From NCBI GenBank assembly GCA_965601925.1, contig OZ271854.1, forward strand, positions 1,120,001 through 1,184,000: 64,000 bases of DNA. The letters are read 5' to 3'. The position numbers and the translations under genes were made by a program. This document shows positions 1 to 64,000 of the stretch, one piece after another. The first letter of the stretch is position 1. Each line of letters opens with the position of its first letter. The notes under the pieces are model-generated. The model was not told the origin of the DNA, searched no databases, and worked only from the letters and a program-made list of their open reading frames with translations. The stretch is from Alkalispirochaeta sp. Lineage in GTDB: Bacteria > Spirochaetota > Spirochaetia > DSM-27196 > Alkalispirochaetaceae.

Positions 1-375
1 TTTCGCCAGTTTTTCTCGACCCTGCCCAAGAACTTGGAAGAAGCTGCGCTCATCGACGGGTGCTCGCGATTCGGCACCTTCTTCCGCATTATTGCGCCGA
101 TCTCGACCTCGGCGTTCGTGTTGGGAACGATCTTTTCGTTCAACTGGATCTGGTCGGACTTTTTGACGCCCTTCATCTATCTGACGACGCGGCGCCTCCC
201 GATGGCGGTTATCATCCAGACCGGCCTCAACCCGCCGTTCAGCCCGATCTCGCAGGGCGACGTGCCGGTCAAGCTCGCGGCGACTACCTTTTTCATTTTA
301 CCGATGATCGTGCTCTTTTTTATCTTACAGAAGAACATCGTTAAGGGAATCACCACTACGGGGATGAAGGGGTAG
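1..375 (+). CDS. Carbohydrate ABC transporter permease (MalG-like), 5'-truncated by window
   Basis: Frame open from base 1 (FRQFFSTLPKNLEEAALIDGCS = EAA motif); C-terminal FFILQKNIVKGITTTGMKG. Confidence 0.93.
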   Translation, partial: FRQFFSTLPKNLEEAALIDGCSRFGTFFRIIAPISTSAFVLGTIFSFNWIWSDFLTPFIYLTTRRLPMAVIIQTGLNPPFSPISQGDVPVKLAATTFFILPMIVLFFILQKNIVKGITTTGMKG

Positions 376-452
376 GTTCGAAGGTTGCCTGATATCGAGA
401 TCGCCGGTCACATGAACACGCCGAGGCTACGGATCGGCGGTGCGATCGGTAC

Positions 453-794
453 TTAGTCGAAGGCCCGGTCGTCGTCCAGGGAATCGAGCCCCTCGAAGAC
501 AGGTCGCATGAAGCTGCGGTCGACGCTGTAGACGATCTTGTGCGCGCGTAGATACTCCCACGACGCGAGGCAGTCCGGGTCGGTCTGGGAGGCGATGCGA
601 TACTGCTCGTACTCGGCAAGGCTCGGAAAACTAAAGAGGGTCACCGCGACGTTGCTCGGACCCTCATGGGGCAGAAAACAGCCGTGATGCGCGCCCCCGA
701 AACGCTCGATCAGGGTGATCCAAAAACGGCTGTAGCGCTCGAACTCCGCTACCTTCCGGTAGTCGATCTCATAGCGCAAATAGCAGGTGACCAT
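453..794 (-). CDS. NIPSNAP family protein
   Basis: MVTCYLRYEID...HHGCFLPHEG...FSFPSLAEYEQYR pattern; GAGG RBS upstream. Confidence 0.88.
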   Translation of the reverse strand: MVTCYLRYEIDYRKVAEFERYSRFWITLIERFGGAHHGCFLPHEGPSNVAVTLFSFPSLAEYEQYRIASQTDPDCLASWEYLRAHKIVYSVDRSFMRPVFEGLDSLDDDRAFD

Positions 795-864
795 CGGTGC
801 CTCCTCGATCGGTGGTATCGACCGTCAGCATAGCCCATTGGAGCGGCGGCCGAAAGGAGACGCG

Positions 865-1488
865 ATGCTGTATGATATTACGCGCACCGTGGCGAGTGAC
901 ACCGCGGTCTGGCCGGGACACACCCCCTTCTCGTACCGGCAGACCTTGGACATACGCGCCGGGGACGCGGTGAACCTCACAGCGATCACCATGAGCGCTC
1001 ACACCGGGTCGCACGCCGACGCGCACTACCACTACGAAGCGGACGGCGCGCACCCCGCCCAGATGGCGCTCGACGCCTATATCGGGCAGGCTACGGTCGT
1101 CACGACGACCAAGTACAACGAAGCGCTGACGAGCGCCGACTTCCCGACGTTACAGCGTGTCGAATCGGTCGAACGAGTCTTGATCCGCAGCCACGTGAGC
1201 GATCGGCCCGATACCACCTTCCCCACCGAGTATCCTCACCTCTCGGTTGAACTCGTCGAGTGGCTGGCCGAGAAGGGCCTCCGCCTCGTCGGGCTGGATT
1301 CGCCGTCGGTCGATCCCTTCGAAAGCCTCGAACTACCATGTCACCACGCCCTCGGCAAACGTGGTATCGTGATCCTGGAGCTGCTCCAGTTATCGCACGT
1401 ACCGGACGGCACCTACGAACTCATCGCGCCGCCTCTTAAACTTGACGGTGTGTGCGGATCTCCGGTGCGAGCGATACTCCGCGCTTAA
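865..1488 (+). CDS. kynB: Cyclase family protein (kynurenine formamidase/arylformamidase-like)
   Basis: HTGSHADAHYH metal motif, GLDSPSVDP, ILELL, YELIAPPLKL-GSPVRAIL; AAGGAG RBS before ATG 865. Confidence 0.8.
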   Translation: MLYDITRTVASDTAVWPGHTPFSYRQTLDIRAGDAVNLTAITMSAHTGSHADAHYHYEADGAHPAQMALDAYIGQATVVTTTKYNEALTSADFPTLQRVESVERVLIRSHVSDRPDTTFPTEYPHLSVELVEWLAEKGLRLVGLDSPSVDPFESLELPCHHALGKRGIVILELLQLSHVPDGTYELIAPPLKLDGVCGSPVRAILRA

Positions 1489-1511
1489 GGACGATCAATG
1501 AGGAATCGCCG

Positions 1512-2456
1512 GTGATCCAAGCACGCCATCTGACCAAACGGTACGGACCGCACGTCGCGTTGGACGATGTCGGTTTTCGCATCTCTACCGGCGAGGTGGT
1601 CGGCCTTCTCGGGCCGAACGGCGCCGGCAAGTCGACGACGATGAACATTCTGACCGGTTACCTCTCGGCGACCGAAGGCGAGGTGCTGATCGGAGCCGTC
1701 AACATTCTCGACGAGCCGGAGGCGGTGAAGCGCACGATCGGCTACCTTCCCGAAACACCGCCCTTGTACGACGAGATGACGGTGCGTGAGTACCTACGAT
1801 TTGTCTGTCGTATCAAGGACGTGCCGAGGCGCGAGGTGCGCCGGCGCATCGATGACGGTCTGGAGCGCGTCGGAATCGCACGCGTGGCGGGGCGGCTCAT
1901 CGGCAACCTCTCCAAGGGCTTCCGGCAGCGCGTCGGACTGGCGCAAGCGCTCATGGGTGATCCGACGATCCTGATTTTGGACGAACCGACATCCGGCCTC
2001 GATCCGAAGCAGATCTTGGAGATTCGCGAACTGATTCGCCGGCTCGGGACCGAGCGTACGGTCATCGTCAGCTCCCACGTGTTATCGGAAGTAAGTGAGC
2101 TCTGCGGCCGCGTGATGATCATCAACGGCGGGCGTATCGTCGCCGACGGCGATCCGGCAACGCTGGGGCGGGAGCTGTTCGACACGGGGCGCATCGTGGT
2201 AACCGCAGCCGCGGACGAAGCGAGCCTCCGCTCGGCAATCGACGAGATCGCCGGCGTTACCCGCGTCGAGAGCGCGCCGGCGCCGGAGCGCGGTACGACC
2301 GAGCTCCTGGTCGAGAGTTCCAAGGATGTGCGTCGCGACGTATTTCAAGCGTGCAGTGCGAGAGAAATTCCACTGGTCGGCCTGCGAGTGAAAAACGCTA
2401 CGCTCGAGGAGATCTTTCTTGAACTTACCGACGGCGCTCGGGAGGTCGATACGTGA
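1512..2456 (+). CDS. ABC-2 type ATP-binding protein (GldA-like)
   Basis: Walker A GPNGAGKST, signature LSKGFRQRVG, Walker B ILILDEPT; GTG after GAGG. Confidence 0.93.
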   Translation: MIQARHLTKRYGPHVALDDVGFRISTGEVVGLLGPNGAGKSTTMNILTGYLSATEGEVLIGAVNILDEPEAVKRTIGYLPETPPLYDEMTVREYLRFVCRIKDVPRREVRRRIDDGLERVGIARVAGRLIGNLSKGFRQRVGLAQALMGDPTILILDEPTSGLDPKQILEIRELIRRLGTERTVIVSSHVLSEVSELCGRVMIINGGRIVADGDPATLGRELFDTGRIVVTAAADEASLRSAIDEIAGVTRVESAPAPERGTTELLVESSKDVRRDVFQACSAREIPLVGLRVKNATLEEIFLELTDGAREVDT

Positions 2457-3316
2457 TCGCAGTCATGCTACGGGAGCTCGGCTCCTACTTCCGCACGCCG
2501 GTCGGCTACATCTTCACCGGGCTCTTCCTGTTCGTGGCGGGATTCTTCTTCACCGTCGGGAATCTGTTGGCGGACAGCTCCTATTACGCGAGCTTTTTGC
2601 AGAGTATTCTCTTCCTGTACCTCTTCGCGGTGCCGCTACTCACCATGCGGCTCTTGAGCGAGGAGCGACGACGGCGCACCGACCAACTCTTGCTCACCTG
2701 CCCGATCACCGTCACGGCGATCGTTCTGGGAAAGTTCTTTGCCGCCTTTGTGGTATTTCTCCTGACGCTGTCGGTCACAGTTAGCTACGCGGTGGTGATA
2801 CACGTGTTCGGCGACTTGGAGGTGGGACGGACGGTCGGTGCGTACCTCGGATTCGTCCTCCTGGGTGCGGCGTTCATCGCCGTGGGTGTGCTGGTCTCGG
2901 CGGCCAGCACGAGTCAGATCGGAGCGGCGATTCTCACCTTCTTTGTGCTGTTGCTTATCTGGTTTCTGAACCTGGTACGCATGGTAGTGCCGACCGATGC
3001 GCTCTCCGGGACGCTCTTTGCCGGGGGAATCGCTATCGCCGTCGCGCTCTTCGTGCGCGCCCACACAAGAAACCCGATCATCGCCGCCGCGACGCTGGCG
3101 GGAGGAGCGGCGACGATCGGCGTCCTGCGTGTCGTCCGGCCGACGATCTTCGAAGGACTGATCGTCGAAACGCTCCGTCACATCAGCCTGCTCGAACGAT
3201 TCAATAGCTTCGGCCTCGGGCTCGTGGAGGTCGAACACGTCGTATTCTATCTCAGCTTCACTTCGATCGTGCTCTTTGTGACCGTCCAACTGATCGAAAA
3301 GCGACGCTGGGCGTAG
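2453..3316 (+). CDS. ABC-2 permease (GldF-like)
   Basis: RELGSYFRTPVGY, LTMRLLSEERR-DQLLLT, IVLGKF motifs; multiple TM helices; GTGA overlap. Confidence 0.9.
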   Translation: MIAVMLRELGSYFRTPVGYIFTGLFLFVAGFFFTVGNLLADSSYYASFLQSILFLYLFAVPLLTMRLLSEERRRRTDQLLLTCPITVTAIVLGKFFAAFVVFLLTLSVTVSYAVVIHVFGDLEVGRTVGAYLGFVLLGAAFIAVGVLVSAASTSQIGAAILTFFVLLLIWFLNLVRMVVPTDALSGTLFAGGIAIAVALFVRAHTRNPIIAAATLAGGAATIGVLRVVRPTIFEGLIVETLRHISLLERFNSFGLGLVEVEHVVFYLSFTSIVLFVTVQLIEKRRWA

Positions 3317-3324
3317 GAGTACCG

Positions 3325-4758
3325 ATGCGGAACGAAAAACGGTCGTTAACAGACCCCGGAGTGCGCTACGGAGGGTATGCGGTACTCCACACGCTCGTCG
3401 TGGCAACCGCGGTGATTGTGCTCAACGTGTTGGCCAACCAGTTGGGATGGCGGATCGACATGACCGACAGCTCGGTCTACACCTTGAGTCGGCAGACGCA
3501 CGACGTCATCGACCGATTGGACCGGGAGGTGACGATCTATCTCCTTGCCACGCGCAATCGGGACGACGCTCGCATCACCGAGGTGCTCGAACGGTACGCC
3601 GCGGCGTCACGCCTCATTCGGGTAGCGGAGGTCGATGCCGAGCAAGATCCGGCATTCGCGGCGCGCTTCGACCCCGGCGGCGCGGGCCTCCGTAACGGGA
3701 GCGTGATCGTGGCGAGTGCGGATCGCTCGCGCGCGATCGAGCGTGCCGACCTCTTCAGCATCGACAACCGCGACCCCCGGGCACCGCAAATTCTCGGCCT
3801 CAACGTCGAGCAACGGGTCACCAACGCGCTCCTCTTCGTGGCCGTCGGTCGCACACCGATCGTCTATCAGACCAGCGGTCACGGTGAAATCGACCTCCAA
3901 CGCGGCGGCGCCTTCGGCAGGCTGGGCGAGCAGTTCCGCCACGCCAACTTCGAGCTACGAACCTTCAATCTCGCCCAGACGACGCGCGTCCCCGGCGACG
4001 CGGCGGTGGTCGCCGTCGTGCGGCCGCGCACCGATATCTCTGAGGAGAGCGCACAAAAGCTGGTCGAGTTTCTGCGCGCCGGCGGCACCGGCTTTTTCGC
4101 GGTGGATCCGGCGGCGGGCGAGCTGTCCAACTTAGCCGGGGTGTTGCAGCGGTTCGGCATCGCCATTCCGGCGGCGATCGTGGTAGAGCCGGACCGCAAT
4201 CTCAACAACGGCGCGCCGTTGGAACTGTGGCCGCGGTTGACCGATACGAGTATCACCGCGCCGCTCATCGAGGTCGACTACCGCGTTCTGGCACCATCGG
4301 CACGGCCGGTCGTCGTGCGTGCGCCCCGGCCGCGAAACGTCACGATCGAGCCGCTCCTTACCACCTCACCGCGGAGTTTCTACCGCACCGACCTCGATCG
4401 TACCGCGTTGGAGCTCACCGTCGGGGACGTGCCGGGTCCGCACCCGATCGCCGTCGCCGCAACCGAGAGCGACTCAATCACCGACGAGGAAATCACGCGC
4501 ATCGTCGTAGTCGGTGACGTCGATTTCGTGTCGCTGGTCGATAGGGTGAACGGCAACCTCGACTTTGTGATGAACGCCTTCGGCTGGCTCGGCGGACAGG
4601 AACACGCGCTCTCGATCCGTCCCAAGACGACCATTCAATTCCCGCTGCAGACGACCGGCGCGCAGAAGCTCGTGTTCGGGGTGTTATTCGTCGTCGTCAT
4701 TCCCGTCGGGATTCTTGCAGCCGCCGTGGTGACGTGGCTGCGGAGACGCCACTTGTGA
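3325..4758 (+). CDS. GldG-family ABC auxiliary periplasmic protein
   Basis: N- and C-terminal TM anchors; D-T---YTLS, GHGE, IVVVGDVDF and N-DF-MN---WL motifs. Confidence 0.88.
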   Translation: MRNEKRSLTDPGVRYGGYAVLHTLVVATAVIVLNVLANQLGWRIDMTDSSVYTLSRQTHDVIDRLDREVTIYLLATRNRDDARITEVLERYAAASRLIRVAEVDAEQDPAFAARFDPGGAGLRNGSVIVASADRSRAIERADLFSIDNRDPRAPQILGLNVEQRVTNALLFVAVGRTPIVYQTSGHGEIDLQRGGAFGRLGEQFRHANFELRTFNLAQTTRVPGDAAVVAVVRPRTDISEESAQKLVEFLRAGGTGFFAVDPAAGELSNLAGVLQRFGIAIPAAIVVEPDRNLNNGAPLELWPRLTDTSITAPLIEVDYRVLAPSARPVVVRAPRPRNVTIEPLLTTSPRSFYRTDLDRTALELTVGDVPGPHPIAVAATESDSITDEEITRIVVVGDVDFVSLVDRVNGNLDFVMNAFGWLGGQEHALSIRPKTTIQFPLQTTGAQKLVFGVLFVVVIPVGILAAAVVTWLRRRHL

Positions 4759-6191
4759 GACGGTGGATGAGGTTGGGCCTCCTCGTCGCGGTGACCGTCG
4801 CGATGGCGGTCACCCTACGCGTACTGCGTAGCGAGGAGGAGGCCGTAACGACCGAAGCGTCGCCGACAGACGAGAGTCAGGAAGCGCGTGCGAACCTCGA
4901 CCGCGTTGTGCTCCTCGATACGCCTCGCGACTCGATCCGAACGATCACGGTACACTCCGGCGCCGAGACGGTCGTGTTAGCGCGCGATCAAGACGGTCGG
5001 TTGACGCCGCGATACCCCCACGATGTCGCCTTCGATCGCCGACGCGTCGAGTTCTTTGTCGCCTCGGCGGCACGACTTACCAGCAGGCGCGCACTTGAGG
5101 GCGAACGGTCCGCGTACGGCCTGGATGATCCGCGCGCCGCCGTCACGGTGGAACGCACCGACGGTACACTTCAGCGGCTCGCGATCGGCGACCGGACCCC
5201 GGCGCGCGACGCATACTATGTGACGCGCCCGGGAAGCGCCGCGGTATACGTGGTCCCCGAGGCGACGGTGGCGCCGCTGTTATCCACAATCGACCAACTA
5301 AGGGCGCGCACGATGCCGCGGATTGCGCCGGAGCGGCTACAGCGCATAGTCGTGCAGACACCGTCGGGCCGCGTCGTGCGAGCCGAGTATCTCGAAGAGG
5401 CGCGGCGGCGGCCGGAGTTCAGTCTGACGACCTTCGCCGTCACCCAACCATTTTCTCGGCCGCTCCCGGCGCATACTCCGTGGATCGAGGAGTCCACGAC
5501 GCAGCTCAATGCGTTACGTATCGCGCGGTTTGTGAACGACGCGCCGACGGACCTTGCGCGGTACTCCCTGGCGCCGCCGGCTGGGCGGATCATCGCTGAA
5601 GACGACCTGACGCGACTCGACCTCGTAATCGGGTCCGAAACCGAAGACGGCCACTATGCGATGTTTGCCGACTCCACGAGCGTCTTCGTAGTCGCCGGCG
5701 CCGAGTCAATCCTCGGCACGACGCCGGACGCTGCAGTCAGCCCATTCGTGCTGATCGTCAATATCGATCTGGTGGAGGAGTTTGAAGTCCGCGTCGGCGG
5801 CGAACGGTTTATCGGCCGTATCGAACGTACACCGGGCGCTACCGGGGTCGAGGCGAGGGAACGCTATCTGCTGAACGGCGTCGAGATCGAGGAGGATCTC
5901 TTCCGCGACCTCTATCAGCGAGCGATCGGACTCCAATTCGACGCTGAGATCGACCTCACGCAGGCGCCTGCGGCGACCGGCGAAATTGCGAAGCGCGAAC
6001 CGGATGCGAGGATCGACTACCGTCTTACCGACGAGGTGGGAACGCTCACGGTCTCGTTCGTTCCGCTGGATGCGAACTTCGCGGCGGTCGTCCGCGACGG
6101 GGTGAGTGAGTTTATAATCGCCCGAGCAAAACTGGACCGCATGCTGACGGCGTTCGATCGTCAGACCGCGACCCGGATCGCCGAACCGTAA
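4755..6191 (+). CDS. DUF4340-domain membrane-anchored protein
   Basis: Repeated YGL--P/YSL-PP and L-IG--TP elements; usual fourth gene of GldAFG-like clusters; GTGA overlap. Confidence 0.78.
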   Translation: MRRWMRLGLLVAVTVAMAVTLRVLRSEEEAVTTEASPTDESQEARANLDRVVLLDTPRDSIRTITVHSGAETVVLARDQDGRLTPRYPHDVAFDRRRVEFFVASAARLTSRRALEGERSAYGLDDPRAAVTVERTDGTLQRLAIGDRTPARDAYYVTRPGSAAVYVVPEATVAPLLSTIDQLRARTMPRIAPERLQRIVVQTPSGRVVRAEYLEEARRRPEFSLTTFAVTQPFSRPLPAHTPWIEESTTQLNALRIARFVNDAPTDLARYSLAPPAGRIIAEDDLTRLDLVIGSETEDGHYAMFADSTSVFVVAGAESILGTTPDAAVSPFVLIVNIDLVEEFEVRVGGERFIGRIERTPGATGVEARERYLLNGVEIEEDLFRDLYQRAIGLQFDAEIDLTQAPAATGEIAKREPDARIDYRLTDEVGTLTVSFVPLDANFAAVVRDGVSEFIIARAKLDRMLTAFDRQTATRIAEP

Positions 6192-6281
6192 AGCTGCCGT
6201 GTCGGTTCGCGTCGCCACGGATAGGGACTCCCGCACACCGTTCGACGCCGGCGGTCGGCCGACGGCGGGGGGCGCGATGGG

Positions 6282-8390
6282 TTATAACTGTCGCGCCTCG
6301 AGGTACCCAAAGTGCGTCCGCGACGGCGAAAGCTGCGCGAACCCATACATCCCGTAGGGGTGCGGTTCCGTATCGGTCCAGGTGAGGCGTTCGCTCCCGT
6401 CTATCGAGAGCGTGAGAGTCGATCCAACGGCGGTAATCTCGATATCATACGTCTCGCCGTGGCGCCAGGCGAACGGCTTCGACGCGACCTCACGGTAGCC
6501 GTTTTCGTTTTTGAGGATCGCCACGCGACCTTCGCCCGAAAGGCCTCCGGCGTACCCCAGACGCGTCCCTCGGGCGCGAAACACGACCAGATGCGACGAG
6601 CCGTTGTGCGGTTGTACGCGCGAACGAATATGCACGTCCGAGGTATAGTAGTTGCCCGTATAGAGCGAGCCGGTGTCGGCGGTAAATGCATGGACGCCTC
6701 CGTCTTCCAACGTCCATGCGCCTCCGCTCGTCGTACACTGAGTGATTTCACCGAACTCGACGGTCTGTTTTGAGAAATCGAGGCGATGTAGGCCGGTACC
6801 GCCTATTCTCACCGAGTCGAGGTAGAGTTTGCCCACTACCCGCGGTTCTTCGCGGTTCTCGATGATGACGCCGATCTCGTCGATAGCGGCGTCCACCGCC
6901 GAAATCGTCCAACTCCGGCGACGCCACTCGCCCGGTTCCGCGAAAAAAGAGGGCCCCTCAATGAGCTCCTTGGTATCGGTTCGACGAATATAGAACGCAA
7001 GCGCGGGATTCTCTCCTTCCCACGGCTCCCAGTAGTAATCGAGAGAGATTGTTTGTCCCTCGTAGATCAGCGGGGAAAAGGCGGGCAGATAGCGATCGTC
7101 CGAAAAATCGTCCCGTCGATAGAACGGTTTGACGTACACTCGGTCGCGCCCCGATCGCGGCATGCCGTCGACAAGAACCTCAAGTGCGCCGTCGCTCCCC
7201 TCGGTGGTCACCTCGCGTTGGTGTCGTAACCGCAAGAAGAGGTCTCCCGCACCACGGAAGCCGTGGGTCGACCCGGGAAGGTCGAAATCGAAGAAGAGAT
7301 CCTTGGGCGAACCGGTTATCGTCGCGGCGGCGGCGCTCGGAGCGGGAACCTCACCGGCCAGACGGTAACCGAGGATCGCGAGCTCTCGGGAAAAGCGCGG
7401 AAGATCGATCATATTGAGGGAGCCGGCGACGCTGCTACCGACAAAGAGATCGTTGATCGGTTCGCGATACCGCTGATCGACACCCCTCAACCCGCCCGCG
7501 ACACCGATGATCGTGCCGACATTGCCGGCATTACAATCGGTGTCCCAGCCGCACATCGTCGCGATCTCTACCGTGCGGGAAAGCGCACCCCGGCCGTAGA
7601 GCAGCGCGAGCACGCAGACTCCGGCGTTCGGAATGATATGACACGCGCCGGGATAGCGATCGTAGCCGAACTCCTGCGCAAGATACTCACGACACGAACG
7701 GAACTCCTCGGGATGGTCGGCATGAAATCGAACGACGGCGTCGACGACGCGGGCATACTCGCTCTCATCGGGTACGAATCGGCGCGACCCGGCCACGATT
7801 CTCGCCGGGTCGCTCTCTTCGAAGGCGATTGCGATCGCCGCGGCGATGAACCGAGCGCCGTACACACCGTTGCCGTCGTGCGAAACACTCGCCGCGGTCT
7901 CGGCAAGCTCGGCCGCCTGTCGGGGATCCCGAGGACTAACCAACCCCCAACAGTCGACGAAGATCTGCCCGCCGATCTGCTCGGCGACCGCCGCGCCGTT
8001 GTGTCGCATCGATCCCGAGTGCGGTGCGGTGATTCCTCGGGTAAGATTGACGTAGGCGGTGTGCTCGGTGCTCACACCGAAGCCGCCCCACCAGAAAAAC
8101 CCCTTGCCGTCGCGCGTATAATTGAGCCAAGCGTTTCCGACGTCTTCGCTCGTCACGGGGCGATCCGACGCCGAGTCGATCACGGAGCGCACGAAGAAGA
8201 CCGGGCCGTTCACGTCATCGTCCGCCGCAAAGGTGCGATAATCCTTCAGGTAGCCGTTGATCTCGCCGTATGCGTTTCGAATACGATCGTAGGTCCAGGC
8301 GATCGGCTCCACCGGTGCGCCGAGACGTACGCCGATACACTTCCCGAGCACCCCCGCGTATATCCGCTCCACATAATCGGTTTGAATCAT
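6282..8390 (-). CDS. ADP-ribosylglycohydrolase family protein with C-terminal beta-sandwich domains
   Basis: YAGVLGKCIGVRLGAPVE, ADDD, GWDTDCNAGNVG motifs; about 330 aa beta-rich C-terminal extension. Confidence 0.88.
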   Translation of the reverse strand: MIQTDYVERIYAGVLGKCIGVRLGAPVEPIAWTYDRIRNAYGEINGYLKDYRTFAADDDVNGPVFFVRSVIDSASDRPVTSEDVGNAWLNYTRDGKGFFWWGGFGVSTEHTAYVNLTRGITAPHSGSMRHNGAAVAEQIGGQIFVDCWGLVSPRDPRQAAELAETAASVSHDGNGVYGARFIAAAIAIAFEESDPARIVAGSRRFVPDESEYARVVDAVVRFHADHPEEFRSCREYLAQEFGYDRYPGACHIIPNAGVCVLALLYGRGALSRTVEIATMCGWDTDCNAGNVGTIIGVAGGLRGVDQRYREPINDLFVGSSVAGSLNMIDLPRFSRELAILGYRLAGEVPAPSAAAATITGSPKDLFFDFDLPGSTHGFRGAGDLFLRLRHQREVTTEGSDGALEVLVDGMPRSGRDRVYVKPFYRRDDFSDDRYLPAFSPLIYEGQTISLDYYWEPWEGENPALAFYIRRTDTKELIEGPSFFAEPGEWRRRSWTISAVDAAIDEIGVIIENREEPRVVGKLYLDSVRIGGTGLHRLDFSKQTVEFGEITQCTTSGGAWTLEDGGVHAFTADTGSLYTGNYYTSDVHIRSRVQPHNGSSHLVVFRARGTRLGYAGGLSGEGRVAILKNENGYREVASKPFAWRHGETYDIEITAVGSTLTLSIDGSERLTWTDTEPHPYGMYGFAQLSPSRTHFGYLEARQL

Positions 8391-8556
8391 GATCTTCAAG
8401 CTACCATATCATAGGACAACGTGCAGCGATCGACCGAACCGTCGAGGACGTTCAGACCGACCCGGACGCATCTGGATGCGTTCCTCAGGGCGTCGCCCCT
8501 CCGGTACGCATCCGCGCCGAGCAACAGCCGAAGGCTGTGACCAGCCCCGATATTGC

Positions 8557-8587
8557 GGCTCTTGCAAAATTGCATTTTACAAGAGCC
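8557..8587. repeat. 31-bp imperfect inverted repeat in divergent intergenic region
   Basis: GGCTCTTG-C-AAAAT-TGC-ATTTT-A-CAAGAGCC. Confidence 0.75.
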
Positions 8588-8636
8588 TCTCCAAAAAACG
8601 TTAGTAAAACCGACGAGAGTGCGTATCATATTGTGT

Positions 8637-9959
8637 ATGTTAAAACGAATTTGGCGGGGTTACGCTACCAGCGGGTACGGGGAGGCGCTGCCTCTCGGCG
8701 AACTGGAGAAAGTCATGTTCGTCAACACGTTTTCTATTATCGGAAACGTGAGCCTTCTGGCCTTTAGCGGATTTCACGCGCTTCGGAGCAACTACCTCTT
8801 CGCCGTCATCGAGCTCTCTTTTTTTGCGATCGGGCTGCTCAACATCATTGCATTACGCAAAACACGCAATGCGGATCTCGCAAGCTCGATCATTCTTTTT
8901 TTCATGATTGGAGTACTTGTGTTTCTCTACGCTACGGGAGGTACCGGAAACACGGGATTTCTGTGGTACTTCACCTACCCGCTACTGGCCTTTTTCCTCA
9001 AAGGAAAGAAACACGGAACTTTGTGGCTCCTCGCATTGGTCGGCACTACCCTCATGGTGTTTCTACTGCAGCGTACGGGTGTCGTGCCGTTTCAGGCGTA
9101 CTCAACGTTGGAGACGGCGGTGCTGACCATCACGATCCTCGTCGTCGCCTCACTGACGGCCTTCTACGCCAACGTACAAGACAGACTCGAGGAAGTGAGG
9201 GCGATGCGCGAGGGCGAGCGCTTGCAGGCCCGAATAATGGAGAGTCAGCTCGATGTGGCAAGAGGATTCCAACGGGTACTCCTGCCCGCCCAAGACATCG
9301 CCTATGAGGACGTATCCGTGTCGGCAGCGTATCGGACCGTGGGGAAGGTGGGGGGAGACTATTTCGATTTTGTGCCCATCGACGAGAATCGCATTGCCGT
9401 CATCCTGTGCGATGTGTCGGGTCACGGTGTACCCGCCGCGCTTGGGATGGTGAACATCAGAGCGATATTCCGCACACTACTGAAAAAAGATGTGCGGTCG
9501 CCGGCACAGATCATGAGAGAAATCAACAACACACTTGTCGGTGAACTGCAGGATGACTACTTCATAACTTCCTTTTTCTTCATATATGACAGAGAGCGTC
9601 GAGAGGTTATCTACTGCAATGCCGGACAGCCGCCCGCAATCCACTACTCCGACGGCACGCTATCGGAAATCACGTCCGTGGCGCTGCCGCTCGGCGTTAC
9701 GCCGGAGAATCCGTATCGTGACAAAACGATGGCGCTCCGGCGCGGCGATCTTTTCATCATCTATACCGACGGAATCGTGGAGGCGATGAACGAAGCCCGC
9801 GACGCATACGGACCGAAGCGGCTGTTTCGTACGATAGCAAAGAGCCGCCACCAAACTGCAACCCAGATTAACGAAGCCGTCATCGACGATGTAGATGTCT
9901 TCCTCAACGACCATCGAATGAGCGACGACATTTCGATCGTGACTCTCAAGGTGGAGTAG
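8637..9959 (+). CDS. Membrane-bound SpoIIE/PP2C-family (RsbU-like) phosphatase
   Basis: About 6 N-terminal TM helices; VGGDYFD, DVSGHGVPAA, YTDGIVEA, DDISIV motifs. Confidence 0.92.
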   Translation: MLKRIWRGYATSGYGEALPLGELEKVMFVNTFSIIGNVSLLAFSGFHALRSNYLFAVIELSFFAIGLLNIIALRKTRNADLASSIILFFMIGVLVFLYATGGTGNTGFLWYFTYPLLAFFLKGKKHGTLWLLALVGTTLMVFLLQRTGVVPFQAYSTLETAVLTITILVVASLTAFYANVQDRLEEVRAMREGERLQARIMESQLDVARGFQRVLLPAQDIAYEDVSVSAAYRTVGKVGGDYFDFVPIDENRIAVILCDVSGHGVPAALGMVNIRAIFRTLLKKDVRSPAQIMREINNTLVGELQDDYFITSFFFIYDRERREVIYCNAGQPPAIHYSDGTLSEITSVALPLGVTPENPYRDKTMALRRGDLFIIYTDGIVEAMNEARDAYGPKRLFRTIAKSRHQTATQINEAVIDDVDVFLNDHRMSDDISIVTLKVE

Positions 9960-10236
9960 AGCTACGGTCATTCGGGACGCGCGCCGGACCGGTTGTAACC
10001 GTCGAGACGCCGTCTCGTCGAAGACGTCGGCGACCCGGAGCTCGACCTAACGGATCGCCTACACGAGCGCGTGCTATGTTCGATTGATCGCGTTCTACTC
10101 TGAACGCCTCCGCAGGCCTTGCGCCCCTTCCTCTTTCAAAGCGTACTCTCTCGGCCTTGTTCCGCGTCGGCCACCGGGCCATCGAGAAGCAACCGAAGCG
10201 GTCAAAACGCCGAAGAACGGCAAAAAACCATCATAT

Positions 10237-10280
10237 TTCAACAATTAATTATTGATAAACAGTAATTATTATGATACATT
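10237..10280 (+). promoter_or_regulatory. Sigma70-type promoter with operator-like AT-rich motif overlapping the -35
   Basis: TTGATA(10252-57)-17bp-TACATT(10275-80) with TGn extension; ATTAATTATTGATAAACA resembles the motif at 13184-13213. Confidence 0.7.
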
Positions 10281-10329
10281 GGGCTCCGAACAACGGTGCG
10301 GTCGCCGCTCCGTTATAGGGAGAAAAGCC

Positions 10330-12237
10330 GTGAAACGAATCTATACGAAGACACTGTTGCTACTCGCTCTAGGAGGCTCGCTCTTCGGTGCGCCGCGAGA
10401 GATAGATGAAATCCTAAGGCCCCTTCGCCGGCGATATGACATGCCCGGTGTCGCGGCCGCCGTCGTGGTCGGCGACCGGATTGTCGCGTCGGGGGCCGTG
10501 GGAGTTCGAAAAGAGGGCAGCGGAGTTTCGGTCACCGTCGACGACGCGTGGCAAATAGGCTCCTGCGTCAAGTCGATGACCGCCACGGTCGCCGGGCGCC
10601 TTGTCGAACGGGGCGTCATTCGGTGGGAGACGACGCTTTTTGAGAGCTTCGGGCACCTCGTCGACCTCCATCCGGACTACGTCGACGTCACCCTGGATCA
10701 GCTTCTCTCCCATTCCGCCGGCGTGCCCGACGACCCGACCCTGGAGCAGGACCAGGAGGGTGACCCCTACGACGAGTTGGTCCTTTCCGGAATCCCGCTG
10801 ACCGAGCAGCGATTCCTCTTTGCCCGGAATGTGTTGTCCCGGCCCCCTCAGGCGACACCCGGTACCAAGATGATCTACTCGAATGCGGGCTATATCATCG
10901 CCGGCGCCATGCTGGAAGGGGCTACCGGCAAGAGTTGGGAGGCGCTGATGGAGGAGGAGCTCTTCGAACCCCTCGGCATGCACTCCGCCGGATTCGGCGC
11001 ACCGGCGACTCCGGGGCGCGTCGACGGACCGTGGGCACACGGACCGTGGAACGGGCCGATCGACCCGAGGGAGAACCTTTTCGATCAGGCGCTCATCATC
11101 GGCCCCGCAGGCCACGTCCACTGCTCCATCGAGGACTTCGCGCGCTACGCCACGGTACACCTGCACGGCGAACCTCGAGCGACCAACGGCGGAGAGTACC
11201 TTACGCCGGAGACCTTCCGAAAGCTTCACGCCGCCATGATAGAGGTCTCGAGACTCACCGGAACCGACTACGCTCTCGGGTGGGGCAACGGGGAGCACCG
11301 GGAGCTGGGGCCCTATTTGATACACACCGGAAGTAACGGCGTCTTCTACGCCGCTATGGTGCTTCTACCGGAGCGCAACGGTGCGATCGTCGCCGCAACG
11401 AACAGCCTGCGCGAAGAGGGAGTTCACCGCGCCATATTTGAGCTGGGTCGTGAGTACCTGGAGGAGCCTGTCGACATTCTTCCGGTCCAACCGACTTGGT
11501 CGTTGACCGTCGGCGCCGGCGGCGGCCTCGGTCCGACCTATGCCGGCGCCGGTGAGACGGGTGTAGACTTCCTCCCGCTCCTGGATCTGGAGTACCGTCG
11601 CCACCGTTTCGGCGCCTTCGTCGGTTTGACACACGGGCTCGGTGTCACCTTCAGAGAGGAGCGGCTTGCCGGACTCGAGATCGCCGTCGGTGTCGATCTT
11701 GTCGAGGGACGCGACCCCAACGAGGCCCCCACAAAGGAGCTCTTGGAGGGTACCCCGACCCTCGAAAGCAACGGTGAGCTCTTCGCCTCGGTGGGATTTA
11801 CCTTCGAGCTCTTTGCACTCTCTTCGACCGTTAGCCTCGCAACAATCGACGCCGACTACGACGAAGCGGATCGCCGGGACGCGCGATACGACAGCGTCTG
11901 CGTCGATTTCGATGTGACGACCGCTCTTCCCTTTACCGAGAGCCTCTTTTTGACTGCGGCTCTCGGCACGACCTGGATGAACGGCGACCATGCAGAGGCG
12001 TTGTACGGGGTGCTCTACACCACCGATAGGCTTGACCTCTTCGACGCCGACGGGGGATTTGAGACGATCCACGGCAGCTTGGGACTCGTCTCTCTCTTTA
12101 CTCCACGCCTCGGTTTGGTCGTGGAGGCGGAGTTTACGTACCCCCTCGACAGCGCAGCCGACAGCCCGATCACGGAGCGGCCGTTCTACCCCGGGATCGG
12201 CGCCACCCTCTTCTACCAATGGAGGTCCCGTGGATAG
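10330..12237 (+). CDS. Secreted beta-lactamase-fold serine hydrolase fused to a C-terminal MipA/OmpV-like outer-membrane barrel
   Basis: Signal peptide; SxxK (GSCVKS), LLSHSAG, YSN and HTG motifs; from about WSLTVGAGGGLGPTYAGA onward, alternating beta-strands typical of MipA/OmpV. Confidence 0.82.
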   Translation: MKRIYTKTLLLLALGGSLFGAPREIDEILRPLRRRYDMPGVAAAVVVGDRIVASGAVGVRKEGSGVSVTVDDAWQIGSCVKSMTATVAGRLVERGVIRWETTLFESFGHLVDLHPDYVDVTLDQLLSHSAGVPDDPTLEQDQEGDPYDELVLSGIPLTEQRFLFARNVLSRPPQATPGTKMIYSNAGYIIAGAMLEGATGKSWEALMEEELFEPLGMHSAGFGAPATPGRVDGPWAHGPWNGPIDPRENLFDQALIIGPAGHVHCSIEDFARYATVHLHGEPRATNGGEYLTPETFRKLHAAMIEVSRLTGTDYALGWGNGEHRELGPYLIHTGSNGVFYAAMVLLPERNGAIVAATNSLREEGVHRAIFELGREYLEEPVDILPVQPTWSLTVGAGGGLGPTYAGAGETGVDFLPLLDLEYRRHRFGAFVGLTHGLGVTFREERLAGLEIAVGVDLVEGRDPNEAPTKELLEGTPTLESNGELFASVGFTFELFALSSTVSLATIDADYDEADRRDARYDSVCVDFDVTTALPFTESLFLTAALGTTWMNGDHAEALYGVLYTTDRLDLFDADGGFETIHGSLGLVSLFTPRLGLVVEAEFTYPLDSAADSPITERPFYPGIGATLFYQWRSRG

Positions 12238-13207
12238 GAGAGTGCGAGGGGACGTCCTGGAAACGATCCTGAAGCTGCTTGTCCTAACGGCTTTGCTTGT
12301 CGCTCCGCCGCTACTCCTAACCGCCGAAGCGGAACCGGAGGGAGCGCATAGCTGGTCGTTAAGCGCACGGCGCGGTGTCACTCTTGTCGCCGCCGCGGCG
12401 TGGGCGCTGGTCGTGAGACGCCGATCGGTCCGTCGTGCCACATATCTCGCGGTCATGGGCGGGGCGGCCCTCGTATTTCTTACGACGAGTGAGGAGCTCT
12501 TCGGCCGGAGACTCTTTGCCGTGCCGGCCGCACGTTCCATCGACCACCTGCTCATTGGCGGCGGGTTGTTGACCGCTACGATCGGACTACTGCTCGCCCT
12601 TCGGGAGCTACGCGGCGCCGTCGAGGGACTCACCGAACGCGCGGACGAGTATCGCAGGCAGAGTATCACCGACAACTTGACCGGCCTCTACAACGGCCGC
12701 TACCTCTTTCAAATAATCAACGGCGAGGTACGGCGCGCCGAGCGATATCGCAGGGCGCTCTCGCTCCTTCTCGTAGACATCGACGATTTCAAATCGTTCA
12801 ACGACACCTACGGCCACCTCGCGGGGGATCGATTATTGGAGGCCGCCGGCGCGGTACTCCAAGGCGCGTGCCGAGCAAACGATATGGCCTTTCGGCTGGG
12901 CGGCGAAGAGTTCATCATTCTGCTGCCGGAAACCACGCTCCGCGAGGCTTCGGTGATCGCCGACCGTGTGCGAAAGGTGATGGAAGGGGTATCGCTCACT
13001 CTCCCGAGCGGCGAGGTCGTCGGGCGGACGGCAAGCGTCGGGGCCTCCACCCTGGGAGAGGCGATACGATCGGCCGACGACCTCATTGCCCAGGCGGACT
13101 CGGCGATGTATCGGGCAAAGGCCATGGGTAAGAATCGCGTCTCCACGGCCGGGTCTATCAATATACGAAACGACGGAAAATACTGTTTATCATTAATTAA
13201 TGATTGA
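12230..13207 (+). CDS. Membrane-anchored diguanylate cyclase (GGDEF)
   Basis: About 4 TM; TDNLTGLYN, DIDDFKSFNDTYGHLAGD, RxxD I-site (RAND), GGEEF; GTG after GGAGG overlapping upstream stop. Confidence 0.92.
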   Translation: MDRRVRGDVLETILKLLVLTALLVAPPLLLTAEAEPEGAHSWSLSARRGVTLVAAAAWALVVRRRSVRRATYLAVMGGAALVFLTTSEELFGRRLFAVPAARSIDHLLIGGGLLTATIGLLLALRELRGAVEGLTERADEYRRQSITDNLTGLYNGRYLFQIINGEVRRAERYRRALSLLLVDIDDFKSFNDTYGHLAGDRLLEAAGAVLQGACRANDMAFRLGGEEFIILLPETTLREASVIADRVRKVMEGVSLTLPSGEVVGRTASVGASTLGEAIRSADDLIAQADSAMYRAKAMGKNRVSTAGSINIRNDGKYCLSLIND

Positions 13208-13232
13208 TAAACAACAACATACATGCTATGGT
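13184..13232 (+). promoter_or_regulatory. Palindromic operator plus sigma70 promoter of the DUF2975-HTH operon
   Basis: TGTTTATCA-N12-TGATAAACA inverted repeat overlapping the perfect palindrome ATCATTAATTAATGAT; TTGATA(13204-09)-17bp-TATGGT(13227-32) with TGn extension. Confidence 0.8.
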
Positions 13233-13262
13233 GAGCGTAGTTACTCGCCGGAGGAGTTTGTC

Positions 13263-13796
13263 ATGAGCAACATTGAAAGAATTCAAAAAATGAGTCGCGT
13301 ATTTAAGTACTTCTTCCTCGCCCTCTTTGGTCTGTTGCCGCTTTTGGCCCTCGCGTTCTGGCTCTTTTATAACGCGTTGCCCGGACCGCTGAAGGGCGCC
13401 GGCGCCCTTGAGGTCGCGGACCACCTTTCATTCAGGCTGCGCGCCCTGGGATTCGTCGCCACCTCCCTCGATATGGGCATCGGCATGGCGACACTCTGGA
13501 CCCTCATGCGCCTCTTCGCCCTCTATGAGGAGGGTCGAATCTTTACCTCGTCGAACGTCACGCTCTATCGTAGGCTCGGCTGGCTCCTCATACTCGGTGT
13601 CGGCAGCAACGTTCTCACCATCGCTCTCTACACACTTATCGTAACGACGCCCGATCCCCAGGGCCTGAGCGCGATCGAGGCGGCCTTCGGCTCCATCGAC
13701 GTCGCGGCCCTCGTTATCGGATTGATCGTTCTGCTGATCTCGGCGGTGATGAAGGTGGGCGCCGAGCTCCAAGAGGACCGGGACCTCACGGTCTAA
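13263..13796 (+). CDS. DUF2975 (YoaS-like) membrane protein
   Basis: 4 TM; LF--YEEG-IFT--NV and C-terminal G-ELQED-DLTV; GGAGGAG RBS. Confidence 0.9.
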   Translation: MSNIERIQKMSRVFKYFFLALFGLLPLLALAFWLFYNALPGPLKGAGALEVADHLSFRLRALGFVATSLDMGIGMATLWTLMRLFALYEEGRIFTSSNVTLYRRLGWLLILGVGSNVLTIALYTLIVTTPDPQGLSAIEAAFGSIDVAALVIGLIVLLISAVMKVGAELQEDRDLTV

Positions 13797-13806
13797 CGGG
13801 GTTGTC

Positions 13807-14046
13807 ATGGCAATAGTAGTCAATTTGGACGTGATGTTGGCCAAGCGAAAGATGAAGTCCAACCGGCTTGCCGAGTTGGTCGGCATCACCGAACAGAACC
13901 TCTCCATCCTCAAGACGGGAAAGGCTCGGGCGATTCGTTTCTCCACCCTGGAGGCGATATGCCGCCACCTGGAGTGCCAGCCCGGGGACATCCTGGAGTA
14001 CCGGCGGGAGAGCGACGAATCGGCGGACGATACAGGAGCACCGTAA
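13807..14046 (+). CDS. XRE/Cro-CI HTH regulator, YozG family
   Basis: MAIVVNLDVMLAKRKM...NLSILKTGKARAIRFSTLEAIC--L-CQPGDILEY. Confidence 0.95.
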   Translation: MAIVVNLDVMLAKRKMKSNRLAELVGITEQNLSILKTGKARAIRFSTLEAICRHLECQPGDILEYRRESDESADDTGAP

Positions 14047-14047
14047 C

Positions 14048-14737
14048 ATGGCTGTTATCGAGTTGAATGGAGTAACCAAGGACTACCCTCTTGGCGACAC
14101 CACCGTCCACGCCCTGAAGGGTGTAGATCTCTCCATTGAGGCGGGGGAGTTTCTCTCCGTCGTCGGACCCTCGGGCAGCGGGAAGACGACGCTGCTTAAT
14201 ATCATCGGGTGCATCGACCGTGCGACCTCCGGTAACGTCGCTATTCACGGGACCGATGTCACTACGATGAGCGACCGGGACCTCACCGACCTCAGGCTTC
14301 GCCGCATCGGCTTCATCTTCCAGACCTTCAATCTCATCCCGGTGCTCTCCCTCGTGGAGAACGTCGAGTTTCCCCTCCTTCTCATGAAGGGGGAGCGTTT
14401 ATCAAAGCGGGAGATCAGGCGGCGGGCCGAGGAGCTGATCGAGGAGGTCGGCCTGGCGGAGCAGCAAAAGCAGCGTCCGCACGAGCTCTCAGGCGGTCAG
14501 CGCCAGAGGGTCGCCATCGCCCGAGCGCTCGTTACCAAGCCGGACATCGTTCTTGCCGACGAGCCGACGGCAAACCTCGACTCCGCCACCGGGGAGCGCA
14601 TCCTCAAGCTCATGAAGCGTCTCAACGAGCGGGAGCGGACCACCTTTCTCTTCTCCACACACGACCCTGAGGTACTGCGGTACGCCGGTCACGTACTCGG
14701 GGTGCGGGACGGTCTCTTAACGCAAGGGGCCGCGTGA
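14048..14737 (+). CDS. ABC ATP-binding protein (LolD/MacB-like)
   Basis: GPSGSGKTT, IGFIFQTFNL, LSGGQRQRVAIARAL, ADEPTANLDS. Confidence 0.94.
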   Translation: MAVIELNGVTKDYPLGDTTVHALKGVDLSIEAGEFLSVVGPSGSGKTTLLNIIGCIDRATSGNVAIHGTDVTTMSDRDLTDLRLRRIGFIFQTFNLIPVLSLVENVEFPLLLMKGERLSKREIRRRAEELIEEVGLAEQQKQRPHELSGGQRQRVAIARALVTKPDIVLADEPTANLDSATGERILKLMKRLNERERTTFLFSTHDPEVLRYAGHVLGVRDGLLTQGAA

Positions 14738-16311
14738 TGTTGACGCTCAAGCTGGCTACCCGGAACCTCCTGCGCCATCGGGGACGGAGCCTCGTGATCG
14801 GATCCATCCTCTTCTTGGGCGCTCTCCTCATGATCGTTGGGAGCAGCGTTGTGGCCGGCGCTCGGGTCGGGCTGGAAGAGAACGTGGTGGAGCGCTTCAC
14901 CGGCCACCTCGTACTGGTATCGCCGCATCAGCGAGAGAGGAGCGTCTTCTTCTCCGAACGGACCCTCCGGATGATTCCCGACTATCCCGCAGTCGCACAG
15001 GTGCTCGGCGGCCTCGACTTCTTGGAGGGCTATCTGCCGATGATGCGGGGAACGGCCCTCGTCTTAAGCGAAAACAGCCCCACCGAACCGATACTCGCCT
15101 TCGGTGTCAACTTCCAGGACTACCAAGAACGCTTCGGTCACAACGTCGTCGCCATAGAGGGTCGGCTTCTGGAAAACGGTGAACGGGGCTTCCTCCTCTC
15201 CGAGGCGACGCGGCAAAGAATTCTCGAGAACCACAACGTCTGGATGGCGCCCGAGGGGGCGACTTCGGTGGTGCACGGCAGCGACGATGCTTCAGTACCG
15301 ACGGCGACGACACTCGGGGAGCGTGCCGGGACAGACCGCATTCCCCGCGGCCCGTCGGCGCCGGGCGGTGCAATCCCGGTTGTCAACGAGCTGGTGCTGA
15401 TGGGGCTCTCCAGCGACTCCCTGGAATCGGATATCCGGCTAACGGTTACCGGCATCGTGCGTTTCGAACGAATGGACACCCTCTGGGAAGGGGTCAGCTT
15501 CATGGATATCGAGTCCTACCGCGAGTGCTTCGGCCACGTGACCGCCGCCGCCCGGTCGATGGAGCTTACCGATACTCAGACGACGCTTCTCGGGGCCGCC
15601 GCGCCGGAGGATCTCTTCGGCGGAAGTCTCATTATGGAGAGTCCGGCCACGGCGGAGGAGTACAGGGAGGGCGCATTGCGCGCTCAGACGGAGCGCAGCG
15701 ACCGGCCTCTCGATCTGGACGACGGCGCCTGGGGGCTGATATCGGTACGCCTCCGAGAGGGACTCTCTGTGGAGGAGGGGCGGGCGCTCCTCAGGGAACG
15801 GCTTAATCGAGCAGGTATCGATCTCCAGGTGCTGCCATGGAGCGACGCGGCCGAAGAGGTAGCGCGTTTCGCCCTCATCACCCAGAACGCTCTTTCGGCC
15901 TTCATCTTCTGCCTCTTCCTCGTGGCGGCAATCGTTATCATGAACACCCTCTCCATGGCTGCTGCGGAGCGTACGACCGAGATCGGTACCATCCGGGCGA
16001 TCGGTGGAAGAAGGGGGTTTGTCGGCCGACTCTTCCTCGCCGAGACCTCCCTGCTCGCCGCGCTCTTCGGTGGCGGCGGCATGGTCGTCGGTTCGGTCCT
16101 CATGCTGATCCTCGCCCGTCTCGGCATCGACACCACCACGACGCCGATGACGACCCTCCTCTTCGGCGGCGACACCTTTCGACCCGTCGTGGGCGGCGAT
16201 CAGTTGGCCGCGGGAGCGCTCAGGCTGGCATTGGTCACGATCGTCGCCATGATCTATCCGGTCGTGCTGGCCCGGCGCGTCACGCCTTTGGACGCCGTTG
16301 CACGAGATTAG
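14734..16311 (+). CDS. FtsX/LolE-type ABC permease
   Basis: LATRNLLRH--RS, large periplasmic domain, ERTTEIGTIRAIG, 4-TM topology. Confidence 0.9.
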   Translation: MMLTLKLATRNLLRHRGRSLVIGSILFLGALLMIVGSSVVAGARVGLEENVVERFTGHLVLVSPHQRERSVFFSERTLRMIPDYPAVAQVLGGLDFLEGYLPMMRGTALVLSENSPTEPILAFGVNFQDYQERFGHNVVAIEGRLLENGERGFLLSEATRQRILENHNVWMAPEGATSVVHGSDDASVPTATTLGERAGTDRIPRGPSAPGGAIPVVNELVLMGLSSDSLESDIRLTVTGIVRFERMDTLWEGVSFMDIESYRECFGHVTAAARSMELTDTQTTLLGAAAPEDLFGGSLIMESPATAEEYREGALRAQTERSDRPLDLDDGAWGLISVRLREGLSVEEGRALLRERLNRAGIDLQVLPWSDAAEEVARFALITQNALSAFIFCLFLVAAIVIMNTLSMAAAERTTEIGTIRAIGGRRGFVGRLFLAETSLLAALFGGGGMVVGSVLMLILARLGIDTTTTPMTTLLFGGDTFRPVVGGDQLAAGALRLALVTIVAMIYPVVLARRVTPLDAVARD

Positions 16312-16320
16312 GAGCGAGCT

Positions 16321-17655
16321 ATGAATCCGGTATCGACCATTGGGCTACGAAATCTGACACGACAGAAACGACGCAACCTCTTTCTCGGCGCCGGCATCGC
16401 CATCGGGATGGCACTGCTCGTCCTCTCCGGAGCCTTTACCCGCGGTATCTCGGACATCCTCCTCAACCGTATCGTGGTCAAGATCGCCGGCCATCTGGTG
16501 ATCTCATCCGTCGAACGGTCCGAGGGGAGAGAGGATCTCGCCATCCTGCGGAATAGAACCGAGATCGAACGGATCGCGCGCTTCTCCCTATACAATGTGC
16601 GGGAGGTTCGGGAACAAATCCTCCTCTCCGGCCGTGCCTTGGGCAACGGCCGCGCCGAGTCGGTGGCAATCGTCGGTACGGACCCCTTCGGCAGCCTCAT
16701 CCGGGAGGCGGAGGTGGTGGAGGGAAGCGTCGATCAGATGGCGAGTGCTACCTGGGAGAACCCGGTTGTGCTCTACGAAGAGATGGCCGAGGATCTGGCG
16801 GTCGGCCTCTTGGACGTGATCCGCGTACGCTTCTCCACAGTCTACGGCCAGGCCCAGACCGCACGGTTCACCGTCGTTGCCGTTATCGAATCGACCAACC
16901 CTTTCTTGGACCTGGCGATCTACGCGCCCATAGACGTTCTGCGCCCCTTGGCGGGCTTCGAGGCCGACGAGACCCAGGCGCTGAGCGTCGTCCTGGATCG
17001 CGTCCGCCATCCGCGGGAGGTCTCGGCCGCGGCCGATCGTATCCACTCCGCTCTGAGCCGCCACCCGGAGGAGTCCGTCGGTCGGCTTCTCGAGCGTACC
17101 GCCACACCGGAGGAGTTAGCGCAGAAACATCGCAGTCTCGACGGTTCCGCGTGGCGGGGCAGAGTGACCGACGTCAACTCCATTTACGAGATCGCCGGGG
17201 AGCTGCTCCAGATCGAACGAGTCTTGGACAGAGTCTCCTTGGTCGCGGTCGGCCTGCTCCTCGTCATCGTGCTTATCGGCGTGGTGAACACCCTACGTAT
17301 GACCATCCGTGAACGGACCCGGGAGATCGGCACACTGCGGGCGATCGGGATGCAGCGGGCCGACCTGCTGCGGAGCTTTGTTGTCGAGATCCTGGCCCTC
17401 ACGCTTGTTGCGGGAGTCGCCGGAGCGATAGCCGCCCATCTCGCTATGGCCCTCCTCGGGCGTATCGCGGTGGCTGCAGCCGAAAGCACCTTATCGGTCT
17501 TTCTGGTTGACGACCGTCTTCACTTCGTGCCGACGGCCTCGGACATCGTAAAGAACCTCGCGATCGTTGTAGTCGCCTGCTTTCCCGCGGCCTATTTCCC
17601 GGCCCGGCGCGCCGCGCGACTCTCGGTGACCGCAGCCTTGGGCCACCACGAATAA
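16321..17655 (+). CDS. FtsX/LolC-E-type ABC permease
   Basis: RNLTRQKRR, ERTREIGTLRAIGM, PARRAARL motifs. Confidence 0.9.
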   Translation: MNPVSTIGLRNLTRQKRRNLFLGAGIAIGMALLVLSGAFTRGISDILLNRIVVKIAGHLVISSVERSEGREDLAILRNRTEIERIARFSLYNVREVREQILLSGRALGNGRAESVAIVGTDPFGSLIREAEVVEGSVDQMASATWENPVVLYEEMAEDLAVGLLDVIRVRFSTVYGQAQTARFTVVAVIESTNPFLDLAIYAPIDVLRPLAGFEADETQALSVVLDRVRHPREVSAAADRIHSALSRHPEESVGRLLERTATPEELAQKHRSLDGSAWRGRVTDVNSIYEIAGELLQIERVLDRVSLVAVGLLLVIVLIGVVNTLRMTIRERTREIGTLRAIGMQRADLLRSFVVEILALTLVAGVAGAIAAHLAMALLGRIAVAAAESTLSVFLVDDRLHFVPTASDIVKNLAIVVVACFPAAYFPARRAARLSVTAALGHHE

Positions 17656-17665
17656 GGAGATATCA

Positions 17666-18463
17666 ATGAAGAAAACACCTTTGAACGCACTCATTCGAGT
17701 ACTGTCGCTTCTCGCCGCCCTCGGCGGCGTCGCGGTGAACCGCGTCGACGCCGATCCGTCCGTCAACGACATCTTGAGTCGCATGGACCGGCAGTACGAC
17801 ATCCGAAGCGACCTGACGGTTCGGATGAGCCTCACCGAACAGAGGCCCGAGGAGGGTGTCCGGCTCTTCGAGGGCATCTACTACCGCCGAGACAGCGACG
17901 ACGCCTTTCTGCTGGTGATGGTTGAACCCGAGGCGGAGCGGGGCAACGGCTACCTCAGGGTCGGCGAGAATATGTGGCTCTACCGGCGAAACACCCGCAC
18001 CTTTCAGATCATGCACCGCGATCAGGCGATCGGCGGCACCGGCGCCAACGCCGAGGATTTCGAGAAGCGCAAGATGACCGAGCTCTACGAGCCGATTCTC
18101 GACGACTCGGGAGGGGAGCTTATCCGAGAGGAGACCCTCGGCCGGGCGCAGATTCCCGTCTACCGCCTCGAGATCCGGGCGTCGGTACGCGACGTCGAGT
18201 ACCCGCGACTCGTTCTCTGGGTACGAAGAGACAACTTCCTTCTCCTCAAGGAGGAGGCCTACTCCCTCTCGGGCACCCTCATGGAGACGAGTTATTACCC
18301 GCGCTACACCGAAGTGGAGGGGAGTTATATCCCCCTTCAGATGGTCTTCGTCGACGAGTTCGACGTGGGTGAACGGACCGTCGTAGAGCTCTCCGGAGTC
18401 TCTCTCGAAGCGATTGACGACGCGGTCTTTACCACCGCCTACCTCGAGAGCCTGAGCAAGTAG
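17666..18463 (+). CDS. Outer-membrane lipoprotein-sorting protein (LolA-like)
   Basis: Signal peptide; P--ERG-GYL---NMWLY, G-GANAEDF, YP---LWV----F-----EAY--SG. Confidence 0.85.
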   Translation: MKKTPLNALIRVLSLLAALGGVAVNRVDADPSVNDILSRMDRQYDIRSDLTVRMSLTEQRPEEGVRLFEGIYYRRDSDDAFLLVMVEPEAERGNGYLRVGENMWLYRRNTRTFQIMHRDQAIGGTGANAEDFEKRKMTELYEPILDDSGGELIREETLGRAQIPVYRLEIRASVRDVEYPRLVLWVRRDNFLLLKEEAYSLSGTLMETSYYPRYTEVEGSYIPLQMVFVDEFDVGERTVVELSGVSLEAIDDAVFTTAYLESLSK

Positions 18464-19858
18464 GTGAGAGGGATGGAGAGAGCGCAAAGGGTCGCACCGG
18501 TATGGGCTTTGTGGATCCTCTGGACCCCCATCATCATCTCGGCCCAGGAGATCTCCTTCGATGAGGATGAGCTCTTCTCCGAGCCTGGGAGCACCGTAGA
18601 GCTGGAAGAACAACCGGTACGGGAGATCACCGAAGCGTTGCGGGAGGAGTCGATCTCCTTCTCCGGTGGGATCTCCGCGGCGACCGGGATGGATCTTACC
18701 CGAAAAGCGGTCGACGGCTCCGAGAACCTCGCCCAAAGCCCCTACTCGGCGACGGTGGAGTGGGACCTCCTTTTGGATATTCGTACCGGCGGCGACACAA
18801 AGGCGTTTGCCGACCTGCTGGTCCTCTCGACGCCGATACGTGACGGCGCTGCAGGGTCCGACGGCACGGGAGACGGCTCAGACGCCGATGCGCCGTCCGT
18901 CGTGAGTACCTCGGCCGAAAGCTTCGAGTTGGACCTGCGGGAGGCCTTCGTCGACCTAAACATCGCTCGCCGAGTCTTTTTCAAGTTCGGCAAGCAGACC
19001 CTGAAATGGGGACCGGCCTACTTCTGGAACCCGACCGACCTTGTCAGCGAAGATCGCCGAGAGCTTACCGACTTGGACGGGCGGCGGGAGGGAACATTCG
19101 GACTCAAGGCGCACATACCCTTCGGTACACGGTTTAACCTCTTTGGATTTATCAATGCCGACGGCGCCGAGGAAGTCGGTGAGATCGCCTTGGCAGGTAG
19201 AGCCCAGCTCCTCATTGCCCAACGGGTGGAAGCGGGTCTCTCGGGCTGGTACCGGGAACGTTCACTGCCGGTCTACGGCCTCGATCTTCGTACTCGCCTG
19301 CGGGAGATCGATCTCTGGGGGGAGATGAGCCTCTCCTATGGGGACAACCGCCCGCGTCTCGAGGTCGGCGAGGAGGATGTTATGGGGACACCGACTCCCA
19401 TCTTCGATGAGCGACGGGTGCGAGAAGAGTGGGTCTCCCGGGCGAGTGTCGGTATCGGTCGCAGCTTCGATATCGGTGATGTCAACGACCGCCTCCGCCT
19501 TATCGGGGAGTTCTTCTACAACGGAGGGGGATACACCGAGGATCTCTTCGAAGATGAAGCGACCCGCCTGGCGTTCCTTGGCGGCGACTTCTACGAGCCC
19601 GGATTCTACGGCCGGTACTACGTAGGGCTCTTCTCCGGCTATCGTAGGTTTTTCCACCCCGATATGACGCTCGTCTTCAACGGGGTCGGTAACCTTACCG
19701 ACCGCTCCTTCGCCCTCTCGGCCGGCATCGACTACGAGATCGTCGCAAACGCCTCGGTAGGCCTGCGCGTCGACGGCTATTTGGGAGAGGAGAACCGGGA
19801 GTATACGGCGGCAGGGAGCGTGGCGAGGGTTACCGCCACGGTCAATCTCTCGTACTAA
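18464..19858 (+). CDS. Putative outer-membrane beta-barrel protein
   Basis: Signal-like N-terminus; LREAFVD---GKQ---WG-AYFWNPTD motif; amphipathic C-terminal strand RVTATVNLSY. Start may be ATG 18473. Confidence 0.72.
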   Translation: MRGMERAQRVAPVWALWILWTPIIISAQEISFDEDELFSEPGSTVELEEQPVREITEALREESISFSGGISAATGMDLTRKAVDGSENLAQSPYSATVEWDLLLDIRTGGDTKAFADLLVLSTPIRDGAAGSDGTGDGSDADAPSVVSTSAESFELDLREAFVDLNIARRVFFKFGKQTLKWGPAYFWNPTDLVSEDRRELTDLDGRREGTFGLKAHIPFGTRFNLFGFINADGAEEVGEIALAGRAQLLIAQRVEAGLSGWYRERSLPVYGLDLRTRLREIDLWGEMSLSYGDNRPRLEVGEEDVMGTPTPIFDERRVREEWVSRASVGIGRSFDIGDVNDRLRLIGEFFYNGGGYTEDLFEDEATRLAFLGGDFYEPGFYGRYYVGLFSGYRRFFHPDMTLVFNGVGNLTDRSFALSAGIDYEIVANASVGLRVDGYLGEENREYTAAGSVARVTATVNLSY

Positions 19859-19877
19859 GGATAAAGGAGACCGGAAC

Positions 19878-20990
19878 ATGGAAAGAGGAACAATGGAATC
19901 GATCGGAGGAGCAATCGCCCCCGGTTCAGATAGAGCGCAACCCGGACGAATACTCTACCTCGATCTCGCCCGAGGGCTGGCGGTACTTTTCATGGTGCTT
20001 CAGCACGTGCAAATCGTCTACGGCCGCGGCGGCGGCGAGGAGACCCTCATCGGCGTCGCATCGCTTCTCTTGGGTACCGCTCCGGCGGCGCCGGTCTTCA
20101 TGCTTATCATGGGCCTCTTCTTTGCCAACTCCCGGCGCGCGGGGCTGCGAACCGGCGTGGTCCGAGGCGTCAGGCTCTTCCTTTTCGGCTACCTACTCAA
20201 CGTCCTCCGCTTTACCCTTCCCGGCCTGGTCACCGGGGGACGCGGCGGGATTTATGAGGAGTGGGGAACTCCGTGGGAGCTCTTTCTCTCGGTGGACATC
20301 TTCCATCTGGCAGGTCTCTCCCTTATCGGCCTGGGAGTGGTTAAACGCTTCCTCCCGTGGCGATGGGCACGTATGGCGCTTGCCGTAGCCATTCTGGTCG
20401 CTTCCCCGTTTCTTTGGGGCGCCGGCGGCGATTCGATTTTACTCTCGTCTCTCTGGGGCGTCTGGGAGAACGTCTACTTCCCCCTCTTTCCGTGGTTCGT
20501 CTATCCCGTCTGTGGAATGATTCTGGCCGATTTTCTGCCCGGAAAGATAGGAGACACCGGTGGGACCGGCGACGGAGCGCGAGTCCGCTTGCTTCGCAGA
20601 TGGGGATGGGCGCTCCTCGGCGTCGGCCTGCTCTCGCTCCTGCTGCCGGACCGGGGCGTCTTTGTGATCGGCGACTACTTTCGAAGCGGTGCCGGAGTGC
20701 ACGTCGCTATCCTCGGCTTTGTGCTGCTCTGGCTTCTCCTCTGCAGGCGAATCGCTCGGCAAGCCCCGACGGCGGCTCCACTGCGACTTGCCTACTCTTG
20801 GAGCCGGTGGGTCACCGAAATCTACACCGCTCAGTGGGTCATTATCGGTTGGGGCGCCCTCGTAATCGGCTATGCGACCTTGCCGGAACAGGTCGCCTTC
20901 GTCGTAGGATTGGTAATACTGGCGATGAGTCACGGCCTCGCCATCGGCTACGGGGCCGTACGGGGTCGCTTGCGAAGGACCACCGTGTAA
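19878..20990 (+). CDS. HGSNAT/DUF1624-family membrane acyltransferase-like protein
   Basis: RILYLDLARGLAVLFMVLQH, APVFM, DIFHLAG, YFPLFPW motifs; about 10 TM. Confidence 0.82.
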   Translation: MERGTMESIGGAIAPGSDRAQPGRILYLDLARGLAVLFMVLQHVQIVYGRGGGEETLIGVASLLLGTAPAAPVFMLIMGLFFANSRRAGLRTGVVRGVRLFLFGYLLNVLRFTLPGLVTGGRGGIYEEWGTPWELFLSVDIFHLAGLSLIGLGVVKRFLPWRWARMALAVAILVASPFLWGAGGDSILLSSLWGVWENVYFPLFPWFVYPVCGMILADFLPGKIGDTGGTGDGARVRLLRRWGWALLGVGLLSLLLPDRGVFVIGDYFRSGAGVHVAILGFVLLWLLLCRRIARQAPTAAPLRLAYSWSRWVTEIYTAQWVIIGWGALVIGYATLPEQVAFVVGLVILAMSHGLAIGYGAVRGRLRRTTV

Positions 20991-21724
20991 TGAACCGCTT
21001 CCACCTCCTCTTGGCGGCGCCCCTCTTCTGCTCCGTTTTGACGCTCTCCGTCGCCGAGCCGCCGGCCACTGCAGCTCCGGAGACTGCGGTTGCCCCTCTC
21101 TGGCGGCTCGCGGTGGCGATCGCAGAAGAGAATCGATTCTGGGTACCCGGGGAGATTCACACGCTAACCGAGGAGGCGGGGCGCCGGGGCACTACGGACA
21201 CCGCCACGGAGTTCGTAACCCGGCTGCTTCTTTTGGAAGACGGCGACATTCGGGAGGAGACCTTTCGAATCGTCGACAGCCGCGAGGTACCCTACGTCGA
21301 AGAGCACGGCGAGGAGGATTGGACAGGCGAGCCGTGGGAAGGCGTCGATTTTTGGAATCCGACCGTTCAGGAGCGGATCGAGGTCACCGGCGTCGGCGAT
21401 ATCACCACAGTGGTAGGGAGGCGCTGCCTTCCCCACGCATTTGTCTACCGCAACGAGGAAGAGGGGTTCACGATGCGCGGCACCGCCTGGCTCGATGAGA
21501 CCACCGGCACGCCGACTCTTGCGGAGTATACCGACGAGCCGCTCCCCCGGGGTGTCTCCGAGATGAGTACCGTCGTCACCTACTACGCCGCACGCGACGC
21601 GTGGTATCCCCGATCGGTGACGGTCGAAGGTGTCGCCCAGGTGCTTTTCATCAAGAGAGACTTCCGCATCGAAATGAACTTCCGCGACTACTGGGAGTAT
21701 CCGACCGGGGGCGACGCGCGGTAG
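20990..21724 (+). CDS. Exported hypothetical protein, possibly LolA/LppX-like fold
   Basis: Signal peptide MNRFHLLLAAPLFCSVLTLSVA; GRRC...GTAWLDETTGTP motif; TAATG coupling. Confidence 0.6.
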   Translation: MNRFHLLLAAPLFCSVLTLSVAEPPATAAPETAVAPLWRLAVAIAEENRFWVPGEIHTLTEEAGRRGTTDTATEFVTRLLLLEDGDIREETFRIVDSREVPYVEEHGEEDWTGEPWEGVDFWNPTVQERIEVTGVGDITTVVGRRCLPHAFVYRNEEEGFTMRGTAWLDETTGTPTLAEYTDEPLPRGVSEMSTVVTYYAARDAWYPRSVTVEGVAQVLFIKRDFRIEMNFRDYWEYPTGGDAR

Positions 21725-21752
21725 CGGCGACCGATGCGTCGACGTCGCCGGC

Positions 21753-21781
21753 CGAGGGCGAGGGCGAGGGCGAGGGCGAGG
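21753..21781. repeat. Hexamer microsatellite (CGAGGG) x about 4.8
   Basis: cgagggcgagggcgagggcgagggcgagg in intergenic DNA. Confidence 0.9.
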
Positions 21782-21875
21782 CACGCGAACGGCCGTCCAT
21801 TCGGTGTGAAAAAAGCAACTTTTGCATGGTCCGGGACGGCATGAGCCGGTACGATACCATATTGGAGGCGTCCAC

Positions 21876-22373
21876 GTGAGCAAATACAACACCAAACAGG
21901 AGCTTGTCGACGACATCGTCAAGGAGCGAGCCAAACTCGATACTCTGCTGACGGCTATCCCGGAGAGCCGCAAAACCGATGAGGTGACTGACGGAATGAG
22001 CGTGAAAGACTTTCTCGCCCATCGGACCGAATGGGGTCGCATGATGATTCGTTGGTACACCAAGGCCAAAGGGGGAGTCACACCGGCCGTTCCGTCGGAA
22101 AAGTACAAGTGGAATCAACTCAAGGGACTCAACGCCGAGATCTACGAGCAATTCAAAGACGTGCCGCTCGAAGAGATAACGGAACAGTACAACGCGGTAC
22201 ACGACGAGCTCTTTGCACTGATTCAGACGACCACGGACGAGGAGCTATTCTCCAAGAAGTACTACGCGTTTACCGGCACCTCGGATTTGGCGTCCTACTT
22301 CAACTCGGCAACCGTAGCGCATTACAGGTCTGCGGCAAAGTACATCCGCGCATGGTGGAAAACTCAGACGTAG
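21876..22373 (+). CDS. ClbS/DfsB family four-helix-bundle protein (DUF1706)
   Basis: KDFLAH--EW, P---YKWNQL--LN--IY, T-AHY--A-K-IR-W; GGAGG RBS before GTG. Confidence 0.85.
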   Translation: MSKYNTKQELVDDIVKERAKLDTLLTAIPESRKTDEVTDGMSVKDFLAHRTEWGRMMIRWYTKAKGGVTPAVPSEKYKWNQLKGLNAEIYEQFKDVPLEEITEQYNAVHDELFALIQTTTDEELFSKKYYAFTGTSDLASYFNSATVAHYRSAAKYIRAWWKTQT

Positions 22374-22573
22374 TCGACGGTCGACGCCGGGGTGGGACCG
22401 GGTGCGAGGCGGTAGCGAGCCTCGCCTACGATCGAAGTTTTTGAACGCGCTGCACGGCGCTACGCGCCTCGAGCGCTCTCCCGCTCAGACGGCGAGTGTA
22501 GCTCGCCTCGAAGCAGCTCTCCGCACGACTCCCGGCGTGCCGGCGAGGTGACGGTGACGGCCTCGCCCGCCGC

Positions 22574-23893
22574 TTATCCGGCCGCCGCGTCCGGCCGGCC
22601 GTCTTCGGCGTAGTACGTCGATAATCTACCGTACGCGCGTGAACGCATCGCCCCCAGCGTCACCACCAACCCTATCGCGCCCGCTACGATGAAGATTAAC
22701 GCCATCCCCCGTACGGGCCCGGTACCGAACCAGGGGCCGATCGAGTCCGCTCCGAAACCGGTGGTCATGAACGGAATCACCCAAAACTCGGCGACGGGCC
22801 CGATCAAAAAAGCCGTTATCGGCGAGGCGGCGGTCTCCACCGCCTGGGCAAACCCGAAGACGCGGCCCTGCACCTCAAACGGGACGACCTTCTGGATGAT
22901 CGTCTGTTCCGCCGCCTCGACCGCCGGGATGAGGCACATGTAGATAAGGAAACCGACGATGAGCAGCGGGATCGACGAGCGAATCGGGAAGAGTATCGTA
23001 ACGACCCACAGAACGATGTTCGAAACAAAGAGTACGCGTAGCGGAGAGCTCCCCAAACCGCGCCGTGCGACGACCAGCCCACCGACGATGAACCCGAAGC
23101 TCAGCGCGCCCCATATGATTCCCCACGCCTCGACGGTGACCAGCTCCAATCCGTACGGATCGACGAGGGACATGAAGATGCCGCCGAGAAAGTTATTGAA
23201 GGTCGAGAAGAAGATGAGACCGAAGAGTCCGGGCACGACGGCGATCGCCGCTGCCGCTCCTCTCACGTCGATCGCCGGCTCCTTCACCACGGACTCACGC
23301 TTCGGGGTATTCTCAGGTATAGAAACGGTCAACAGGTGAACGAACGCCGCCGCGATGAAGGCGACCGAGATGCCGAGAGCCCACAGCATGCCGAGGCGCC
23401 CGACGACCAAACCGCTGAAGACGGAGGTCACCGCAAAGGATACACCGTTTGCCGTACCGATGAGACCGTTGGCCCGGTCGTGCTCCGGCTCGGGAACCAA
23501 AAGCGTCACACAGGTCGATAGGGCGATCATACGCATGTTTCCGACGACCGCGCCGCATAAGATGATGACCACAAAGATCCAGAAACGGGGGCTTGCAAGC
23601 ACAAGAATGCTTCCCTCGGGGGAGACGAGAAACAGGAGCGTCGCCGCGCCGAACGCCGCGCAGGAGACGAGACTTGCGACGAGCATGACGAACTTCTTTT
23701 TGTGTCGATCGACAAAGGTACCGAAGACGAGGCCGGAGGCGGCGGATAACAACATAAACGAACCGCCGATGATCGACGTCGCCAGAACCGATCTGGTCTC
23801 CAAATACGCCCAGAAGGTGACGGCAAACCACAGAAAGTTCGTCGTGACGCTCGCGATTCCGGTGTTGATGAGGAGCCTATAGAACGGTTTCAC
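22574..23893 (-). CDS. MFS transporter (DHA3-like efflux), copy 1
   Basis: 12 TM; GTFVDRHKKK, QGRVFGFAQAVE; paralog at 40907-42244. Confidence 0.92.
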   Translation of the reverse strand: MKPFYRLLINTGIASVTTNFLWFAVTFWAYLETRSVLATSIIGGSFMLLSAASGLVFGTFVDRHKKKFVMLVASLVSCAAFGAATLLFLVSPEGSILVLASPRFWIFVVIILCGAVVGNMRMIALSTCVTLLVPEPEHDRANGLIGTANGVSFAVTSVFSGLVVGRLGMLWALGISVAFIAAAFVHLLTVSIPENTPKRESVVKEPAIDVRGAAAAIAVVPGLFGLIFFSTFNNFLGGIFMSLVDPYGLELVTVEAWGIIWGALSFGFIVGGLVVARRGLGSSPLRVLFVSNIVLWVVTILFPIRSSIPLLIVGFLIYMCLIPAVEAAEQTIIQKVVPFEVQGRVFGFAQAVETAASPITAFLIGPVAEFWVIPFMTTGFGADSIGPWFGTGPVRGMALIFIVAGAIGLVVTLGAMRSRAYGRLSTYYAEDGRPDAAAG

Positions 23894-23902
23894 GATCTCT
23901 CC

Positions 23903-24739
23903 TTAGTCGACGAACGCCGCACGGTGCTCCCACACCCATTGGGCGAATGTCCGAGCGGGTTTACCGGTAACCTCTTCTACCGTCGAGAGCACGACGTCCC
24001 CGGGGATCGGCGGATTCTCGATCATTGCAAGGAAGAAGTCGATATCCTCCGCGGACCAGCCGCCGCGACTCCACCTCAAGACCATCTCGTCTCGGGAGAG
24101 CTCGACAAACGATATCTCGCGACCGAGCACCTGCTTGAATATACGCACCTTATCGATCGGAGTGAGCGCCTGAGGACCGGTGAGCCGGTACTCGCTCCCA
24201 CCGTGGCCGCTCGAGGTTAGGACCGTCGCAGCGACCGATGCGATATCGGCCTCGTGGACGCACGCACTTTTTCCGTCGGCGAAACCCTCGCGTACCTCGC
24301 CCTCGCGTCTAATCGATTCGGCCCACTCCAACGAGTTGGCCATGAACTCCACGGGCGATAGGTAGGTCCACTCCACGCCGCTCGCCTCGACCGCGAGATC
24401 GAGCGGTGTCTTTTCCACCTCGCCTCGCAGGCGCGTCACCGTGCGTACGCCGGCTCTCTCCGCACATTCCATAATCGCGGGCCCGTTCGCGAGGGGCGCA
24501 TAGCCGTCTCCAAAGCCGATGAGGTGGGCCGCGGCCACTCCGTCAAAGACTCCGGCGATACTGTCCGTGTCGCCGAGGTTGCCTTGGACGACTTCAACCT
24601 CGGCGGGAAGATTCGCTCCGGCGGGGTCGCGTGTGAGAGCCCTGACCCGCCGGCCCGCCGCCAACAAGTAAGCGACAATGTGGCGACCGACCGTACCCGT
24701 GGCGCCGGTCACCAAGACAATCTCTGAATCGCGCTGCAT
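23903..24739 (-). CDS. NmrA-like NAD(P)H-binding protein
   Basis: VLVTGATGTVG, VRALTRDP, LTGPQALT, VTGKPARTFAQW. Confidence 0.9.
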   Translation of the reverse strand: MQRDSEIVLVTGATGTVGRHIVAYLLAAGRRVRALTRDPAGANLPAEVEVVQGNLGDTDSIAGVFDGVAAAHLIGFGDGYAPLANGPAIMECAERAGVRTVTRLRGEVEKTPLDLAVEASGVEWTYLSPVEFMANSLEWAESIRREGEVREGFADGKSACVHEADIASVAATVLTSSGHGGSEYRLTGPQALTPIDKVRIFKQVLGREISFVELSRDEMVLRWSRGGWSAEDIDFFLAMIENPPIPGDVVLSTVEEVTGKPARTFAQWVWEHRAAFVD

Positions 24740-24826
24740 CTGTTCTCCTCCTCACAGAGTCACCACCACGCGCTACCGTGCCCACTCACGCGGCAGGCGC
24801 GCAATCTATGGAGAGAGGATACGGGC

Positions 24827-24860
24827 CAATCAGGACACTATTGGCCCTATATACAAAAAA
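24827..24860. promoter_or_regulatory. Putative WYL/YafY operator, copy A (upstream of nmrA-MFS)
   Basis: CAATCAGGACACTATTGGCCCTATATACAAAAAA; 29/34 identical to 33968-34001. Confidence 0.72.
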
Positions 24861-24934
24861 ACAAATCGGATGCGGTATCCCGAGTCCGGCAGAATCACGA
24901 TCCCTCGGGCATGGACGAACCGTTCCCGAAAGCC

Positions 24935-26137
24935 TCACGGAAAGCGACGTCTCGCCCCCTTCTCGTAGGTAATCTTCTTACAGCCGTTGAAGCGTGCGAA
25001 GGCTTTAAGCTCGACGGCAAACCGATCTTTGAAGTTCTTGTCCCTCCGATACTCTTCGTAGAGGTGCAGGGCGTAGACGCGAAGGATGCCCTCTTTTCGC
25101 TCCGCCCCGGCGTCGACCAATCCGGCGAATCCTCGCCCGTTGACAATAGGCAGGCTGAAGTAGCCGTAGCGTCGTTTCTCGGCCGGCACATAACACTCGA
25201 TTTGGTAGGGAAACCCGAAGAGCTCCTCCAAGAGGCCCCGCTGAATGACAAGTCCATCGAAGGGTGAGAGAATTTTGACTCCGTCGCGATCGTCGGTCGT
25301 CCCGGCATCGCCGGTGACGCGATCGACTTCGGTGAGGAGCTCCGGTCGGCAGTACCACGTCCCCGACCCTTCGATGTCGACGGCGATGATGCGTCCCTCT
25401 TCAACCCCTTCGGCCAGGACCGTGGAGATTTCCTCACGACCGTCGCGATGCTGAAAACGCAGATAGCGGCCGCGGCTCACACCGGTATTCCGTAGACTTA
25501 AATCGATAAGGTATGCCGCCATCTCCTTGTCGCCGGGCATCGTCGTGTCGAGGTCGCCGGGAAGGACATCTTCGGGCAGGGCGTAAACCTTCTGAAAACC
25601 CATTCGTTCTTTCACGACCAGTCGGCCCTGGTGAAACAGGTGTTCGAGGGCGATCTTCGCCGGCTTCCAGTCCCACCAGCCGTTGGATGAATGCCGCTGG
25701 TCGGCGAAGTCTCTGGTCATGAGCGGTCCCTCGGAGCGGATACGATCCATGACTCGGGCTATCTCCGTGCGATTCTCTTCAAACCACTGAAAACCCTTCG
25801 TTCGCATACGCTCCATGCGCGGCAGGCAATAGCGAAAGTTCTTCGTCGGAAGATAGGCGGCGGCGTGGGACCAGTACTCGAAGACCTCACCTCGGGCGAC
25901 CGCGGCGTCCAGATCGGCGGGCCGGTAACCGTCGACGCGACTCCACAGCGAGTGGTGGTGGGCGCGTTCGACACGGGAAATGGTGTCGATTTGAACGTAG
26001 CCGAAGTCCTTCAAGGCCTTCGCGACATCCCGCGCGGGATCGGAGCGAAAGAGATGGGCAAGAATGAGCCGGCGCGCCTCGGCGAGACTGAGGGAGAGGG
26101 GCTGCGGACCCGCCGAGAGGTCGGTTCGGTTCGTCAT
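24935..26137 (-). CDS. ycaQ: YcaQ-family (HTH_42) interstrand-crosslink DNA glycosylase
   Basis: QIDTISRVERAHH (QxD motif), FEYWSHAA, GWWDWKPAK, LSPFD, YQIECYVP--KRRYGYF. Confidence 0.9.
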   Translation of the reverse strand: MTNRTDLSAGPQPLSLSLAEARRLILAHLFRSDPARDVAKALKDFGYVQIDTISRVERAHHHSLWSRVDGYRPADLDAAVARGEVFEYWSHAAAYLPTKNFRYCLPRMERMRTKGFQWFEENRTEIARVMDRIRSEGPLMTRDFADQRHSSNGWWDWKPAKIALEHLFHQGRLVVKERMGFQKVYALPEDVLPGDLDTTMPGDKEMAAYLIDLSLRNTGVSRGRYLRFQHRDGREEISTVLAEGVEEGRIIAVDIEGSGTWYCRPELLTEVDRVTGDAGTTDDRDGVKILSPFDGLVIQRGLLEELFGFPYQIECYVPAEKRRYGYFSLPIVNGRGFAGLVDAGAERKEGILRVYALHLYEEYRRDKNFKDRFAVELKAFARFNGCKKITYEKGARRRFP

Positions 26138-26244
26138 GGATGAAGCATAGGGAAAGGCGGGGCTCCGGACAAGCCGTACGCAGTATTGCGGAGCCCGTCG
26201 ATGGAAGCGCCGAGAGTCACCCGGTTCGGCGTCGGGTGCAACAC

Positions 26245-26976
26245 TCAGCGATGTTGCGCCGATTTCGGCCGGCCGGAGCCGAGGCGGTCGACGAGCCGGT
26301 ACGGCGTCATCGACGAAATACTCTTTACCTCGCGACACATGTGGGCCTGATCGCTGTAGCCGGCGCGTAGGGCAAGATCGGCGTCGGGCCCGCCGCGCCT
26401 CGCCAAGGCGACGAAGGCGCGAAATCTGGCGATTCGGACGAAGTCGAGGGGCGTGACTCCCGTTACACGCCGAACTCTTCGCTCGAGGGTGCGAAGGGAC
26501 AGTCCGAACAGTCCGGCGTTTCGGGCGATTTCATCGCGGTGCGGCCGCTTCTCAAGACTGCGCATCACTCGGTCCAGCAGGGGATCGTAGTGCTCCGTGA
26601 GACGGGAGGGAAGCTCGTCGCCGGCGTACACGACGCCGCGACGCCGTCCCTCCACGAGACGATCCACCAGAGCCGTCGTCAATCGATCGGAGGCGAGAAT
26701 ATCGTGAGCGGCCGTGCAGGTGGCGGCGCTGAACTGCACACCGAGAAAGAGCTCATTCCGCTCGACACGTACTTCATAACTCACCAGATCGAACCCCGTG
26801 TAGACCGTACGAAGCACATCGCGACTCCGTCGATCGATCACGACGAGGATATCGGCCCTCGCGTCGGGCACGACCAAGTGGTGCGTCGACTCCTGGGAAG
26901 AGGGGGCGGCGCGCCACATCGTTATGCCGAATCTCGGATCGACGTCGTGCTTCACCGTTGAAAACGCCAGGGCCAT
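26245..26976 (-). CDS. AraC-family transcriptional regulator
   Basis: VVPDARAD N-terminal domain; LSLRTLERR---VTGVTP, ALRAGYSDQAHMCRE. Confidence 0.85.
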   Translation of the reverse strand: MALAFSTVKHDVDPRFGITMWRAAPSSQESTHHLVVPDARADILVVIDRRSRDVLRTVYTGFDLVSYEVRVERNELFLGVQFSAATCTAAHDILASDRLTTALVDRLVEGRRRGVVYAGDELPSRLTEHYDPLLDRVMRSLEKRPHRDEIARNAGLFGLSLRTLERRVRRVTGVTPLDFVRIARFRAFVALARRGGPDADLALRAGYSDQAHMCREVKSISSMTPYRLVDRLGSGRPKSAQHR

Positions 26977-27063
26977 ACGAGATTGAATGTCGCCGACGTT
27001 CAATACGTCAAGCGTTCCTTCGGTCACACTCTATCGCAACCATATCGTAGCGGAGGACCTGCA

Positions 27064-27426
27064 ATGTCATCGAACGAATCACCCGACGCATTTCTCGAGT
27101 CTCTATCTATGAGGGCACCGGATATCGCGACCATCGTCGATACTCTTCGCGCCCTCGTGAAGGCCGAACTCGGAACGGGAGTCGAACGCGTCCGTTACGG
27201 AGGACTGATGTTCGGCCGCGAACATATCGGCGTGTTCCCGCGAAAACGTCACGTCACGGTGGAGTTTGGAAACGGCGTCGCTATGAACGACCCGTACAAC
27301 CTCCTCGCGGGAACGGGACGGTCGAGGCGTCACATCGCCGTTGCGACGACGGAGGAGATTGAGACCAAACACCTTGCGGAGTATCTACACGAGTCGCAGC
27401 GCCTCGAATCGGGTGGAGGGCCTTAG
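27064..27426 (+). CDS. DUF1801 domain protein
   Basis: E-V-YGGLMF, IGVF--K-HV-VEF--G---DP--LL-G-G--RRH; GGAGG RBS. Confidence 0.82.
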   Translation: MSSNESPDAFLESLSMRAPDIATIVDTLRALVKAELGTGVERVRYGGLMFGREHIGVFPRKRHVTVEFGNGVAMNDPYNLLAGTGRSRRHIAVATTEEIETKHLAEYLHESQRLESGGGP

Positions 27427-27663
27427 AGCGTCCCTACCGTCACGAAGCGCGTGGGTCCAACCTTGTCGCCAAACTCGAAAGCGAGTTCCTCGGACATCGG
27501 TTTCCGCCTCACGAAGCGGTAGCTCGGTGAATCACGGTCGACAGGATAGAGGGCACCCTCGCGCCGGTCGATATTGTGTCTATTTCGTTCCGCGGTCACG
27601 GCTTGCACGAAAAAGACGCCGCGCCTGTCGAGATACGATGAACTCGAACGACTATATGGCGAG

Positions 27664-29031
27664 ATGATCAACGCAAACATACGAACAACCCTCGCGCCCA
27701 TGGTACGAATGGCCCTACCCATTGCCCTCCAAATGCTTCTGCAAACCCTCCTCAACGTCTTCGATACCGTCATGGTAGGTCGGCTCGGCGAAGTCGCGAT
27801 TGGAGCGATTGCATTGGGGAACCAAGTCTATTTCCTCGTCGTGCTCTTTCTCTTCGGCGTAGGAAGCGGCGCGGCGGTCTTCGCTTCGCAGTACTGGGGC
27901 AACCACGACACGGGGGGTGTGCGTCGTTCCTTGGGGGCGTCACTCCTCTTCGGCCTCGTTGGGTCCGGCTTTGTCGCTCTGGTCGCGATGTTCGTTCCTC
28001 GAGCACTTCTGTCGGTGTTCACGATCGATCGGGCCGTCATTCGCGAGGGGGCACGATATCTGCGTATCGTCGGCCCGAGCTATCTGTTTGCCGCGGTCAC
28101 CATCAGCTACAGCGCCGCCTTACGCAGCGTCGGTAACACGCGACTGCCGATGCGTGCGACGGCGATCTCGATCGTCATTAACGTCGTGGGAAACTATCTA
28201 TTTATTTTCGGAGCCTTCGGGTTTCCGCGACTCGCCGTGGCGGGTGCCGCCGTGGCAACCGTGGTCGCTCGACTCGTCGAAATGCTCATCGTTCTCGGTA
28301 CGGTCTATCGCAACCAAGGACCGGTCGCCGCCCGATTGCACGATCTTCTGTCGTGGAATAGGGCCTTTTTTCGTCACTTTACCGCCCGGGCGGTGCCGGT
28401 CATCGGTAACGATCTGTTCTGGGCCTTAGGGTTTACAATGTACACCGTCGTCTTCGGACGGTTGGGAACGGAGTACCTTGCGGCCTACAATATCTCCGAT
28501 ACTATCGGCCGACTCACGTTGGTCCTGTTTATCGGCACCGCCCAGGCGGCCCAGATCATGATCGGGAATGACGTGGGTGCCGGGCGCCTCGATGACGGGC
28601 GGGAGAAGGCCGGGCTACTACTGAAGGTGATTCCCATCGCTTCGACGCTCGTCGGCCTCATCCTGTTCTTTCCCGTCGCCGCCGTAGTCCCCCAACTCTA
28701 TCGCATAGGCGAACCATCGCGAGCGCTCTTGTCCCAATTCGTCCGTTTTTATGCGCTTCTCATTATTGCGAAGGTTCTCAACATTCATATCATCACCGGC
28801 ATCCTCCGCGGCGGCGCAGATACTCGTGTTGCGTTTCTCATCGACGTCTTGCCGCTTTGGATAGTCGGGGTACCGCTGGCGTTCCTACTGGCGTTTGTGC
28901 TTCCCGTACCACCGCTGTTTACCTACGCAGCGTTCTTCGTCGAGGAGACACTGCGCTGCGCCGTCGGTATTAAACGTGTTACGTCGGGAAAATGGATACA
29001 TGTGATAATCGATTCAATGCCACATCGATAG
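27664..29031 (+). CDS. MATE family efflux transporter
   Basis: DTVMVGRLG, SQYWG, NYLFIFG-FGFP-L-VAGAAVAT, GILRGGADT; 12 TM. Confidence 0.93.
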   Translation: MINANIRTTLAPMVRMALPIALQMLLQTLLNVFDTVMVGRLGEVAIGAIALGNQVYFLVVLFLFGVGSGAAVFASQYWGNHDTGGVRRSLGASLLFGLVGSGFVALVAMFVPRALLSVFTIDRAVIREGARYLRIVGPSYLFAAVTISYSAALRSVGNTRLPMRATAISIVINVVGNYLFIFGAFGFPRLAVAGAAVATVVARLVEMLIVLGTVYRNQGPVAARLHDLLSWNRAFFRHFTARAVPVIGNDLFWALGFTMYTVVFGRLGTEYLAAYNISDTIGRLTLVLFIGTAQAAQIMIGNDVGAGRLDDGREKAGLLLKVIPIASTLVGLILFFPVAAVVPQLYRIGEPSRALLSQFVRFYALLIIAKVLNIHIITGILRGGADTRVAFLIDVLPLWIVGVPLAFLLAFVLPVPPLFTYAAFFVEETLRCAVGIKRVTSGKWIHVIIDSMPHR

Positions 29032-29078
29032 CGTAGGGTGTAACCGAGGCGCGAGACGATACGAGAATATGCCTCCCG

Positions 29079-29105
29079 TGTCGAAATCCGGGGGATGCAG
29101 ACGAC
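29079..29105 (+). promoter_or_regulatory. Candidate ECF42 autoregulated promoter
   Basis: TGTCGA(29079-84)-17bp-CGAC(29102-05) upstream of the YciI gene; resembles the known ECF42 target motif. Confidence 0.6.
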
Positions 29106-29150
29106 TATATGACAACGAAACGATCGTCGAGGTAGAGGAGGAGATGTACG

Positions 29151-29525
29151 ATGAAGTATCTGTGTGCGGTGTTTATCGACGGTGAGAAAATGAAGACACT
29201 CTCGGAGGACGAGAGGCTGGAGCTCGACCGGGGCACTATAGAGCACGATCGCAGTATGGCCGTCCGAGGCAACCTGATTATGGCACACCCGTTGGACGGT
29301 GACTCGGTTACCGTACGAATGCGCGACGGTAAGATGTCGGTCACCGACGGACCGTTTGCCGAGACGCGCGAAGTGCTTGGCGGCTTCGTCATGCTGGAGG
29401 CGGCGGACATGAACGACGCGATTCGGCTGATGAGCGACAACCCGATCACCGAGTTCAGTAGCATCGAAATACATGGAGTTGTCGAGCGCGATATTCACGG
29501 TGTGAACCGGGAGTCGGCGGAGTGA
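29151..29525 (+). CDS. YciI/DGPF family protein
   Basis: VTDGPFAETREVLGGF motif. Confidence 0.93.
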   Translation: MKYLCAVFIDGEKMKTLSEDERLELDRGTIEHDRSMAVRGNLIMAHPLDGDSVTVRMRDGKMSVTDGPFAETREVLGGFVMLEAADMNDAIRLMSDNPITEFSSIEIHGVVERDIHGVNRESAE

Positions 29526-30340
29526 GTTCGCACGACGACGAGTTGACGCGTTTCGAGGTCGACGGAGCGCCGCCGTTACCGGATCCGACCGTTCAAGGCC
29601 GTGTCGAACACAACGGCGCGCATATCTGGTACGCCACCTTCGGGTCCGGGGCGCCGGTTGTCTTACTCCACGGCGGTCTGGGACATAGCGGTAACTGGAG
29701 TTACCAGGTTCCGGTGCTGACGGCGAACGGGTATCGCGTCATTGCAATCGACACACGCGGTCACGGCCGTAGCACGTGCGATGATCGGCCCTTTTCCTAC
29801 GAGCTTCTGGCAACCGACGTTCTCGCGGTCCTCGATGTGCTCGGCGTACATACGGCGTCGTACGTGGGCTGGAGCGACGGCGCGGTCGTGGCCCTCACCG
29901 TTGCAATGCAGGCGCCGACGCGCGCCCGCGGCGTCGTGTTTTTTGCGTGCGCCATGGACCCGAGCGGGCTCAAGCCCCTTGACGGGTCGATGCCGATTCT
30001 TTCTCGCGTGTATCGCCGTCACGCAGAAGACTACCGACGCCTGTCACCGACTCCCGACCGGTTCGAGCAGTTTTCAGAGGCGGTACAGAAGATGATGACG
30101 ACCGAGCCGAACTACTCAGCCGACGAGTTACACGCCATCGCGACCCGCGTGTTCGTCTTAAGAAGCTCCAACGACGAGTTTATTAAGCCCGAACACGCCG
30201 ACTATTTGGCGCGCACCATTCCGGACGCCCGGTTGGTCGAGCTGCGCGGGGTAAGTCACTTCGCGCCGTGGCAACGCCCGCGGCAGTTCAACGAGACGTT
30301 ACTCGCGTGCTTGACCGGGTTCGAACGGGACGATGAATAG
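29522..30340 (+). CDS. Alpha/beta hydrolase
   Basis: LLHGGLG, DTRGHGRS, GWSDG nucleophile elbow, SHFAP. Confidence 0.92.
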   Translation: MSSHDDELTRFEVDGAPPLPDPTVQGRVEHNGAHIWYATFGSGAPVVLLHGGLGHSGNWSYQVPVLTANGYRVIAIDTRGHGRSTCDDRPFSYELLATDVLAVLDVLGVHTASYVGWSDGAVVALTVAMQAPTRARGVVFFACAMDPSGLKPLDGSMPILSRVYRRHAEDYRRLSPTPDRFEQFSEAVQKMMTTEPNYSADELHAIATRVFVLRSSNDEFIKPEHADYLARTIPDARLVELRGVSHFAPWQRPRQFNETLLACLTGFERDDE

Positions 30341-31583
30341 TCCGAACGGCGTGACGGACCGGCACGTCGCCGCCGCGATCGACGAGATCTATCGCACCGA
30401 ATCGCGCCGTGTCCTGGCGACCTTGATTCGGCTTCTGGGCGACTTCGACCTGGGCGAGGAGGCGCTGCAGGAGGCGTTCGTCGCCGCGACGCGGCAGTGG
30501 CCGGTCGACGGCGTACCACGCAACCCGCGCGCCTGGTTGATCTCGACGGGCCGTTTTCGCACGATCGATCGACTGAGGCGATCGAATCGGCGGCGACGGG
30601 CGCTGCGAGAACTGGTTGAGCGCGAGACTCGGAGCGCGGACTCCGATAAGCAACCGATCGCCGACGATCGATTGCGCCTGATCTTCACCTGCTGTCATCC
30701 CGACCTCTCGCCGGATGCGCGAATCGCGCTCACCCTGCGAGAGGTGTGCGGCGTAGCGACCGAGGCGATCGCGCGCGCGTTTCTGATCAAAACGGCGACC
30801 GTCGCGCAGCGCATTGTGCGGGCAAAGGTTCAGATACGCGATCGCCGCATTCGCTACGCGGTGCCCGAGCCCGAGCACTGGTCGGCGCGGCTTGCAAGCG
30901 TGTTGCGCGTGGTCTATTTGGTCTACACCACCGGGTACGCAGCGGGCGCACGCGAGGAAGCTCGGAGTCTCTGTGTCGAGGCGGTCCGTCTGGCACGCTT
31001 GGTGCACGAGTTGGTATCGGACGACGAGGCAACGGGGCTTTTGGCCCTGATGGTGTTGCAGGAGTCACGGCGCACCGCACGCTTCACGGCCGACGGCGAC
31101 GTCGTGCTCCTTGCCGCGCAGAACCGGGCACTGTGGGATCACCAGCTGATCGCCGAGGGGCGGCGACTCGCCGCACAAGTCTCCGAATGCGAACCGATCG
31201 GACCGTACGCGATTCAGGCCGCAATTGCCGCAGTTCACGCCGGCGCCGAGTCGTACAACGACACCGACTGGAATAAGATCGTGCGATGGTACGACCTGTT
31301 GACGATAGCCGATCCGTCGCCGGTTGTGGGACTGAATCGCGCGGCGGCCGTCGGCATGCGGGACGGACCCGAAGCCGGTTTAGCGAGTTTGGCGGATGTT
31401 GAACGCGACGGCGCGTTAGGAGACTATTACCTGCTACACGCCGCCAAAGCGGACGCGCTGCGTCGCCTGGGCCGCAACCGCGAGGCGCTCGGCGCCTACC
31501 GTCGCGCATTGGCAACGGCGGCGAACGAGTCGGACCGACGATTTCTCGAACGACGCATTCGCGACGTTCGCGCGTCGGTGTGA
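30333..31583 (+). CDS. ECF42-group sigma factor with C-terminal TPR-like extension
   Basis: DDRLRLIFTCCHP-L, AQRIVRAK, GPYAIQAAIAAVH, SPVVGLNRA; linked to DGPF gene. Confidence 0.93.
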   Translation: MNSPNGVTDRHVAAAIDEIYRTESRRVLATLIRLLGDFDLGEEALQEAFVAATRQWPVDGVPRNPRAWLISTGRFRTIDRLRRSNRRRRALRELVERETRSADSDKQPIADDRLRLIFTCCHPDLSPDARIALTLREVCGVATEAIARAFLIKTATVAQRIVRAKVQIRDRRIRYAVPEPEHWSARLASVLRVVYLVYTTGYAAGAREEARSLCVEAVRLARLVHELVSDDEATGLLALMVLQESRRTARFTADGDVVLLAAQNRALWDHQLIAEGRRLAAQVSECEPIGPYAIQAAIAAVHAGAESYNDTDWNKIVRWYDLLTIADPSPVVGLNRAAAVGMRDGPEAGLASLADVERDGALGDYYLLHAAKADALRRLGRNREALGAYRRALATAANESDRRFLERRIRDVRASV

Positions 31584-31665
31584 CGCACAAGACTGCATAA
31601 GATGAGGCGGTAGCGCGTTCCGGCATCGGTGCCTCTCGAGCCGCCCGAAGCACGACGGAGAGCGG

Positions 31666-32721
31666 CTATCGTGACAACGCAGCCGTTCGGTGCGCGTCTG
31701 CCGATTTCAGAACGCGCAACGCTCGGAGGGTGACCCACTTGCTTGCCCGACCAAGAGGCTCCTGTTGAAACCACGTCGGGCCCTTCAGTTGGTACTCCTG
31801 TATCCACCGCCCGTCGTCGGTCCTCTTCGACTCGACCAATCGTATCGCGCCGGCAAGCCTCGGATCCGAAATCACGCCTACGCCTGTAAGGGCTTCCATG
31901 TTGTGTAACACGTCGGAGGTGTAACCAAGGGGGTATCCGAACTTGAACCAGTTCGAACTCGGCGCCTCACCGTACACCGACGGATAATCCGCCAGCGCCG
32001 GGTCGTGGCCTAACAACAACGAGACGCTCCGCTCGATTGCGCGATGTACGCGCTCGCTTCGTTCCTCGACGGGGATCTTTCCAAACATCGTCAACGTCTT
32101 AATCGCACCCCACGCACAGGGAAGCCGATTGTTGTTTGCGCACGCAAAACGAGGTCCCGCCGTCCCCGATCGATAGTATCGTGGCGAGGTCTTCTCATGT
32201 GCAGCGGCAACTCCCTCTCCGGTGATGAATCGTGCCTGGAGCTCGATCATCTCGCGGACGCGCTCGTCATCCCCCATACCGAAATCCAGCAGTGCCGCCA
32301 GAAGATTTCCGGACAAACAATGAATGAACCCCGACGGCGAGCCGGTCGCCGAAAAGAGTCCGTTTGATGCTCGTGTGTGTGAAAGCACGTACTCACAGGC
32401 ACGACGAATACGGTCGTCCGCGCCGTCGGCGCCGAACTGCGACAAGAACATCAGCTGCCATACCGTACCCGTATACTTCGGACTGTAACCGGCTCCCGGT
32501 TGCACCCAATACCCTTCGGGATGTTGCGCTTCGAGAACGGCGGCAACCGGCCCAACTTGCCCGATCTGGTCTTTCGCAGCCCGGACCTCCTCATCCGCGT
32601 CGGATCGATCGAGGAGATCACGCAACGTGCAGTACCGCACGGCCGGTTGTGCCGGATCCGGTCCCAGCAACCATTCAACGGTAGGGCTGTACCGGTCCAA
32701 AAACGCATCCGTGTTTCGCAT
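31666..32721 (-). CDS. Conserved prenyltransferase/terpenoid-cyclase-like (alpha/alpha) protein of unknown function
   Basis: AQHPEGYW, YSPKYTGTVWQL, DGRW, SKWVTLRALRVLK; GGAGG RBS. Confidence 0.65.
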   Translation of the reverse strand: MRNTDAFLDRYSPTVEWLLGPDPAQPAVRYCTLRDLLDRSDADEEVRAAKDQIGQVGPVAAVLEAQHPEGYWVQPGAGYSPKYTGTVWQLMFLSQFGADGADDRIRRACEYVLSHTRASNGLFSATGSPSGFIHCLSGNLLAALLDFGMGDDERVREMIELQARFITGEGVAAAHEKTSPRYYRSGTAGPRFACANNNRLPCAWGAIKTLTMFGKIPVEERSERVHRAIERSVSLLLGHDPALADYPSVYGEAPSSNWFKFGYPLGYTSDVLHNMEALTGVGVISDPRLAGAIRLVESKRTDDGRWIQEYQLKGPTWFQQEPLGRASKWVTLRALRVLKSADAHRTAALSR

Positions 32722-32750
32722 TCTGAAAACCTCCGTTGACCATCACGACG

Positions 32751-33929
32751 CTACCGCGGTAGCGAACCAAAGAACGCCCGCATATCCTCCACCAGCAGCT
32801 CCGGCTCCTCCAGCGCCGCGAAGTGACCGCCTCGCGGCATCTCGGTCCAGCGTACAACGTTCAAAAAACGTTCGCCGAGCTCGCGCGGCGGTATCGCCCC
32901 CTTGGGGAGGTCCTCGGGGAACAACGCCACGGCGGCGGGTACCGAGGACCGAGCCGGCGCTCCCCAATCGAACGTCTCGGACGCGGCAGCCCCGTCGGCC
33001 CACGCTCCGTCGACGGCCCCGCTCCAGTCTTCGTCGGATCCGAAGTAGTACCATCGAATCGATGCGTTGAACGTTTCGGTGACCCAGTAGATCATGATGT
33101 TGGTCAAAAGCTCGTCTTTGGTGAAACTGCGCTCAAGCTCGCCGCCGCAATCGCTCCAGGTGTGAAACTTCTCGACGATCCACGCCGCCATGCCCACCGG
33201 TGAGTCGGTCAGTCCATACGCCAGCGTCTGCGGTTTGGTCCCCTGAACCATGATGTACGCGCCCTCTCGTTTGGACGACGCTTCTTCGGTCGCCAGATAC
33301 CTCTTTTCGGCGGGCGAGAGCGTAGACGGATCGAGGCCGAAGAGCACGTCCCACCCGATGTCGGTCAGATGGAGCGCCGAAACCGTCTCGGGGTAGCGCG
33401 CCGCCAGCTCCTTTGCCAAGGGACTACCCGTGTCGCCGCCGTGCACCGCAAAACTCGAGTACCCCAGCACCTCGGTCATGAGCGTCATCAGCAACTCGGC
33501 GGTGTCGACGCCGGCGCGCGTGGTCGGCTTGTCGGAGAATCCGAATCCCGGCAACGACGGCACAACGACGTCGAACGAGTCGCTCAACATCGGGACGATC
33601 TTGGAGTAGCGATAGAACGAATCGGGCCAACCGTGGAGCAGCAACAGCGGTCGGCGGTTCGGTCCATTCGCCCGCTCGTGGATGAAATGGATACCGAATC
33701 CGTCTACCTCGGCTCGGAAGTGGGAGAACTCGTTGAGTTTTGCCTCCGCTGCGCGCCAGTCGTACTGCTCGCGCCAATAGGTCGCGAGTTCTTGGAGGAA
33801 CGACAGGTTGGTTCCGTAGTCCCAACCCGCGCCGTCGACCTCGTCGGGCCAACGGGTGCGTGCAAGTCGCTCATGCAGATCATCCAGCACGTCCTGCGGA
33901 ACGTCGATCGTGAATGGTTTGGGTACCAT
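32751..33929 (-). CDS. Epoxide hydrolase (EHN family)
   Basis: PFTIDV...RLARTRWP, LLHGWP, GGD-G, TKPQTLAYGL-DSPVG, GGHFAALEEP. Confidence 0.93.
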   Translation of the reverse strand: MVPKPFTIDVPQDVLDDLHERLARTRWPDEVDGAGWDYGTNLSFLQELATYWREQYDWRAAEAKLNEFSHFRAEVDGFGIHFIHERANGPNRRPLLLLHGWPDSFYRYSKIVPMLSDSFDVVVPSLPGFGFSDKPTTRAGVDTAELLMTLMTEVLGYSSFAVHGGDTGSPLAKELAARYPETVSALHLTDIGWDVLFGLDPSTLSPAEKRYLATEEASSKREGAYIMVQGTKPQTLAYGLTDSPVGMAAWIVEKFHTWSDCGGELERSFTKDELLTNIMIYWVTETFNASIRWYYFGSDEDWSGAVDGAWADGAAASETFDWGAPARSSVPAAVALFPEDLPKGAIPPRELGERFLNVVRWTEMPRGGHFAALEEPELLVEDMRAFFGSLPR

Positions 33930-33967
33930 ATGCGCCTCCTCAAAGCGTTTGCCTTGATGATAAGGCT

Positions 33968-34001
33968 CAATTAGGACATGATTGGCCCTATACATAAAAA
34001 A
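33968..34001. promoter_or_regulatory. Putative WYL/YafY operator, copy B (between divergent epoxide hydrolase and regulator)
   Basis: Imperfect palindrome TAGGACA-N5-GGCCCTA within CAATTAGGACATGATTGGCCCTATACATAAAAAA. Confidence 0.75.
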
Positions 34002-34013
34002 GGAGCGGAGAAC

Positions 34014-34976
34014 ATGTATTCCCCGACCATGCGTCTGCTAACGGTCCTCGAACTCTTGGAAACCTTTCATTCGGTGAGCGGAACGGAGCTCGCCCGACGC
34101 CTTGAAGTGGATGTCAGGACCGTCCGACGCTACATCACGACCCTCCAAGACATGGGCATACCCGTTGCGGCGGAACGCGGTCCTCACGGCGCCTATCGTT
34201 TGAAGCGGGGGCGGAAGCTGCCGCCGCTCATGTATACTCCCTCCGAGGCGGCGGCGATCACGCTGGGGCTCCGCGCGACGCGCGCCCTACGCTTTCCCGT
34301 AGACGGAACCGCGGTTGAGGGAGCCCTTGCAAAGACCGAACGTCTCCTGCCCGAGAAGCTTCTCCATCACACGAAAAGTCTCCGCGAGGCGGTCGTCTTA
34401 CACGACGGATCTTACTGGAACAGTGTGTCGATGCGCGATCGTGGTGAGCTTCTCACGCGGCTCACACAGGCGGTGCAGGAGAGACGGAGCGTCTCGGTCC
34501 GCTATCGATCCCGCGAAGGAGCCGAAACGCACCGCACCGTCGATCCCTACGGCGTGGCGTGGACCGAGGGCCTATGGTACCTTGCGGGCTACTGTCACCT
34601 ACGTCGGGACTTGCGCACCTTCCGCCTCGACCGCATCGCGAGCGCCGAATCGATCGCAGAGCGCTTCGAGCGCCCCGACCGCTTCGACACGCTGGAATAC
34701 GTGCTGCAGTCCGTCGAGGCGGCTCGCGGAGGCCACGAGATCGAGGTGGTGCTGAACACAACGATGGGACGAGCCCGAGAGCTCCTGGGAACGGCCTTCG
34801 ACGACTTTGAGGTCGCGCAAGACGGGATCGTCGCCCGCTGCGAGGCCGCCCGCCTCGAGTGGATCGCCTATGCACTCCTCGACCTTGACGTCCCGGTCAC
34901 GATTCGCGGGCCTGCAGCTCTGCAAGAGCTCGTGCGGCACATCGCCGAGAGAGCCGCGCGGATCGCGACGGAGTAA
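34014..34976 (+). CDS. YafY-type HTH-WYL-WCX transcriptional regulator
   Basis: ELARRLEVDVRTVRRY wHTH; R-VDPYG, WYLAGYCHLR-DLRTFRLDRI. Confidence 0.95.
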   Translation: MYSPTMRLLTVLELLETFHSVSGTELARRLEVDVRTVRRYITTLQDMGIPVAAERGPHGAYRLKRGRKLPPLMYTPSEAAAITLGLRATRALRFPVDGTAVEGALAKTERLLPEKLLHHTKSLREAVVLHDGSYWNSVSMRDRGELLTRLTQAVQERRSVSVRYRSREGAETHRTVDPYGVAWTEGLWYLAGYCHLRRDLRTFRLDRIASAESIAERFERPDRFDTLEYVLQSVEAARGGHEIEVVLNTTMGRARELLGTAFDDFEVAQDGIVARCEAARLEWIAYALLDLDVPVTIRGPAALQELVRHIAERAARIATE

Positions 34977-35017
34977 TGCCGCCGCCCATAGCGGTTCTCG
35001 TGCGGGACGTATCGGAA

Positions 35018-35338
35018 TCATCGGCGGCCGAAGTCGAGGGCTGTCCGTATCCAAGCGCCGAGACGGTCGGGGCTGTTCGTTCCCTCCGGGCCGACGAGTA
35101 TCCACCCTCGCATCTTGGGCTTGTTTTTCATTTCGTAGCGCCGGGCCCCCGGCTCCGCGAGGAGCGCATCGTTCATCTCCGGTCGGCAGCGTACCAATAG
35201 GTCGTCATCCTGCACACGGACACATACCGTTCCGCTCCTCATGAACGTAAGCCCGCCCATTTTGACCCGCTCCTCGATATCGCTCTCGCCGGAGAGCAGC
35301 GCTCGCACCCGATCGCCGAGCGCTTCGTTGTAGGCCAT
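35018..35338 (-). CDS. TfoX N-terminal-domain family protein
   Basis: MAYNEALGDRVR, KMGGLTFM, MRGWILV; AAGGAG RBS. Confidence 0.85.
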   Translation of the reverse strand: MAYNEALGDRVRALLSGESDIEERVKMGGLTFMRSGTVCVRVQDDDLLVRCRPEMNDALLAEPGARRYEMKNKPKMRGWILVGPEGTNSPDRLGAWIRTALDFGRR

Positions 35339-35472
35339 ATACCTCACTCCTTCCGCCGACGCGATCGTAGCCCTCCCGACCCTCCACGCCGCGATAGGGT
35401 CGCAGCAAGAACTCCGTGGCGTGCGGCTCAAGGCCCTTCCGTGGGCAAATTCTACCACGAAATTCGCGGAGC

Positions 35473-35937
35473 CTAAGTACCGGTCCCGACGTACGCCTCC
35501 AACCGCTCGAACGCCTCGCCCCACCCCTCGCCGTGGGAATCGCGGCTTTCGACCGAGGCGAAGATCGCTTGGTGGAAGTTGAACGTCGTCGTGCCGTCGC
35601 GCTCCAGAAAGGTTACGGTCACGAGCGTATCGTGCTCGACCTCTCCCGCTTCGTTTTCCCAGCCGTGAGTCAGGACGAGGCGCTCGGGATACACGATCTC
35701 CCGGTACACACCGCGCAGCCAAAACCGACCACCGTCGAACTCGTATCCGCAGCGGTAGGCGCCGCCGGGCCGCACGTCGAACTCCGGAGCGAGAAGGGTA
35801 CACCCCGCCGGCCCGAACCAGTGCACCAGCCGTGCCGGGTCGGTCCAAGCCCTAAAGACGAGGTCACGCGGTGCGGCGACCGTGCGCGTCATGTGGAGTT
35901 CGAGGTCCGCCTCGACGATAGACGATTGCTTACACAT
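35473..35937 (-). CDS. SRPBCC/AHSA1 domain protein
   Basis: APRDLVFRAWTDP--L-HWFGP, H-EGW. Confidence 0.92.
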   Translation of the reverse strand: MCKQSSIVEADLELHMTRTVAAPRDLVFRAWTDPARLVHWFGPAGCTLLAPEFDVRPGGAYRCGYEFDGGRFWLRGVYREIVYPERLVLTHGWENEAGEVEHDTLVTVTFLERDGTTTFNFHQAIFASVESRDSHGEGWGEAFERLEAYVGTGT

Positions 35938-36502
35938 ATCGATTCACCTCCTTGTCCATTTGGAGCTTCGTGTAACGCCGGTTGGGTACGGATGCGACGA
36001 CACGGACCGTCCGTGTCGATCCGACCTCCGCTACGAGCCGACTATGAATGACGAAGCCGGCGTTCGTGAGGTTCGCGACGATTCGGTCCGCCGCACCGTC
36101 GGCGCTCTGTGCGTCGGCGGGGTCGTAGATCACGAAGAAGCGGCCCTCCGGCGCGAGGCGCTCGGCGACGACGGCGAGATCCGGCGCGGCACCGCTCCCG
36201 GCAAAGAGCCCCACGCGGATAGCGAAGACGGTATCGAACTGCGCATCGCCGAGCTCGGCGTCCCGAAGTGCAACGGCGTGAAACGCGGCTCTGCCGGCCT
36301 CGATGTGGCGGACGTTTCGGCTACGGGCGGCGGCGATCATCTTGGCGGAGCGGTCGAGGGCGGTGATACGGCCGCTTTCGAGTTTATCGCACACGAGAGA
36401 GACGGCGACGCCGTGCCCGCAGCCTATCTCGAGGAGCCGTTGGTGCGGGCGTACGTCGAGAGCCTCAACCGCCCACGTAAGTCGCTCAGAAGGGCCGGTC
36501 AT
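35930..36502 (-). CDS. Class I SAM-dependent methyltransferase
   Basis: LLEIGCGHG, ALDRSAKM, FDTVFA. Confidence 0.88.
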   Translation of the reverse strand: MTGPSERLTWAVEALDVRPHQRLLEIGCGHGVAVSLVCDKLESGRITALDRSAKMIAAARSRNVRHIEAGRAAFHAVALRDAELGDAQFDTVFAIRVGLFAGSGAAPDLAVVAERLAPEGRFFVIYDPADAQSADGAADRIVANLTNAGFVIHSRLVAEVGSTRTVRVVASVPNRRYTKLQMDKEVNRYV

Positions 36503-36505
36503 ACG

Positions 36506-37078
36506 TCAGTCCTCCAGGTCGGCGAGAAACACGAGGGTGCGCTCGAGAATCGTCAGCGCGATCGCCGCGTCGTAATCCGGTGAACTCGAATCCGCGACGA
36601 GGTGCGCCCCCGTCGGATAGATGAACAGTTCCGCACCGGGTAGCGTCGCGAGGTCCCGTGCCGCCTCGATATCCTCGGCGACATAGGTGTCGTGCTCGGC
36701 CAAGTGCATCTGAAGGGGTACACCGCCGGGCCACGCCTCACCGAACACGGACGCCGGAACCGCTCCGTGGTACAGGATCGCCCCGGCCGCACCGGGAAGC
36801 GTCTGGGCCGCTTTTTGAGTCGGCAACACTCCGAGGGAGAAGCCGGCGACGACGAAGCTCGCTCCGTGCCGCTCTGCGATCCGAACGCCTCGCTCGGCCA
36901 TCACCTCCAGGCCGATCTCCTCGGCAAACGCGACACCGTCGGAAACGGTCCGGAAGGTCCGCCCGTCGTAAAGGTCCGGCGTCTCGACCTCGTGGCCGGC
37001 GCGCCGCAACTCCTCGGCGAAGGCGCGTACCCCCTCGGTCAGCCCCAAGGCGTGGTGAAATAGGATTACTCGTGCCAC
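36506..37078 (-). CDS. Dienelactone hydrolase family protein
   Basis: LFHHALGLT, PDLYDG, GFSLG, YPTGAHL. Confidence 0.88.
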   Translation of the reverse strand: MARVILFHHALGLTEGVRAFAEELRRAGHEVETPDLYDGRTFRTVSDGVAFAEEIGLEVMAERGVRIAERHGASFVVAGFSLGVLPTQKAAQTLPGAAGAILYHGAVPASVFGEAWPGGVPLQMHLAEHDTYVAEDIEAARDLATLPGAELFIYPTGAHLVADSSSPDYDAAIALTILERTLVFLADLED

Positions 37079-37134
37079 AAACTCCTCCTCGGTTTGCGCA
37101 AAAAGCGCGGGACGAAGCGTACTGCACCTCGCCG

Positions 37135-37470
37135 CTATACCTCGACGAGAACGGACGCCCCCTCCCGGTCGTCACCGTCGAGCCACCTCCAGGTCTCGAT
37201 AAGCCGCAGGGTTCCGTCGCCTTGTGTCTCGACTCGCGTCGTACAGGTACCGGCGCGCAGGACGCCTGCCGTGTTGAGGTGGTGATAGCGGATCTCGAAA
37301 CGGCTATCGTCGACTACGCGCCCGACGATTCGACCGCAGCGGATCTCGCCGCCGGAGTACTCCGCCCAGATGACGTCGCCGTCTTGGTGATAGTGAAACT
37401 GCGTGGCACCGCGGACCTCCCCGGACGGGGAGTTCGATTCCGCTCGGAAGATCTTGTCGTGTAGATTCAT
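37135..37470 (-). CDS. Small conserved beta-barrel hypothetical protein
   Basis: T-FHYHQ-G--IWAEYSGG-I--G, ETWRW; ATGA coupling with upstream gene. Confidence 0.75.
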   Translation of the reverse strand: MNLHDKIFRAESNSPSGEVRGATQFHYHQDGDVIWAEYSGGEIRCGRIVGRVVDDSRFEIRYHHLNTAGVLRAGTCTTRVETQGDGTLRLIETWRWLDGDDREGASVLVEV

Positions 37471-37949
37471 GAATGCTCCCTTCTCGCTGTTAGGCCGTCT
37501 ATGATCTGCCGAATCGCCGCGAGGTGAAATGCCGAATGGGCAAGCACGGATAGAGTACCGCTTACGAAGTCACCCGCATCGTCCGGATCGAAGCCGCGTA
37601 CCATCCGGACGGCGGCGTCGTAGGCGCGGCGAGAGTCGTCTTTGAGGGCGTCCCACTCTTTTTCGGTCACTACGGAGACGGTCCAGCTCTCGTCCCAGTC
37701 GGTCTTCCCCGTTCGCTCACCGGTCGTATACTCACGTAACACGTCGAGGTAAAAGGTGAGGTGATACACGTGTGCGGCAACGGTCTCGCCGTTCGCGGGG
37801 TTCGGCGTCGATGCCTCTCCCGCCGAGATCGCCTCCACGGTTTCGAACAGGGAGGTCCCGCCGTCGAGATAGAAGCCCTCGACCTTTTCGAACGTCTCGG
37901 TCATGAGGCCTTGGAGCTCAGTCCGATACAGTGCGGAATCGATATTCAT
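37467..37949 (-). CDS. DinB superfamily protein
   Basis: TVAAHVYHL and AHSAFHLAAIRQ His motifs. Confidence 0.8.
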   Translation of the reverse strand: MNIDSALYRTELQGLMTETFEKVEGFYLDGGTSLFETVEAISAGEASTPNPANGETVAAHVYHLTFYLDVLREYTTGERTGKTDWDESWTVSVVTEKEWDALKDDSRRAYDAAVRMVRGFDPDDAGDFVSGTLSVLAHSAFHLAAIRQIIDGLTARREHS

Positions 37950-37956
37950 AAGTGTT

Positions 37957-38358
37957 TCACTCCTCTCGAAACGTCTCGGTCACAAGCTGCGTATCCATGT
38001 ACTCTCTGAGCTCGCGTATTTTTCCGTCGGCGATTCTGCACACCCAGCAGTAGTTGTTATGGTACTGCCGCCCGTCGGGAGTCGTATTGTGCCCTTGCGC
38101 CTCCACCACCACGTGGTCGCCCTCGGCGATGAGGCGCCGGGCGACGACCTTGTAGGGCGGCGCAAGGGTCCTCCGGACCGCACTCCACAGTTCGTCCAAA
38201 ACGGCCCGCTTTCCGCCGAAGGTCTTTGACCACCGGCCGGAGCCCATCCAGGTCCAGCGCATGTCTTCGGCCATGGCTTCGACAAAGGGTGCATCGTTAC
38301 CCTTCGACAGCTCGGCGAAGATGTCCTTCATGAGTTGTCTATTTGCATTGGTACTCAT
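37957..38358 (-). CDS. NTF2/SnoaL-like (ketosteroid isomerase-like) protein
   Basis: IAEGDHVVVE, YHNNYCWV, GKI--LREYMDT; GAGGAG RBS. Confidence 0.9.
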   Translation of the reverse strand: MSTNANRQLMKDIFAELSKGNDAPFVEAMAEDMRWTWMGSGRWSKTFGGKRAVLDELWSAVRRTLAPPYKVVARRLIAEGDHVVVEAQGHNTTPDGRQYHNNYCWVCRIADGKIRELREYMDTQLVTETFREE

Positions 38359-38383
38359 GCGAGTCGACTCCTCTCTCTTCGGT

Positions 38384-38869
38384 TCATCGCGCCGGCGCTT
38401 CGACGTGGATGCGTAGCTTATCGAGGCTGCCGCGCAGTCCTTCTTCCATACCCGCGAGGGCAAACTCAACCTCCCGCGTCGCGTGTAGTACCTCGGCGCG
38501 CACGGTGAGCTCAGTTCGGTCTCCCCGCTCTTCGAAACCGACGGTATGACGAACCCGAAGCATGGGAATGCCCGCCGCATCGGGAAAGCCGGTGGTGGTG
38601 AGAACGAGGCGGATAGGCTCGGCTACCTCCTCAAAGATGCCCTCAACGGGAATCTCTCCTCCGTTTGGGCCGTGCATAGTGATACGGAAGAAGCCGCCGG
38701 GGCGTAGATCCAGCTCACAACGCGAAGCGCTGAAGTCGATAGGTCCCCACCAGCGCACTATGCGGTCGGCCTCGGTCCAGGCGCGCCACACGAGCTCGCG
38801 CGGCGCCGCAAAAAAACGGGTAATCACCAGCGGTTCGATCCGATCGGCTATGTTATGACCTGTACTCAA
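38384..38869 (-). CDS. SRPBCC/AHSA1 domain protein
   Basis: APRELVWRAWT, WWGP, DLRPGG, GMEEG---SLDKL; TTG start after AGGAG. Confidence 0.88.
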   Translation of the reverse strand: MSTGHNIADRIEPLVITRFFAAPRELVWRAWTEADRIVRWWGPIDFSASRCELDLRPGGFFRITMHGPNGGEIPVEGIFEEVAEPIRLVLTTTGFPDAAGIPMLRVRHTVGFEERGDRTELTVRAEVLHATREVEFALAGMEEGLRGSLDKLRIHVEAPAR

Positions 38870-38870
38870 C

Positions 38871-39785
38871 CTATGCTCCTATCTCATTCAATCGAGAAAA
38901 AACTCGACCAAAGCCGGGGTCAGCGCTTCCGGCGATACGTCGTGGGTCTGTCCGTCCAAACTGCGATACTGCGCGTCGAGCAGGCGGTTCGGACAGGGCT
39001 CGTACGCTTCGCTGCTGGTAATCCGGACTCGCGCCGCCGGCAATCGCAAGGGTCGGAACGGTCACCTCGCGCCAGCGCTCCACCGGAAGCGGATTTCCCG
39101 ACATCGTGGTACCCATGACGGTACCGTCGTATGAAAGAGTGTGGGCCACCTCTTCAAAGGCGGGCCAGAAATCCATTTCACGCATCGGGGCCACATGGTC
39201 GGCGGGCACGCCGACCGCCCGGGTCATGAAGTACTCGACCGCATCGCCCCTTCGTCCTTCGGCGATCATGGCGTTCAACCGGGTGACATAGTCGTCCGGT
39301 AGAGGCGCGCGGCTGTCGTCGACTATAAAGGGCGGCTCGTAGAGGGCGAGCCTTGTGATGGGAAGCCCGGCGGCCGCGGCGTCCAACGACAACACCGCCC
39401 CGGACGAAATGCCGAGTACGAAGGCCTCGCCTCCCATCGCATCGATAATCGCCGCGAGGTCTTCAATCTCGCGCGCCACCGCATACGGCGGCGTGTCGCC
39501 CGACTCGCCTCGGCCACGACGATCATAACTCACCACCGTGAAATGCTCTTCCAGAATCTCCCAGCCCGGGGGTACCGGAAAGCCGCGGTGATAAAAGGCG
39601 CCGCCGACGGAGATCAGCGTCGGTCCGGTGCCGGCCACTTCGTAGGCGATAGACGTACCGTCCCGCGAAGAAACGTACTGTGTCACAGTTTCCTCCTTTT
39701 GATCGACGCCGTGTGGCGTCGTGCTACATCCGACAATCACCGCCGCAACGAGTACTGCGACGGGTGTAATCCGGTATCTGCTCAT
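38871..39785 (-). pseudogene. Alpha/beta hydrolase with a +1 frameshift near 38988
   Basis: YDRRGRGES and GISSG present; family-type C-terminus LDGQTHDVSPEALTPALVEFFLD* (stop at 38888) lies in another frame. Confidence 0.8.
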
Positions 39786-40243
39786 AGTCCTGTCCTCCGC
39801 ACCTTGGAGAAGCGCATGTTCATCCAGTGAATCCACCTATAGTCATCAAAGCGCTCCCAGGTCGCACTCATTGACGTCCCATCCGAACCTAAAACGAGTG
39901 TCGCGCGTATCGCCTCATCGGCGAACAGAAGATTGCCGTTGGTGTCCAGCGACGCCCACATCACCGCGTGACTGCCGTCGTTTTGGAATGCATGCATCGC
40001 ACAAGCCTTTTTCGACTCGTTGTATTCACCGATGATCTCCATGACGTCGACTTTTTCAACTCCGACGTGGACATCCACGCGGTGGATGAGGAACTGCTTG
40101 CCGCGAAGCCACTCGTAAGAGTCCGTCCCGGAGACTGTCAGCAACGAACCATCGGGAGCGGACATCTCACCGGTGGAGTTCCAGACGCCGGTCAGAGCAT
40201 CCAGAGATCTAAGTATCGCGTTCTTCGGTTCCATATCTCTCAT
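39782..40243 (-). CDS. DUF1579-like beta-barrel protein
   Basis: L--L-G-W---G, GTDSYEWL-G-FL-H, W--WM---F. Confidence 0.75.
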   Translation of the reverse strand: MRDMEPKNAILRSLDALTGVWNSTGEMSAPDGSLLTVSGTDSYEWLRGKQFLIHRVDVHVGVEKVDVMEIIGEYNESKKACAMHAFQNDGSHAVMWASLDTNGNLLFADEAIRATLVLGSDGTSMSATWERFDDYRWIHWMNMRFSKVRRTGL

Positions 40244-40725
40244 GCGCGTCCGTCCCGGGCTTTCGCGCCGCGTACGTGTTCAGCCAAGCGGTCGAACGCT
40301 TCACCCCATCCTTCGCCGTGGGAGTCGCGGTTCGCCACGGAATCGAAGAAGGCTTGATGGAACGCAAAGCTGGTTTTGCCGTCCGACTCGGTAAAGGTCA
40401 CGGTTACCAGCGTGTCGTGGTCCACATCGCCGGCTTCGTTTTCCCAACCGTGCGTAAATACCAATCGATTATGGGGCTCGATTTCACGGTAGACGCCGCG
40501 AAGCCAAAATTCACTCCCCTCGAAGTTGTAGCCGCAGCGGTATCCGCCTCCCGGTCGCACGTCGAACTGCGGCGCCAGAAGCGTGCACCCCTTGGGACCG
40601 AACCAATGTGCCAGTTGGGAGGGATCGGTCCAGGCGCGAAACACCACCTCGCGCGGTGCGTCGATGGTACGGGTGATGTGGAGCTCGCGATCGGCGCGTG
40701 TGGTCGATTCGGTGTGTGTCGTCAT
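40240..40725 (-). CDS. SRPBCC/AHSA1 domain protein (close paralog of 35473-35937)
   Basis: Shared WFGP-GCTLLAP-FDVRPGG-YRCGY, THGWENEAG-V-HDTLVTVTF, RDSHGEGWGEAF. Confidence 0.92.
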   Translation of the reverse strand: MTTHTESTTRADRELHITRTIDAPREVVFRAWTDPSQLAHWFGPKGCTLLAPQFDVRPGGGYRCGYNFEGSEFWLRGVYREIEPHNRLVFTHGWENEAGDVDHDTLVTVTFTESDGKTSFAFHQAFFDSVANRDSHGEGWGEAFDRLAEHVRGAKARDGRA

Positions 40726-40865
40726 ATTCTTTCTCTCCTATATCTCGGATCGCCGTGCATCTTCGGAAGTGTCAGTGAGAGCGTTTCTCTACGCATCGTG
40801 TTCATCGTCACGGTTCGGGTGATGTGGAGCTCGCGTTCGGCGTCCGGTTCAGTATCGGTAATCAT
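40722..40865 (-). pseudogene. SRPBCC gene remnant (N-terminus only)
   Basis: Strong RBS GGAGGAGG; MITDTEPDAERELHITRT matches neighbour ADRELHITRT, then similarity stops. Confidence 0.65.
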
Positions 40866-40906
40866 GGTTCCTCCTCCGTGTCCTCTGCGCTCTCCGTGCG
40901 AAAAAA

Positions 40907-42244
40907 TCACCCCGCCACCGCCTCGTCGGCGAGACCGCTATTCCCGGAGTAGTGCCCCGACAGTTGCCGATATGCCCGCGAGCCCATGGCGGCGAGGGTC
41001 ACCGCAAGTCCGATAACGCCGGCGACGATGAAGACCAACGCCATGGCGCGCACCGCCCCGGTACCGAACCAGGCGCCGATCGACGCGACGCCGCCGCCGG
41101 TCGTCATAAAGGGAATCACCCACAAGTCCGCAACGGGCCCGATCAAAAACGCCGTAACGGGAGAGGCGGCGGTCTCCACGGCCTGGGCAAAACCGAAGAC
41201 GCGTCCCTGTACCTCAAAGGGGACCACTCGTTGGACGATGGTCTGCTCCGCCGCCTCAACCGCCGGCATAAGGCACAGGTAGATGAAAAACCCGACGATG
41301 AGCGGCACGACCGACGAGTAGAGCGGAAAGAGGATCGTGACCGTCCACATGGTGATATTGGCGAGAAAGAGCGTGCGGAGCGGCGACGTACCGAGCCCAC
41401 GCCGCGCGACGACGATTCCCCCCAGAATGAACCCCACACTCAAAAAGCCCCAGATGATACCCCACACTTCAACCGATACGAGTTCCAAGCCGTACGGATC
41501 GATGAGGGACATGAAAACGCCGCCTAAAAAGTTGTTGAAAGTTGAAAAGAAGATGAGGCCGAAGAGTCCCGGGACGGCGGCGATCGCCGCCACGGCGCCT
41601 TTGACGTCGATCGCGGGCGCCGGTCGCTCTCCGTCGCGGGTCGGTGTACCGGCCACGTCCGGTTCCGGAATCGCGATCGATAGAAGGTCGAGACAGGTCA
41701 CGACGGTCAGCACCACCGAGATACCCAGGGCCCAGGTCATACCGAGCCTGCCGACGACCAAACCGCTGAAGACGGTCGTAACGGCAAAGGAGATACCGTT
41801 GACGGTCCCGACCAACCCGTTTGCCCTATCGCGTTCGCCGTCGGGCACCAGGAGTGTCACACAAGTGGATAGGGCGATTCCGCGCACGTTACCGATCACC
41901 GAGCCTGAGAGAATGATAAGTACGAAGGCCCAGAATCGTAGGCTCGTGAGCACTAAGATGCTCCCCGGCGGTGAGAAGAGAAAGAGTAGTGTTGCAGCCA
42001 CAAATGCGGCGAGCGATACGACGTTGGAAAAGAGCATCGCCCCTTTCTTCTTGTGGCGATCGACGAAGGTACCGAAGAGGAAGCCCGAGAGGGCGGAGAG
42101 CAGCATGAACGAGCCGCCGATGATCGAGGTCGCCAGAACCGACCGTGTTTCGAGGTACGCCCAATAGGTCACGGAGAACCAGAGAAAGTTGGTAGTGAGG
42201 CCGGCGGCCATTGTGTTGATCAATAGTCTATGAAACGGTTTCAT
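40907..42244 (-). CDS. MFS transporter (DHA3-like), copy 2
   Basis: MKPFHRLLINT; long identical blocks with 22574-23893; AAGGAG RBS. Confidence 0.92.
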   Translation of the reverse strand: MKPFHRLLINTMAAGLTTNFLWFSVTYWAYLETRSVLATSIIGGSFMLLSALSGFLFGTFVDRHKKKGAMLFSNVVSLAAFVAATLLFLFSPPGSILVLTSLRFWAFVLIILSGSVIGNVRGIALSTCVTLLVPDGERDRANGLVGTVNGISFAVTTVFSGLVVGRLGMTWALGISVVLTVVTCLDLLSIAIPEPDVAGTPTRDGERPAPAIDVKGAVAAIAAVPGLFGLIFFSTFNNFLGGVFMSLIDPYGLELVSVEVWGIIWGFLSVGFILGGIVVARRGLGTSPLRTLFLANITMWTVTILFPLYSSVVPLIVGFFIYLCLMPAVEAAEQTIVQRVVPFEVQGRVFGFAQAVETAASPVTAFLIGPVADLWVIPFMTTGGGVASIGAWFGTGAVRAMALVFIVAGVIGLAVTLAAMGSRAYRQLSGHYSGNSGLADEAVAG

Positions 42245-42281
42245 GCACGTTACTCCTTGTGTTGCGCCACGGTGAGGGCAT

Positions 42282-42674
42282 TCAGTCCTGCTTCGTATGC
42301 CCGTCCGTATCGCGTACCGAGTCGTCGCCCTTCGCGGCGTCCTCGTCTCCGGCCTGCAACTGTGCGAGGTACTCGTCCAGCCGGTCGAAGCTCTCCTCCC
42401 AGAAGCGGCGGTATTGCTCGATCCACCCCGATGCACGCTGGAGCGGTTCGGGCCTGAGCCTACACGGCCTCCATTGGGCCTCGCGTGTGCGTGTGATGAG
42501 CCCCGCCCGCTCCAGAACCTTGAGATGCTTCGAGATTCCCGGGAGACTCATTTCGAACGGCTCGGCGAGCTCCATGACCGAGGCCTCACCGGCCGACAGG
42601 CGCGTGAGGATCGCTCGGCGAGTGGGATCGGCGAGGGCTGCGAACGTTTTACTCAGTTCGTCGGTTGCTATCAT
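42282..42674 (-). CDS. ArsR/SmtB family regulator (SRPBCC-associated type)
   Basis: FAALADPTRRAIL, SKHLKVLERAGLI, FWEESFDRL. Confidence 0.93.
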   Translation of the reverse strand: MIATDELSKTFAALADPTRRAILTRLSAGEASVMELAEPFEMSLPGISKHLKVLERAGLITRTREAQWRPCRLRPEPLQRASGWIEQYRRFWEESFDRLDEYLAQLQAGDEDAAKGDDSVRDTDGHTKQD

Positions 42675-42687
42675 TTATTTAACCCTT

Positions 42688-42736
42688 TAGCTAATTAGCT
42701 ATTAAGTAAAATAAACGATATGAACACCGCCGTCAA
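42688..42736 (-). promoter_or_regulatory. Promoter and palindromic operator of the ArsR-SRPBCC operon
   Basis: Minus strand TTGACG(42736-31)-17bp-TATTTT(42713-08); perfect 14-bp palindrome TAGCTAATTAGCTA at 42688-42701. Confidence 0.75.
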
Positions 42737-42965
42737 GCTTTTTTTTCGTAATGTTGTCTCGCGGTGCGACACAAGACCGCGTTAGGGAGTTCGGCTCTCC
42801 CTCCTCGAGGCCGGTCGCCGTCGTATCCGGCCCGGCAGTCGGCTTGCGGTTGTTTGAGTGGGTTCGGTCATCGTCACACATGGAGCTGATAGACATCGCA
42901 GACAAACGGTAGGCCCAACTCTCTCGCCGATACGCGACTCGAGCCGTAGAAGGTACCGCAGCTTC

Positions 42966-43007
42966 TTTACACTCGTTTAACGGTGTTATATCGTTTTATC
43001 GCGATAT
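42966..43007 (+). promoter_or_regulatory. arsR-arsM promoter/operator
   Basis: TTTACA(42966-71)-17bp-TATCGT(42989-94); inverted repeat ATATCG-N8-CGATAT at 42988-43007. Confidence 0.7.
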
Positions 43008-43323
43008 GACGATAAAAGAAATGCGGGATCTACCGAGGGACATGCAAGAGCTCGGCAGCTTTTTTAAGGCCTTAGCGGGCGAAACCAGGCAGAGAGTTCT
43101 GTGCATGTTCCTGTGCGCACAAGAGCTGTCGGTGAACGAAGTCGCGGAGCGCATCGGAATCGGACAATCGACCGCGTCGGAAAGCCTGGACGTGCTGAGG
43201 CGAACCGGTATGCTCACGGCGCGCCGAAGCGGCAGAACCGTGTTCTATCGAGCCGATCGCGCACGAGCGTTGGAACTGGTGGAGAAGCTTCGCCGGTTCC
43301 TCACCACGTGCTGTACGGACTAA
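43006..43323 (+). CDS. arsR: ArsR family repressor with C-terminal Cys-Cys
   Basis: FKALAGETRQR wHTH; ends TTCCTD; precedes arsM-like gene. Confidence 0.8.
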   Translation: MTIKEMRDLPRDMQELGSFFKALAGETRQRVLCMFLCAQELSVNEVAERIGIGQSTASESLDVLRRTGMLTARRSGRTVFYRADRARALELVEKLRRFLTTCCTD

Positions 43324-43387
43324 CGGGGTCGGTTCTTTCAAGGCGTCGCGGTCGGCGGCCGGCGTAGGTTGCTTGCAGGAGGACAAT

Positions 43388-44215
43388 ATGCCGCTCTCAC
43401 GTAAGAAGATAGAAGGGGAATACACGGCTGCAATTCACGGACGCGGGGCCGGACTCGTTGCCGGGACCGGAAAGGCGCGGTTTGCCGCATACGCCCCCGC
43501 ATCGGTATCGGAGGAGCTACTGGAAACCTCGTTCGGATGCGGCGATCCGGTGGCGTTCAGTCGGATCGAACCGGGCCAGACCGTGGTAGATCTCGGTTGC
43601 GGCGCCGGTCTCGACCTGATCCTTGCGGCGCAACGGGTCGGCCCGACCGGACGCGTAATCGGCGTAGACGCGAGTGAAGCGATGATCGAACGCGCTCGGG
43701 ACAACGCCCAAAGATCTCGATTCACCAACATCGACATTCGGCACGGCGCGATCGAGTCGCTTCCGGTGGCGGATGCGTCCGTCGATTGGGTCATCTCAAA
43801 CTGCGTTATCAATCTTTCGAGCGACAAAGAGCGCGTGTTTCGCGAGATCGCCCGCGTCTTGCGACCGGGAGGACGGATGTTGGTCTCGGATATCGTGGCG
43901 GAAGGACTTCCGCGCTGGATACGTCGCACCGGGCTCCTTGTCGCCGCGTGCGTCGCGGGGGCGATAACCGAGAAGCGATACCTCGAAGGGCTTGAAACCG
44001 CCGGGTTAAGCGGTGCAACGATACTGGCACGCCGGTACTACGAGGCGTCTCAGTTCGCCGCGGTGGTCGTAGATATGCTCCCGCGCTGGATGAGGCGCAT
44101 TCGCTGTTGCGGACGGCAGCCGGCTATGGCCCTTTTCACCCGTATCGCTCGTCCCTTTGCCGGGCGACTGTGGAGCGTCCGGGTAAGTGCCGTGCTTCCG
44201 GCTCGCATGGAGTAG
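43388..44215 (+). CDS. arsM: Arsenite methyltransferase-like SAM-dependent methyltransferase
   Basis: SFGCGDP, VVDLGCGAGLD, ISNCVINL, ACVAGA: three conserved ArsM cysteines. Confidence 0.78.
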   Translation: MPLSRKKIEGEYTAAIHGRGAGLVAGTGKARFAAYAPASVSEELLETSFGCGDPVAFSRIEPGQTVVDLGCGAGLDLILAAQRVGPTGRVIGVDASEAMIERARDNAQRSRFTNIDIRHGAIESLPVADASVDWVISNCVINLSSDKERVFREIARVLRPGGRMLVSDIVAEGLPRWIRRTGLLVAACVAGAITEKRYLEGLETAGLSGATILARRYYEASQFAAVVVDMLPRWMRRIRCCGRQPAMALFTRIARPFAGRLWSVRVSAVLPARME

Positions 44216-44461
44216 CAACCCGCTCTTTCCGACTGCACCAGCCGTCGCACAGATGCGATAGCGGCTCACATTGCAACAGGCGCGCTTCCGCCACGGCGCC
44301 GGTCCGAAAAAACGGAGGACGCGGCGTAGCGTGCTCGCTGTGAAGGGTCGTTACAGGTACCGCGCGATCCATCGTCAATCTTCGAGGACCTCTGCGCACC
44401 TTAGCAAGAATTGCCAAGACCGACACTCTGAACGCCGGCATGCTTCTCACCGGGGGTTGTT

Positions 44462-44863
44462 ATGAGAAACGTATGCCCGTTTATCATCTTTTCAGGAACC
44501 TGTCGGGAAGCGATGGAGTTTTACCGCGACTGTTTTCGTGGAACCATCACCACGATGCAGACCGTCGGTGATTCGCCGCTCGGCGTGACGGGGAAGCATG
44601 CCGGTCGGATCTTCAACGCAGTCCTGGAGGCCGACGGATTGCGGCTGATGGCGAGCGATGACCAACCCGATCGGCCCGTCGTCGCCGGAGACACCGTGTC
44701 GGTGTTTGTCTCGTTCTCCGACGCAGATGATCAACGTTCGGTCTACGATTCGCTTGCACGCGGCGGGACGGTTATCATGGATCTGGATGATACGATGAGC
44801 GGCTCCGGGTTCGCGATGGTCCGCGACCGTTTCGGGGTAAGCTGGATGCTCGCATTGCAGTAA
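44462..44863 (+). CDS. VOC/PhnB family protein
   Basis: F-G-CREAMEFY, LMASD, DRFGVSWM. Confidence 0.9.
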   Translation: MRNVCPFIIFSGTCREAMEFYRDCFRGTITTMQTVGDSPLGVTGKHAGRIFNAVLEADGLRLMASDDQPDRPVVAGDTVSVFVSFSDADDQRSVYDSLARGGTVIMDLDDTMSGSGFAMVRDRFGVSWMLALQ

Positions 44864-44873
44864 AGGGGGCGCG

Positions 44874-45785
44874 GTGCCGACGAACTACTGGGTGGAACGG
44901 GTCAATCGAGCGATCAATCGGGTTCGCATGGAGCCTGAGCGAGCGTGGTCGGTCGAAGATGTTGCCCGGGAGTCCGCCGCATCGCCATTCCACTTTCACC
45001 GCATCTTTTCCGCAGTCACCGGAGAGACGGTGGCAGCATTCGTGCGGCGCGTCCGTCTCGAACACGCCGCGTATCTCCTGAAGTCGGGGCCGTCGCGGTC
45101 GATTACCTCGGTTGCGATGAAGTTGGGCTTCGCGAGCTCCGCGGAGTTCTCGCGAGAGTTCAGGCGTGAGTACGGCGTCGCTCCGAGCCGATGGGACCGT
45201 AACTCGCGCATCGATCGTATTCCCAAAGTGAACGCCGCGGCACACCGGCCCGAACCGGTAGCTGCGACCGTCATATCGGTGCCGAAATGCCGCGTAGCCT
45301 TCATCCGGATGAAGACGTGGTTCGAGATTCCGGTGCTGCAACGCGGATATGACCTGCTCGTGGAGGCCCTTGAAGCGGACGGGTTCGATTGGCGCTCCGG
45401 CCGCCTCGTCGGCATGAGCTGGGACAACTACGAGACGACGCCCCTCGAACTGGTTACCTATGACCTGGGGTTCGTCGTTCCCGCCTCCTTCGAACCGCGC
45501 GCAGGGCTCACATGCGTCGACCTGCCGGCCCACGATGCGGTCACGGTGCGGTGCGCCGGCGAGCTACGGCTCGTTGCGGACGCCTGGGACTTTCTCTATG
45601 AACGGTGGCTTCCCGAACACGAGCGTGAGCCGGATAGTCTCCCAACCATGAAGTGGTTCGTCCGCCGCCCGGACGAGATCGGCTGGGATCGTTGGGAGGT
45701 CGATTGTGCGATCCCGTTGGCGGCCGCATGGGGGACCGCATCTCTTCGTGCGGCCGAAGTGGGCCGTGGGAAAACGGGGCGATGA
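44874..45785 (+). CDS. AraC regulator with GyrI-like effector domain
   Basis: SPFHFHRIF---GET, GFASSAEFSREF, LYERWLP. Confidence 0.9.
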   Translation: MPTNYWVERVNRAINRVRMEPERAWSVEDVARESAASPFHFHRIFSAVTGETVAAFVRRVRLEHAAYLLKSGPSRSITSVAMKLGFASSAEFSREFRREYGVAPSRWDRNSRIDRIPKVNAAAHRPEPVAATVISVPKCRVAFIRMKTWFEIPVLQRGYDLLVEALEADGFDWRSGRLVGMSWDNYETTPLELVTYDLGFVVPASFEPRAGLTCVDLPAHDAVTVRCAGELRLVADAWDFLYERWLPEHEREPDSLPTMKWFVRRPDEIGWDRWEVDCAIPLAAAWGTASLRAAEVGRGKTGR

Positions 45786-45786
45786 T

Positions 45787-46098
45787 ATGGATATCGCGCA
45801 AGAGATAGCGGCATGGAACGGGAAGTCGGCCGAGGGAATCGAACGAGTATGTCATCATACCGAACATTTCATGAACTCAGTAGCGGAACACGCAAAGTAC
45901 GTAGAGGCTTTCTTGCGGAAGACACCGACCGACTCAAACAAGTTTGTTCGGGCGTGGTCGTACCATGAGCTCTATAAACCGGCGAGACACCATGCCGAGT
46001 ATCGCGACGAACTCGAGGCGACGTTTGAAACGGCGATGCGCAATGAAGCTGCATCCGTACGCGATAGAATTCGCGCCGTCATGAAGAACGGTCTATAA
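45787..46098 (+). CDS. Short helical-repeat hypothetical protein, possibly internally deleted
   Basis: NKFVRAWSY and EAASVRDRIR HEAT-like elements. Confidence 0.5.
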   Translation: MDIAQEIAAWNGKSAEGIERVCHHTEHFMNSVAEHAKYVEAFLRKTPTDSNKFVRAWSYHELYKPARHHAEYRDELEATFETAMRNEAASVRDRIRAVMKNGL

Positions 46099-46255
46099 CA
46101 ATCGAGATGCGCTCGACCTCCGAACGCCGTTGCACTCCTCTTTTCGATTTCCGGTAATGTGCGACCCTCGGCAATGATCATACTCAACGGCGATCGGTGG
46201 CTCACGCGCGCATCATACCTTGTCCATGCGGCGCGAACCGAGTAGCGTTCTTACC

Positions 46256-48448
46256 ATGCGAGGGCGTAGCGGCGTCGCCGGCGGTGCGGCACCATTTTTT
46301 GTTTTGATCTATCTGTTACTGGTTCCCGGGCTCGCGTGGGCGGTCGATGAGTACCAAGATCTCTCGATGACTCACGAGATCACGCGATTGCTCCTGGCGC
46401 TGGGCGTGGTGGTGCTTGCCGCCAAGGCCGGTGGAGCGATCGCCAGACGCCTGAGGCTTCCCGAGCTATTGGGCGAGGTGTCCGCCGGCCTCGCCTTGGG
46501 ACCGTACGCGCTCGGGAGCGTCGGTCTCCCGACATTTCCGAACGGCCTCGTGCCGTTAACCGACGGAGCCTTTCCGATTTCGCTGCAACTCTACGGTTTT
46601 GCCGCGGTGGGAGCGGTGGTGCACGTGTTGGCGGTGGGACTCGAGTCCGATAGCGGAGTCTTTGCACAAGCCGGCCGTCGTGGACTCCCGGTGGCGATCG
46701 GAAGCAGTCTTTTGAGTCTGGTGGTCGGCGCGGCGGTGCCGATCTTGTTTTTCGGCCTACCCGTCATTGACCGGAGGGTGATCTTCTTCGCCGCACTCTC
46801 GGTATCGACGTCGTTGGGGGTGCAGGCTCGTATTCTGCACGAACACCACAAGATGGCGACTCCGGAGGGTGTGGCGGTCGTGAGTTCGTCTCTTATGCAG
46901 GACGGATTTGCGATAGTATTTTTGGCAATTGCACTCGCGGTAGGCGGTATCGAGCTTGGCCGCGACACGAATGCGTCATTTGTTACGACGGTGCTCCCCG
47001 TCGCCCTATTGGCGTTCGTCATCCTCGTCGGCGGCGGGGTGCTCGCCTACGTGGGAGCACCGCGGCTCGCTCGGCTGTTTCGGGAGCGACTCTCGCCCAA
47101 CTTGTTCGCGGTCGTCGTGGTCGGTATCACGCTCTTTGTTTCGGCGTTGTTCGAGGCTTTCGGCGTCGCCTCCATTATCGGCGCGTACATCATCGGAATC
47201 GCATTCTCGCGGACCGATATGGCCGATGTGCTGGCGGAAAAGACGCAGCCGATCTCAGAGTTCTTCGTACCGATTCTCTACGTGGTGATGGGGATGCTCG
47301 TCGACTGGCGCGTCCTCTTTGATCCCCGGATACTTCTGCCGGGAATCGGCTTTGCGTTCCTTTCGGCGGCGGCGAAGATCATCGGCTCGGGTGTACCGGC
47401 CCTTGCGTCGGGATTCAACCGCTTAGGAGCGCTGCGCGTGGGATTGGGAACGGTGTGTCGTGGCGAGGTTGCACTGATTATCGCGTCGGTCGGGTTGGCG
47501 CTCGGAGACTTCTCCGCGGAAATCTTCCAGATTATGGTCGTGATGATTGTCGTATCGGTCGCGCTGGGTGCACCGGCGCTCTCTCTGACGTTACGCCGCT
47601 CCGGTTCCGGCACGCGCGGGCGGTGGGGGGAGCGCGATACCGAGATCACGCGAATCGACCTGCCGAACGAGGAGCTCTCCGACCTCATCACCGACGGCAT
47701 TCTCCGGGTTGCGGACGACGACGGTTTTTTTGTGCACCGCCTCGAGCTGGCCGGCACCGTCTACCGACTGCGACGGGACGACGTCTACCTCACCATAAAT
47801 CGCGATCCGACAAGCCTCCGGATCGTGAGCGACCCCCGCGATACCGGGCTCGCCAAGACGATGCTCTATGAAGTGATCGTACACGTTCGGGACCGCGTCG
47901 CACGAATCACCGAAGTAACCGTTCCCAAAGAGCTGCGTCGCGATGTGGCCGGCGGCGGTACGACTGCAGTGAATCTGAGCGACTATCTGAGCCCGGCAAC
48001 CGCCTTCGTAGGGCTCAAGGCGACCGACAAAGAAACGGCGATTCGCGAACTTGTCTCCGGCTTGGCGCGCGCCGGCCGCATCACCGACGGCGAGCAAGTC
48101 TACCGCGACGTCATGGAGCGCGAGGCGACCGTCAGCACCGGCATGGAGCACGGCCTCGCGATACCCCACGCACGGACTCCCGGGGTCGACGGCATAGCGG
48201 TGGCGGTCGGTATCGCGCCGGACGGCATCGACTTCCAAGCATTAGACGGCGAGCCGACGCGCATTATCTTTCTTATTGCATCTTCACCGGACGACCGCGG
48301 GCCGCACCTTCAGCTTCTTGCGGCCATCGCGAAGCAAATGCGCGAGCCCGAACGGCGTGAGGCCGTTCTTCGCGCCGACGACGCGACTACGCTTGTGCGA
48401 GCGATCGTCGGGGAGAAAGCGTCGACGCCCGGCCGAAGCGCACGGTAG
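46256..48448 (+). CDS. CPA2 cation:proton antiporter fused to a PTS EIIA (Ntr/Fru-type) domain
   Basis: LPELLGEV-AG--LGP, TSLG, QDGF, RGEVALI; C-terminal REATVSTGMEHGLAIPHAR, F-ALDGEP, HLQLLA. Confidence 0.9.
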   Translation: MRGRSGVAGGAAPFFVLIYLLLVPGLAWAVDEYQDLSMTHEITRLLLALGVVVLAAKAGGAIARRLRLPELLGEVSAGLALGPYALGSVGLPTFPNGLVPLTDGAFPISLQLYGFAAVGAVVHVLAVGLESDSGVFAQAGRRGLPVAIGSSLLSLVVGAAVPILFFGLPVIDRRVIFFAALSVSTSLGVQARILHEHHKMATPEGVAVVSSSLMQDGFAIVFLAIALAVGGIELGRDTNASFVTTVLPVALLAFVILVGGGVLAYVGAPRLARLFRERLSPNLFAVVVVGITLFVSALFEAFGVASIIGAYIIGIAFSRTDMADVLAEKTQPISEFFVPILYVVMGMLVDWRVLFDPRILLPGIGFAFLSAAAKIIGSGVPALASGFNRLGALRVGLGTVCRGEVALIIASVGLALGDFSAEIFQIMVVMIVVSVALGAPALSLTLRRSGSGTRGRWGERDTEITRIDLPNEELSDLITDGILRVADDDGFFVHRLELAGTVYRLRRDDVYLTINRDPTSLRIVSDPRDTGLAKTMLYEVIVHVRDRVARITEVTVPKELRRDVAGGGTTAVNLSDYLSPATAFVGLKATDKETAIRELVSGLARAGRITDGEQVYRDVMEREATVSTGMEHGLAIPHARTPGVDGIAVAVGIAPDGIDFQALDGEPTRIIFLIASSPDDRGPHLQLLAAIAKQMREPERREAVLRADDATTLVRAIVGEKASTPGRSAR

Positions 48449-48656
48449 CGTCACGGCGAGGCGCGACGGGTGGGAAACCGCTTCACCGACGTGGTGAGGA
48501 GGACTCGGAGTGAGGCGCGGCGGCGCCGACGGTCGAACGGATCAATCCGGAGTGACGGCGCCTCTCGATCGACATTTGTGCCAAGGAGTGGACACGTGAT
48601 AGCGATCACTGTGCCTTGTTCCGAACCGGTCTTGCATCCTTCACGGAAGAGTTTTT

Positions 48657-49679
48657 TCAGTTTGCCGGAGATTGTTCTATCGTAACGGTGGTGCGGGTGT
48701 TCTCGACAACAATCATCTTCTCGATTACGTAGTATTCCATATCTCTGCTTTCAATCAGCTCGAATCCGTATCGAGCGCCCGCGAATATCGGGTGATAATG
48801 AAACAGCACCACGTCTCCGCCTTCCAACTGCACCGGCTGCCCGCTTAGCAGGTTCCGGTTGTCCAATCCGGCAAACCACGGATGGTCTTCGGCTCCGTAG
48901 ACAAAATCGGCGTAGCGAGGATCGTTGAGTTCGTAGCTTCGTGCGTAGCGCACATCGACGGGATGCCATCTCCCTTGCTCATCCAAGTACTCTATCCATT
49001 CGTGGTGAAACTCGTACGTTGTTGGATCATCATGATGTCGCACGGCACCGTTTACGGTCCGGGCGGGTATCCCGGAGGCCCGGCAAAGAGCGACGAGCAA
49101 TCTCGAATAGTTGATACACACCCCGACTCCCCTCGCCAGAGTCATCGATGCCGGAACGGAAGCGGGTCGCCCTCCACCGATTCGTACATACGTTAGGTAC
49201 TTCACGACATAGTCGCCGATCCGACGGACCGCATCGGGTCGTTCGAGCCCGGACAGATCGAGTTCTCGAACAACGGACTGAATCGACGGGTCCTGCCAGT
49301 CGATATAGCGGTTCTGTTCCAACCACGTTATACAGGCCTCCGAAATGCGACGATACGAAGCGGTTTCTCGTCCCGTAACGGTGTATCGAACCGTCAGCGC
49401 GGCAGAGCTATCGATGTCCGATAGCGCAACGCGTGCCCAAGCGTTGCCGAGACCGTCCGTTTCGACGCCGTGTTCATACGGCAGATCATCTATCGACACG
49501 ACGGTCGAGAATGCGGGCGATGCGATGCTCCCAAGGGGAATCAGCAGGTGCGCGTCCCTGGATGCGCGGAATGTAGCTCTCCACGTCGAGTCGGGGGCGC
49601 GGTATGTTACCGGTTGCGTAGAACAGGACGCCATCACACAAAGCAGCGGCAACAGTCGGTATCGAATACTCCTCGTCAT
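48657..49679 (-). CDS. Transglutaminase-like domain lipoprotein
   Basis: Lipobox MASC; GVCINYS, CRASGIPAR, HHEWIEY, WHPVD (C-H-D triad). Confidence 0.85.
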   Translation of the reverse strand: MTRSIRYRLLPLLCVMASCSTQPVTYRAPDSTWRATFRASRDAHLLIPLGSIASPAFSTVVSIDDLPYEHGVETDGLGNAWARVALSDIDSSAALTVRYTVTGRETASYRRISEACITWLEQNRYIDWQDPSIQSVVRELDLSGLERPDAVRRIGDYVVKYLTYVRIGGGRPASVPASMTLARGVGVCINYSRLLVALCRASGIPARTVNGAVRHHDDPTTYEFHHEWIEYLDEQGRWHPVDVRYARSYELNDPRYADFVYGAEDHPWFAGLDNRNLLSGQPVQLEGGDVVLFHYHPIFAGARYGFELIESRDMEYYVIEKMIVVENTRTTVTIEQSPAN

Positions 49680-49990
49680 GTCACGATCCTGTTCGCGCAT
49701 GCTACGCTCGATCGACGAGAAAGTTAACACCTCACAACGCCCATCCGGACGTCGCGACGGTGTTTGATAGAAAAGCCGCGAGGCTTATATGGTATGTTGA
49801 TTCCAGACAGTTCTCATTCTTCCTGATGTATGACGACCATTATCGGGCCCGCGGTTTTGTCGCTTCACTACGGGCGCCGGTGGAGACGTCGAGTCATGCC
49901 CAAGAATCCGTGGACCGGTCACCAAGCTGGGATATCAACCGCCGTCGGTCACCTTCTTTCCCGTAGTCCTTGCGGTTGATAACATGCCGT

Positions 49991-50614
49991 GTGAACAGGC
50001 AAATCCTCTCATTCGTTTATGAGACCGTACACGGAGCGTGTCGACGGCCGTCGAACATTTTCGGCTATGGCATTTGGACGCACCATATCCGACCAATGAT
50101 GGAGATAGCCAAAAAACTGTCGCCGTTGCACCAAGCCGACCTCGAAATCGTGCTGCTTGGCGTTCTCCTGCACGACTATGCGGCAATCCTCGACGAGAGA
50201 TTTGTCGAGCAACATCATATTTACGGTGCAGATGAGGCCCGCAAGATGTTGTCCGGGAAGGCGTATTCGAACGAACGAATACTCGTGGTTGAAGATGCGA
50301 TCCGCGCACACCGCGGGAGCGTCCCGACTGACAAAACCACTCGTGAGGCACGGTGTTTGGCAGACTGTGACGCGGTTTCACACATCCAACAGTTTCCATC
50401 TTTGTTCTATGTCATCTACGCGAAGAGAATGCGGACAATCGATGACGGGATCGAATGGGTCAAGAACAAACTCGAGAGGGACTGGAGCAAACTAAGCCCC
50501 GTGGGACACGACTACATTCGTGAGGTGTACGACGGACTAATGAATGCGCTCTCCGCAGCGTCTGCTGCCGCGCAACATACGAGCGTCTACGAACCGGAAT
50601 GGGAATCACCATAA
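49991..50614 (+). CDS. HD-domain phosphohydrolase
   Basis: WTHHI, LLHDYA, HHIYGA, AIRAHRG, LADCD. Confidence 0.88.
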   Translation: MNRQILSFVYETVHGACRRPSNIFGYGIWTHHIRPMMEIAKKLSPLHQADLEIVLLGVLLHDYAAILDERFVEQHHIYGADEARKMLSGKAYSNERILVVEDAIRAHRGSVPTDKTTREARCLADCDAVSHIQQFPSLFYVIYAKRMRTIDDGIEWVKNKLERDWSKLSPVGHDYIREVYDGLMNALSAASAAAQHTSVYEPEWESP

Positions 50615-50927
50615 CATCGACGCTCGAGACGAGCGATACGCGACGTCGGAGTTCAACGATCCTGTTTCGCTGGAGTTTTCGTTGGGCGAAATTCGTTCAT
50701 CCGTTACGTCTACTCATAGTGAGAGACGGACGTATGACGTTACCAACTTGCGTATCGGATCAGATATGTTTTTCTATTACGGCCGGCACTAAATCGTTGC
50801 GGCCAACCAAAAATGTACGCGGCCGCATAACACCGCGTTGGACCGATCCGTCTACTTTGTCGCGGCTTTTGTGCGCGCTAAAGTCGCGCCAATCCCTCCG
50901 CCGCTGCGCGATTCCGGCGTGGGAGCG

Positions 50928-51854
50928 TCACCGCGGAAGGAGCTCGAGAATGAGGTACGGATACTTCGGCCGAAGCCGACTCAAGATCGCCTCTTTTCGG
51001 GACGCCAAGAGCGATAGGGAGACCTCAGGCCGACCGTCTGCGGGTCGCAGAATCGCGAGCGCCAGATAGCGGCTCCCCGTCTTGCTCATATGAACCGAGG
51101 AGACCTCAAAGTCGGGAGTGCAGACTTCCCGGATCGCCGATTCACACTCCTTGTACTCTTCCTTATTCTGCAGTTTCCCCAAAGCGAGCTCGATGATCGA
51201 GTCGCGAATGATCTGAATCGGCTTGGCGACGAGGGTGACTGAGATAATCAGCGTGATGATCGAGTCGGCCAGGTAGGGTACAAAGCCCGCCGCGCCGTCG
51301 GTGTCTGCATTGCGGGCAAACAGAACGCCGATCAGGATACCCGCCGAAAGAACCCCGTCGACGAATGAGGCTTGCGAATCGGTAGCCAGGATGCTGCTTT
51401 GGTCTCCGATGCGACGATTTGACACGCGATAGTATCCCGAGAGAAAGAAACTCAAGATCACCATCGCGCCCGCGTAGTACAGAATCGGACCCGGATTGAG
51501 GATCGGAATATTCTCGGTGCTCCCTTGAAAGTAGAAGATAATGCGAACGACGCTTGTCGCAACCGCCATGAGGATGACACCGAGGATCATCAACCCCTTC
51601 ACAAAGCTGTACAGCGACTCGTAGAAGAACTGTCCCAGAGGAAATGTCTCGGTCCGGCGCGCCTTGATCTTCGCGACCGACAGCGCTACGCACATACCGA
51701 TGAACACAATGAACGAGTAGTTTCCATCCAGAAGGACCGCTTCAGAGTTTGAGAACCAGTACGTGCCCCATGCGATTACCGCCATCACCAGGTTTCCCGT
51801 TGCGCCAAGAAGCATGGCTCGTCGTTCCGTTCTCTTTCGTCCCGCCTCAATCAT
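50928..51854 (-). CDS. Cation diffusion facilitator family transporter
   Basis: SEAVLLDG-YS, FPLG, 6 TM, D--LS, Y-AD motifs. Confidence 0.82.
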   Translation of the reverse strand: MIEAGRKRTERRAMLLGATGNLVMAVIAWGTYWFSNSEAVLLDGNYSFIVFIGMCVALSVAKIKARRTETFPLGQFFYESLYSFVKGLMILGVILMAVATSVVRIIFYFQGSTENIPILNPGPILYYAGAMVILSFFLSGYYRVSNRRIGDQSSILATDSQASFVDGVLSAGILIGVLFARNADTDGAAGFVPYLADSIITLIISVTLVAKPIQIIRDSIIELALGKLQNKEEYKECESAIREVCTPDFEVSSVHMSKTGSRYLALAILRPADGRPEVSLSLLASRKEAILSRLRPKYPYLILELLPR

Positions 51855-52369
51855 ATCGATTCCCTCTTTCGCTCGGAGCTATTCCGGCGAGCTTACATGA
51901 CGAGCATTGCCCGCCTCAACCGGTGCGTATTTTTTCCGTTCTTGATTCCGGGAGCTGCGGTGGTCCTTGCGTGCAACGTGGGCGTTCCTGCTCCCGAACG
52001 CTCCACCGAGCGGGTGTCGAGCCCGATGGCGACGGGCCGGGAATAACTCTCTCGCGGGCTGCGACACGTTGAAGAACGTCAGCATAGGCACGCTCCGGGA
52101 CTCTCTTCGATGGGAATCCCGGTGTCACTCGAATGGCTGACCGGTCAACTGTACGACATTAATGCTCGTTTTGCGGTTCGGTCTCTCGACGATCCCCCCA
52201 CTCTCCGGACGGGTGAGCGACACAACAAAGCGACTACCGGGTGCATGGTTGCGTAGTGCCGCGTCGATAAACACACCCACGCAACAAAAATAGAAAGAAC
52301 GTCATAATCCTTGTTGTAAGATCAAGTGCTACATGTTATGATCGCTGTAAACCATATACGGAGTTCTCT

Positions 52370-53218
52370 ATGAAATCTCTCTTGAAGGGTGTAAAAGTCA
52401 TCGCCGTCGTCATGGTGCTTGTCGCGTGTGACATATCGGGCGGAGGAGACGACGGCGGAGCGGTCTCGCCGGTCAGTACGATCGAGTTTCGGATCGACGA
52501 TCGTAGCGACGCGACTATGGACACTATCTTCGGATCCGGCAACTTGAGCTCGGTTTTCATCTCCTTTTTTGTCGAGCTGAACGCCGATCTACACTACACC
52601 AGTATCGATTCGTTACAAGTGGAAAACCCGTTGGGACTGACGTGGATTTACGACAGTGCTGAGCTGGCGGACAGATGGAGTTCATCGAGTAACGCTTTTT
52701 TTCTGTTCAACTTGTACGCATCGAGTTACCCGCACTTGGTTACGCTCGGGGAGTGGACGGTTAGGGTTACTCAAGAGGGAGTCACGTTCACCGAGACGGT
52801 AACTCTGGTCGCCGACGGAGACCCGGCACAAAATAGCGGATCGATTCGGAGCAAGACCGGTACGGGTACTACTTCGGAGATTCTTCTGGTACCGTCCGCT
52901 GTCTCCGCTACCGAGTCGTCCGGCGACGTCACCGTTTCATTTACTCTGTCGGATAGCAGAATCGACGATGTGTACGTGTGGTTTTATAGCGTAGACGGCA
53001 CCTACTTGGGGGTATCGGAAAGGTTGGAAGCCGATCTCGGTGAGACGTTGGATAGAAGCGGGGCAACCAACAACATCGCAATCACACTCTCTTCCGAAAC
53101 GAATATAGCGGCCGGCGATCATGGATCCGTTGCGCAATTGGCCGTAGTAGCATATGCGTCATACAGCACCATTGTCGGTGGCGAGTATCGTAGTATAGCG
53201 CATACCAGCGTGCCGTGA
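52370..53218 (+). CDS. Ser/Thr-rich beta-strand lipoprotein of unknown function
   Basis: MKSLLK...LVAC lipobox; long ORF; GGAG RBS. Confidence 0.75.
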   Translation: MKSLLKGVKVIAVVMVLVACDISGGGDDGGAVSPVSTIEFRIDDRSDATMDTIFGSGNLSSVFISFFVELNADLHYTSIDSLQVENPLGLTWIYDSAELADRWSSSSNAFFLFNLYASSYPHLVTLGEWTVRVTQEGVTFTETVTLVADGDPAQNSGSIRSKTGTGTTSEILLVPSAVSATESSGDVTVSFTLSDSRIDDVYVWFYSVDGTYLGVSERLEADLGETLDRSGATNNIAITLSSETNIAAGDHGSVAQLAVVAYASYSTIVGGEYRSIAHTSVP

Positions 53219-53476
53219 GAGTCTGCGCGTTTCTCGTAACCCGGACAACGATGTAACGTAACGGCTTTTTGAGACGGGCCGGGGTGCCGACATCGATAGT
53301 CATCCATCGGTGTCATCACCGATGGAATGCGACGGACGGAGTAGACGCGATGTACGAGGCGGCAGAACTTTGAAAGACTGCTATGGCTCCGGCGACCGTC
53401 GCCCCAAGGAGCTCGTGCCGCGGTCACGCAGGTACAGTGCTGCGGTGAGATACCGGTACTATCTCAGATCTGCGCG

Positions 53477-53908
53477 TCAGCTTGCCTGGTTCGGCAGCTG
53501 ATGGTGGAGCCCCCATCCAATACCGAACTTATCGATCACGTCGCCGTACACGGCGCCCCAAAACATCGTGTCCACCGGCATATTAATCGTACCTCTGGCG
53601 GAGAGTGCGTCAAATGCTTTGCGCAGCTCGTCCTCAGAATCAAACTCCACGTGTACAAACACCCTGTTTGTGTATGTGTCCTCGTCTTGCGTCACCGAAT
53701 CCGCGACATACACCGACACGTCCTCGCGTATCGTGAGCGCACCGTGCATCACCTTGCCTCGCCACTCATCACTCACGGGCATCTTCGGATTCGGCGGCAT
53801 CTCACTCCACCTCGTGATTTCAACGCTCCCACCGAAAACGTCCTTGTAGAAACCCAACGCTTCCTCGGCGGCACCTGACAGATTGATGTAGGGAATCAGT
53901 CTCATCAT
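53477..53908 (-). CDS. VOC/PhnB family protein
   Basis: LIPYIN-SG-AEEAL-FY, VMHG-L, FWGAVYG---DKFGIGW; GAGGAG RBS. Confidence 0.92.
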   Translation of the reverse strand: MMRLIPYINLSGAAEEALGFYKDVFGGSVEITRWSEMPPNPKMPVSDEWRGKVMHGALTIREDVSVYVADSVTQDEDTYTNRVFVHVEFDSEDELRKAFDALSARGTINMPVDTMFWGAVYGDVIDKFGIGWGLHHQLPNQAS

Positions 53909-54493
53909 ACTCCTCCTCGGTGATTTCTTAGTGAAAAAGTACGCAATCCATGGAGATGAGGAAACCCGACGGCACGGCCGTACGCCATGTCGCCCGGACA
54001 CATCGGCCTTCCGACGCGACTACTCAGCGACTCGTGATCGGTGAGAATGTGAAGATCATGGCCCCGGCGATAGGGATGTATCGGCGGAGAACCACCGCTT
54101 CGCGTGGACGGACCGAACGCTACGGGCGTTTCCCGGGAGACGCGGCGGAGCGACGTATCGCATTGCATCGACCGAGAGAGCGCCTCTGCGACGCCGTCGA
54201 GGTCCCGGTTTCATGCGCGGGAAACGGCATCTTCGGGTGCACGTGCGCGGGACGCGAAAGGCACTTTTTTCGGGACTTCAAAACTCTTGTACTTGCGAGA
54301 TCCAAACACCTGGCCTATGATTCACGTGATTTGTAAACACTGCTTCCGTAAGGATCTCGGTCATGCCGTGTTCCGGGAAGTGCGTCGATCTACAAGTCGC
54401 CGAGTGACGGAACCATTCTTTTCGGAGTTACCGCGCCCCGCGGCCCGGTTCAGCCCCGGGGCGAGAACACCATAACGATCAGGAGCACGAATT

Positions 54494-56029
54494 ATGAAAA
54501 TGGAAGGTGGAAGATACACCCTCTACGGTAATCCCATCACCAGATCTGAAACGAAAAAAGTTCAGAAATGGCAGAACATGTTCAAGAAAAAATACCGTTA
54601 TGATCCCAACGAGACCTACTCCTTGAGTCTGGTGGATAACGAACAACTCGGTCCGATCTTCGGACTGAAGAACATCGTTCGGGATCAGGAAGGGCAGCCC
54701 GTCGAGCCCGGAAAGGGCGTGATCATCAGCACCATCCGGATGGGATTCGGTCACTATCGGATCGCGATGGCGGGGATGTCGGCGGCAAAGGCTATGGGAT
54801 TTACCCCCTACTGGTTGGACCTCCTATCAATTCCCGGTATGCCGACCGACATCATCAACCATTGCAATACCTGGTACAGTAAGTTCTCGCGAATTTCCCA
54901 GAGCAGCTCCTGGTTCAACAAGCACGTGTGGGAGCCGGTCACGACCGGTGAAAAGACCCTCCCCGGGCTGGACGGCTTTTTGAACAGCTGGATTGTGGGA
55001 TGGCCGTGGCGGTTCCTGAAGACGAACGTGAAGGACTACAAAATGTCCGAGCTCATGGGGAATCTTCACAAGGCGCTCCCTTCGGACATGCCCATTCTCA
55101 CGGCCCACATGTGGAACTGTATGGCCGCGGTCTCCGGCGGCATGACCAATGTGGTGGATATGATGTTCGATAACCATCCCATGGCGTTTCAGCTCACCGA
55201 GGGAGCCAAACACGCGGTGCAATCTCCCTCAGGGTACTACGGCTTCCGGGCCATGCGAGGATTCGACGCCAAGGGCAAAATCCTCAAGGGAACTCCTTCC
55301 GACGCTATCTACTACACCGGACACCACGTTGATCACGAGCTTGTTGAGAACATCGAAGGGGACTGCAAGGCACGGGTAGACCGAGCAAAAAAAGGAGCTC
55401 CGAGACGATTCCTCATCACGATGGGCGGTGCCGGTGCGCAGAAAGAGCTCTTCAAGGCGGTAATCGAACACGCCATTCCGCTGATCAAGCAAAATAAGAT
55501 CACGCTCTTTGTGAATCTGGGTGACCATGCGAACAACTGGGAATGGCTGAAGGAAGAGGTGAAAGACTATCGGGACCTCATCACCACCCATTTCGACTGG
55601 GAAGATACCAGGAACTTCACCGACGAGATCAGGAACGGCGACGCGAAGGGACTGCACATATTTCTCCACGACAACACCTTCCACGCGGTGTATGCAACCA
55701 ACTACCTCATGAGGGTCACCGATATCATGATCACCAAACCCAGTGAGCTTGCGTTCTACCCCATTCCCAAGATCTTCAACGAGCGGGTCGGCGGCCACGA
55801 AATGTGGGGTGCGGTGCGAGGCGCGGAGGTCGGAGACGGTACCGTCGAGGTGGCGACCATCCCCCAGCTGATCCAAGCCATCGACCTCCTTACCCACGAG
55901 GACGACCTTCTTGAGATGTACTGCGACTGCATTGTGAAAAACAAGAGCATTGGAATCTACGACGGTGCATATAAAAGTGTCGCCCTGGCCACGGGAACCG
56001 AGTTCAATCGGTCCAGACTGCGGAAGTAG
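54494..56029 (+). CDS. Conserved protein with GT-B glycosyltransferase-like motifs
   Basis: STIRMGFGHYR, LITMGGAG, DIMITKPSEL resemble MurG/MGDG-synthase (GT28) elements; AGGAG RBS. Confidence 0.65.
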   Translation: MKMEGGRYTLYGNPITRSETKKVQKWQNMFKKKYRYDPNETYSLSLVDNEQLGPIFGLKNIVRDQEGQPVEPGKGVIISTIRMGFGHYRIAMAGMSAAKAMGFTPYWLDLLSIPGMPTDIINHCNTWYSKFSRISQSSSWFNKHVWEPVTTGEKTLPGLDGFLNSWIVGWPWRFLKTNVKDYKMSELMGNLHKALPSDMPILTAHMWNCMAAVSGGMTNVVDMMFDNHPMAFQLTEGAKHAVQSPSGYYGFRAMRGFDAKGKILKGTPSDAIYYTGHHVDHELVENIEGDCKARVDRAKKGAPRRFLITMGGAGAQKELFKAVIEHAIPLIKQNKITLFVNLGDHANNWEWLKEEVKDYRDLITTHFDWEDTRNFTDEIRNGDAKGLHIFLHDNTFHAVYATNYLMRVTDIMITKPSELAFYPIPKIFNERVGGHEMWGAVRGAEVGDGTVEVATIPQLIQAIDLLTHEDDLLEMYCDCIVKNKSIGIYDGAYKSVALATGTEFNRSRLRK

Positions 56030-56239
56030 CCGCGGTCGAAGGAAAGGCCGTCTATGGGTAGCACGGGTGAAATGCCGCGGTGGGGTGCGACCTCGGAGAG
56101 GTGCGCAAGAGTCGTTCGCGTGCCCGACGCGCTCGCTCTCACCACGGCTCTACTCGGTGCCGACTACTATTCTCTTGTGTACACGGCGTTACAAGACGTC
56201 TTTTCGTCGACGGCGATGAGTCGCCGACGCCCGGCCAAT

Positions 56240-57805
56240 CTAACGCGAGAGGTACGATAGCTCCTTCGGGAGCACGATATTGTTTCCCATGCGGTCTTCG
56301 CCGTACCCGTTCTCCGCTAAGATGCGCAGGTCGTTCAAGGCGCGACTGTCGCCGTCAAACGTGACGGTTATGTCACTTTTGATATCCATCTTGGCGACGG
56401 ACATCAAGTGGACTACGTAGCGCGAGGCGAATTCGGCCAGAGTCGCCTGCTCGTCGCATTGCAGATCATCAAACGAAAGATCGGACTCGTAGAGCACGAT
56501 GTTACCCTCATTCATGAGGCGAATGAACAATAGCTGGAGCTCCCGCGTCCGCGCCCGATCGTCGTCGGGAACGGTTACCTGCAGCTCCGTCTCCTTGCTG
56601 AGCATGTCGGCGACGCGCCGGCGCTTGACCGCATTGATCGCCTCATTAGCCCGAAAGAGCTCCAAAGGTGAGCCGGCGTCGTACTCCTCCTCCTGAAGGC
56701 GCATCGTCACCGGACTACCGTAATGCGCGACAATTTTGGCGATGAGCGTCGAGGGGCGTACGTGAAAGCCGCGATAGTTCGGGATGGGGACGACGACCTG
56801 CGCCCGTTCGGAGTAGGAGCGGATCATCGCCTGGCACAACTGTACGGCTGATTCGAGATAGAGCCCTGCGAACCGCAGAGGGAAATCAAACAGCAGCGTC
56901 ACGATCTCGTCGGGCTCGACGGGAAAGCGCATCCTGAGCGCACTGTCACGCCGGAGCGAGCTCATGTGACGAATGTAATAGTGAGCCAGATTCGTAGCCA
57001 CCGACATGAGGTGGTAGATAAGGGTAACGTGTCCTCGCAAAACCGGCAAATCGCCGTTTTGCTGCTCGATATCGGATTCGAAGATGTAGGTGTCGTACAT
57101 CGACTGCAGGTTGTGAAACCTGGCCTCGACCAACCGCAACCGTTCTTCGCTGATCGGATCCGGAATCGACTCTGCGTACGTTTCCTGATCGCGCTCCGAC
57201 AACACGTCACGGACGTCGCCGTCCTCGGACAGATTGAGAAACTGGGTGGCGAGGTGGACCACCGTTTCACCCACGTTTTCGATATGGCGAACCGTGCGAT
57301 TTGCGGGCAAGACGTACGCGATCGATTCGGATCGACGGGGCGAGAACGTCGATTCGCCGTCGGCGCGTCCCAGACCGCAGCGATCGAGTTGCTCCAGCAC
57401 TACGCGACATGCGGTCTCGATCGCGTTGCGCATCGCAGTGACGACGGAATCGGTCGTGCGTTCCAGATCTCCATCGTTTCCCAAGAGCTGATAACGAGAC
57501 ACGCCGGTTTTGATATGGAGGATCTCGTTCGTAACGGTGGAGAAGAGCTTGACCGCCGCAACCGACTCACGGAAGGGAAACCACTTCTCGTTCGTTTGGG
57601 CTCCGTGGCTGTCGGCCAACTCCTCGATACGCGCCGCCTCGCCGTAGAGGGCGCTGAGTAGATCCCTCAATGGAAACTCCGGATCGGAGGAGGAGGCCTC
57701 GGCAATACGGCACAACTCGGCTATTCGGTCCGTATACGGTGCGAGAAAGCGGGCGAACACTTCGTCGTCGTGGTCCTTGCTCTTGTTGCGACCAAATAGT
57801 GACAT
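56240..57805 (-). CDS. Large HPr-domain phosphocarrier-like protein
   Basis: GFHVRPSTLIAKIV (HPr His15 motif), DAGSPLEL (Ser46-like) after about 330 aa helical N-terminus. Confidence 0.8.
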   Translation of the reverse strand: MSLFGRNKSKDHDDEVFARFLAPYTDRIAELCRIAEASSSDPEFPLRDLLSALYGEAARIEELADSHGAQTNEKWFPFRESVAAVKLFSTVTNEILHIKTGVSRYQLLGNDGDLERTTDSVVTAMRNAIETACRVVLEQLDRCGLGRADGESTFSPRRSESIAYVLPANRTVRHIENVGETVVHLATQFLNLSEDGDVRDVLSERDQETYAESIPDPISEERLRLVEARFHNLQSMYDTYIFESDIEQQNGDLPVLRGHVTLIYHLMSVATNLAHYYIRHMSSLRRDSALRMRFPVEPDEIVTLLFDFPLRFAGLYLESAVQLCQAMIRSYSERAQVVVPIPNYRGFHVRPSTLIAKIVAHYGSPVTMRLQEEEYDAGSPLELFRANEAINAVKRRRVADMLSKETELQVTVPDDDRARTRELQLLFIRLMNEGNIVLYESDLSFDDLQCDEQATLAEFASRYVVHLMSVAKMDIKSDITVTFDGDSRALNDLRILAENGYGEDRMGNNIVLPKELSYLSR

Positions 57806-58027
57806 CGTAGGACAAAGAATAGTACCGCTACCGACAATGTGGAAAGTGCCTTCGAGGAACCGGGTGGTTCGGATTTGGCGCAACGCCCGCGGCCGCGTTC
57901 TCAGCCCGCCCGGTACGAACGACCGGAACGTCGTCCGCGTCGCGTAGCGGAGGAGGCGTGGCGACCCGCGACGTTCCTCAGAGATACTCGCGGGCACACC
58001 GCCACCGTCTCCGACGTGACCGTCGCA

Positions 58028-58924
58028 TCAGCTCCGGTGTGTCACGGTATGCCCTCCTAAGCGCACTTCAACGTTCTCGGTTCCTTGTGGTTGGAACATT
58101 CTCATGATTGGGCCCGGCCCGTTCTGAGCGAGCCGCTTAAAAAAGCGAAAGTAGGCTCGTTCACCCATGAGCCGTTTCATCGACGGAATGTTCTCGGCGT
58201 CGGGGCCGGCATAGTAGCGCACTTTGTGCCGTTTTCGATCGGTAGCGGCTTCATAGATCTCCTTTGCGCCGACCGAGGGATGCGAACCCTTGCTCGATTG
58301 CTGAGCGGCGGTGAAGGTATCAAACATGTGTCGATACTCTTCGGGGAGCGTAGAAGCCATGTCAATCTTCGTGAATATCCTTGTAGCGTGCGTCCCGGGG
58401 AGAATTGCTTTGGCGGTCGCTCCGATCGACTCCAACTCGATGTGCAGCGCCTCGGTGAGTATGAGGACCGCCGCCTTGCTGGAGGCGTAAGCGCCCACAA
58501 AGGGATACCCGTTCTCCGCGCTGATCGACGCGACGTTGATGAACATGCCGCCGTGCCGCGACCTAAAGTGCGGCACGAACGCTTTTGTGACCTCGATCAG
58601 GCCGAAGACATTCGTGTCGTACTGCCGGCGTATTTGGTCCATGGAGCTCGTCTCCAGCGGTCCCATTTGAAAGTACCCGGCGTTATTGACGACAACGTCG
58701 ATAGATTCGAATCGTTGGATCGCCGTTTCGACACAGTTACGAATAGAGTCGGAATGCGTGACATCCATTTCCAAGACTGTGATATTGGGAGCGCCGTCAA
58801 ACGTGCGGTGTTTGGCCGGATTACGCATCGTCGCAATAACCTGCCATCCTTTTTGTGCAAAAAGCCGAGCGCTTGCCGCCCCGATCCCCGAGCCGGCCCC
58901 GGTAATGAAGACTGTCTGTACCAT
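58028..58924 (-). CDS. SDR family oxidoreductase
   Basis: TGAGSGIG, NNAG, YASSK; AGGAGG RBS. Confidence 0.94.
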   Translation of the reverse strand: MVQTVFITGAGSGIGAASARLFAQKGWQVIATMRNPAKHRTFDGAPNITVLEMDVTHSDSIRNCVETAIQRFESIDVVVNNAGYFQMGPLETSSMDQIRRQYDTNVFGLIEVTKAFVPHFRSRHGGMFINVASISAENGYPFVGAYASSKAAVLILTEALHIELESIGATAKAILPGTHATRIFTKIDMASTLPEEYRHMFDTFTAAQQSSKGSHPSVGAKEIYEAATDRKRHKVRYYAGPDAENIPSMKRLMGERAYFRFFKRLAQNGPGPIMRMFQPQGTENVEVRLGGHTVTHRS

Positions 58925-58952
58925 TGTAGCACCTCCTATGATTGTTGACGTG

Positions 58953-58984
58953 AAGGTAAACCCTGGACTAAAGTCCAGGGTCAA
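58953..58984 (-). promoter_or_regulatory. MerR-type promoter/operator for the SDR gene
   Basis: ACCCTGGACT-AA-AGTCCAGGGT dyad at 58960-81; TTGACC-20bp-TACCTT long spacer. Confidence 0.88.
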
Positions 58985-58994
58985 GGAGAACACT

Positions 58995-59366
58995 ATGAAA
59001 ATCGGGGAATTGTCGTACGCGACCGGATTGTCGGTGGATACCATTCGGTTCTACGAGAGACGAGGGCTCATCGACGAGACTGTCATTCGACGAGAACGCA
59101 ACAACTATCGTAATTACACCGACGATGCCTCGACACGACTCCTCATGATCAAAGCAGCCAAGAATCTGGGATTCTCGCTCAAGGAAATATCCGCGTTGGG
59201 AGAGCTCTGGTCCTCCGGTACTCTGGACACCGCCGGCAAGATATCGATATTGGAATCGAAACTACGGGAACTGGAGCGGAAGAAGAACGATATCGCCCGA
59301 CTGGAACGGATGATCACTCAAAAAATCACCCGAATGTCGGCGAAAGCGAACGCCGCTACTGCGTAG
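58995..59366 (+). CDS. MerR family transcriptional regulator
   Basis: MKIGELS--TGLSVDTIRFYE--GLI, NYRNY, LGFSLKEI. Confidence 0.94.
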   Translation: MKIGELSYATGLSVDTIRFYERRGLIDETVIRRERNNYRNYTDDASTRLLMIKAAKNLGFSLKEISALGELWSSGTLDTAGKISILESKLRELERKKNDIARLERMITQKITRMSAKANAATA

Positions 59367-59383
59367 TTTGCCTCCCGACCTAA

Positions 59384-61096
59384 CTACTCGGAGACGGTAA
59401 TGGACCGCTCGAGGGTCGGCGTCAATCGCAGCAACTCGCGCGAGTATTCCGCCTTTGGACCCGCAAAAAACGTATCGTTCGCCGCCGTCTCGACCAATCG
59501 GCCCCCCTTCATGACGACGATCGAGTCGGCCATTTGCCGCACCACCGCCAGATCGTGGCTGATAAAGATGAGGGAGAGCGAGAACGCGCGTTGAAGATCG
59601 CGCAGAAGATTCAAGACTTGGGCTTGGATCGATACGTCCAACGAAGATGTCGGTTCGTCGCACAAGAGCACCGTGGGACAACTCAGCAGAGCGCGCGCGA
59701 CGGCGATGCGTTGACGCTCGCCGCCGGAAAATTGGTGCGGATAGCGGTCGATCGCCCGCTCCGGCAGTCCGACCAGGTCGAGAAATGAGCGTATGATGAC
59801 CCGGCGGTCACGGACGAGATCGAAGATCACCAGCGGATCGCTCAGGATGGAACCGATCGTTCGCCGGTTGTTGAGCGAGGAGTACGGATCCTGGAACACC
59901 ATCTGAATCCGTCGTCGTGAGGGATGTCGCCGCCCACGGTTTCGCATCGTGGGCAACTCGTCGCCGAAGAGCCGCATCGATCCCTCGCGCGGTTCCACCA
60001 AGCCGGCGATTACCTTCGCGATCGTCGACTTGCCAGACCCGCTCTCCCCTACGAGTCCGAGCACGCGCCCGCTTCGCACCGACAGCGAGACCGAGTCGAC
60101 GGCGACGAGCGGCCGATTGCGCCGGATGAGGCCTCGGCGCTCGCCGGGAAACGCCACGGTAATGTCGCTCAACTCCAAGGCGACCTCGGATGCGGCACCG
60201 GTGGCCGACGGCCTCGTGAGCAGCCACTCGGAGGCGCGTTCGGCGCCGACGCGCGTACCGGAGGAACCGGCGCGGCCGGAAGCGCGCACCTCCGGCACGG
60301 CAAAGCGCTCGAGCCGTCGATCGAGGGGCGGCACGGAGGCGACCAACGCCCGCGTGTACTCGTGGTTCGGCGAGCCGAGCACCGCTCTCGTTGCACCCTG
60401 CTCCACCACGCGGCCGGAGCGCAGGACGGTAACCGCGTCGCTCACCTCCGCAATCACGCCGATGTCGTGGGTGATAAGAATCGTCGCGATATTACGACGC
60501 GTCACCGTCTCGCGTAAGACTGTGAGCACCTGACTTTGAACCGCCACGTCGAGCGCCGTCGTCGGCTCGTCGGCGATCACCACATCGGGTTCGGTTGCCA
60601 GGGCGAGCGCGATCACCACGCGTTGGCGCATACCGCCGGAGAACTGGTGCGGATAGGCGCGCATTCGGTCCTCGGCGTTTGGAATGCCGGTTTCTCGAAG
60701 AAGTGCGGCGGCTTTATCGCGCGCCTCGGACCGCGACATCGTATCGTGGGTGAGAATCGTCTCGACGAGTTGATCCTCAATCGTCATGAGCGGATTCAGA
60801 CTCGTCTGCGGATCCTGGAAGATCATGGAGATTCGCCGTCCACGCAGAGCGTGCCATTGGCGGGCGTTGCGCGACTCGATCCTCTCGTCGCCGAGGCGAA
60901 TAGTTCCCGCGGCGCGATAACCGGGTTCGGGAATCATGCCCAGGACTGCCGCGCCGATCGTCGACTTACCCGCTCCCGACTCACCGACGAGGCCGTGTAT
61001 CGTTCCACCTCCTACCGATATCGACACGTCCTTAACGGCCACGACGCGCTCCGCGCGTCCCGGAAACTCAACGGTGAGGTTCTCGATGGAAAGCAT
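59384..61096 (-). CDS. Peptide/nickel ABC transporter ATP-binding protein (fused DppD/F)
   Basis: Two NBDs: GESGAGKST and [17 protein letters not shown] twice. Confidence 0.94.
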
Positions 61097-62022
61097 TAGC
61101 GAAGCCTCGGATTGAAGACGTCGCGTAGAAAATCGCCGAGTAGGTTGACCGAAATCACCATCGCCACCAAAAAAAGTGTGGGCAGCCACAAGATCCACCA
61201 CTCTCCGGAAAAGAGATAATCCATGCCGATGCGAATGAGCGTCCCGAGCGAGGGCGCGTTGGCCGGCAGCCCTACCCCGAGGAACGAGAGCGTCGCCTCC
61301 AGAAGGATTGCACGGCCGAGATCGACGGTCATGATAACAAGCAGGGGCGCCAGCACGTTGGGGAGAATCTGCACCGTGAGAATACGCGCCGGATGCTCAC
61401 CCATGATCTCGCCGGCCTGGACGTACTCCTTGTTTCGCTCAACGAAGACCGCGGCGCGAGTCGTACGCGCAAAGTTCACCCATAGAGAGAGGGCGATTGC
61501 TCCGATGATGACGACTACACGAAATTCGCTCTGCTGCGCGCCGGCGAACACACTGCGGGCGATTCCGTCGATGAGGAGTGCCGTGAGGATCGCCGGCAAC
61601 GAGAGCTGAATGTCGGCGATACGCATGAACACCGTATCGAACCACCCACCGTAGTATCCGGCAATGAGCCCGATGGTAACGCCCACAACCGTCGCGATCA
61701 CCATCGCCGAGACGGCAATGCGTAGTGACAACCGCGCACCGTAGAGGATCGAGGCGAGCATGTCGCGACCCTGGTCGTCGGTGCCGAGCACAAAACGGTC
61801 GTCACCGCCATCTTGCCAGACCGGGGGCAAAAAACCGTCGATCAAGCTATAGGTCGCAGGATCGTAGGGATCGGTATCGACCACCCACGGTGCCAGGATC
61901 GCTCCGCCGACGGTGATAACGACGAGCACCGCGGCGACGATCGCAAGCGGGCTGTGTACAAATACATACGCGGCCTCATGGTCGCGGACCCACGTACCGA
62001 CTCGACCGACGATACTCCTCAC
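61096..62022 (-). CDS. Peptide ABC transporter permease (DppC-like)
   Basis: LGTDDQGRD, EYVQA, ILPNV, EATLSFLG. Confidence 0.93.
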   Translation of the reverse strand: MRSIVGRVGTWVRDHEAAYVFVHSPLAIVAAVLVVITVGGAILAPWVVDTDPYDPATYSLIDGFLPPVWQDGGDDRFVLGTDDQGRDMLASILYGARLSLRIAVSAMVIATVVGVTIGLIAGYYGGWFDTVFMRIADIQLSLPAILTALLIDGIARSVFAGAQQSEFRVVVIIGAIALSLWVNFARTTRAAVFVERNKEYVQAGEIMGEHPARILTVQILPNVLAPLLVIMTVDLGRAILLEATLSFLGVGLPANAPSLGTLIRIGMDYLFSGEWWILWLPTLFLVAMVISVNLLGDFLRDVFNPRLR

Positions 62023-62993
62023 GCGCGACCTCGCACGCGAATCCGCGGATCGATCACCGCGTAGAGCAGATCGACGGTGAGGTTGATAAGCACGAACAGA
62101 AGCCCGATGAAGACGAGATACACACCCATGACCGGAATGTCGACGAACCGGATCGAGCGGAGAAACAAGAGCCCCAGCCCGGGCCATTGGAAAACGCTTT
62201 CGGTGACGATTGAGAAGGCGATTACCCCACCGAACTGGAGGCCCACGATCGTGATAACGGGAATCAGTGTGTTGGGAAGGGCGTGCCGGAGGTGCACCCT
62301 CCTGAAGGGGAGACCGCGCGCAATCGCGAACCGAATGTGGTCGGTTCGCATAACCTCCATCATCTGCGCGCGCACCAGGCGCATCGTCAACGTCATCTGA
62401 TAGATGCCGAGGCTTATCGCCGGCAAGACGATCGAACGGAGCCCGGCCGGCGCGAGTAAGTTGCTGGTCCACCACGCGATCTCGACGGTCTCCCCACGCC
62501 CGAAGGTCGGCAACCAGCCCAACTGCACGCCGAATACGAAGATCAGGAGGATACCGGTTACGAAGGTCGGCACCGATACACCGACCAACGTCGCGAGGAG
62601 TAGACCCTGACTCGCGACGCTACCGGGGTACAACGCGGTGTAGACGCCCGCCGGGATGCCGATTGCGAGGGAAACAACTAACGCAACGAGCCCCAGCTCA
62701 AAGGTCGCCGGGAGCCCCGCGAGGATCATCTCACCGACCGGCTCTCGCGTCCGGAACGAGAATCCGAACTCCCCGCGCAGTAGGTTGCCGGTAAATCGGA
62801 GAAACTGCACGAAAAAAGGATCGGTCAACCCCAACTCCTCGCGCAGCGCCTCGCGCTCTTCGGGAGAAGTCTCCACACCGGTCATTTGCATCACCGGATC
62901 GCCGGCGAAGCGGAACAGCGCAAAGGCGAGAAAGGCGACCGCCGCCATGACGAAAACCGACTGACCGAGCCGCCTCAGGATATAGATGAGCAC
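62019..62993 (-). CDS. Peptide ABC transporter permease (DppB-like)
   Basis: YILRRL, GDPV, LPAT-EL, ARGL, HALPN, DLLYAVIDPRI. Confidence 0.94.
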   Translation of the reverse strand: MLIYILRRLGQSVFVMAAVAFLAFALFRFAGDPVMQMTGVETSPEEREALREELGLTDPFFVQFLRFTGNLLRGEFGFSFRTREPVGEMILAGLPATFELGLVALVVSLAIGIPAGVYTALYPGSVASQGLLLATLVGVSVPTFVTGILLIFVFGVQLGWLPTFGRGETVEIAWWTSNLLAPAGLRSIVLPAISLGIYQMTLTMRLVRAQMMEVMRTDHIRFAIARGLPFRRVHLRHALPNTLIPVITIVGLQFGGVIAFSIVTESVFQWPGLGLLFLRSIRFVDIPVMGVYLVFIGLLFVLINLTVDLLYAVIDPRIRVRGRA

Positions 62994-63022
62994 TGCCCCT
63001 ATCGCCCCGCGTGATGCGCCGG

Positions 63023-64000
63023 TTAGTTGACCGTAACCCAGCGCGCCATGAAGAAGTTATCGGGTCTCTGCACGAGATCGATATTGTCCCTCGTAGCCCA
63101 GATCAACGGCTGCGTGTACAGCGGGACGTATACCACATCGTCCCGGATGATCCCCGCCACCTCGTCGAGCATCGCCTGCCGTGCGTCCGCGTCCAACTCG
63201 CTTTGGATGCGCGGTAGCAGCTCGTCTACACGCTCGTTCGAATACCCGCCGTAGTTCCACGACCCCAGGCGCGCCTCCGCGTTGGGAGTGGCTACCAGGA
63301 ACCGAATGGGATGCTCGGCGTCGAAGGTGCCGGGCGACCAACCCAGAAGATACATATCGTAGTTGTCCGCACGCAGCTCGTTCCAGTAGTTCCGAACCGG
63401 CATCGTGGTGAGTTGCGCATCGAGACCGACCTCGGCGAGCATCGAAGTAACCGCACGGCACACCTGCTCGTCGTTCAGGTAGCGGTCGTTCGTGCACATG
63501 AAGCCGAACGAGAACCCGTCGGGATATCCGGCGCGGCGCAGGAGGCGGCGCGAGGCATCCGGATCGTACGGTAAGCGACCGCTGTGCTCGTCCGAATAGC
63601 CGCTGAGACCCGCCGGCAACAGCTGATCCGCGGGCTCGGACATGTTACGCATGATCACCCGATTGATCGTATCGACATCGATCGCCTGATATACGGCCTG
63701 CCTGACCAGCCGGTTCTGAAACGGATTCTCACCGCTCACGTCGTCGGAGTAGTCGAGCCGATCTTTCTCGTGACCGAATCCGAGCATAATCACCCGCGTT
63801 TCGAGCCCGCTCAGCACCTGAAAGCCGCGTTGCGCCTCCACACGCCGCACATCTTGTAGCGGAACGGGCGAAATCATGTCGATCTCTCCGGACAGAAGTG
63901 CCGACAGTGCCGTCGACTGATTCTCGATGGGGGTGTAGATCGCCTCCGTCACGTTGTGTACGGGCGTGTCCCACCAATCCCGATTCGGCGCAAGACGCGT
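63023..64000 (-). CDS. Peptide ABC transporter substrate-binding protein (family 5), 5'-truncated by window
   Basis: ALLSGEID, NPF---VRQA-YQAID, YDPDA-R-LL--AGYPDG, VPLY. Confidence 0.93.
   Translation of the reverse strand, partial: TRLAPNRDWWDTPVHNVTEAIYTPIENQSTALSALLSGEIDMISPVPLQDVRRVEAQRGFQVLSGLETRVIMLGFGHEKDRLDYSDDVSGENPFQNRLVRQAVYQAIDVDTINRVIMRNMSEPADQLLPAGLSGYSDEHSGRLPYDPDASRRLLRRAGYPDGFSFGFMCTNDRYLNDEQVCRAVTSMLAEVGLDAQLTTMPVRNYWNELRADNYDMYLLGWSPGTFDAEHPIRFLVATPNAEARLGSWNYGGYSNERVDELLPRIQSELDADARQAMLDEVAGIIRDDVVYVPLYTQPLIWATRDNIDLVQRPDNFFMARWVTVN

Follow-up and report, generated by a model that had tools for sequence, protein, structure and literature searches.

Do eleven neighbouring genes in a 5.05 Mb genome (60% GC) assigned to Alkalispirochaeta form one envelope-spanning system and, if so, what would it move, and in which direction? 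The genes lie at 10330-21724 of the window (the whole 64,000-nucleotide stretch of DNA that was analysed), and a preliminary description had taken them for a single inducible system. Our own reading is that of a conserved exporter module with genome-specific accessory genes, all probably repressed by YozG via two promoters, which would remove a foreign lipophile or amphipath. We offer it tentatively, at just short of an even chance.

Gene content and layout of the locus

The eleven co-oriented genes and the family labels given in the preliminary description were confirmed by the open reading frame (ORF) layout, by Pfam matches and, for the barrel and the last gene, by structure models. All genes are on the plus strand, with intergenic gaps of -8, 55, 10, 1, -4, 9, 10, 9, 19 and -1 nt in order. 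The features are as follows.

10249..10265, no strand: putative operator site O1, TTATYG-N5-CRATAA type, overlying the -35 box of P1
10252..10280, plus strand: promoter-like site P1 (-35 TTGATA, 17 nt, extended -10)
10330..12237, plus strand: fusion of a serine hydrolase (beta-lactamase fold) with a C-terminal MipA/OmpV barrel, likely signal peptide
12230..13207, plus strand: membrane-anchored GGDEF protein (GGEEF at 224, RxxD ahead), last codons crossing P2
13180..13217, no strand: putative operator sites O2a (13180-13196) and O2b (13201-13217), an inverted repeat across the P2 -35 box
13204..13232, plus strand: promoter-like site P2 (-35 TTGATA, 17 nt, extended -10)
13263..13796, plus strand: DUF2975 (YoaS-like) membrane protein, the sole DUF2975 in the genome
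13807..14046, plus strand: YozG-like HTH_26 repressor (Pfam match)
14048..14737, plus strand: core gene 1, MacB/LolD-type ABC ATPase (Pfam PF00005)
14734..16311, plus strand: core gene 2, FtsX/MacB-type permease, 525 aa (Pfam, helix pattern)
16321..17655, plus strand: core gene 3, second FtsX/MacB-type permease, 444 aa, missing about 140 periplasmic residues of its closest relatives
17666..18463, plus strand: core gene 4, PF17131 LolA-like periplasmic carrier, a relative of NE2245 and Porphyromonas LolA3
18473..19858, plus strand: core gene 5, predicted outer-membrane barrel of 18 strands, probably related to DUF1302, whose periplasmic N-terminal arm is acidic
19878..20990, plus strand: HGSNAT-like membrane acyltransferase family protein (accessory; HGSNAT_cat match)
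20990..21724, plus strand: second exported protein of predicted LolA-like fold, a separate family (accessory; structure model)

Pfam matches above curated cut-offs were Beta-lactamase and MipA (in a single ORF), GGDEF, DUF2975, HTH_26, ABC_tran, FtsX twice (with MacB_PCD in the second), LolA_like PF17131 and HGSNAT_cat; the barrel gene and the last gene had zero Pfam matches at E 0.01. Short-read contigs from the same sample, and thus not independent, span 8526-25000 with 0 differences, so that the hydrolase-MipA fusion and the gene junctions are not assembly errors. The start reported earlier, 10237, falls inside an AT-rich promoter and outside any gene. A terminator scan performed at chance level (10 found, 10.2 expected). 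Many genes of small-molecule detoxification type occupy the following 23 kb.

The fusion protein scored 190.8 bits for PF00144 and 71.9 bits for PF06629, and its catalytic motifs are intact (S78-x-x-K81, Y183-S-N, H332-T-G). Its MipA domain is acidic (38 D/E vs 15 K/R). One further example of a hydrolase-MipA fusion was found (protein P0016), and no description of one was found in a literature search of main texts that lay mostly outside subscription papers.

With regard to the two accessory genes at the 3' end, the acyltransferase was absent from the 60 relatives searched with the query used. The four best matches of the last-gene model were LolA-superfamily proteins (Z 8.3-9.3, rmsd 4.3-5.2, ~180 aligned). 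Profile comparison of the last gene with the core carrier was negative (probability 7.5%), and 2 of 63 members of its family match PF17131. This family has 307 representatives and occurs in 24 of 400 other genomes of the phylum; none of the 19 loci inspected had a core gene within ~1.5 kb.

Two promoter-like sites with a common putative operator

The preliminary description overlooked two promoters (-35 boxes at 10252 and 13204) with a common operator, and it is through this operator that co-regulation of the genes now appears likely. The DUF2975 and HTH_26 genes (57.8 bits against a cut-off of 27, and 84.8 against 22) are 10 nt apart in the YoaS-YozG gene order, and the AT-rich inverted repeat found upstream of such pairs is present at 13180-13217. 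P1 and P2 were the sole matches in 5.05 Mb to a 30-mer with up to eight mismatches. Two operator matrices, trained solely on DUF2975-YozG loci of other genomes, both ranked O1 first or second in 5.05 Mb, a result to be interpreted with caution considering that AT-rich sites score high at 60% GC and that one unrelated site beat O1 under one background. The O2 pair was the best or second-best in the genome, its single sites ranking 9-54, or 6-224 where listed. The operator motif also stood ahead of 46 of 56 metagenome DUF2975 loci, compared with 122 of 1180 background windows, and ahead of 16/18 loci from the same phylum. Taken together, the shared operator and the cross-genome ranks suggest that one YozG regulon common to both promoters is likely, as an assembly particular to this genome.

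The genes behind YozG modules elsewhere vary greatly; in the case of one close YozG relative they form a TonB-dependent receptor operon.

The eleven genes could also be a chance pile-up, in which YozG would control itself and the hydrolase-cyclase pair alone and the exporter would run from its own weak promoter. This would be consistent with the variety of genes behind YozG modules and with our observation that no second genome links the parts (among the loci of the best 80 of 270 barrel relatives). However, the HTH stop and the ATPase start are separated by 1 nt and a promoter scan found no promoter-like site on the plus strand between 13232 and 22600, whereas in many relatives 100-800 nt precede the ATPase gene. 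We regard a chance pile-up as quite improbable.

A conserved five-gene core and its accessory genes

The pump shows the features of a Type VII (MacB-fold) ABC system, namely PF00005, two PF02687 domains, PF12704 in permease 2 and the helix pattern. To assess conservation, we used the loci of the best 80 of 270 barrel relatives, 59 of them with at least 1 kb upstream and 70 with at least 1.5 kb downstream. The core was intact and in order in 65 of these 80, across at least eight phyla; of the remainder, 13 were cut by contig ends, one was frameshifted and one lacked two genes. Generic GGDEFs excepted, none of the same 80 contained DUF2975, the HTH protein, the hydrolase, MipA, the acyltransferase or the last gene. 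Conversely, the core was absent from the loci of the 80 closest of 580 YozG relatives (50 with at least 2 kb downstream) and from 19 own-phylum DUF2975 loci (nine weak, below-cut-off DUF2975 matches left out).

The proposal that all eleven genes are one conserved system thus does not hold (0/80 core loci, 0/80 YozG loci, 0/19 own-phylum DUF2975 loci). Neighbourhood conservation, on which that proposal was to be judged, is found for the five-gene core and fails for the six accessory genes, generic GGDEFs aside; a lack of co-occurrence elsewhere had been named in advance as counting against the system, and for the accessory genes this is the outcome. Since they never accompany the core elsewhere (0/80), their functional link to it rests on one genome.

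In several relatives the core adjoins grpE or further genes of a housekeeping kind and has no regulator, and of 75 selected neighbours scanned, ~6 were regulators lying directly upstream. No conserved cargo or biosynthetic genes adjoined the core (99 core loci; 75 selected neighbours scanned). In the genome studied here, a carrier and a barrel are also found behind two MMPL/RND pumps, one of which is fused to its carrier (1200-aa ORF). A candidate permease-carrier-barrel triple fusion at one locus (L115) appears to be the product of frameshifts. In a tree of 84 carriers (quick search), the locus carrier clustered with those of Ca. Moduliflexota (support 91), while copies from the same order fell elsewhere (98), which hints at transfer. 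With the barrel as query, this carrier clade was not found in 16 same-genus genomes. An operon of a two-permease ABC system, PF17131 and an 18-stranded barrel was not found described in a literature search mostly outside subscription papers.

Housekeeping Lol and MacAB-TolC pathways

Could the locus be the housekeeping LolCDE-LolA lipoprotein pathway? The best NCBIfam matches of the core are indeed LolD and LolC/E, but the scores are far below the cut-offs (LolD 232.9 vs 307.75; LolC/E 44.5 and 50.4 vs 362.45). Elsewhere in the genome, at positions 202752-206015, an ATPase gene lies between two LolC/E-like genes that score higher (188.8 and 133.4 bits), although the TIGR02212 cut-off is passed by no locus in the genome. 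The carrier belongs to PF17131, whereas the single PF03548 LolA match of the genome is at 2498037, and the failure of the barrel query to find the carrier clade in the 16 same-genus genomes also argues against a housekeeping role. The preliminary description would have been undone by such an identity, which we find extremely improbable. As for MacAB-TolC, no HlyD or OEP match occurred in the eleven genes, and none was conserved beside 99 core loci.

Predicted carrier-barrel complex

The barrel model has 18 strands and was closest to ChiP (Z 22.4), OccD3 (Z 22.2) and AlgE (Z 21.1), which are tied within ~1; 18-stranded barrels scored Z 20-22 vs 11.8 for TamA. The match to DUF1302 (14.5 bits) is below the cut-off of 23.2. 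Matches at E 0.05 were obtained for 22 of 82 relatives, the strongest at 5e-8, and an atlas search linked the barrel to a DUF1302 cluster (0.95). Among solved structures, none proved related to the barrel in sequence. Profile matches of the carrier (3BUU at 3e-35, 9TP6, 4Z48, labelled DUF1329, and 3BK5) place it in the LolA superfamily.

Complex modelling, which had been proposed earlier, was run for the carrier and the barrel and predicted that they bind, with a score of 0.80 against 0.01 for the best of three controls. This is a model score from alignments built in this analysis; of 157 solved complexes, 116 attained this mark, as did 2 among 215 mismatched pairs. The runs agreed in at least 94% of contacts with partner pLDDT of at least 82, and conservation at the interface barely exceeded that of the remaining residues (0.49 vs 0.42; 0.66 vs 0.62). 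In the model, the carrier sits over the periplasmic opening of the barrel and is held by the acidic N-terminal arm of the barrel and by its own C-terminal helix. Such a clamp would make the module more a bridge than a free shuttle. Gene content and this prediction support the trans-envelope ATPase-permease-carrier-barrel architecture of the preliminary description, and we consider a trans-envelope module very likely.

Direction and cargo of transport

The likeliest task of the locus is to rid the cell envelope, upon induction, of a foreign compound that is lipophilic or amphipathic. The core would pull a greasy molecule from the inner membrane and pass it via the carrier to the barrel. YozG would bind O1 and O2 and block both -35 boxes, and DUF2975, as its membrane partner, would lift repression on envelope disturbance. 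P1 may then yield the hydrolase-MipA fusion, whose substrate would be an ester or amide cleaved beneath the fusion's own barrel, together with the cyclase; P2 may yield the regulator pair, the exporter, the acyltransferase and the second carrier. The preliminary description further envisaged that the compound is sensed and then hydrolysed, acylated or exported, with c-di-GMP as an output; sensing, hydrolysis, acylation and this output may all play a part.

Transport is quite likely outward. Inward transport, in which a hydrophobic nutrient (fatty ester, sterol, porphyrin) would enter through barrel and carrier and be cleaved for use by the hydrolase, has in its favour that the best barrel matches, ChiP and OccD3, are uptake channels and that one close YozG relative heads a receptor operon. 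The exporter AlgE scores equally, however, and the operon has no catabolic genes. To our knowledge, the MacB-fold ABC systems characterised so far extract or export. YbbAP, a system of this type, is a proposed extractor (PMC12646458). Other reports describe fitness loss of Pseudomonas putida DUF1302/DUF1329 mutants on fatty esters (bioRxiv 2020.07.04.188060) and strong induction of Porphyromonas and Prevotella TetR-MMPL-carrier operons by low iron or haem (PMC10434189, PMC10470040), both of which would fit import. On balance, we consider an inward function improbable.

With regard to cargo, a foreign compound is somewhat favoured. The core might instead be a side route of outer-membrane building that brings a native lipid, glycolipid or lipoprotein subset to the surface and that YozG control would simply boost under envelope stress. 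Native cargo fits better with the relatives in which the core sits beside grpE or housekeeping genes without a regulator, but biosynthetic genes are not conserved next to it (99 core loci), and LolCDE-like and LolA genes are present at other sites in the genome. Porphyromonas LolA3 binds LolB weakly (PMC13103446), and loss of Flavobacterium lolA3 left gliding, secretion and surface lipoproteins unaffected (PMC11885536). We find this native route rather unlikely.

The wider question on which the locus bears is how greasy molecules cross the periplasm in diderms without LolB or TolC. LolA3-type proteins have solved structures and no known partner, and the predicted clamp names a partner and a mutable interface. 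The twin operators would provide a defined regulon for the widespread, uncharacterised YoaS/YozG pair. The value of these points is limited because the eleven-gene arrangement was found in one genome.

Comparison with known systems

The core resembles LolCDE-LolA-LolB in its ATPase, two different FtsX-type permeases and LolA-fold carrier, but it has an integral barrel instead of LolB, PF17131 instead of PF03548 and scores below all Lol cut-offs, with separate Lol genes in the genome. Borrelia BBJ23-29, computationally proposed to move a non-polar ligand (PMC13078400), likewise combines a Type VII ABC, a LolA-like protein and an outer-membrane barrel; its one permease is homodimeric, its barrel is of Omp85 type and it includes two TPR proteins, whereas our locus has two permeases and an 18-stranded barrel, and none of the eleven genes had a Pfam match to Omp85 or TPR.

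As in YoaS-YozG operons with putative operators (bioRxiv 10.64898/2026.09.15.751765), the same gene pair follows an AT-rich inverted repeat. Unlike in those operons, a second operator-promoter 3 kb upstream widens the likely regulon, and an exporter stands behind the pair, which was absent behind 99 other loci examined (those of the 80 closest of 580 YozG relatives and 19 DUF2975 loci).

In Pseudomonas aeruginosa, MipB is purified together with MipA, and the two respond to polymyxin (PMC10936184). Both systems pair a beta-lactamase-fold protein with a MipA barrel, acidic in each. MipB is a lipoprotein separate from MipA, with two extra C-terminal domains and SxxK missing; here a single fused chain has SxxK, YxN and HxG intact, no lipobox and no extra C-terminal domains, and the operon has no ParRS-type pair. 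E. coli YbbAP offers a further parallel, being a Type VII ABC with a nearby serine hydrolase, to which it is proposed to supply hydrophobic compounds drawn from the inner membrane (PMC12646458). In that system the pump itself is the docking site of TesA. In our locus the pump is followed by a carrier and a barrel, while the hydrolase forms part of a fusion with a different barrel and is not a conserved companion of the core.

The nearest likeness is with AmeABCD of Castellaniella defragrans, which confers inducible monoterpene tolerance and dye export, and with DUF1302/DUF1329/BNR/HAE3-RND cassettes (PMC6394551; bioRxiv 072470; bioRxiv 2020.07.04.188060; PMC13499233). These inducible operons also join an inner-membrane pump, a LolA-superfamily periplasmic protein and an 18-stranded barrel, in their case of DUF1302 type, and binding between DUF1302 and DUF1329 proteins had been predicted before (PMC13499233), as is the carrier-barrel complex here. 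They differ in using a proton-driven RND pump, where our locus has an ABC pump of MacB fold that is driven by ATP and has two unlike permeases, a barrel below the DUF1302 cut-off, a YoaS/YozG regulator and no BNR or MMPL match in the operon. It is conceivable, if somewhat unlikely, that the core represents a distinct, widespread exporter class: a fixed ATP-driven bridge from inner membrane to surface, with a LolA-like protein gripped by a MacB-fold pump on one side and by an 18-stranded barrel on the other, without adaptor, TolC or LolB. Here the bridge would belong, together with a MipB-MipA fusion that is catalytically active, to a YoaS/YozG regulon with two promoters. In that case DUF2975 would act as a membrane sensor of envelope-active lipophiles, and a direct reporter would be at hand for finding its signal. 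By analogy, the locus is best read as a putative ABC-powered counterpart of the AmeABCD lipophile exporter under YoaS/YozG control.

Gene content of the locus

Eleven genes lie on the + strand between 10330 and 21724 with a spacing of -8 to 55 nt, so the preliminary description of a co-oriented, tightly coupled set was borne out. Its family labels also held, nine being over the Pfam cut-off and the barrel and last gene being assigned through predicted structures. Short-read contigs from the same sample covered 8526-25000 with 0 differences. The host genome (5.05 Mb, 60% GC) appears to be that of a free-living spirochaete. The features of the locus and its surroundings are as follows.

1452-6191, ABC-2 cluster with DUF7088 and DUF4340 proteins
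8637-9959, membrane PP2C phosphatase (MASE6-SpoIIE), upstream of P1
10249, operator-like site O1
10252, -35 box of promoter-like site P1
10330-12237, + strand, first gene, hydrolase-MipA fusion (followed by GGDEF, DUF2975 and YozG-like HTH genes)
13180 and 13201, operator-like sites O2a and O2b
13204, -35 box of promoter-like site P2
14048-19858, + strand, core: ATPase, two permeases, PF17131 LolA-like carrier, barrel (followed by an HGSNAT-like acyltransferase gene)
16321-17655, + strand, permease 2 of the core
20990-21724, + strand, last gene, LolA-like
21753-21781, tandem GAGGGC hexamers, shortly 3' of the last gene

The barrel model has 18 strands (pLDDT 73.9) and matches ChiP, OccD, and AlgE in fold (Z 21-22, rmsd 4.2-4.8, ~305-320 residues); an Omp85 barrel has 16 strands. 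For the last protein (model pLDDT 85.6), the four best structure matches all belong to the LolA superfamily, at a moderate Z of 8.3-9.3. Permease 2 carries a clean in-frame gap and has ~140 periplasmic residues fewer than its closest relatives (575-630 aa); its same-order copies are short too. Upstream, a short element at 8461-8555 is probably repeated in the genome, because it shows ~2x depth and short-read contigs break there.

Conservation of the core

A barrel profile search of species genomes found 270 relatives, and among the best 80 of these the full core, in the order ATPase-permease-permease-carrier-barrel, was present at 65 loci. Contig ends cut 13 others, one locus (L115) is apparently frameshifted, and one (L144) is without two genes. 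Among the hosts are Spirochaetota, Ca. Moduliflexota, Bacillota, Fibrobacterota, Thermodesulfobacteriota, Elusimicrobiota, Fusobacteriota, and Ca. Firestonebacteria. The 19 loci examined from the host's own order, two of them truncated, show the identical gene order. DUF2975, HTH, hydrolase, MipA, acyltransferase, and the last gene were found at 0/80 core loci by tblastn (three also by profile; 59 loci extended 1 kb or more upstream and 70 loci 1.5 kb or more downstream), and the GGDEF matches at 6/80 were generic. In the opposite comparison, neither the 80 most similar YozG genes (50 of which had 2 kb or more of sequence downstream) nor 19 own-phylum DUF2975 loci had a permease, carrier, or barrel of the core nearby. 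Genes downstream of YozG were diverse (serine hydrolase, CAAX protease, DUF4386, zinc dehydrogenase, TonB receptor, DUF817). The system is therefore one of five genes, the other six being a local addition, and the earlier proposal of eleven genes as one conserved system did not survive these comparisons. A juxtaposition of all eleven by chance is graded as improbable. Export of a native envelope component by the core is rather unlikely; this reading would suit the many relatives whose core has housekeeping genes around it and matches a cofitness proposal reported in bioRxiv 072470.

Several of the loci compared have arrangements of their own. The closest own-phylum YozG (80% identical; L042:4477-10435 of the relative's genome G382) leads a gene set that comprises a TonB-dependent receptor, a pair of small lipoprotein-like genes, ExbB, ExbD, and TonB. 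At four loci (L173, L209, L212, L236) DUF2975-YozG is followed by an O-antigen-ligase/TPR protein, with FecR in three and a CHASE2 cyclase in two. Vibrio and Aliiroseovarius plasmid records (L243, L244) hold a one-permease form of the module with two-component genes directly after.

Relation to Lol and to other carriers of the host

Several observations set the core apart from the housekeeping Lol pathway: it scored far below the LolD and LolC/E cut-offs, a better LolC/E pair with an ATPase between lies at genome position 202752-206015, and the single PF03548 LolA match is at 2498037. Identity with that pathway is accordingly graded as very improbable.

Five PF17131 genes were found in the host genome, three with ABC pumps (the window's own, one in a polysaccharide locus, and one downstream of a GntR gene). 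The remaining two accompany MMPL/RND pumps. By profile, a barrel of the core family follows four of the five; the gene after the fifth gave no match. Because these carriers pair with both pump types and are mostly followed by the barrel, carrier and barrel behave as an outer module that accepts either an ABC or an MMPL/RND pump. Use of the module for uptake is improbable; it would agree with reported P. putida fitness on fatty esters (bioRxiv 2020.07.04.188060) and with RND versions reported to respond to iron or haem (PMC10434189, PMC10470040).

At one of the two MMPL/RND loci, a 1200-aa pump with a C-terminally fused PF17131 carrier precedes a core-family barrel (L010:10589-14191 and 9143-10582; ~1541100-1546200), which suggests a carrier tethered to its pump. 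A TetR-MMPL-carrier-barrel set stands back to back with a GntR-Band7-ATPase-permease-permease-carrier-putative barrel operon (L007:6733-19217; ~2394700-2407200). The third ABC core, with its ATPase last, lies within the lower-GC polysaccharide locus (L006:7408-13302; ~1687400-1693300). A further core-family barrel (L009:8186-9892; 1506188-1508011; E 6e-10), without adjacent carrier or pump, adjoins a sugar ABC and a glycoside hydrolase-like gene.

Predicted carrier-barrel complex

The predicted complex of carrier and barrel scored 0.80 against 0.01 for the best control, with 189-196 contacts, at least 94% agreement in contacts between runs, and partner pLDDT of at least 82. The same score mark was reached by 116/157 solved complexes and 2/215 mismatched pairs, rates that are only rough here, the alignments having been made for this analysis. 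On the barrel side the interface comprises residues 30-68 and short turns on one face, which in the model would be periplasmic; on the carrier side it includes residues 243-265. An acidic motif of the barrel arm was present in 54/82 relatives and a carrier C-terminal motif in 65/82, and overall conservation of the interface was raised only slightly. No sequence relative of the barrel was found among solved structures. A DUF1302-DUF1329 complex has been reported as predicted (PMC13499233). The prediction supports binding of the carrier to the barrel.

Putative promoters and operators

Co-regulation of the locus gained support from a shared operator-like motif at P1 and P2 that the first reading had overlooked. 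Both promoter-like sites have the same -35 (TTGATA), a 17-nt spacer, and an extended -10, within a common AT-rich element (21/24 nt identical) of which no third copy was found in the genome; P2 overlaps the GGDEF stop codon. The palindrome TTATYG-N5-CRATAA, derived from DUF2975 upstream regions of other genomes after the window sites were known, occurs at 16/18 own-phylum loci and at 46/56 metagenome loci vs. 122/1180 background windows. With matrices trained without the host's genome, O1 came top in three tests out of four and second in the other, and O2a and O2b were the best or second-best pair. The operator-like sites at both promoters cover the -35 box, as repression would predict. Putative operators upstream of YoaS-YozG have been reported (bioRxiv 10.64898/2026.09.15.751765). 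DUF2975 may act as a sensor. Since the HTH-ATPase gap is 1 nt and no further + strand promoter-like site was found after P2, transcription from P2 likely reads through the core.

Hydrolase-MipA fusion

The first gene encodes a serine hydrolase, its SxxK, YxN, and HxG motifs intact, joined to a MipA barrel. Among 120 listed relatives of 684 found, both domains occur in one other protein (P0016; 41% identity, 98% coverage), and the 13 further MipA matches in 99 genomes of the order all lay outside long ORFs. Frequent neighbours of MipA genes in the host and its relatives are hydrolases or CAAX proteases. At six loci (L012, L013, L266, L267, L268, L277) the neighbours of MipA are hydrolases (alpha/beta or serine type) or CAAX proteases, together with membrane regulators of AraC or LuxR type. 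In Pseudomonas, MipB, which has a beta-lactamase fold and lacks SxxK, is reported to co-purify with the separate MipA and to respond with it to polymyxins (PMC10936184). The window protein, in contrast, is one chain with SxxK and, judged by its motifs, looks like an active, single-chain version of MipB-MipA; its short linker would place the enzyme domain in the periplasm.

Proposed mechanism and comparison with known systems

We tentatively favor inducible clearance of a foreign lipophile as the role of the whole chain. The ABC pump would extract the lipophile, which would pass through the clamped carrier and be released at the barrel; hydrolysis and acylation would be local add-ons to the exporter. 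YbbAP has been proposed as an extractor of hydrophobic compounds (PMC12646458). The adjoining 23 kb is rich in DinB, MFS, MATE, epoxide-hydrolase, SnoaL, and glyoxalase-family genes.

A small-molecule stress/detoxification-type run occupies 21822-45785 (DUF1706, MFS, NmrA, AlkZ, AraC, MATE, YCII, ECF sigma, epoxide hydrolase, WYL, TfoX, SnoaL, AHSA1, glyoxalase, GyrI), and two related MFS genes (22574-23893 and 40907-42436) are ~17 kb apart.

Our literature search found no description of this ABC version of the module. The nearest described is Borrelia BBJ23-29 (PMC13078400), whose barrel differs from the window's. For LolA3, the accounts available give a solved structure and weak LolB binding and assign no role (PMC13103446, PMC11885536). 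The window contributes the predicted carrier-barrel clamp, a putative two-promoter regulon, and the hydrolase-MipA fusion. The closest tested system is AmeABCD, reported to do the same job through an RND pump (PMC6394551), whereas the window locus has an ABC pump.

What the first reader, a model, noticed from the sequence alone, without database searches (positions are those of the whole stretch)
10330..12237. Beta-lactamase-fold serine hydrolase fused to a MipA/OmpV-like outer-membrane barrel
Seen: one uninterrupted 635-codon ORF with a signal peptide, an intact SxxK/YSN/HTG serine-hydrolase domain, and about 245 aa of barrel-type sequence starting WSLTVGAGGGLGPTYAG. Known: MipA/OmpV barrels are usually stand-alone. 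From memory, Pseudomonas aeruginosa encodes a beta-lactamase-like MipB and a MipA barrel as separate partners linked to polymyxin sensing. Inference: this is a fusion that tethers an apparently catalytically competent hydrolase to an OM barrel. It could capture and cleave an antimicrobial or peptide substrate, or display the enzyme in autotransporter fashion.
Basis: partly seen in the sequence, partly recalled or inferred. Interest (0 to 1): 0.85.

Follow-up and report, generated by a model that had tools for sequence, protein, structure and literature searches.

The report
Serine hydrolase fused to MipA barrel
A spirochaete joins an intact peptide-cutting type of enzyme to an outer-membrane barrel of a family known to bind antimicrobial peptides, under an unstudied repressor whose unfused version of the same module rides beside the colistin-resistance gene mcr-8, which hints at an untested capture-and-cleave envelope defence.

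Summary
Window 10330-12237 is one 635-aa gene: signal peptide, S12 serine hydrolase with intact S78-x-x-K81/Y183-S-N/H332-T-G, a 12-residue linker, and a complete MipA/OmpV domain that models as a 12-stranded barrel (pLDDT 95). Two assembled contigs of the same sample span it unbroken, and one independent full-length fusion exists (P0003, 41% identical). It is rare: no further full-length copy was found. Barrel topology and the lack of a pore helix place the enzyme in the periplasm, so autotransporter display is unlikely. It lacks the class C beta-lactamase KTG motif.

New here: the promoter holds the genome's best match to the operator of the YoaS(DUF2975)-YozG repressor pair encoded 1 kb past its end. 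The same parts occur unfused (mipA, intact S12 hydrolase, DUF2975, YozG, same operator) on mcr-8 plasmids, built from different subfamilies. Best reading: an inducible envelope module in which the barrel captures a membrane-active peptide or amide and the tethered enzyme cleaves it. Substrate, activity and domain packing are untested; the host lacks lipid A genes, so polymyxin is not the obvious ligand. It works like a fused, catalytically intact MipA-MipB but is not MipB.

The parts
10248..10266 (.). Predicted YozG-family operator (palindrome TTATTG-N5-CAGTAA), overlapping the -35 of the fusion's promoter
   Evidence: Rank 1 in the 5.05-Mb genome with a matrix built from other genomes, 26.2 bits; no equal site in 10 block shuffles; near-identical 21-mer at only two other places, both before DUF2975
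10252..10280 (+). Sigma-70-like promoter (TTGATA-17-TACATT, TG before the -10)
   Evidence: Consensus scan, 9 of 12 matches; 5 such sites found against 1.7 expected in the region. Not evidence of function
10330..10392 (+). Putative Sec signal peptide, residues 1-20/21, no lipobox
   Evidence: Read from the sequence; P0003 also begins with a signal-like stretch
10402..11457 (+). S12 / PF00144 serine hydrolase domain, residues 25-376; S78 at 10561, K81 at 10570, Y183 at 10876, H332 at 11323
   Evidence: Pfam E 4e-56; motif conservation; fold matches Pab87, D-peptidases, SurE, ClbP, R61
11077..11091 (+). Fusion-specific loop LFDQA (residues 250-254) replacing the subfamily's ADNP
   Evidence: DQA in 2 of 406 ungapped rows, the two fusions; DNP in 308; aligns next to ClbP H257, which contacts substrate (PMC9889268, passages)
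11458..11493 (+). 12-residue linker (377-388), no helix, pLDDT under 50 at 380-386
   Evidence: Full-length model
11494..12225 (+). MipA/OmpV 12-stranded outer-membrane barrel, residues 389-632, with two short strands (427-432, 436-443)
   Evidence: Pfam E 1e-19; model pLDDT 95.1; best structural matches PcoB Z 15.2, KdgM Z 15.2, NalP Z 14.7, NanC Z 14.3
12242..13207 (+). Membrane-bound GGDEF diguanylate cyclase starting a few bases after the fusion's stop; probably co-transcribed (start codon uncertain)
   Evidence: Pfam GGDEF E 1e-42; spacing
13179..13218 (.). Two weaker operator copies (13179-13197, 13200-13218) overlapping the promoter of DUF2975
   Evidence: Ranks 10 and 7 in the genome; promoter-like site 13204-13232
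13263..13796 (+). DUF2975 (YoaS-like) membrane protein
   Evidence: Pfam E 1e-15
13807..14046 (+). YozG-like Cro/C1 HTH repressor, the only copy found in the genome
   Evidence: Pfam HTH_26 E 5e-24; 1 match in G000
14048..19858 (+). ABC ATPase, two FtsX/MacB permeases, LolA-like protein and a probable outer-membrane protein following YozG in the same direction
   Evidence: Pfam; co-regulation inferred from gene order only

Best explanation
An inducible envelope module in one polypeptide. Shown by computation: the protein has a signal peptide, an intact S12 active site and a whole MipA barrel. Inferred from topology: BAM inserts the barrel and the enzyme hangs from strand 1 on the periplasmic face. 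Inferred from the operator: YozG represses the gene, and the signal that DUF2975-YozG senses switches it on together with the cyclase and the ABC/LolA-like genes. Inferred from MipA/OmpV literature and gene context: the barrel is a binding pocket with a lateral opening that collects a membrane-partitioning peptide or amide (an antimicrobial lipopeptide or D-amino-acid peptide is the leading candidate) and hands it to the tethered serine enzyme, which cleaves it. My odds by step: periplasmic topology 0.8, YozG control 0.8, barrel and enzyme act on one substrate 0.6, that substrate is an antimicrobial 0.4.
For: Both domains whole and kept in a 41%-identical second fusion. Hydrolases of P0002, P0003 and fragment P0135 form one clade, 99/98, and both fusions share a loop change seen in no other row, so the fusion is old and specialised. 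12 strands, short turns on the N-terminal side, no pore helix. Operator rank 1 in the genome; only 2 of 40 column-shuffled matrices reach rank 1. Unfused operon mipA - intact S12 hydrolase (GSLSK/YSN/HDG) - orf - DUF2975 - YozG (59% identical to ours) with the same operator (26.2 bits) on mcr-8.2 plasmid NZ_CP147976.1; its hydrolase is only 27% identical and its barrel scores far below the fusion subclade, so the pairing arose separately. DUF2975, YozG and an S12 hydrolase are adjacent in 3 of 85 other YozG loci. P. aeruginosa MipA binds polymyxins and co-purifies with the beta-lactamase-fold MipB (PMC10936184); V. cholerae OmpV is modelled with a lateral gate and closed ends (PMC12012098).
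Against: No activity, ligand or expression data. Only two full-length fusions are known. MipA was beside 1 of 64 hydrolase loci (3.7 kb away), 0 of 80 metagenome hydrolase loci and 0 of 85 YozG loci, so the pairing is sporadic. This S12 subfamily fuses to many unrelated domains (lengths and Pfam labels), so one more fusion need not mean channelling. LpxC and LpxB were not found in the host. The barrel's acidity (D+E/K+R 2.5) is not kept in P0003 (1.3; host median 1.26). The linker is poorly predicted and I could not inspect where the active site faces. The mcr-8 plasmid copies are one element (64 of 65 records at least 99% identical) and may be passengers of mcr-8. What YoaS-YozG senses is not given in the papers I found.
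Confidence: 0.45

Rival explanations
1. Nutrient capture: the barrel is a small solute channel like KdgM, NanC or Tsx, and the periplasmic hydrolase releases a usable fragment from an imported amide, ester or short peptide.
For: Top structural matches are solute channels. Stand-alone spirochaete MipAs sit beside varied hydrolases: alpha/beta hydrolase lipoproteins, a GH32-like lipoprotein, an FAA-hydrolase, a GH78-like enzyme.
Against: No uptake system or catabolic genes flank the fusion; the neighbouring ABC is of the FtsX/MacB type. OmpV is modelled as closed at both ends (PMC12012098, passages). The 12-stranded matches are tied in Z and show shape only.
Confidence: 0.18
2. Cell-wall remodelling: the barrel anchors a DD-peptidase at the outer membrane, in the way E. 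coli MipA was proposed to scaffold MltA and PBP1B.
For: Best NCBIfam hit is AmpH, far below cut-off (55.9 of 266); R61 DD-peptidase and D-peptidases are among fold matches; HTG matches R61's third motif (recalled). The scaffold idea is cited in PMC10936184 and PMC12012098.
Against: Not found in 16 same-genus or 60 related genomes, so it is not a core wall enzyme; no peptidoglycan genes nearby; the subfamily has H-x-G-S-N with T at this place in only 21 of 183.
Confidence: 0.14
3. Sensor: as in MipA-MipB, ligand binding in the barrel moves the periplasmic domain, which signals to the adjacent diguanylate cyclase or DUF2975; catalysis only resets or generates the signal.
For: The cyclase gene starts a few bases after the stop; MipA genes often lie by regulators (PMC10936184 discussion; membrane LuxR/AraC genes).
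Against: MipB's barrel-binding C-terminal domains are absent and the active site is fully kept in both fusions; the cyclase's sensor part found no match in 85 YozG loci and the mcr-8 operon has no cyclase. P0003's neighbours could not be read.
Confidence: 0.13
4. Autotransporter-like display: the barrel exports the hydrolase to the cell surface, as in EstA or AaaA.
For: Same order (signal, enzyme, 12-stranded barrel) and size; NalP, AaaA and EstA barrels match at Z 14.2-14.7.
Against: No Autotransporter Pfam hit, full MipA hit instead. The helix before the linker is the hydrolase's own last helix, present in stand-alone relatives; the linker is 12 residues without helix. Engineered MipA display used C-terminal truncations, the opposite end (PMC9728377, abstract).
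Confidence: 0.07
5. Artefact or recent neutral read-through of two neighbouring genes.
For: Very rare; not found in close relatives.
Against: Contigs bridge the junction cleanly; a 41%-identical fusion has the same junction length and no inner signal peptide; shared derived motif and clade.
Confidence: 0.03

Closest known systems
P. aeruginosa MipA-MipB polymyxin co-sensor (PMC10936184; read: abstract, introduction, part of results, discussion)
   Same: MipA barrel paired with a beta-lactamase-fold periplasmic protein; 12 strands; inducible operon.
   Different: Here one chain; SxxK/YxN/HxG intact (MipB lacks SxxK); no lipobox; no C-terminal small barrels, which make MipB's contact with MipA; predicted YozG control, not ParRS; host without LpxC/LpxB hits.
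mipA - serine hydrolase - orf - DUF2975 - HTH operon on mcr-8 plasmids (NZ_CP147976.1; listed without comment in the Fig. 2 legend of PMC12708576, passage read)
   Same: Same four families, intact hydrolase motifs, same operator before the first gene.
   Different: Unfused, barrel first; hydrolase 27% identical and outside the fusion's subfamily; barrel outside the fusion's subclade; no study of its function found.
V. cholerae OmpV in carRS-ompV-virK (PMC12012098; passages)
   Same: MipA/OmpV barrel with two short strands giving a lateral opening; antimicrobial-peptide response.
   Different: Stand-alone, no hydrolase; short strands numbered 5-6 there and 3-4 in my model (correspondence not checked).
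S12 peptidases with an anchoring C-terminal domain: ClbP (inner-membrane helices; PMC9889268, passages), Pab87, SurE
   Same: S12 catalytic domain; in ClbP the membrane domain helps bind a lipid-soluble substrate, the closest mechanistic precedent.
   Different: Anchor is an outer-membrane barrel; ClbP's S188 is N185 here (the broad S12 residue), so no D-Asn prodrug specificity is implied; under 30% identity to any solved member.
Enzyme autotransporters EstA (3kvn) and AaaA (9oqa)
   Same: Signal peptide, enzyme, 12-stranded barrel, about 620 aa.
   Different: Different barrel family, no pore-spanning helix, predicted periplasmic rather than surface enzyme.
YoaS-YozG operon (bioRxiv 10.64898/2026.09.15.751765; passages)
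   Same: DUF2975 plus Cro/C1 repressor with AT-rich inverted repeats upstream.
   Different: That text describes putative autoregulation only; here a separate promoter, the fusion's, carries the best site.

Membership tests
MipA/OmpV (PF06629) | Profile match over the curated cut-off across the whole model | tested here: met
   72.1 bits against 24.2, positions 1-220 of 221; 30 of 30 Atlas hits are MipA clusters, score 0.95-0.96
MipA/OmpV (PF06629) | 12-stranded outer-membrane barrel ending in an aromatic last strand | tested here: met
   12 strands, pLDDT 95.1; ends LFYQWRSRG, P0003 ends LYNF; host has Omp85/BamA
MipA/OmpV (PF06629) | Lateral gate and electronegative lumen | tested here: inconclusive
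   Two short strands in the model; lumen charge only estimated from strand alternation, 10 acidic to 3 basic, but 8 to 6 in P0003; coordinates not available
S12 serine hydrolases (PF00144) | SxxK, YxN and third motif, beta-lactamase fold | tested here: met
S12 serine hydrolases (PF00144) | Hydrolytic activity | not testable with these tools
   Needs the purified protein
Class C beta-lactamase | KTG triad and NCBIfam cut-off | tested here: not met
   HTG at 332-334; bla_class_C 47 bits against 415
MipB | Lipobox, degenerate catalytic motifs, two C-terminal small barrels | tested here: not met
   No lipobox cysteine, motifs intact, only 12 residues between hydrolase and barrel against the description in PMC10936184
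Classical autotransporter (type Va) | Autotransporter barrel profile | tested here: not met
   Only two Pfam families hit at E up to 0.1
Classical autotransporter (type Va) | Linker helix running through the pore | tested here: not met
   No helix between residues 376 and 389 in the model; a model from a 43-row alignment, not a structure
YoaS-YozG regulon | Family operator over the promoter, with the repressor in the genome | tested here: met
YoaS-YozG regulon | Repressor binds and controls the promoter | not testable with these tools
   Needs binding and expression assays

The most novel reading that the evidence does not exclude
MipA/OmpV barrels are substrate-capture heads for periplasmic hydrolases, and this protein is the fused proof: a barrel that pulls a membrane-active peptide antibiotic out of the outer membrane through its lateral gate and feeds it to a tethered S12 peptidase. 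YoaS-YozG is the switch of this capture-and-cleave defence, and the unfused operon carried on mcr-8 plasmids is an overlooked peptide-inactivating module beside the known colistin-resistance gene.
Probability: 0.25. Interest if true: 0.88.

Novelty: new variant of a known kind. Interest (0 to 1): 0.62.

Why it matters
MipA/OmpV is widespread and has been called a wall scaffold, a porin and a polymyxin sensor; no solved member turned up in sequence or fold searches. A natural one-chain barrel-plus-active-enzyme gives a single purifiable protein in which barrel ligand and enzyme substrate can be tested together. It also names a first likely target outside its own operon for the widespread, unstudied YoaS-YozG pair, and it points at five unexplained genes on mcr-8 plasmids as one regulated unit. 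If the enzyme cleaves membrane-active peptides, that is a mode of envelope defence not described for this family in the papers I could search.

Tried and rejected
More fusions: the full-length search gave 684 hits, 120 listed, 2 with both domains (self, P0003). The barrel-region search among long proteins found only the query and missed P0003, so it is insensitive. The best 150 of a HMMER search of 1.84 billion representatives held no other fusion and did not list P0003 either. Pattern scans with the barrel alignment found nothing in genomes or metagenomes. MipA over cut-off in 12 of 401 phylum genomes and 9 of 99 order genomes, subclade profile in 8 of 401 class genomes: all stand-alone except this gene. 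The mcr-8-linked MipA found no match at E 1e-15 in 400 genomes of another class, without a positive control, so this shows nothing. Fragments P0135 (hydrolase, same clade) and P0122 (barrel, 41%) may be further fusions but are incomplete. ESM Atlas gave no usable hit for the whole protein. No RNA holder listed. Joint alignments A6, A8 and A9 misplaced barrel rows on the hydrolase and were dropped; A10 (43 rows, 6 stand-alone hydrolases) was used. The barrel tree is a quick tree: both fusions fall in a 12-row subclade (SH-aLRT 100) but are not resolved as sisters. Four other high-scoring operator-like sites in the genome lie before unrelated genes and were not followed up. Earlier findings of the scan: nothing relevant. 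Print: no description of this fusion in searches of the open-access library; domain-architecture databases could not be searched, and Fig. S8 of PMC10936184 (mipA neighbourhoods) was not seen and may bear on how often the pair occurs.

Full report
Observation. The ORF at 10330-12237 is open for 635 codons. Pfam places PF00144 at 25-370 and the whole MipA model at 394-630. The catalytic residues S78, K81, Y183 and H332 are intact and nearly invariant among 183 single-domain relatives. The third motif is HTG, and class C beta-lactamase models score 47 bits against a cut-off of 415, so this is an S12 peptidase/esterase-type enzyme, not an AmpC. Contigs from four runs of one sample show no indel at the junction; they may be the source of this DNA. 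P0003, from another assembly, has both domains and 41% identity over 98% of the length, which rules out an artefact.

Host and spread. The genome is one 5.05-Mb contig with three FlaA matches, which I read as a spirochaete (family assignment from knowledge). It has BamA-type genes; LpxC and LpxB were not found (completeness 96.7%). None of 60 related genomes gave a match spanning both domains, and the YozG gene was found in 0 of 21 same-family genomes, so the locus looks acquired. Every other MipA found in the phylum, order and class samples is stand-alone. The searches for more fusions were insensitive (both missed P0003), so two is a floor.

One origin, with a changed loop. The hydrolases of P0002, P0003 and the fragment P0135 form a clade at 99/98 in a 28-row tree whose bootstrap had not fully settled. 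Both fusions replace the subfamily's ADNP by LFDQA: DQA occurs in 2 of 406 ungapped rows, DNP in 308 (17 gapped rows set aside). This loop aligns beside ClbP H257, a substrate-contacting residue whose mutation had little effect on ClbP activity (PMC9889268, passages), so a change of specificity is an inference. The barrels fall in a distinct 12-row MipA subclade with spirochaete stand-alones, without resolving the two fusions as sisters (quick tree).

Structure and topology. The barrel alone models at pLDDT 95.1 with 12 strands. Short turns follow strands 2, 4, 6, 8 and 10, long loops follow 5, 9 and 11; by the usual outer-membrane rule (established knowledge) the N-terminus is periplasmic. 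Strands 3 and 4 are only 6 and 8 residues, resembling the lateral opening modelled for OmpV (PMC12012098, passages). Best matches are 12-stranded channels and autotransporter barrels, tied at Z 14-15; no MipA structure was found. The full-length model (pLDDT 86, pTM 0.75) has the hydrolase's own last helix at 362-376, then 12 residues without helix and with low confidence, then strand 1. There is no extra helix to fill a pore, so surface display is unlikely.

Regulation. A 21-bp AT-rich stretch at 10244-10264 recurs with at most four mismatches at only two other places in the genome, both in the promoter of DUF2975 (13263) and its Cro/C1 repressor (13807). From 80 YozG loci of other genomes, 66 had a usable upstream region; the top gapped palindrome was TATTG-N5-CAATA (14 of 66), and a matrix refined from a recalled seed scored 43 of 66 above 10. 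With it the fusion's site ranks first in the genome under two backgrounds, the DUF2975 sites 7th and 10th, and 10 block shuffles give no equal site. Of 40 column-shuffled matrices 2 also ranked it first (several columns are near-identical). The sites overlap predicted -35 elements, as expected of a repressor. A preprint notes such repeats before yoaS-yozG as putative autoregulatory operators (10.64898/2026.09.15.751765, passages).

The unfused counterpart. The Fig. 2 legend of PMC12708576 lists DUF2975, a serine hydrolase and MipA/OmpV side by side in an mcr-8.6 island. On plasmid NZ_CP147976.1 the order is mipA, S12 hydrolase, a small orf, DUF2975, HTH, then the mcr-8.2 cluster (the DUF2975 hit is under cut-off, E 4e-4, but other records annotate it so). 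The hydrolase has GSLSK, YSN and HDG, the HTH is 59% identical to ours, and the operator (26.2 bits, next best 9.1) lies 65 bp before mipA. 58 of 65 matching plasmid records hold most of this stretch, nearly all at least 99% identical: one element, not many events. Its hydrolase is 27% identical to ours and its barrel scores low on the subclade profile, so the same parts were assembled separately. DUF2975, YozG and an S12 hydrolase without MipA are adjacent in 3 of 85 loci, two of them related spirochaetes; a subclade MipA shares an operon with DUF2975 in G004. Among 12 stand-alone subclade barrels whose neighbours I looked at, 5 are followed directly by a CPBP/Rce1 membrane protease; 3 were truncated or unresolved, and these genomes are kin. 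PMC10936184 adds Pseudomonas mipBA and a shorter serine hydrolase beside mipA in Achromobacter.

Against. The pairing is sporadic: MipA lay near 1 of 64 and 0 of 80 hydrolase loci and 0 of 85 YozG loci. The hydrolase subfamily fuses readily to other domains. Barrel acidity is high here (2.5 against a host median of 1.26) but ordinary in P0003 (1.3), and the host appears to lack lipid A, so the polymyxin precedent should not be carried over literally. No expression or activity data exist.

Verdict. A real, rare, old fusion; a periplasm-facing S12 enzyme on a MipA barrel, very probably under YoaS-YozG control. It works like a fused and catalytically intact MipA-MipB but fails MipB, class C beta-lactamase and autotransporter membership. 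Capture-and-cleave of a membrane-active peptide or amide is the best reading (0.45), ahead of nutrient capture (0.18), wall remodelling (0.14), sensing (0.13) and display (0.07). I found no description of the fusion or of this regulon in the literature searches made. New variant of a known kind; interest 0.62.

Noticed in passing
L006:8359-14455 (G000:C1 about 622-628 kb): Two stand-alone MipA genes flank an alpha/beta-hydrolase lipoprotein; divergently lie a membrane AraC regulator and a PF00144 hydrolase with inserted membrane segments. G017 has a similar AraC / MipA / alpha/beta-hydrolase set (L066).
   Followed up: partly
L007:8221-11042 (G000:C1 about 2.13 Mb); also L067, L068, L069, L254: Recurrent spirochaete cassette: membrane LuxR regulator, subclade MipA, CPBP/Rce1 protease (the regulator is missing in some copies).
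   Followed up: partly
L352:7594-10748 (NZ_CP147976.1): Five-gene mipA - hydrolase - orf - DUF2975 - YozG operon with a strong family operator on mcr-8 plasmids; no functional study found.
   Followed up: yes
L352:3904-6343: A second serine hydrolase gene upstream, annotated as two pieces around IS903B.
   Followed up: no
window 14048-19858: ABC ATPase, two long FtsX/MacB permeases, LolA-like protein and a 464-aa probable outer-membrane protein without a Pfam hit over cut-off; apparently downstream of the YozG operator.
   Followed up: partly
window 8553-9959: SpoIIE-type phosphatase with a MASE6 membrane sensor directly upstream of the fusion; lower G+C (0.53) than its neighbours (0.61-0.63).
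   Followed up: no
window 6282-8399 (-): 705-aa ADP-ribosylglycohydrolase-family protein with a long C-terminal lectin-like region.
   Followed up: no
L335:1-1619; L267:5457-7662; L269:5546-7751: DUF2975, YozG and an S12 hydrolase in one operon in Myroides and in two spirochaetes; the Myroides enzyme is close to the fusion's subfamily (E 3.5e-63).
   Followed up: partly
G000:C1:2172111-2172473: A PF00144 match with one TGA inside, possibly a broken or split hydrolase gene.
   Followed up: no
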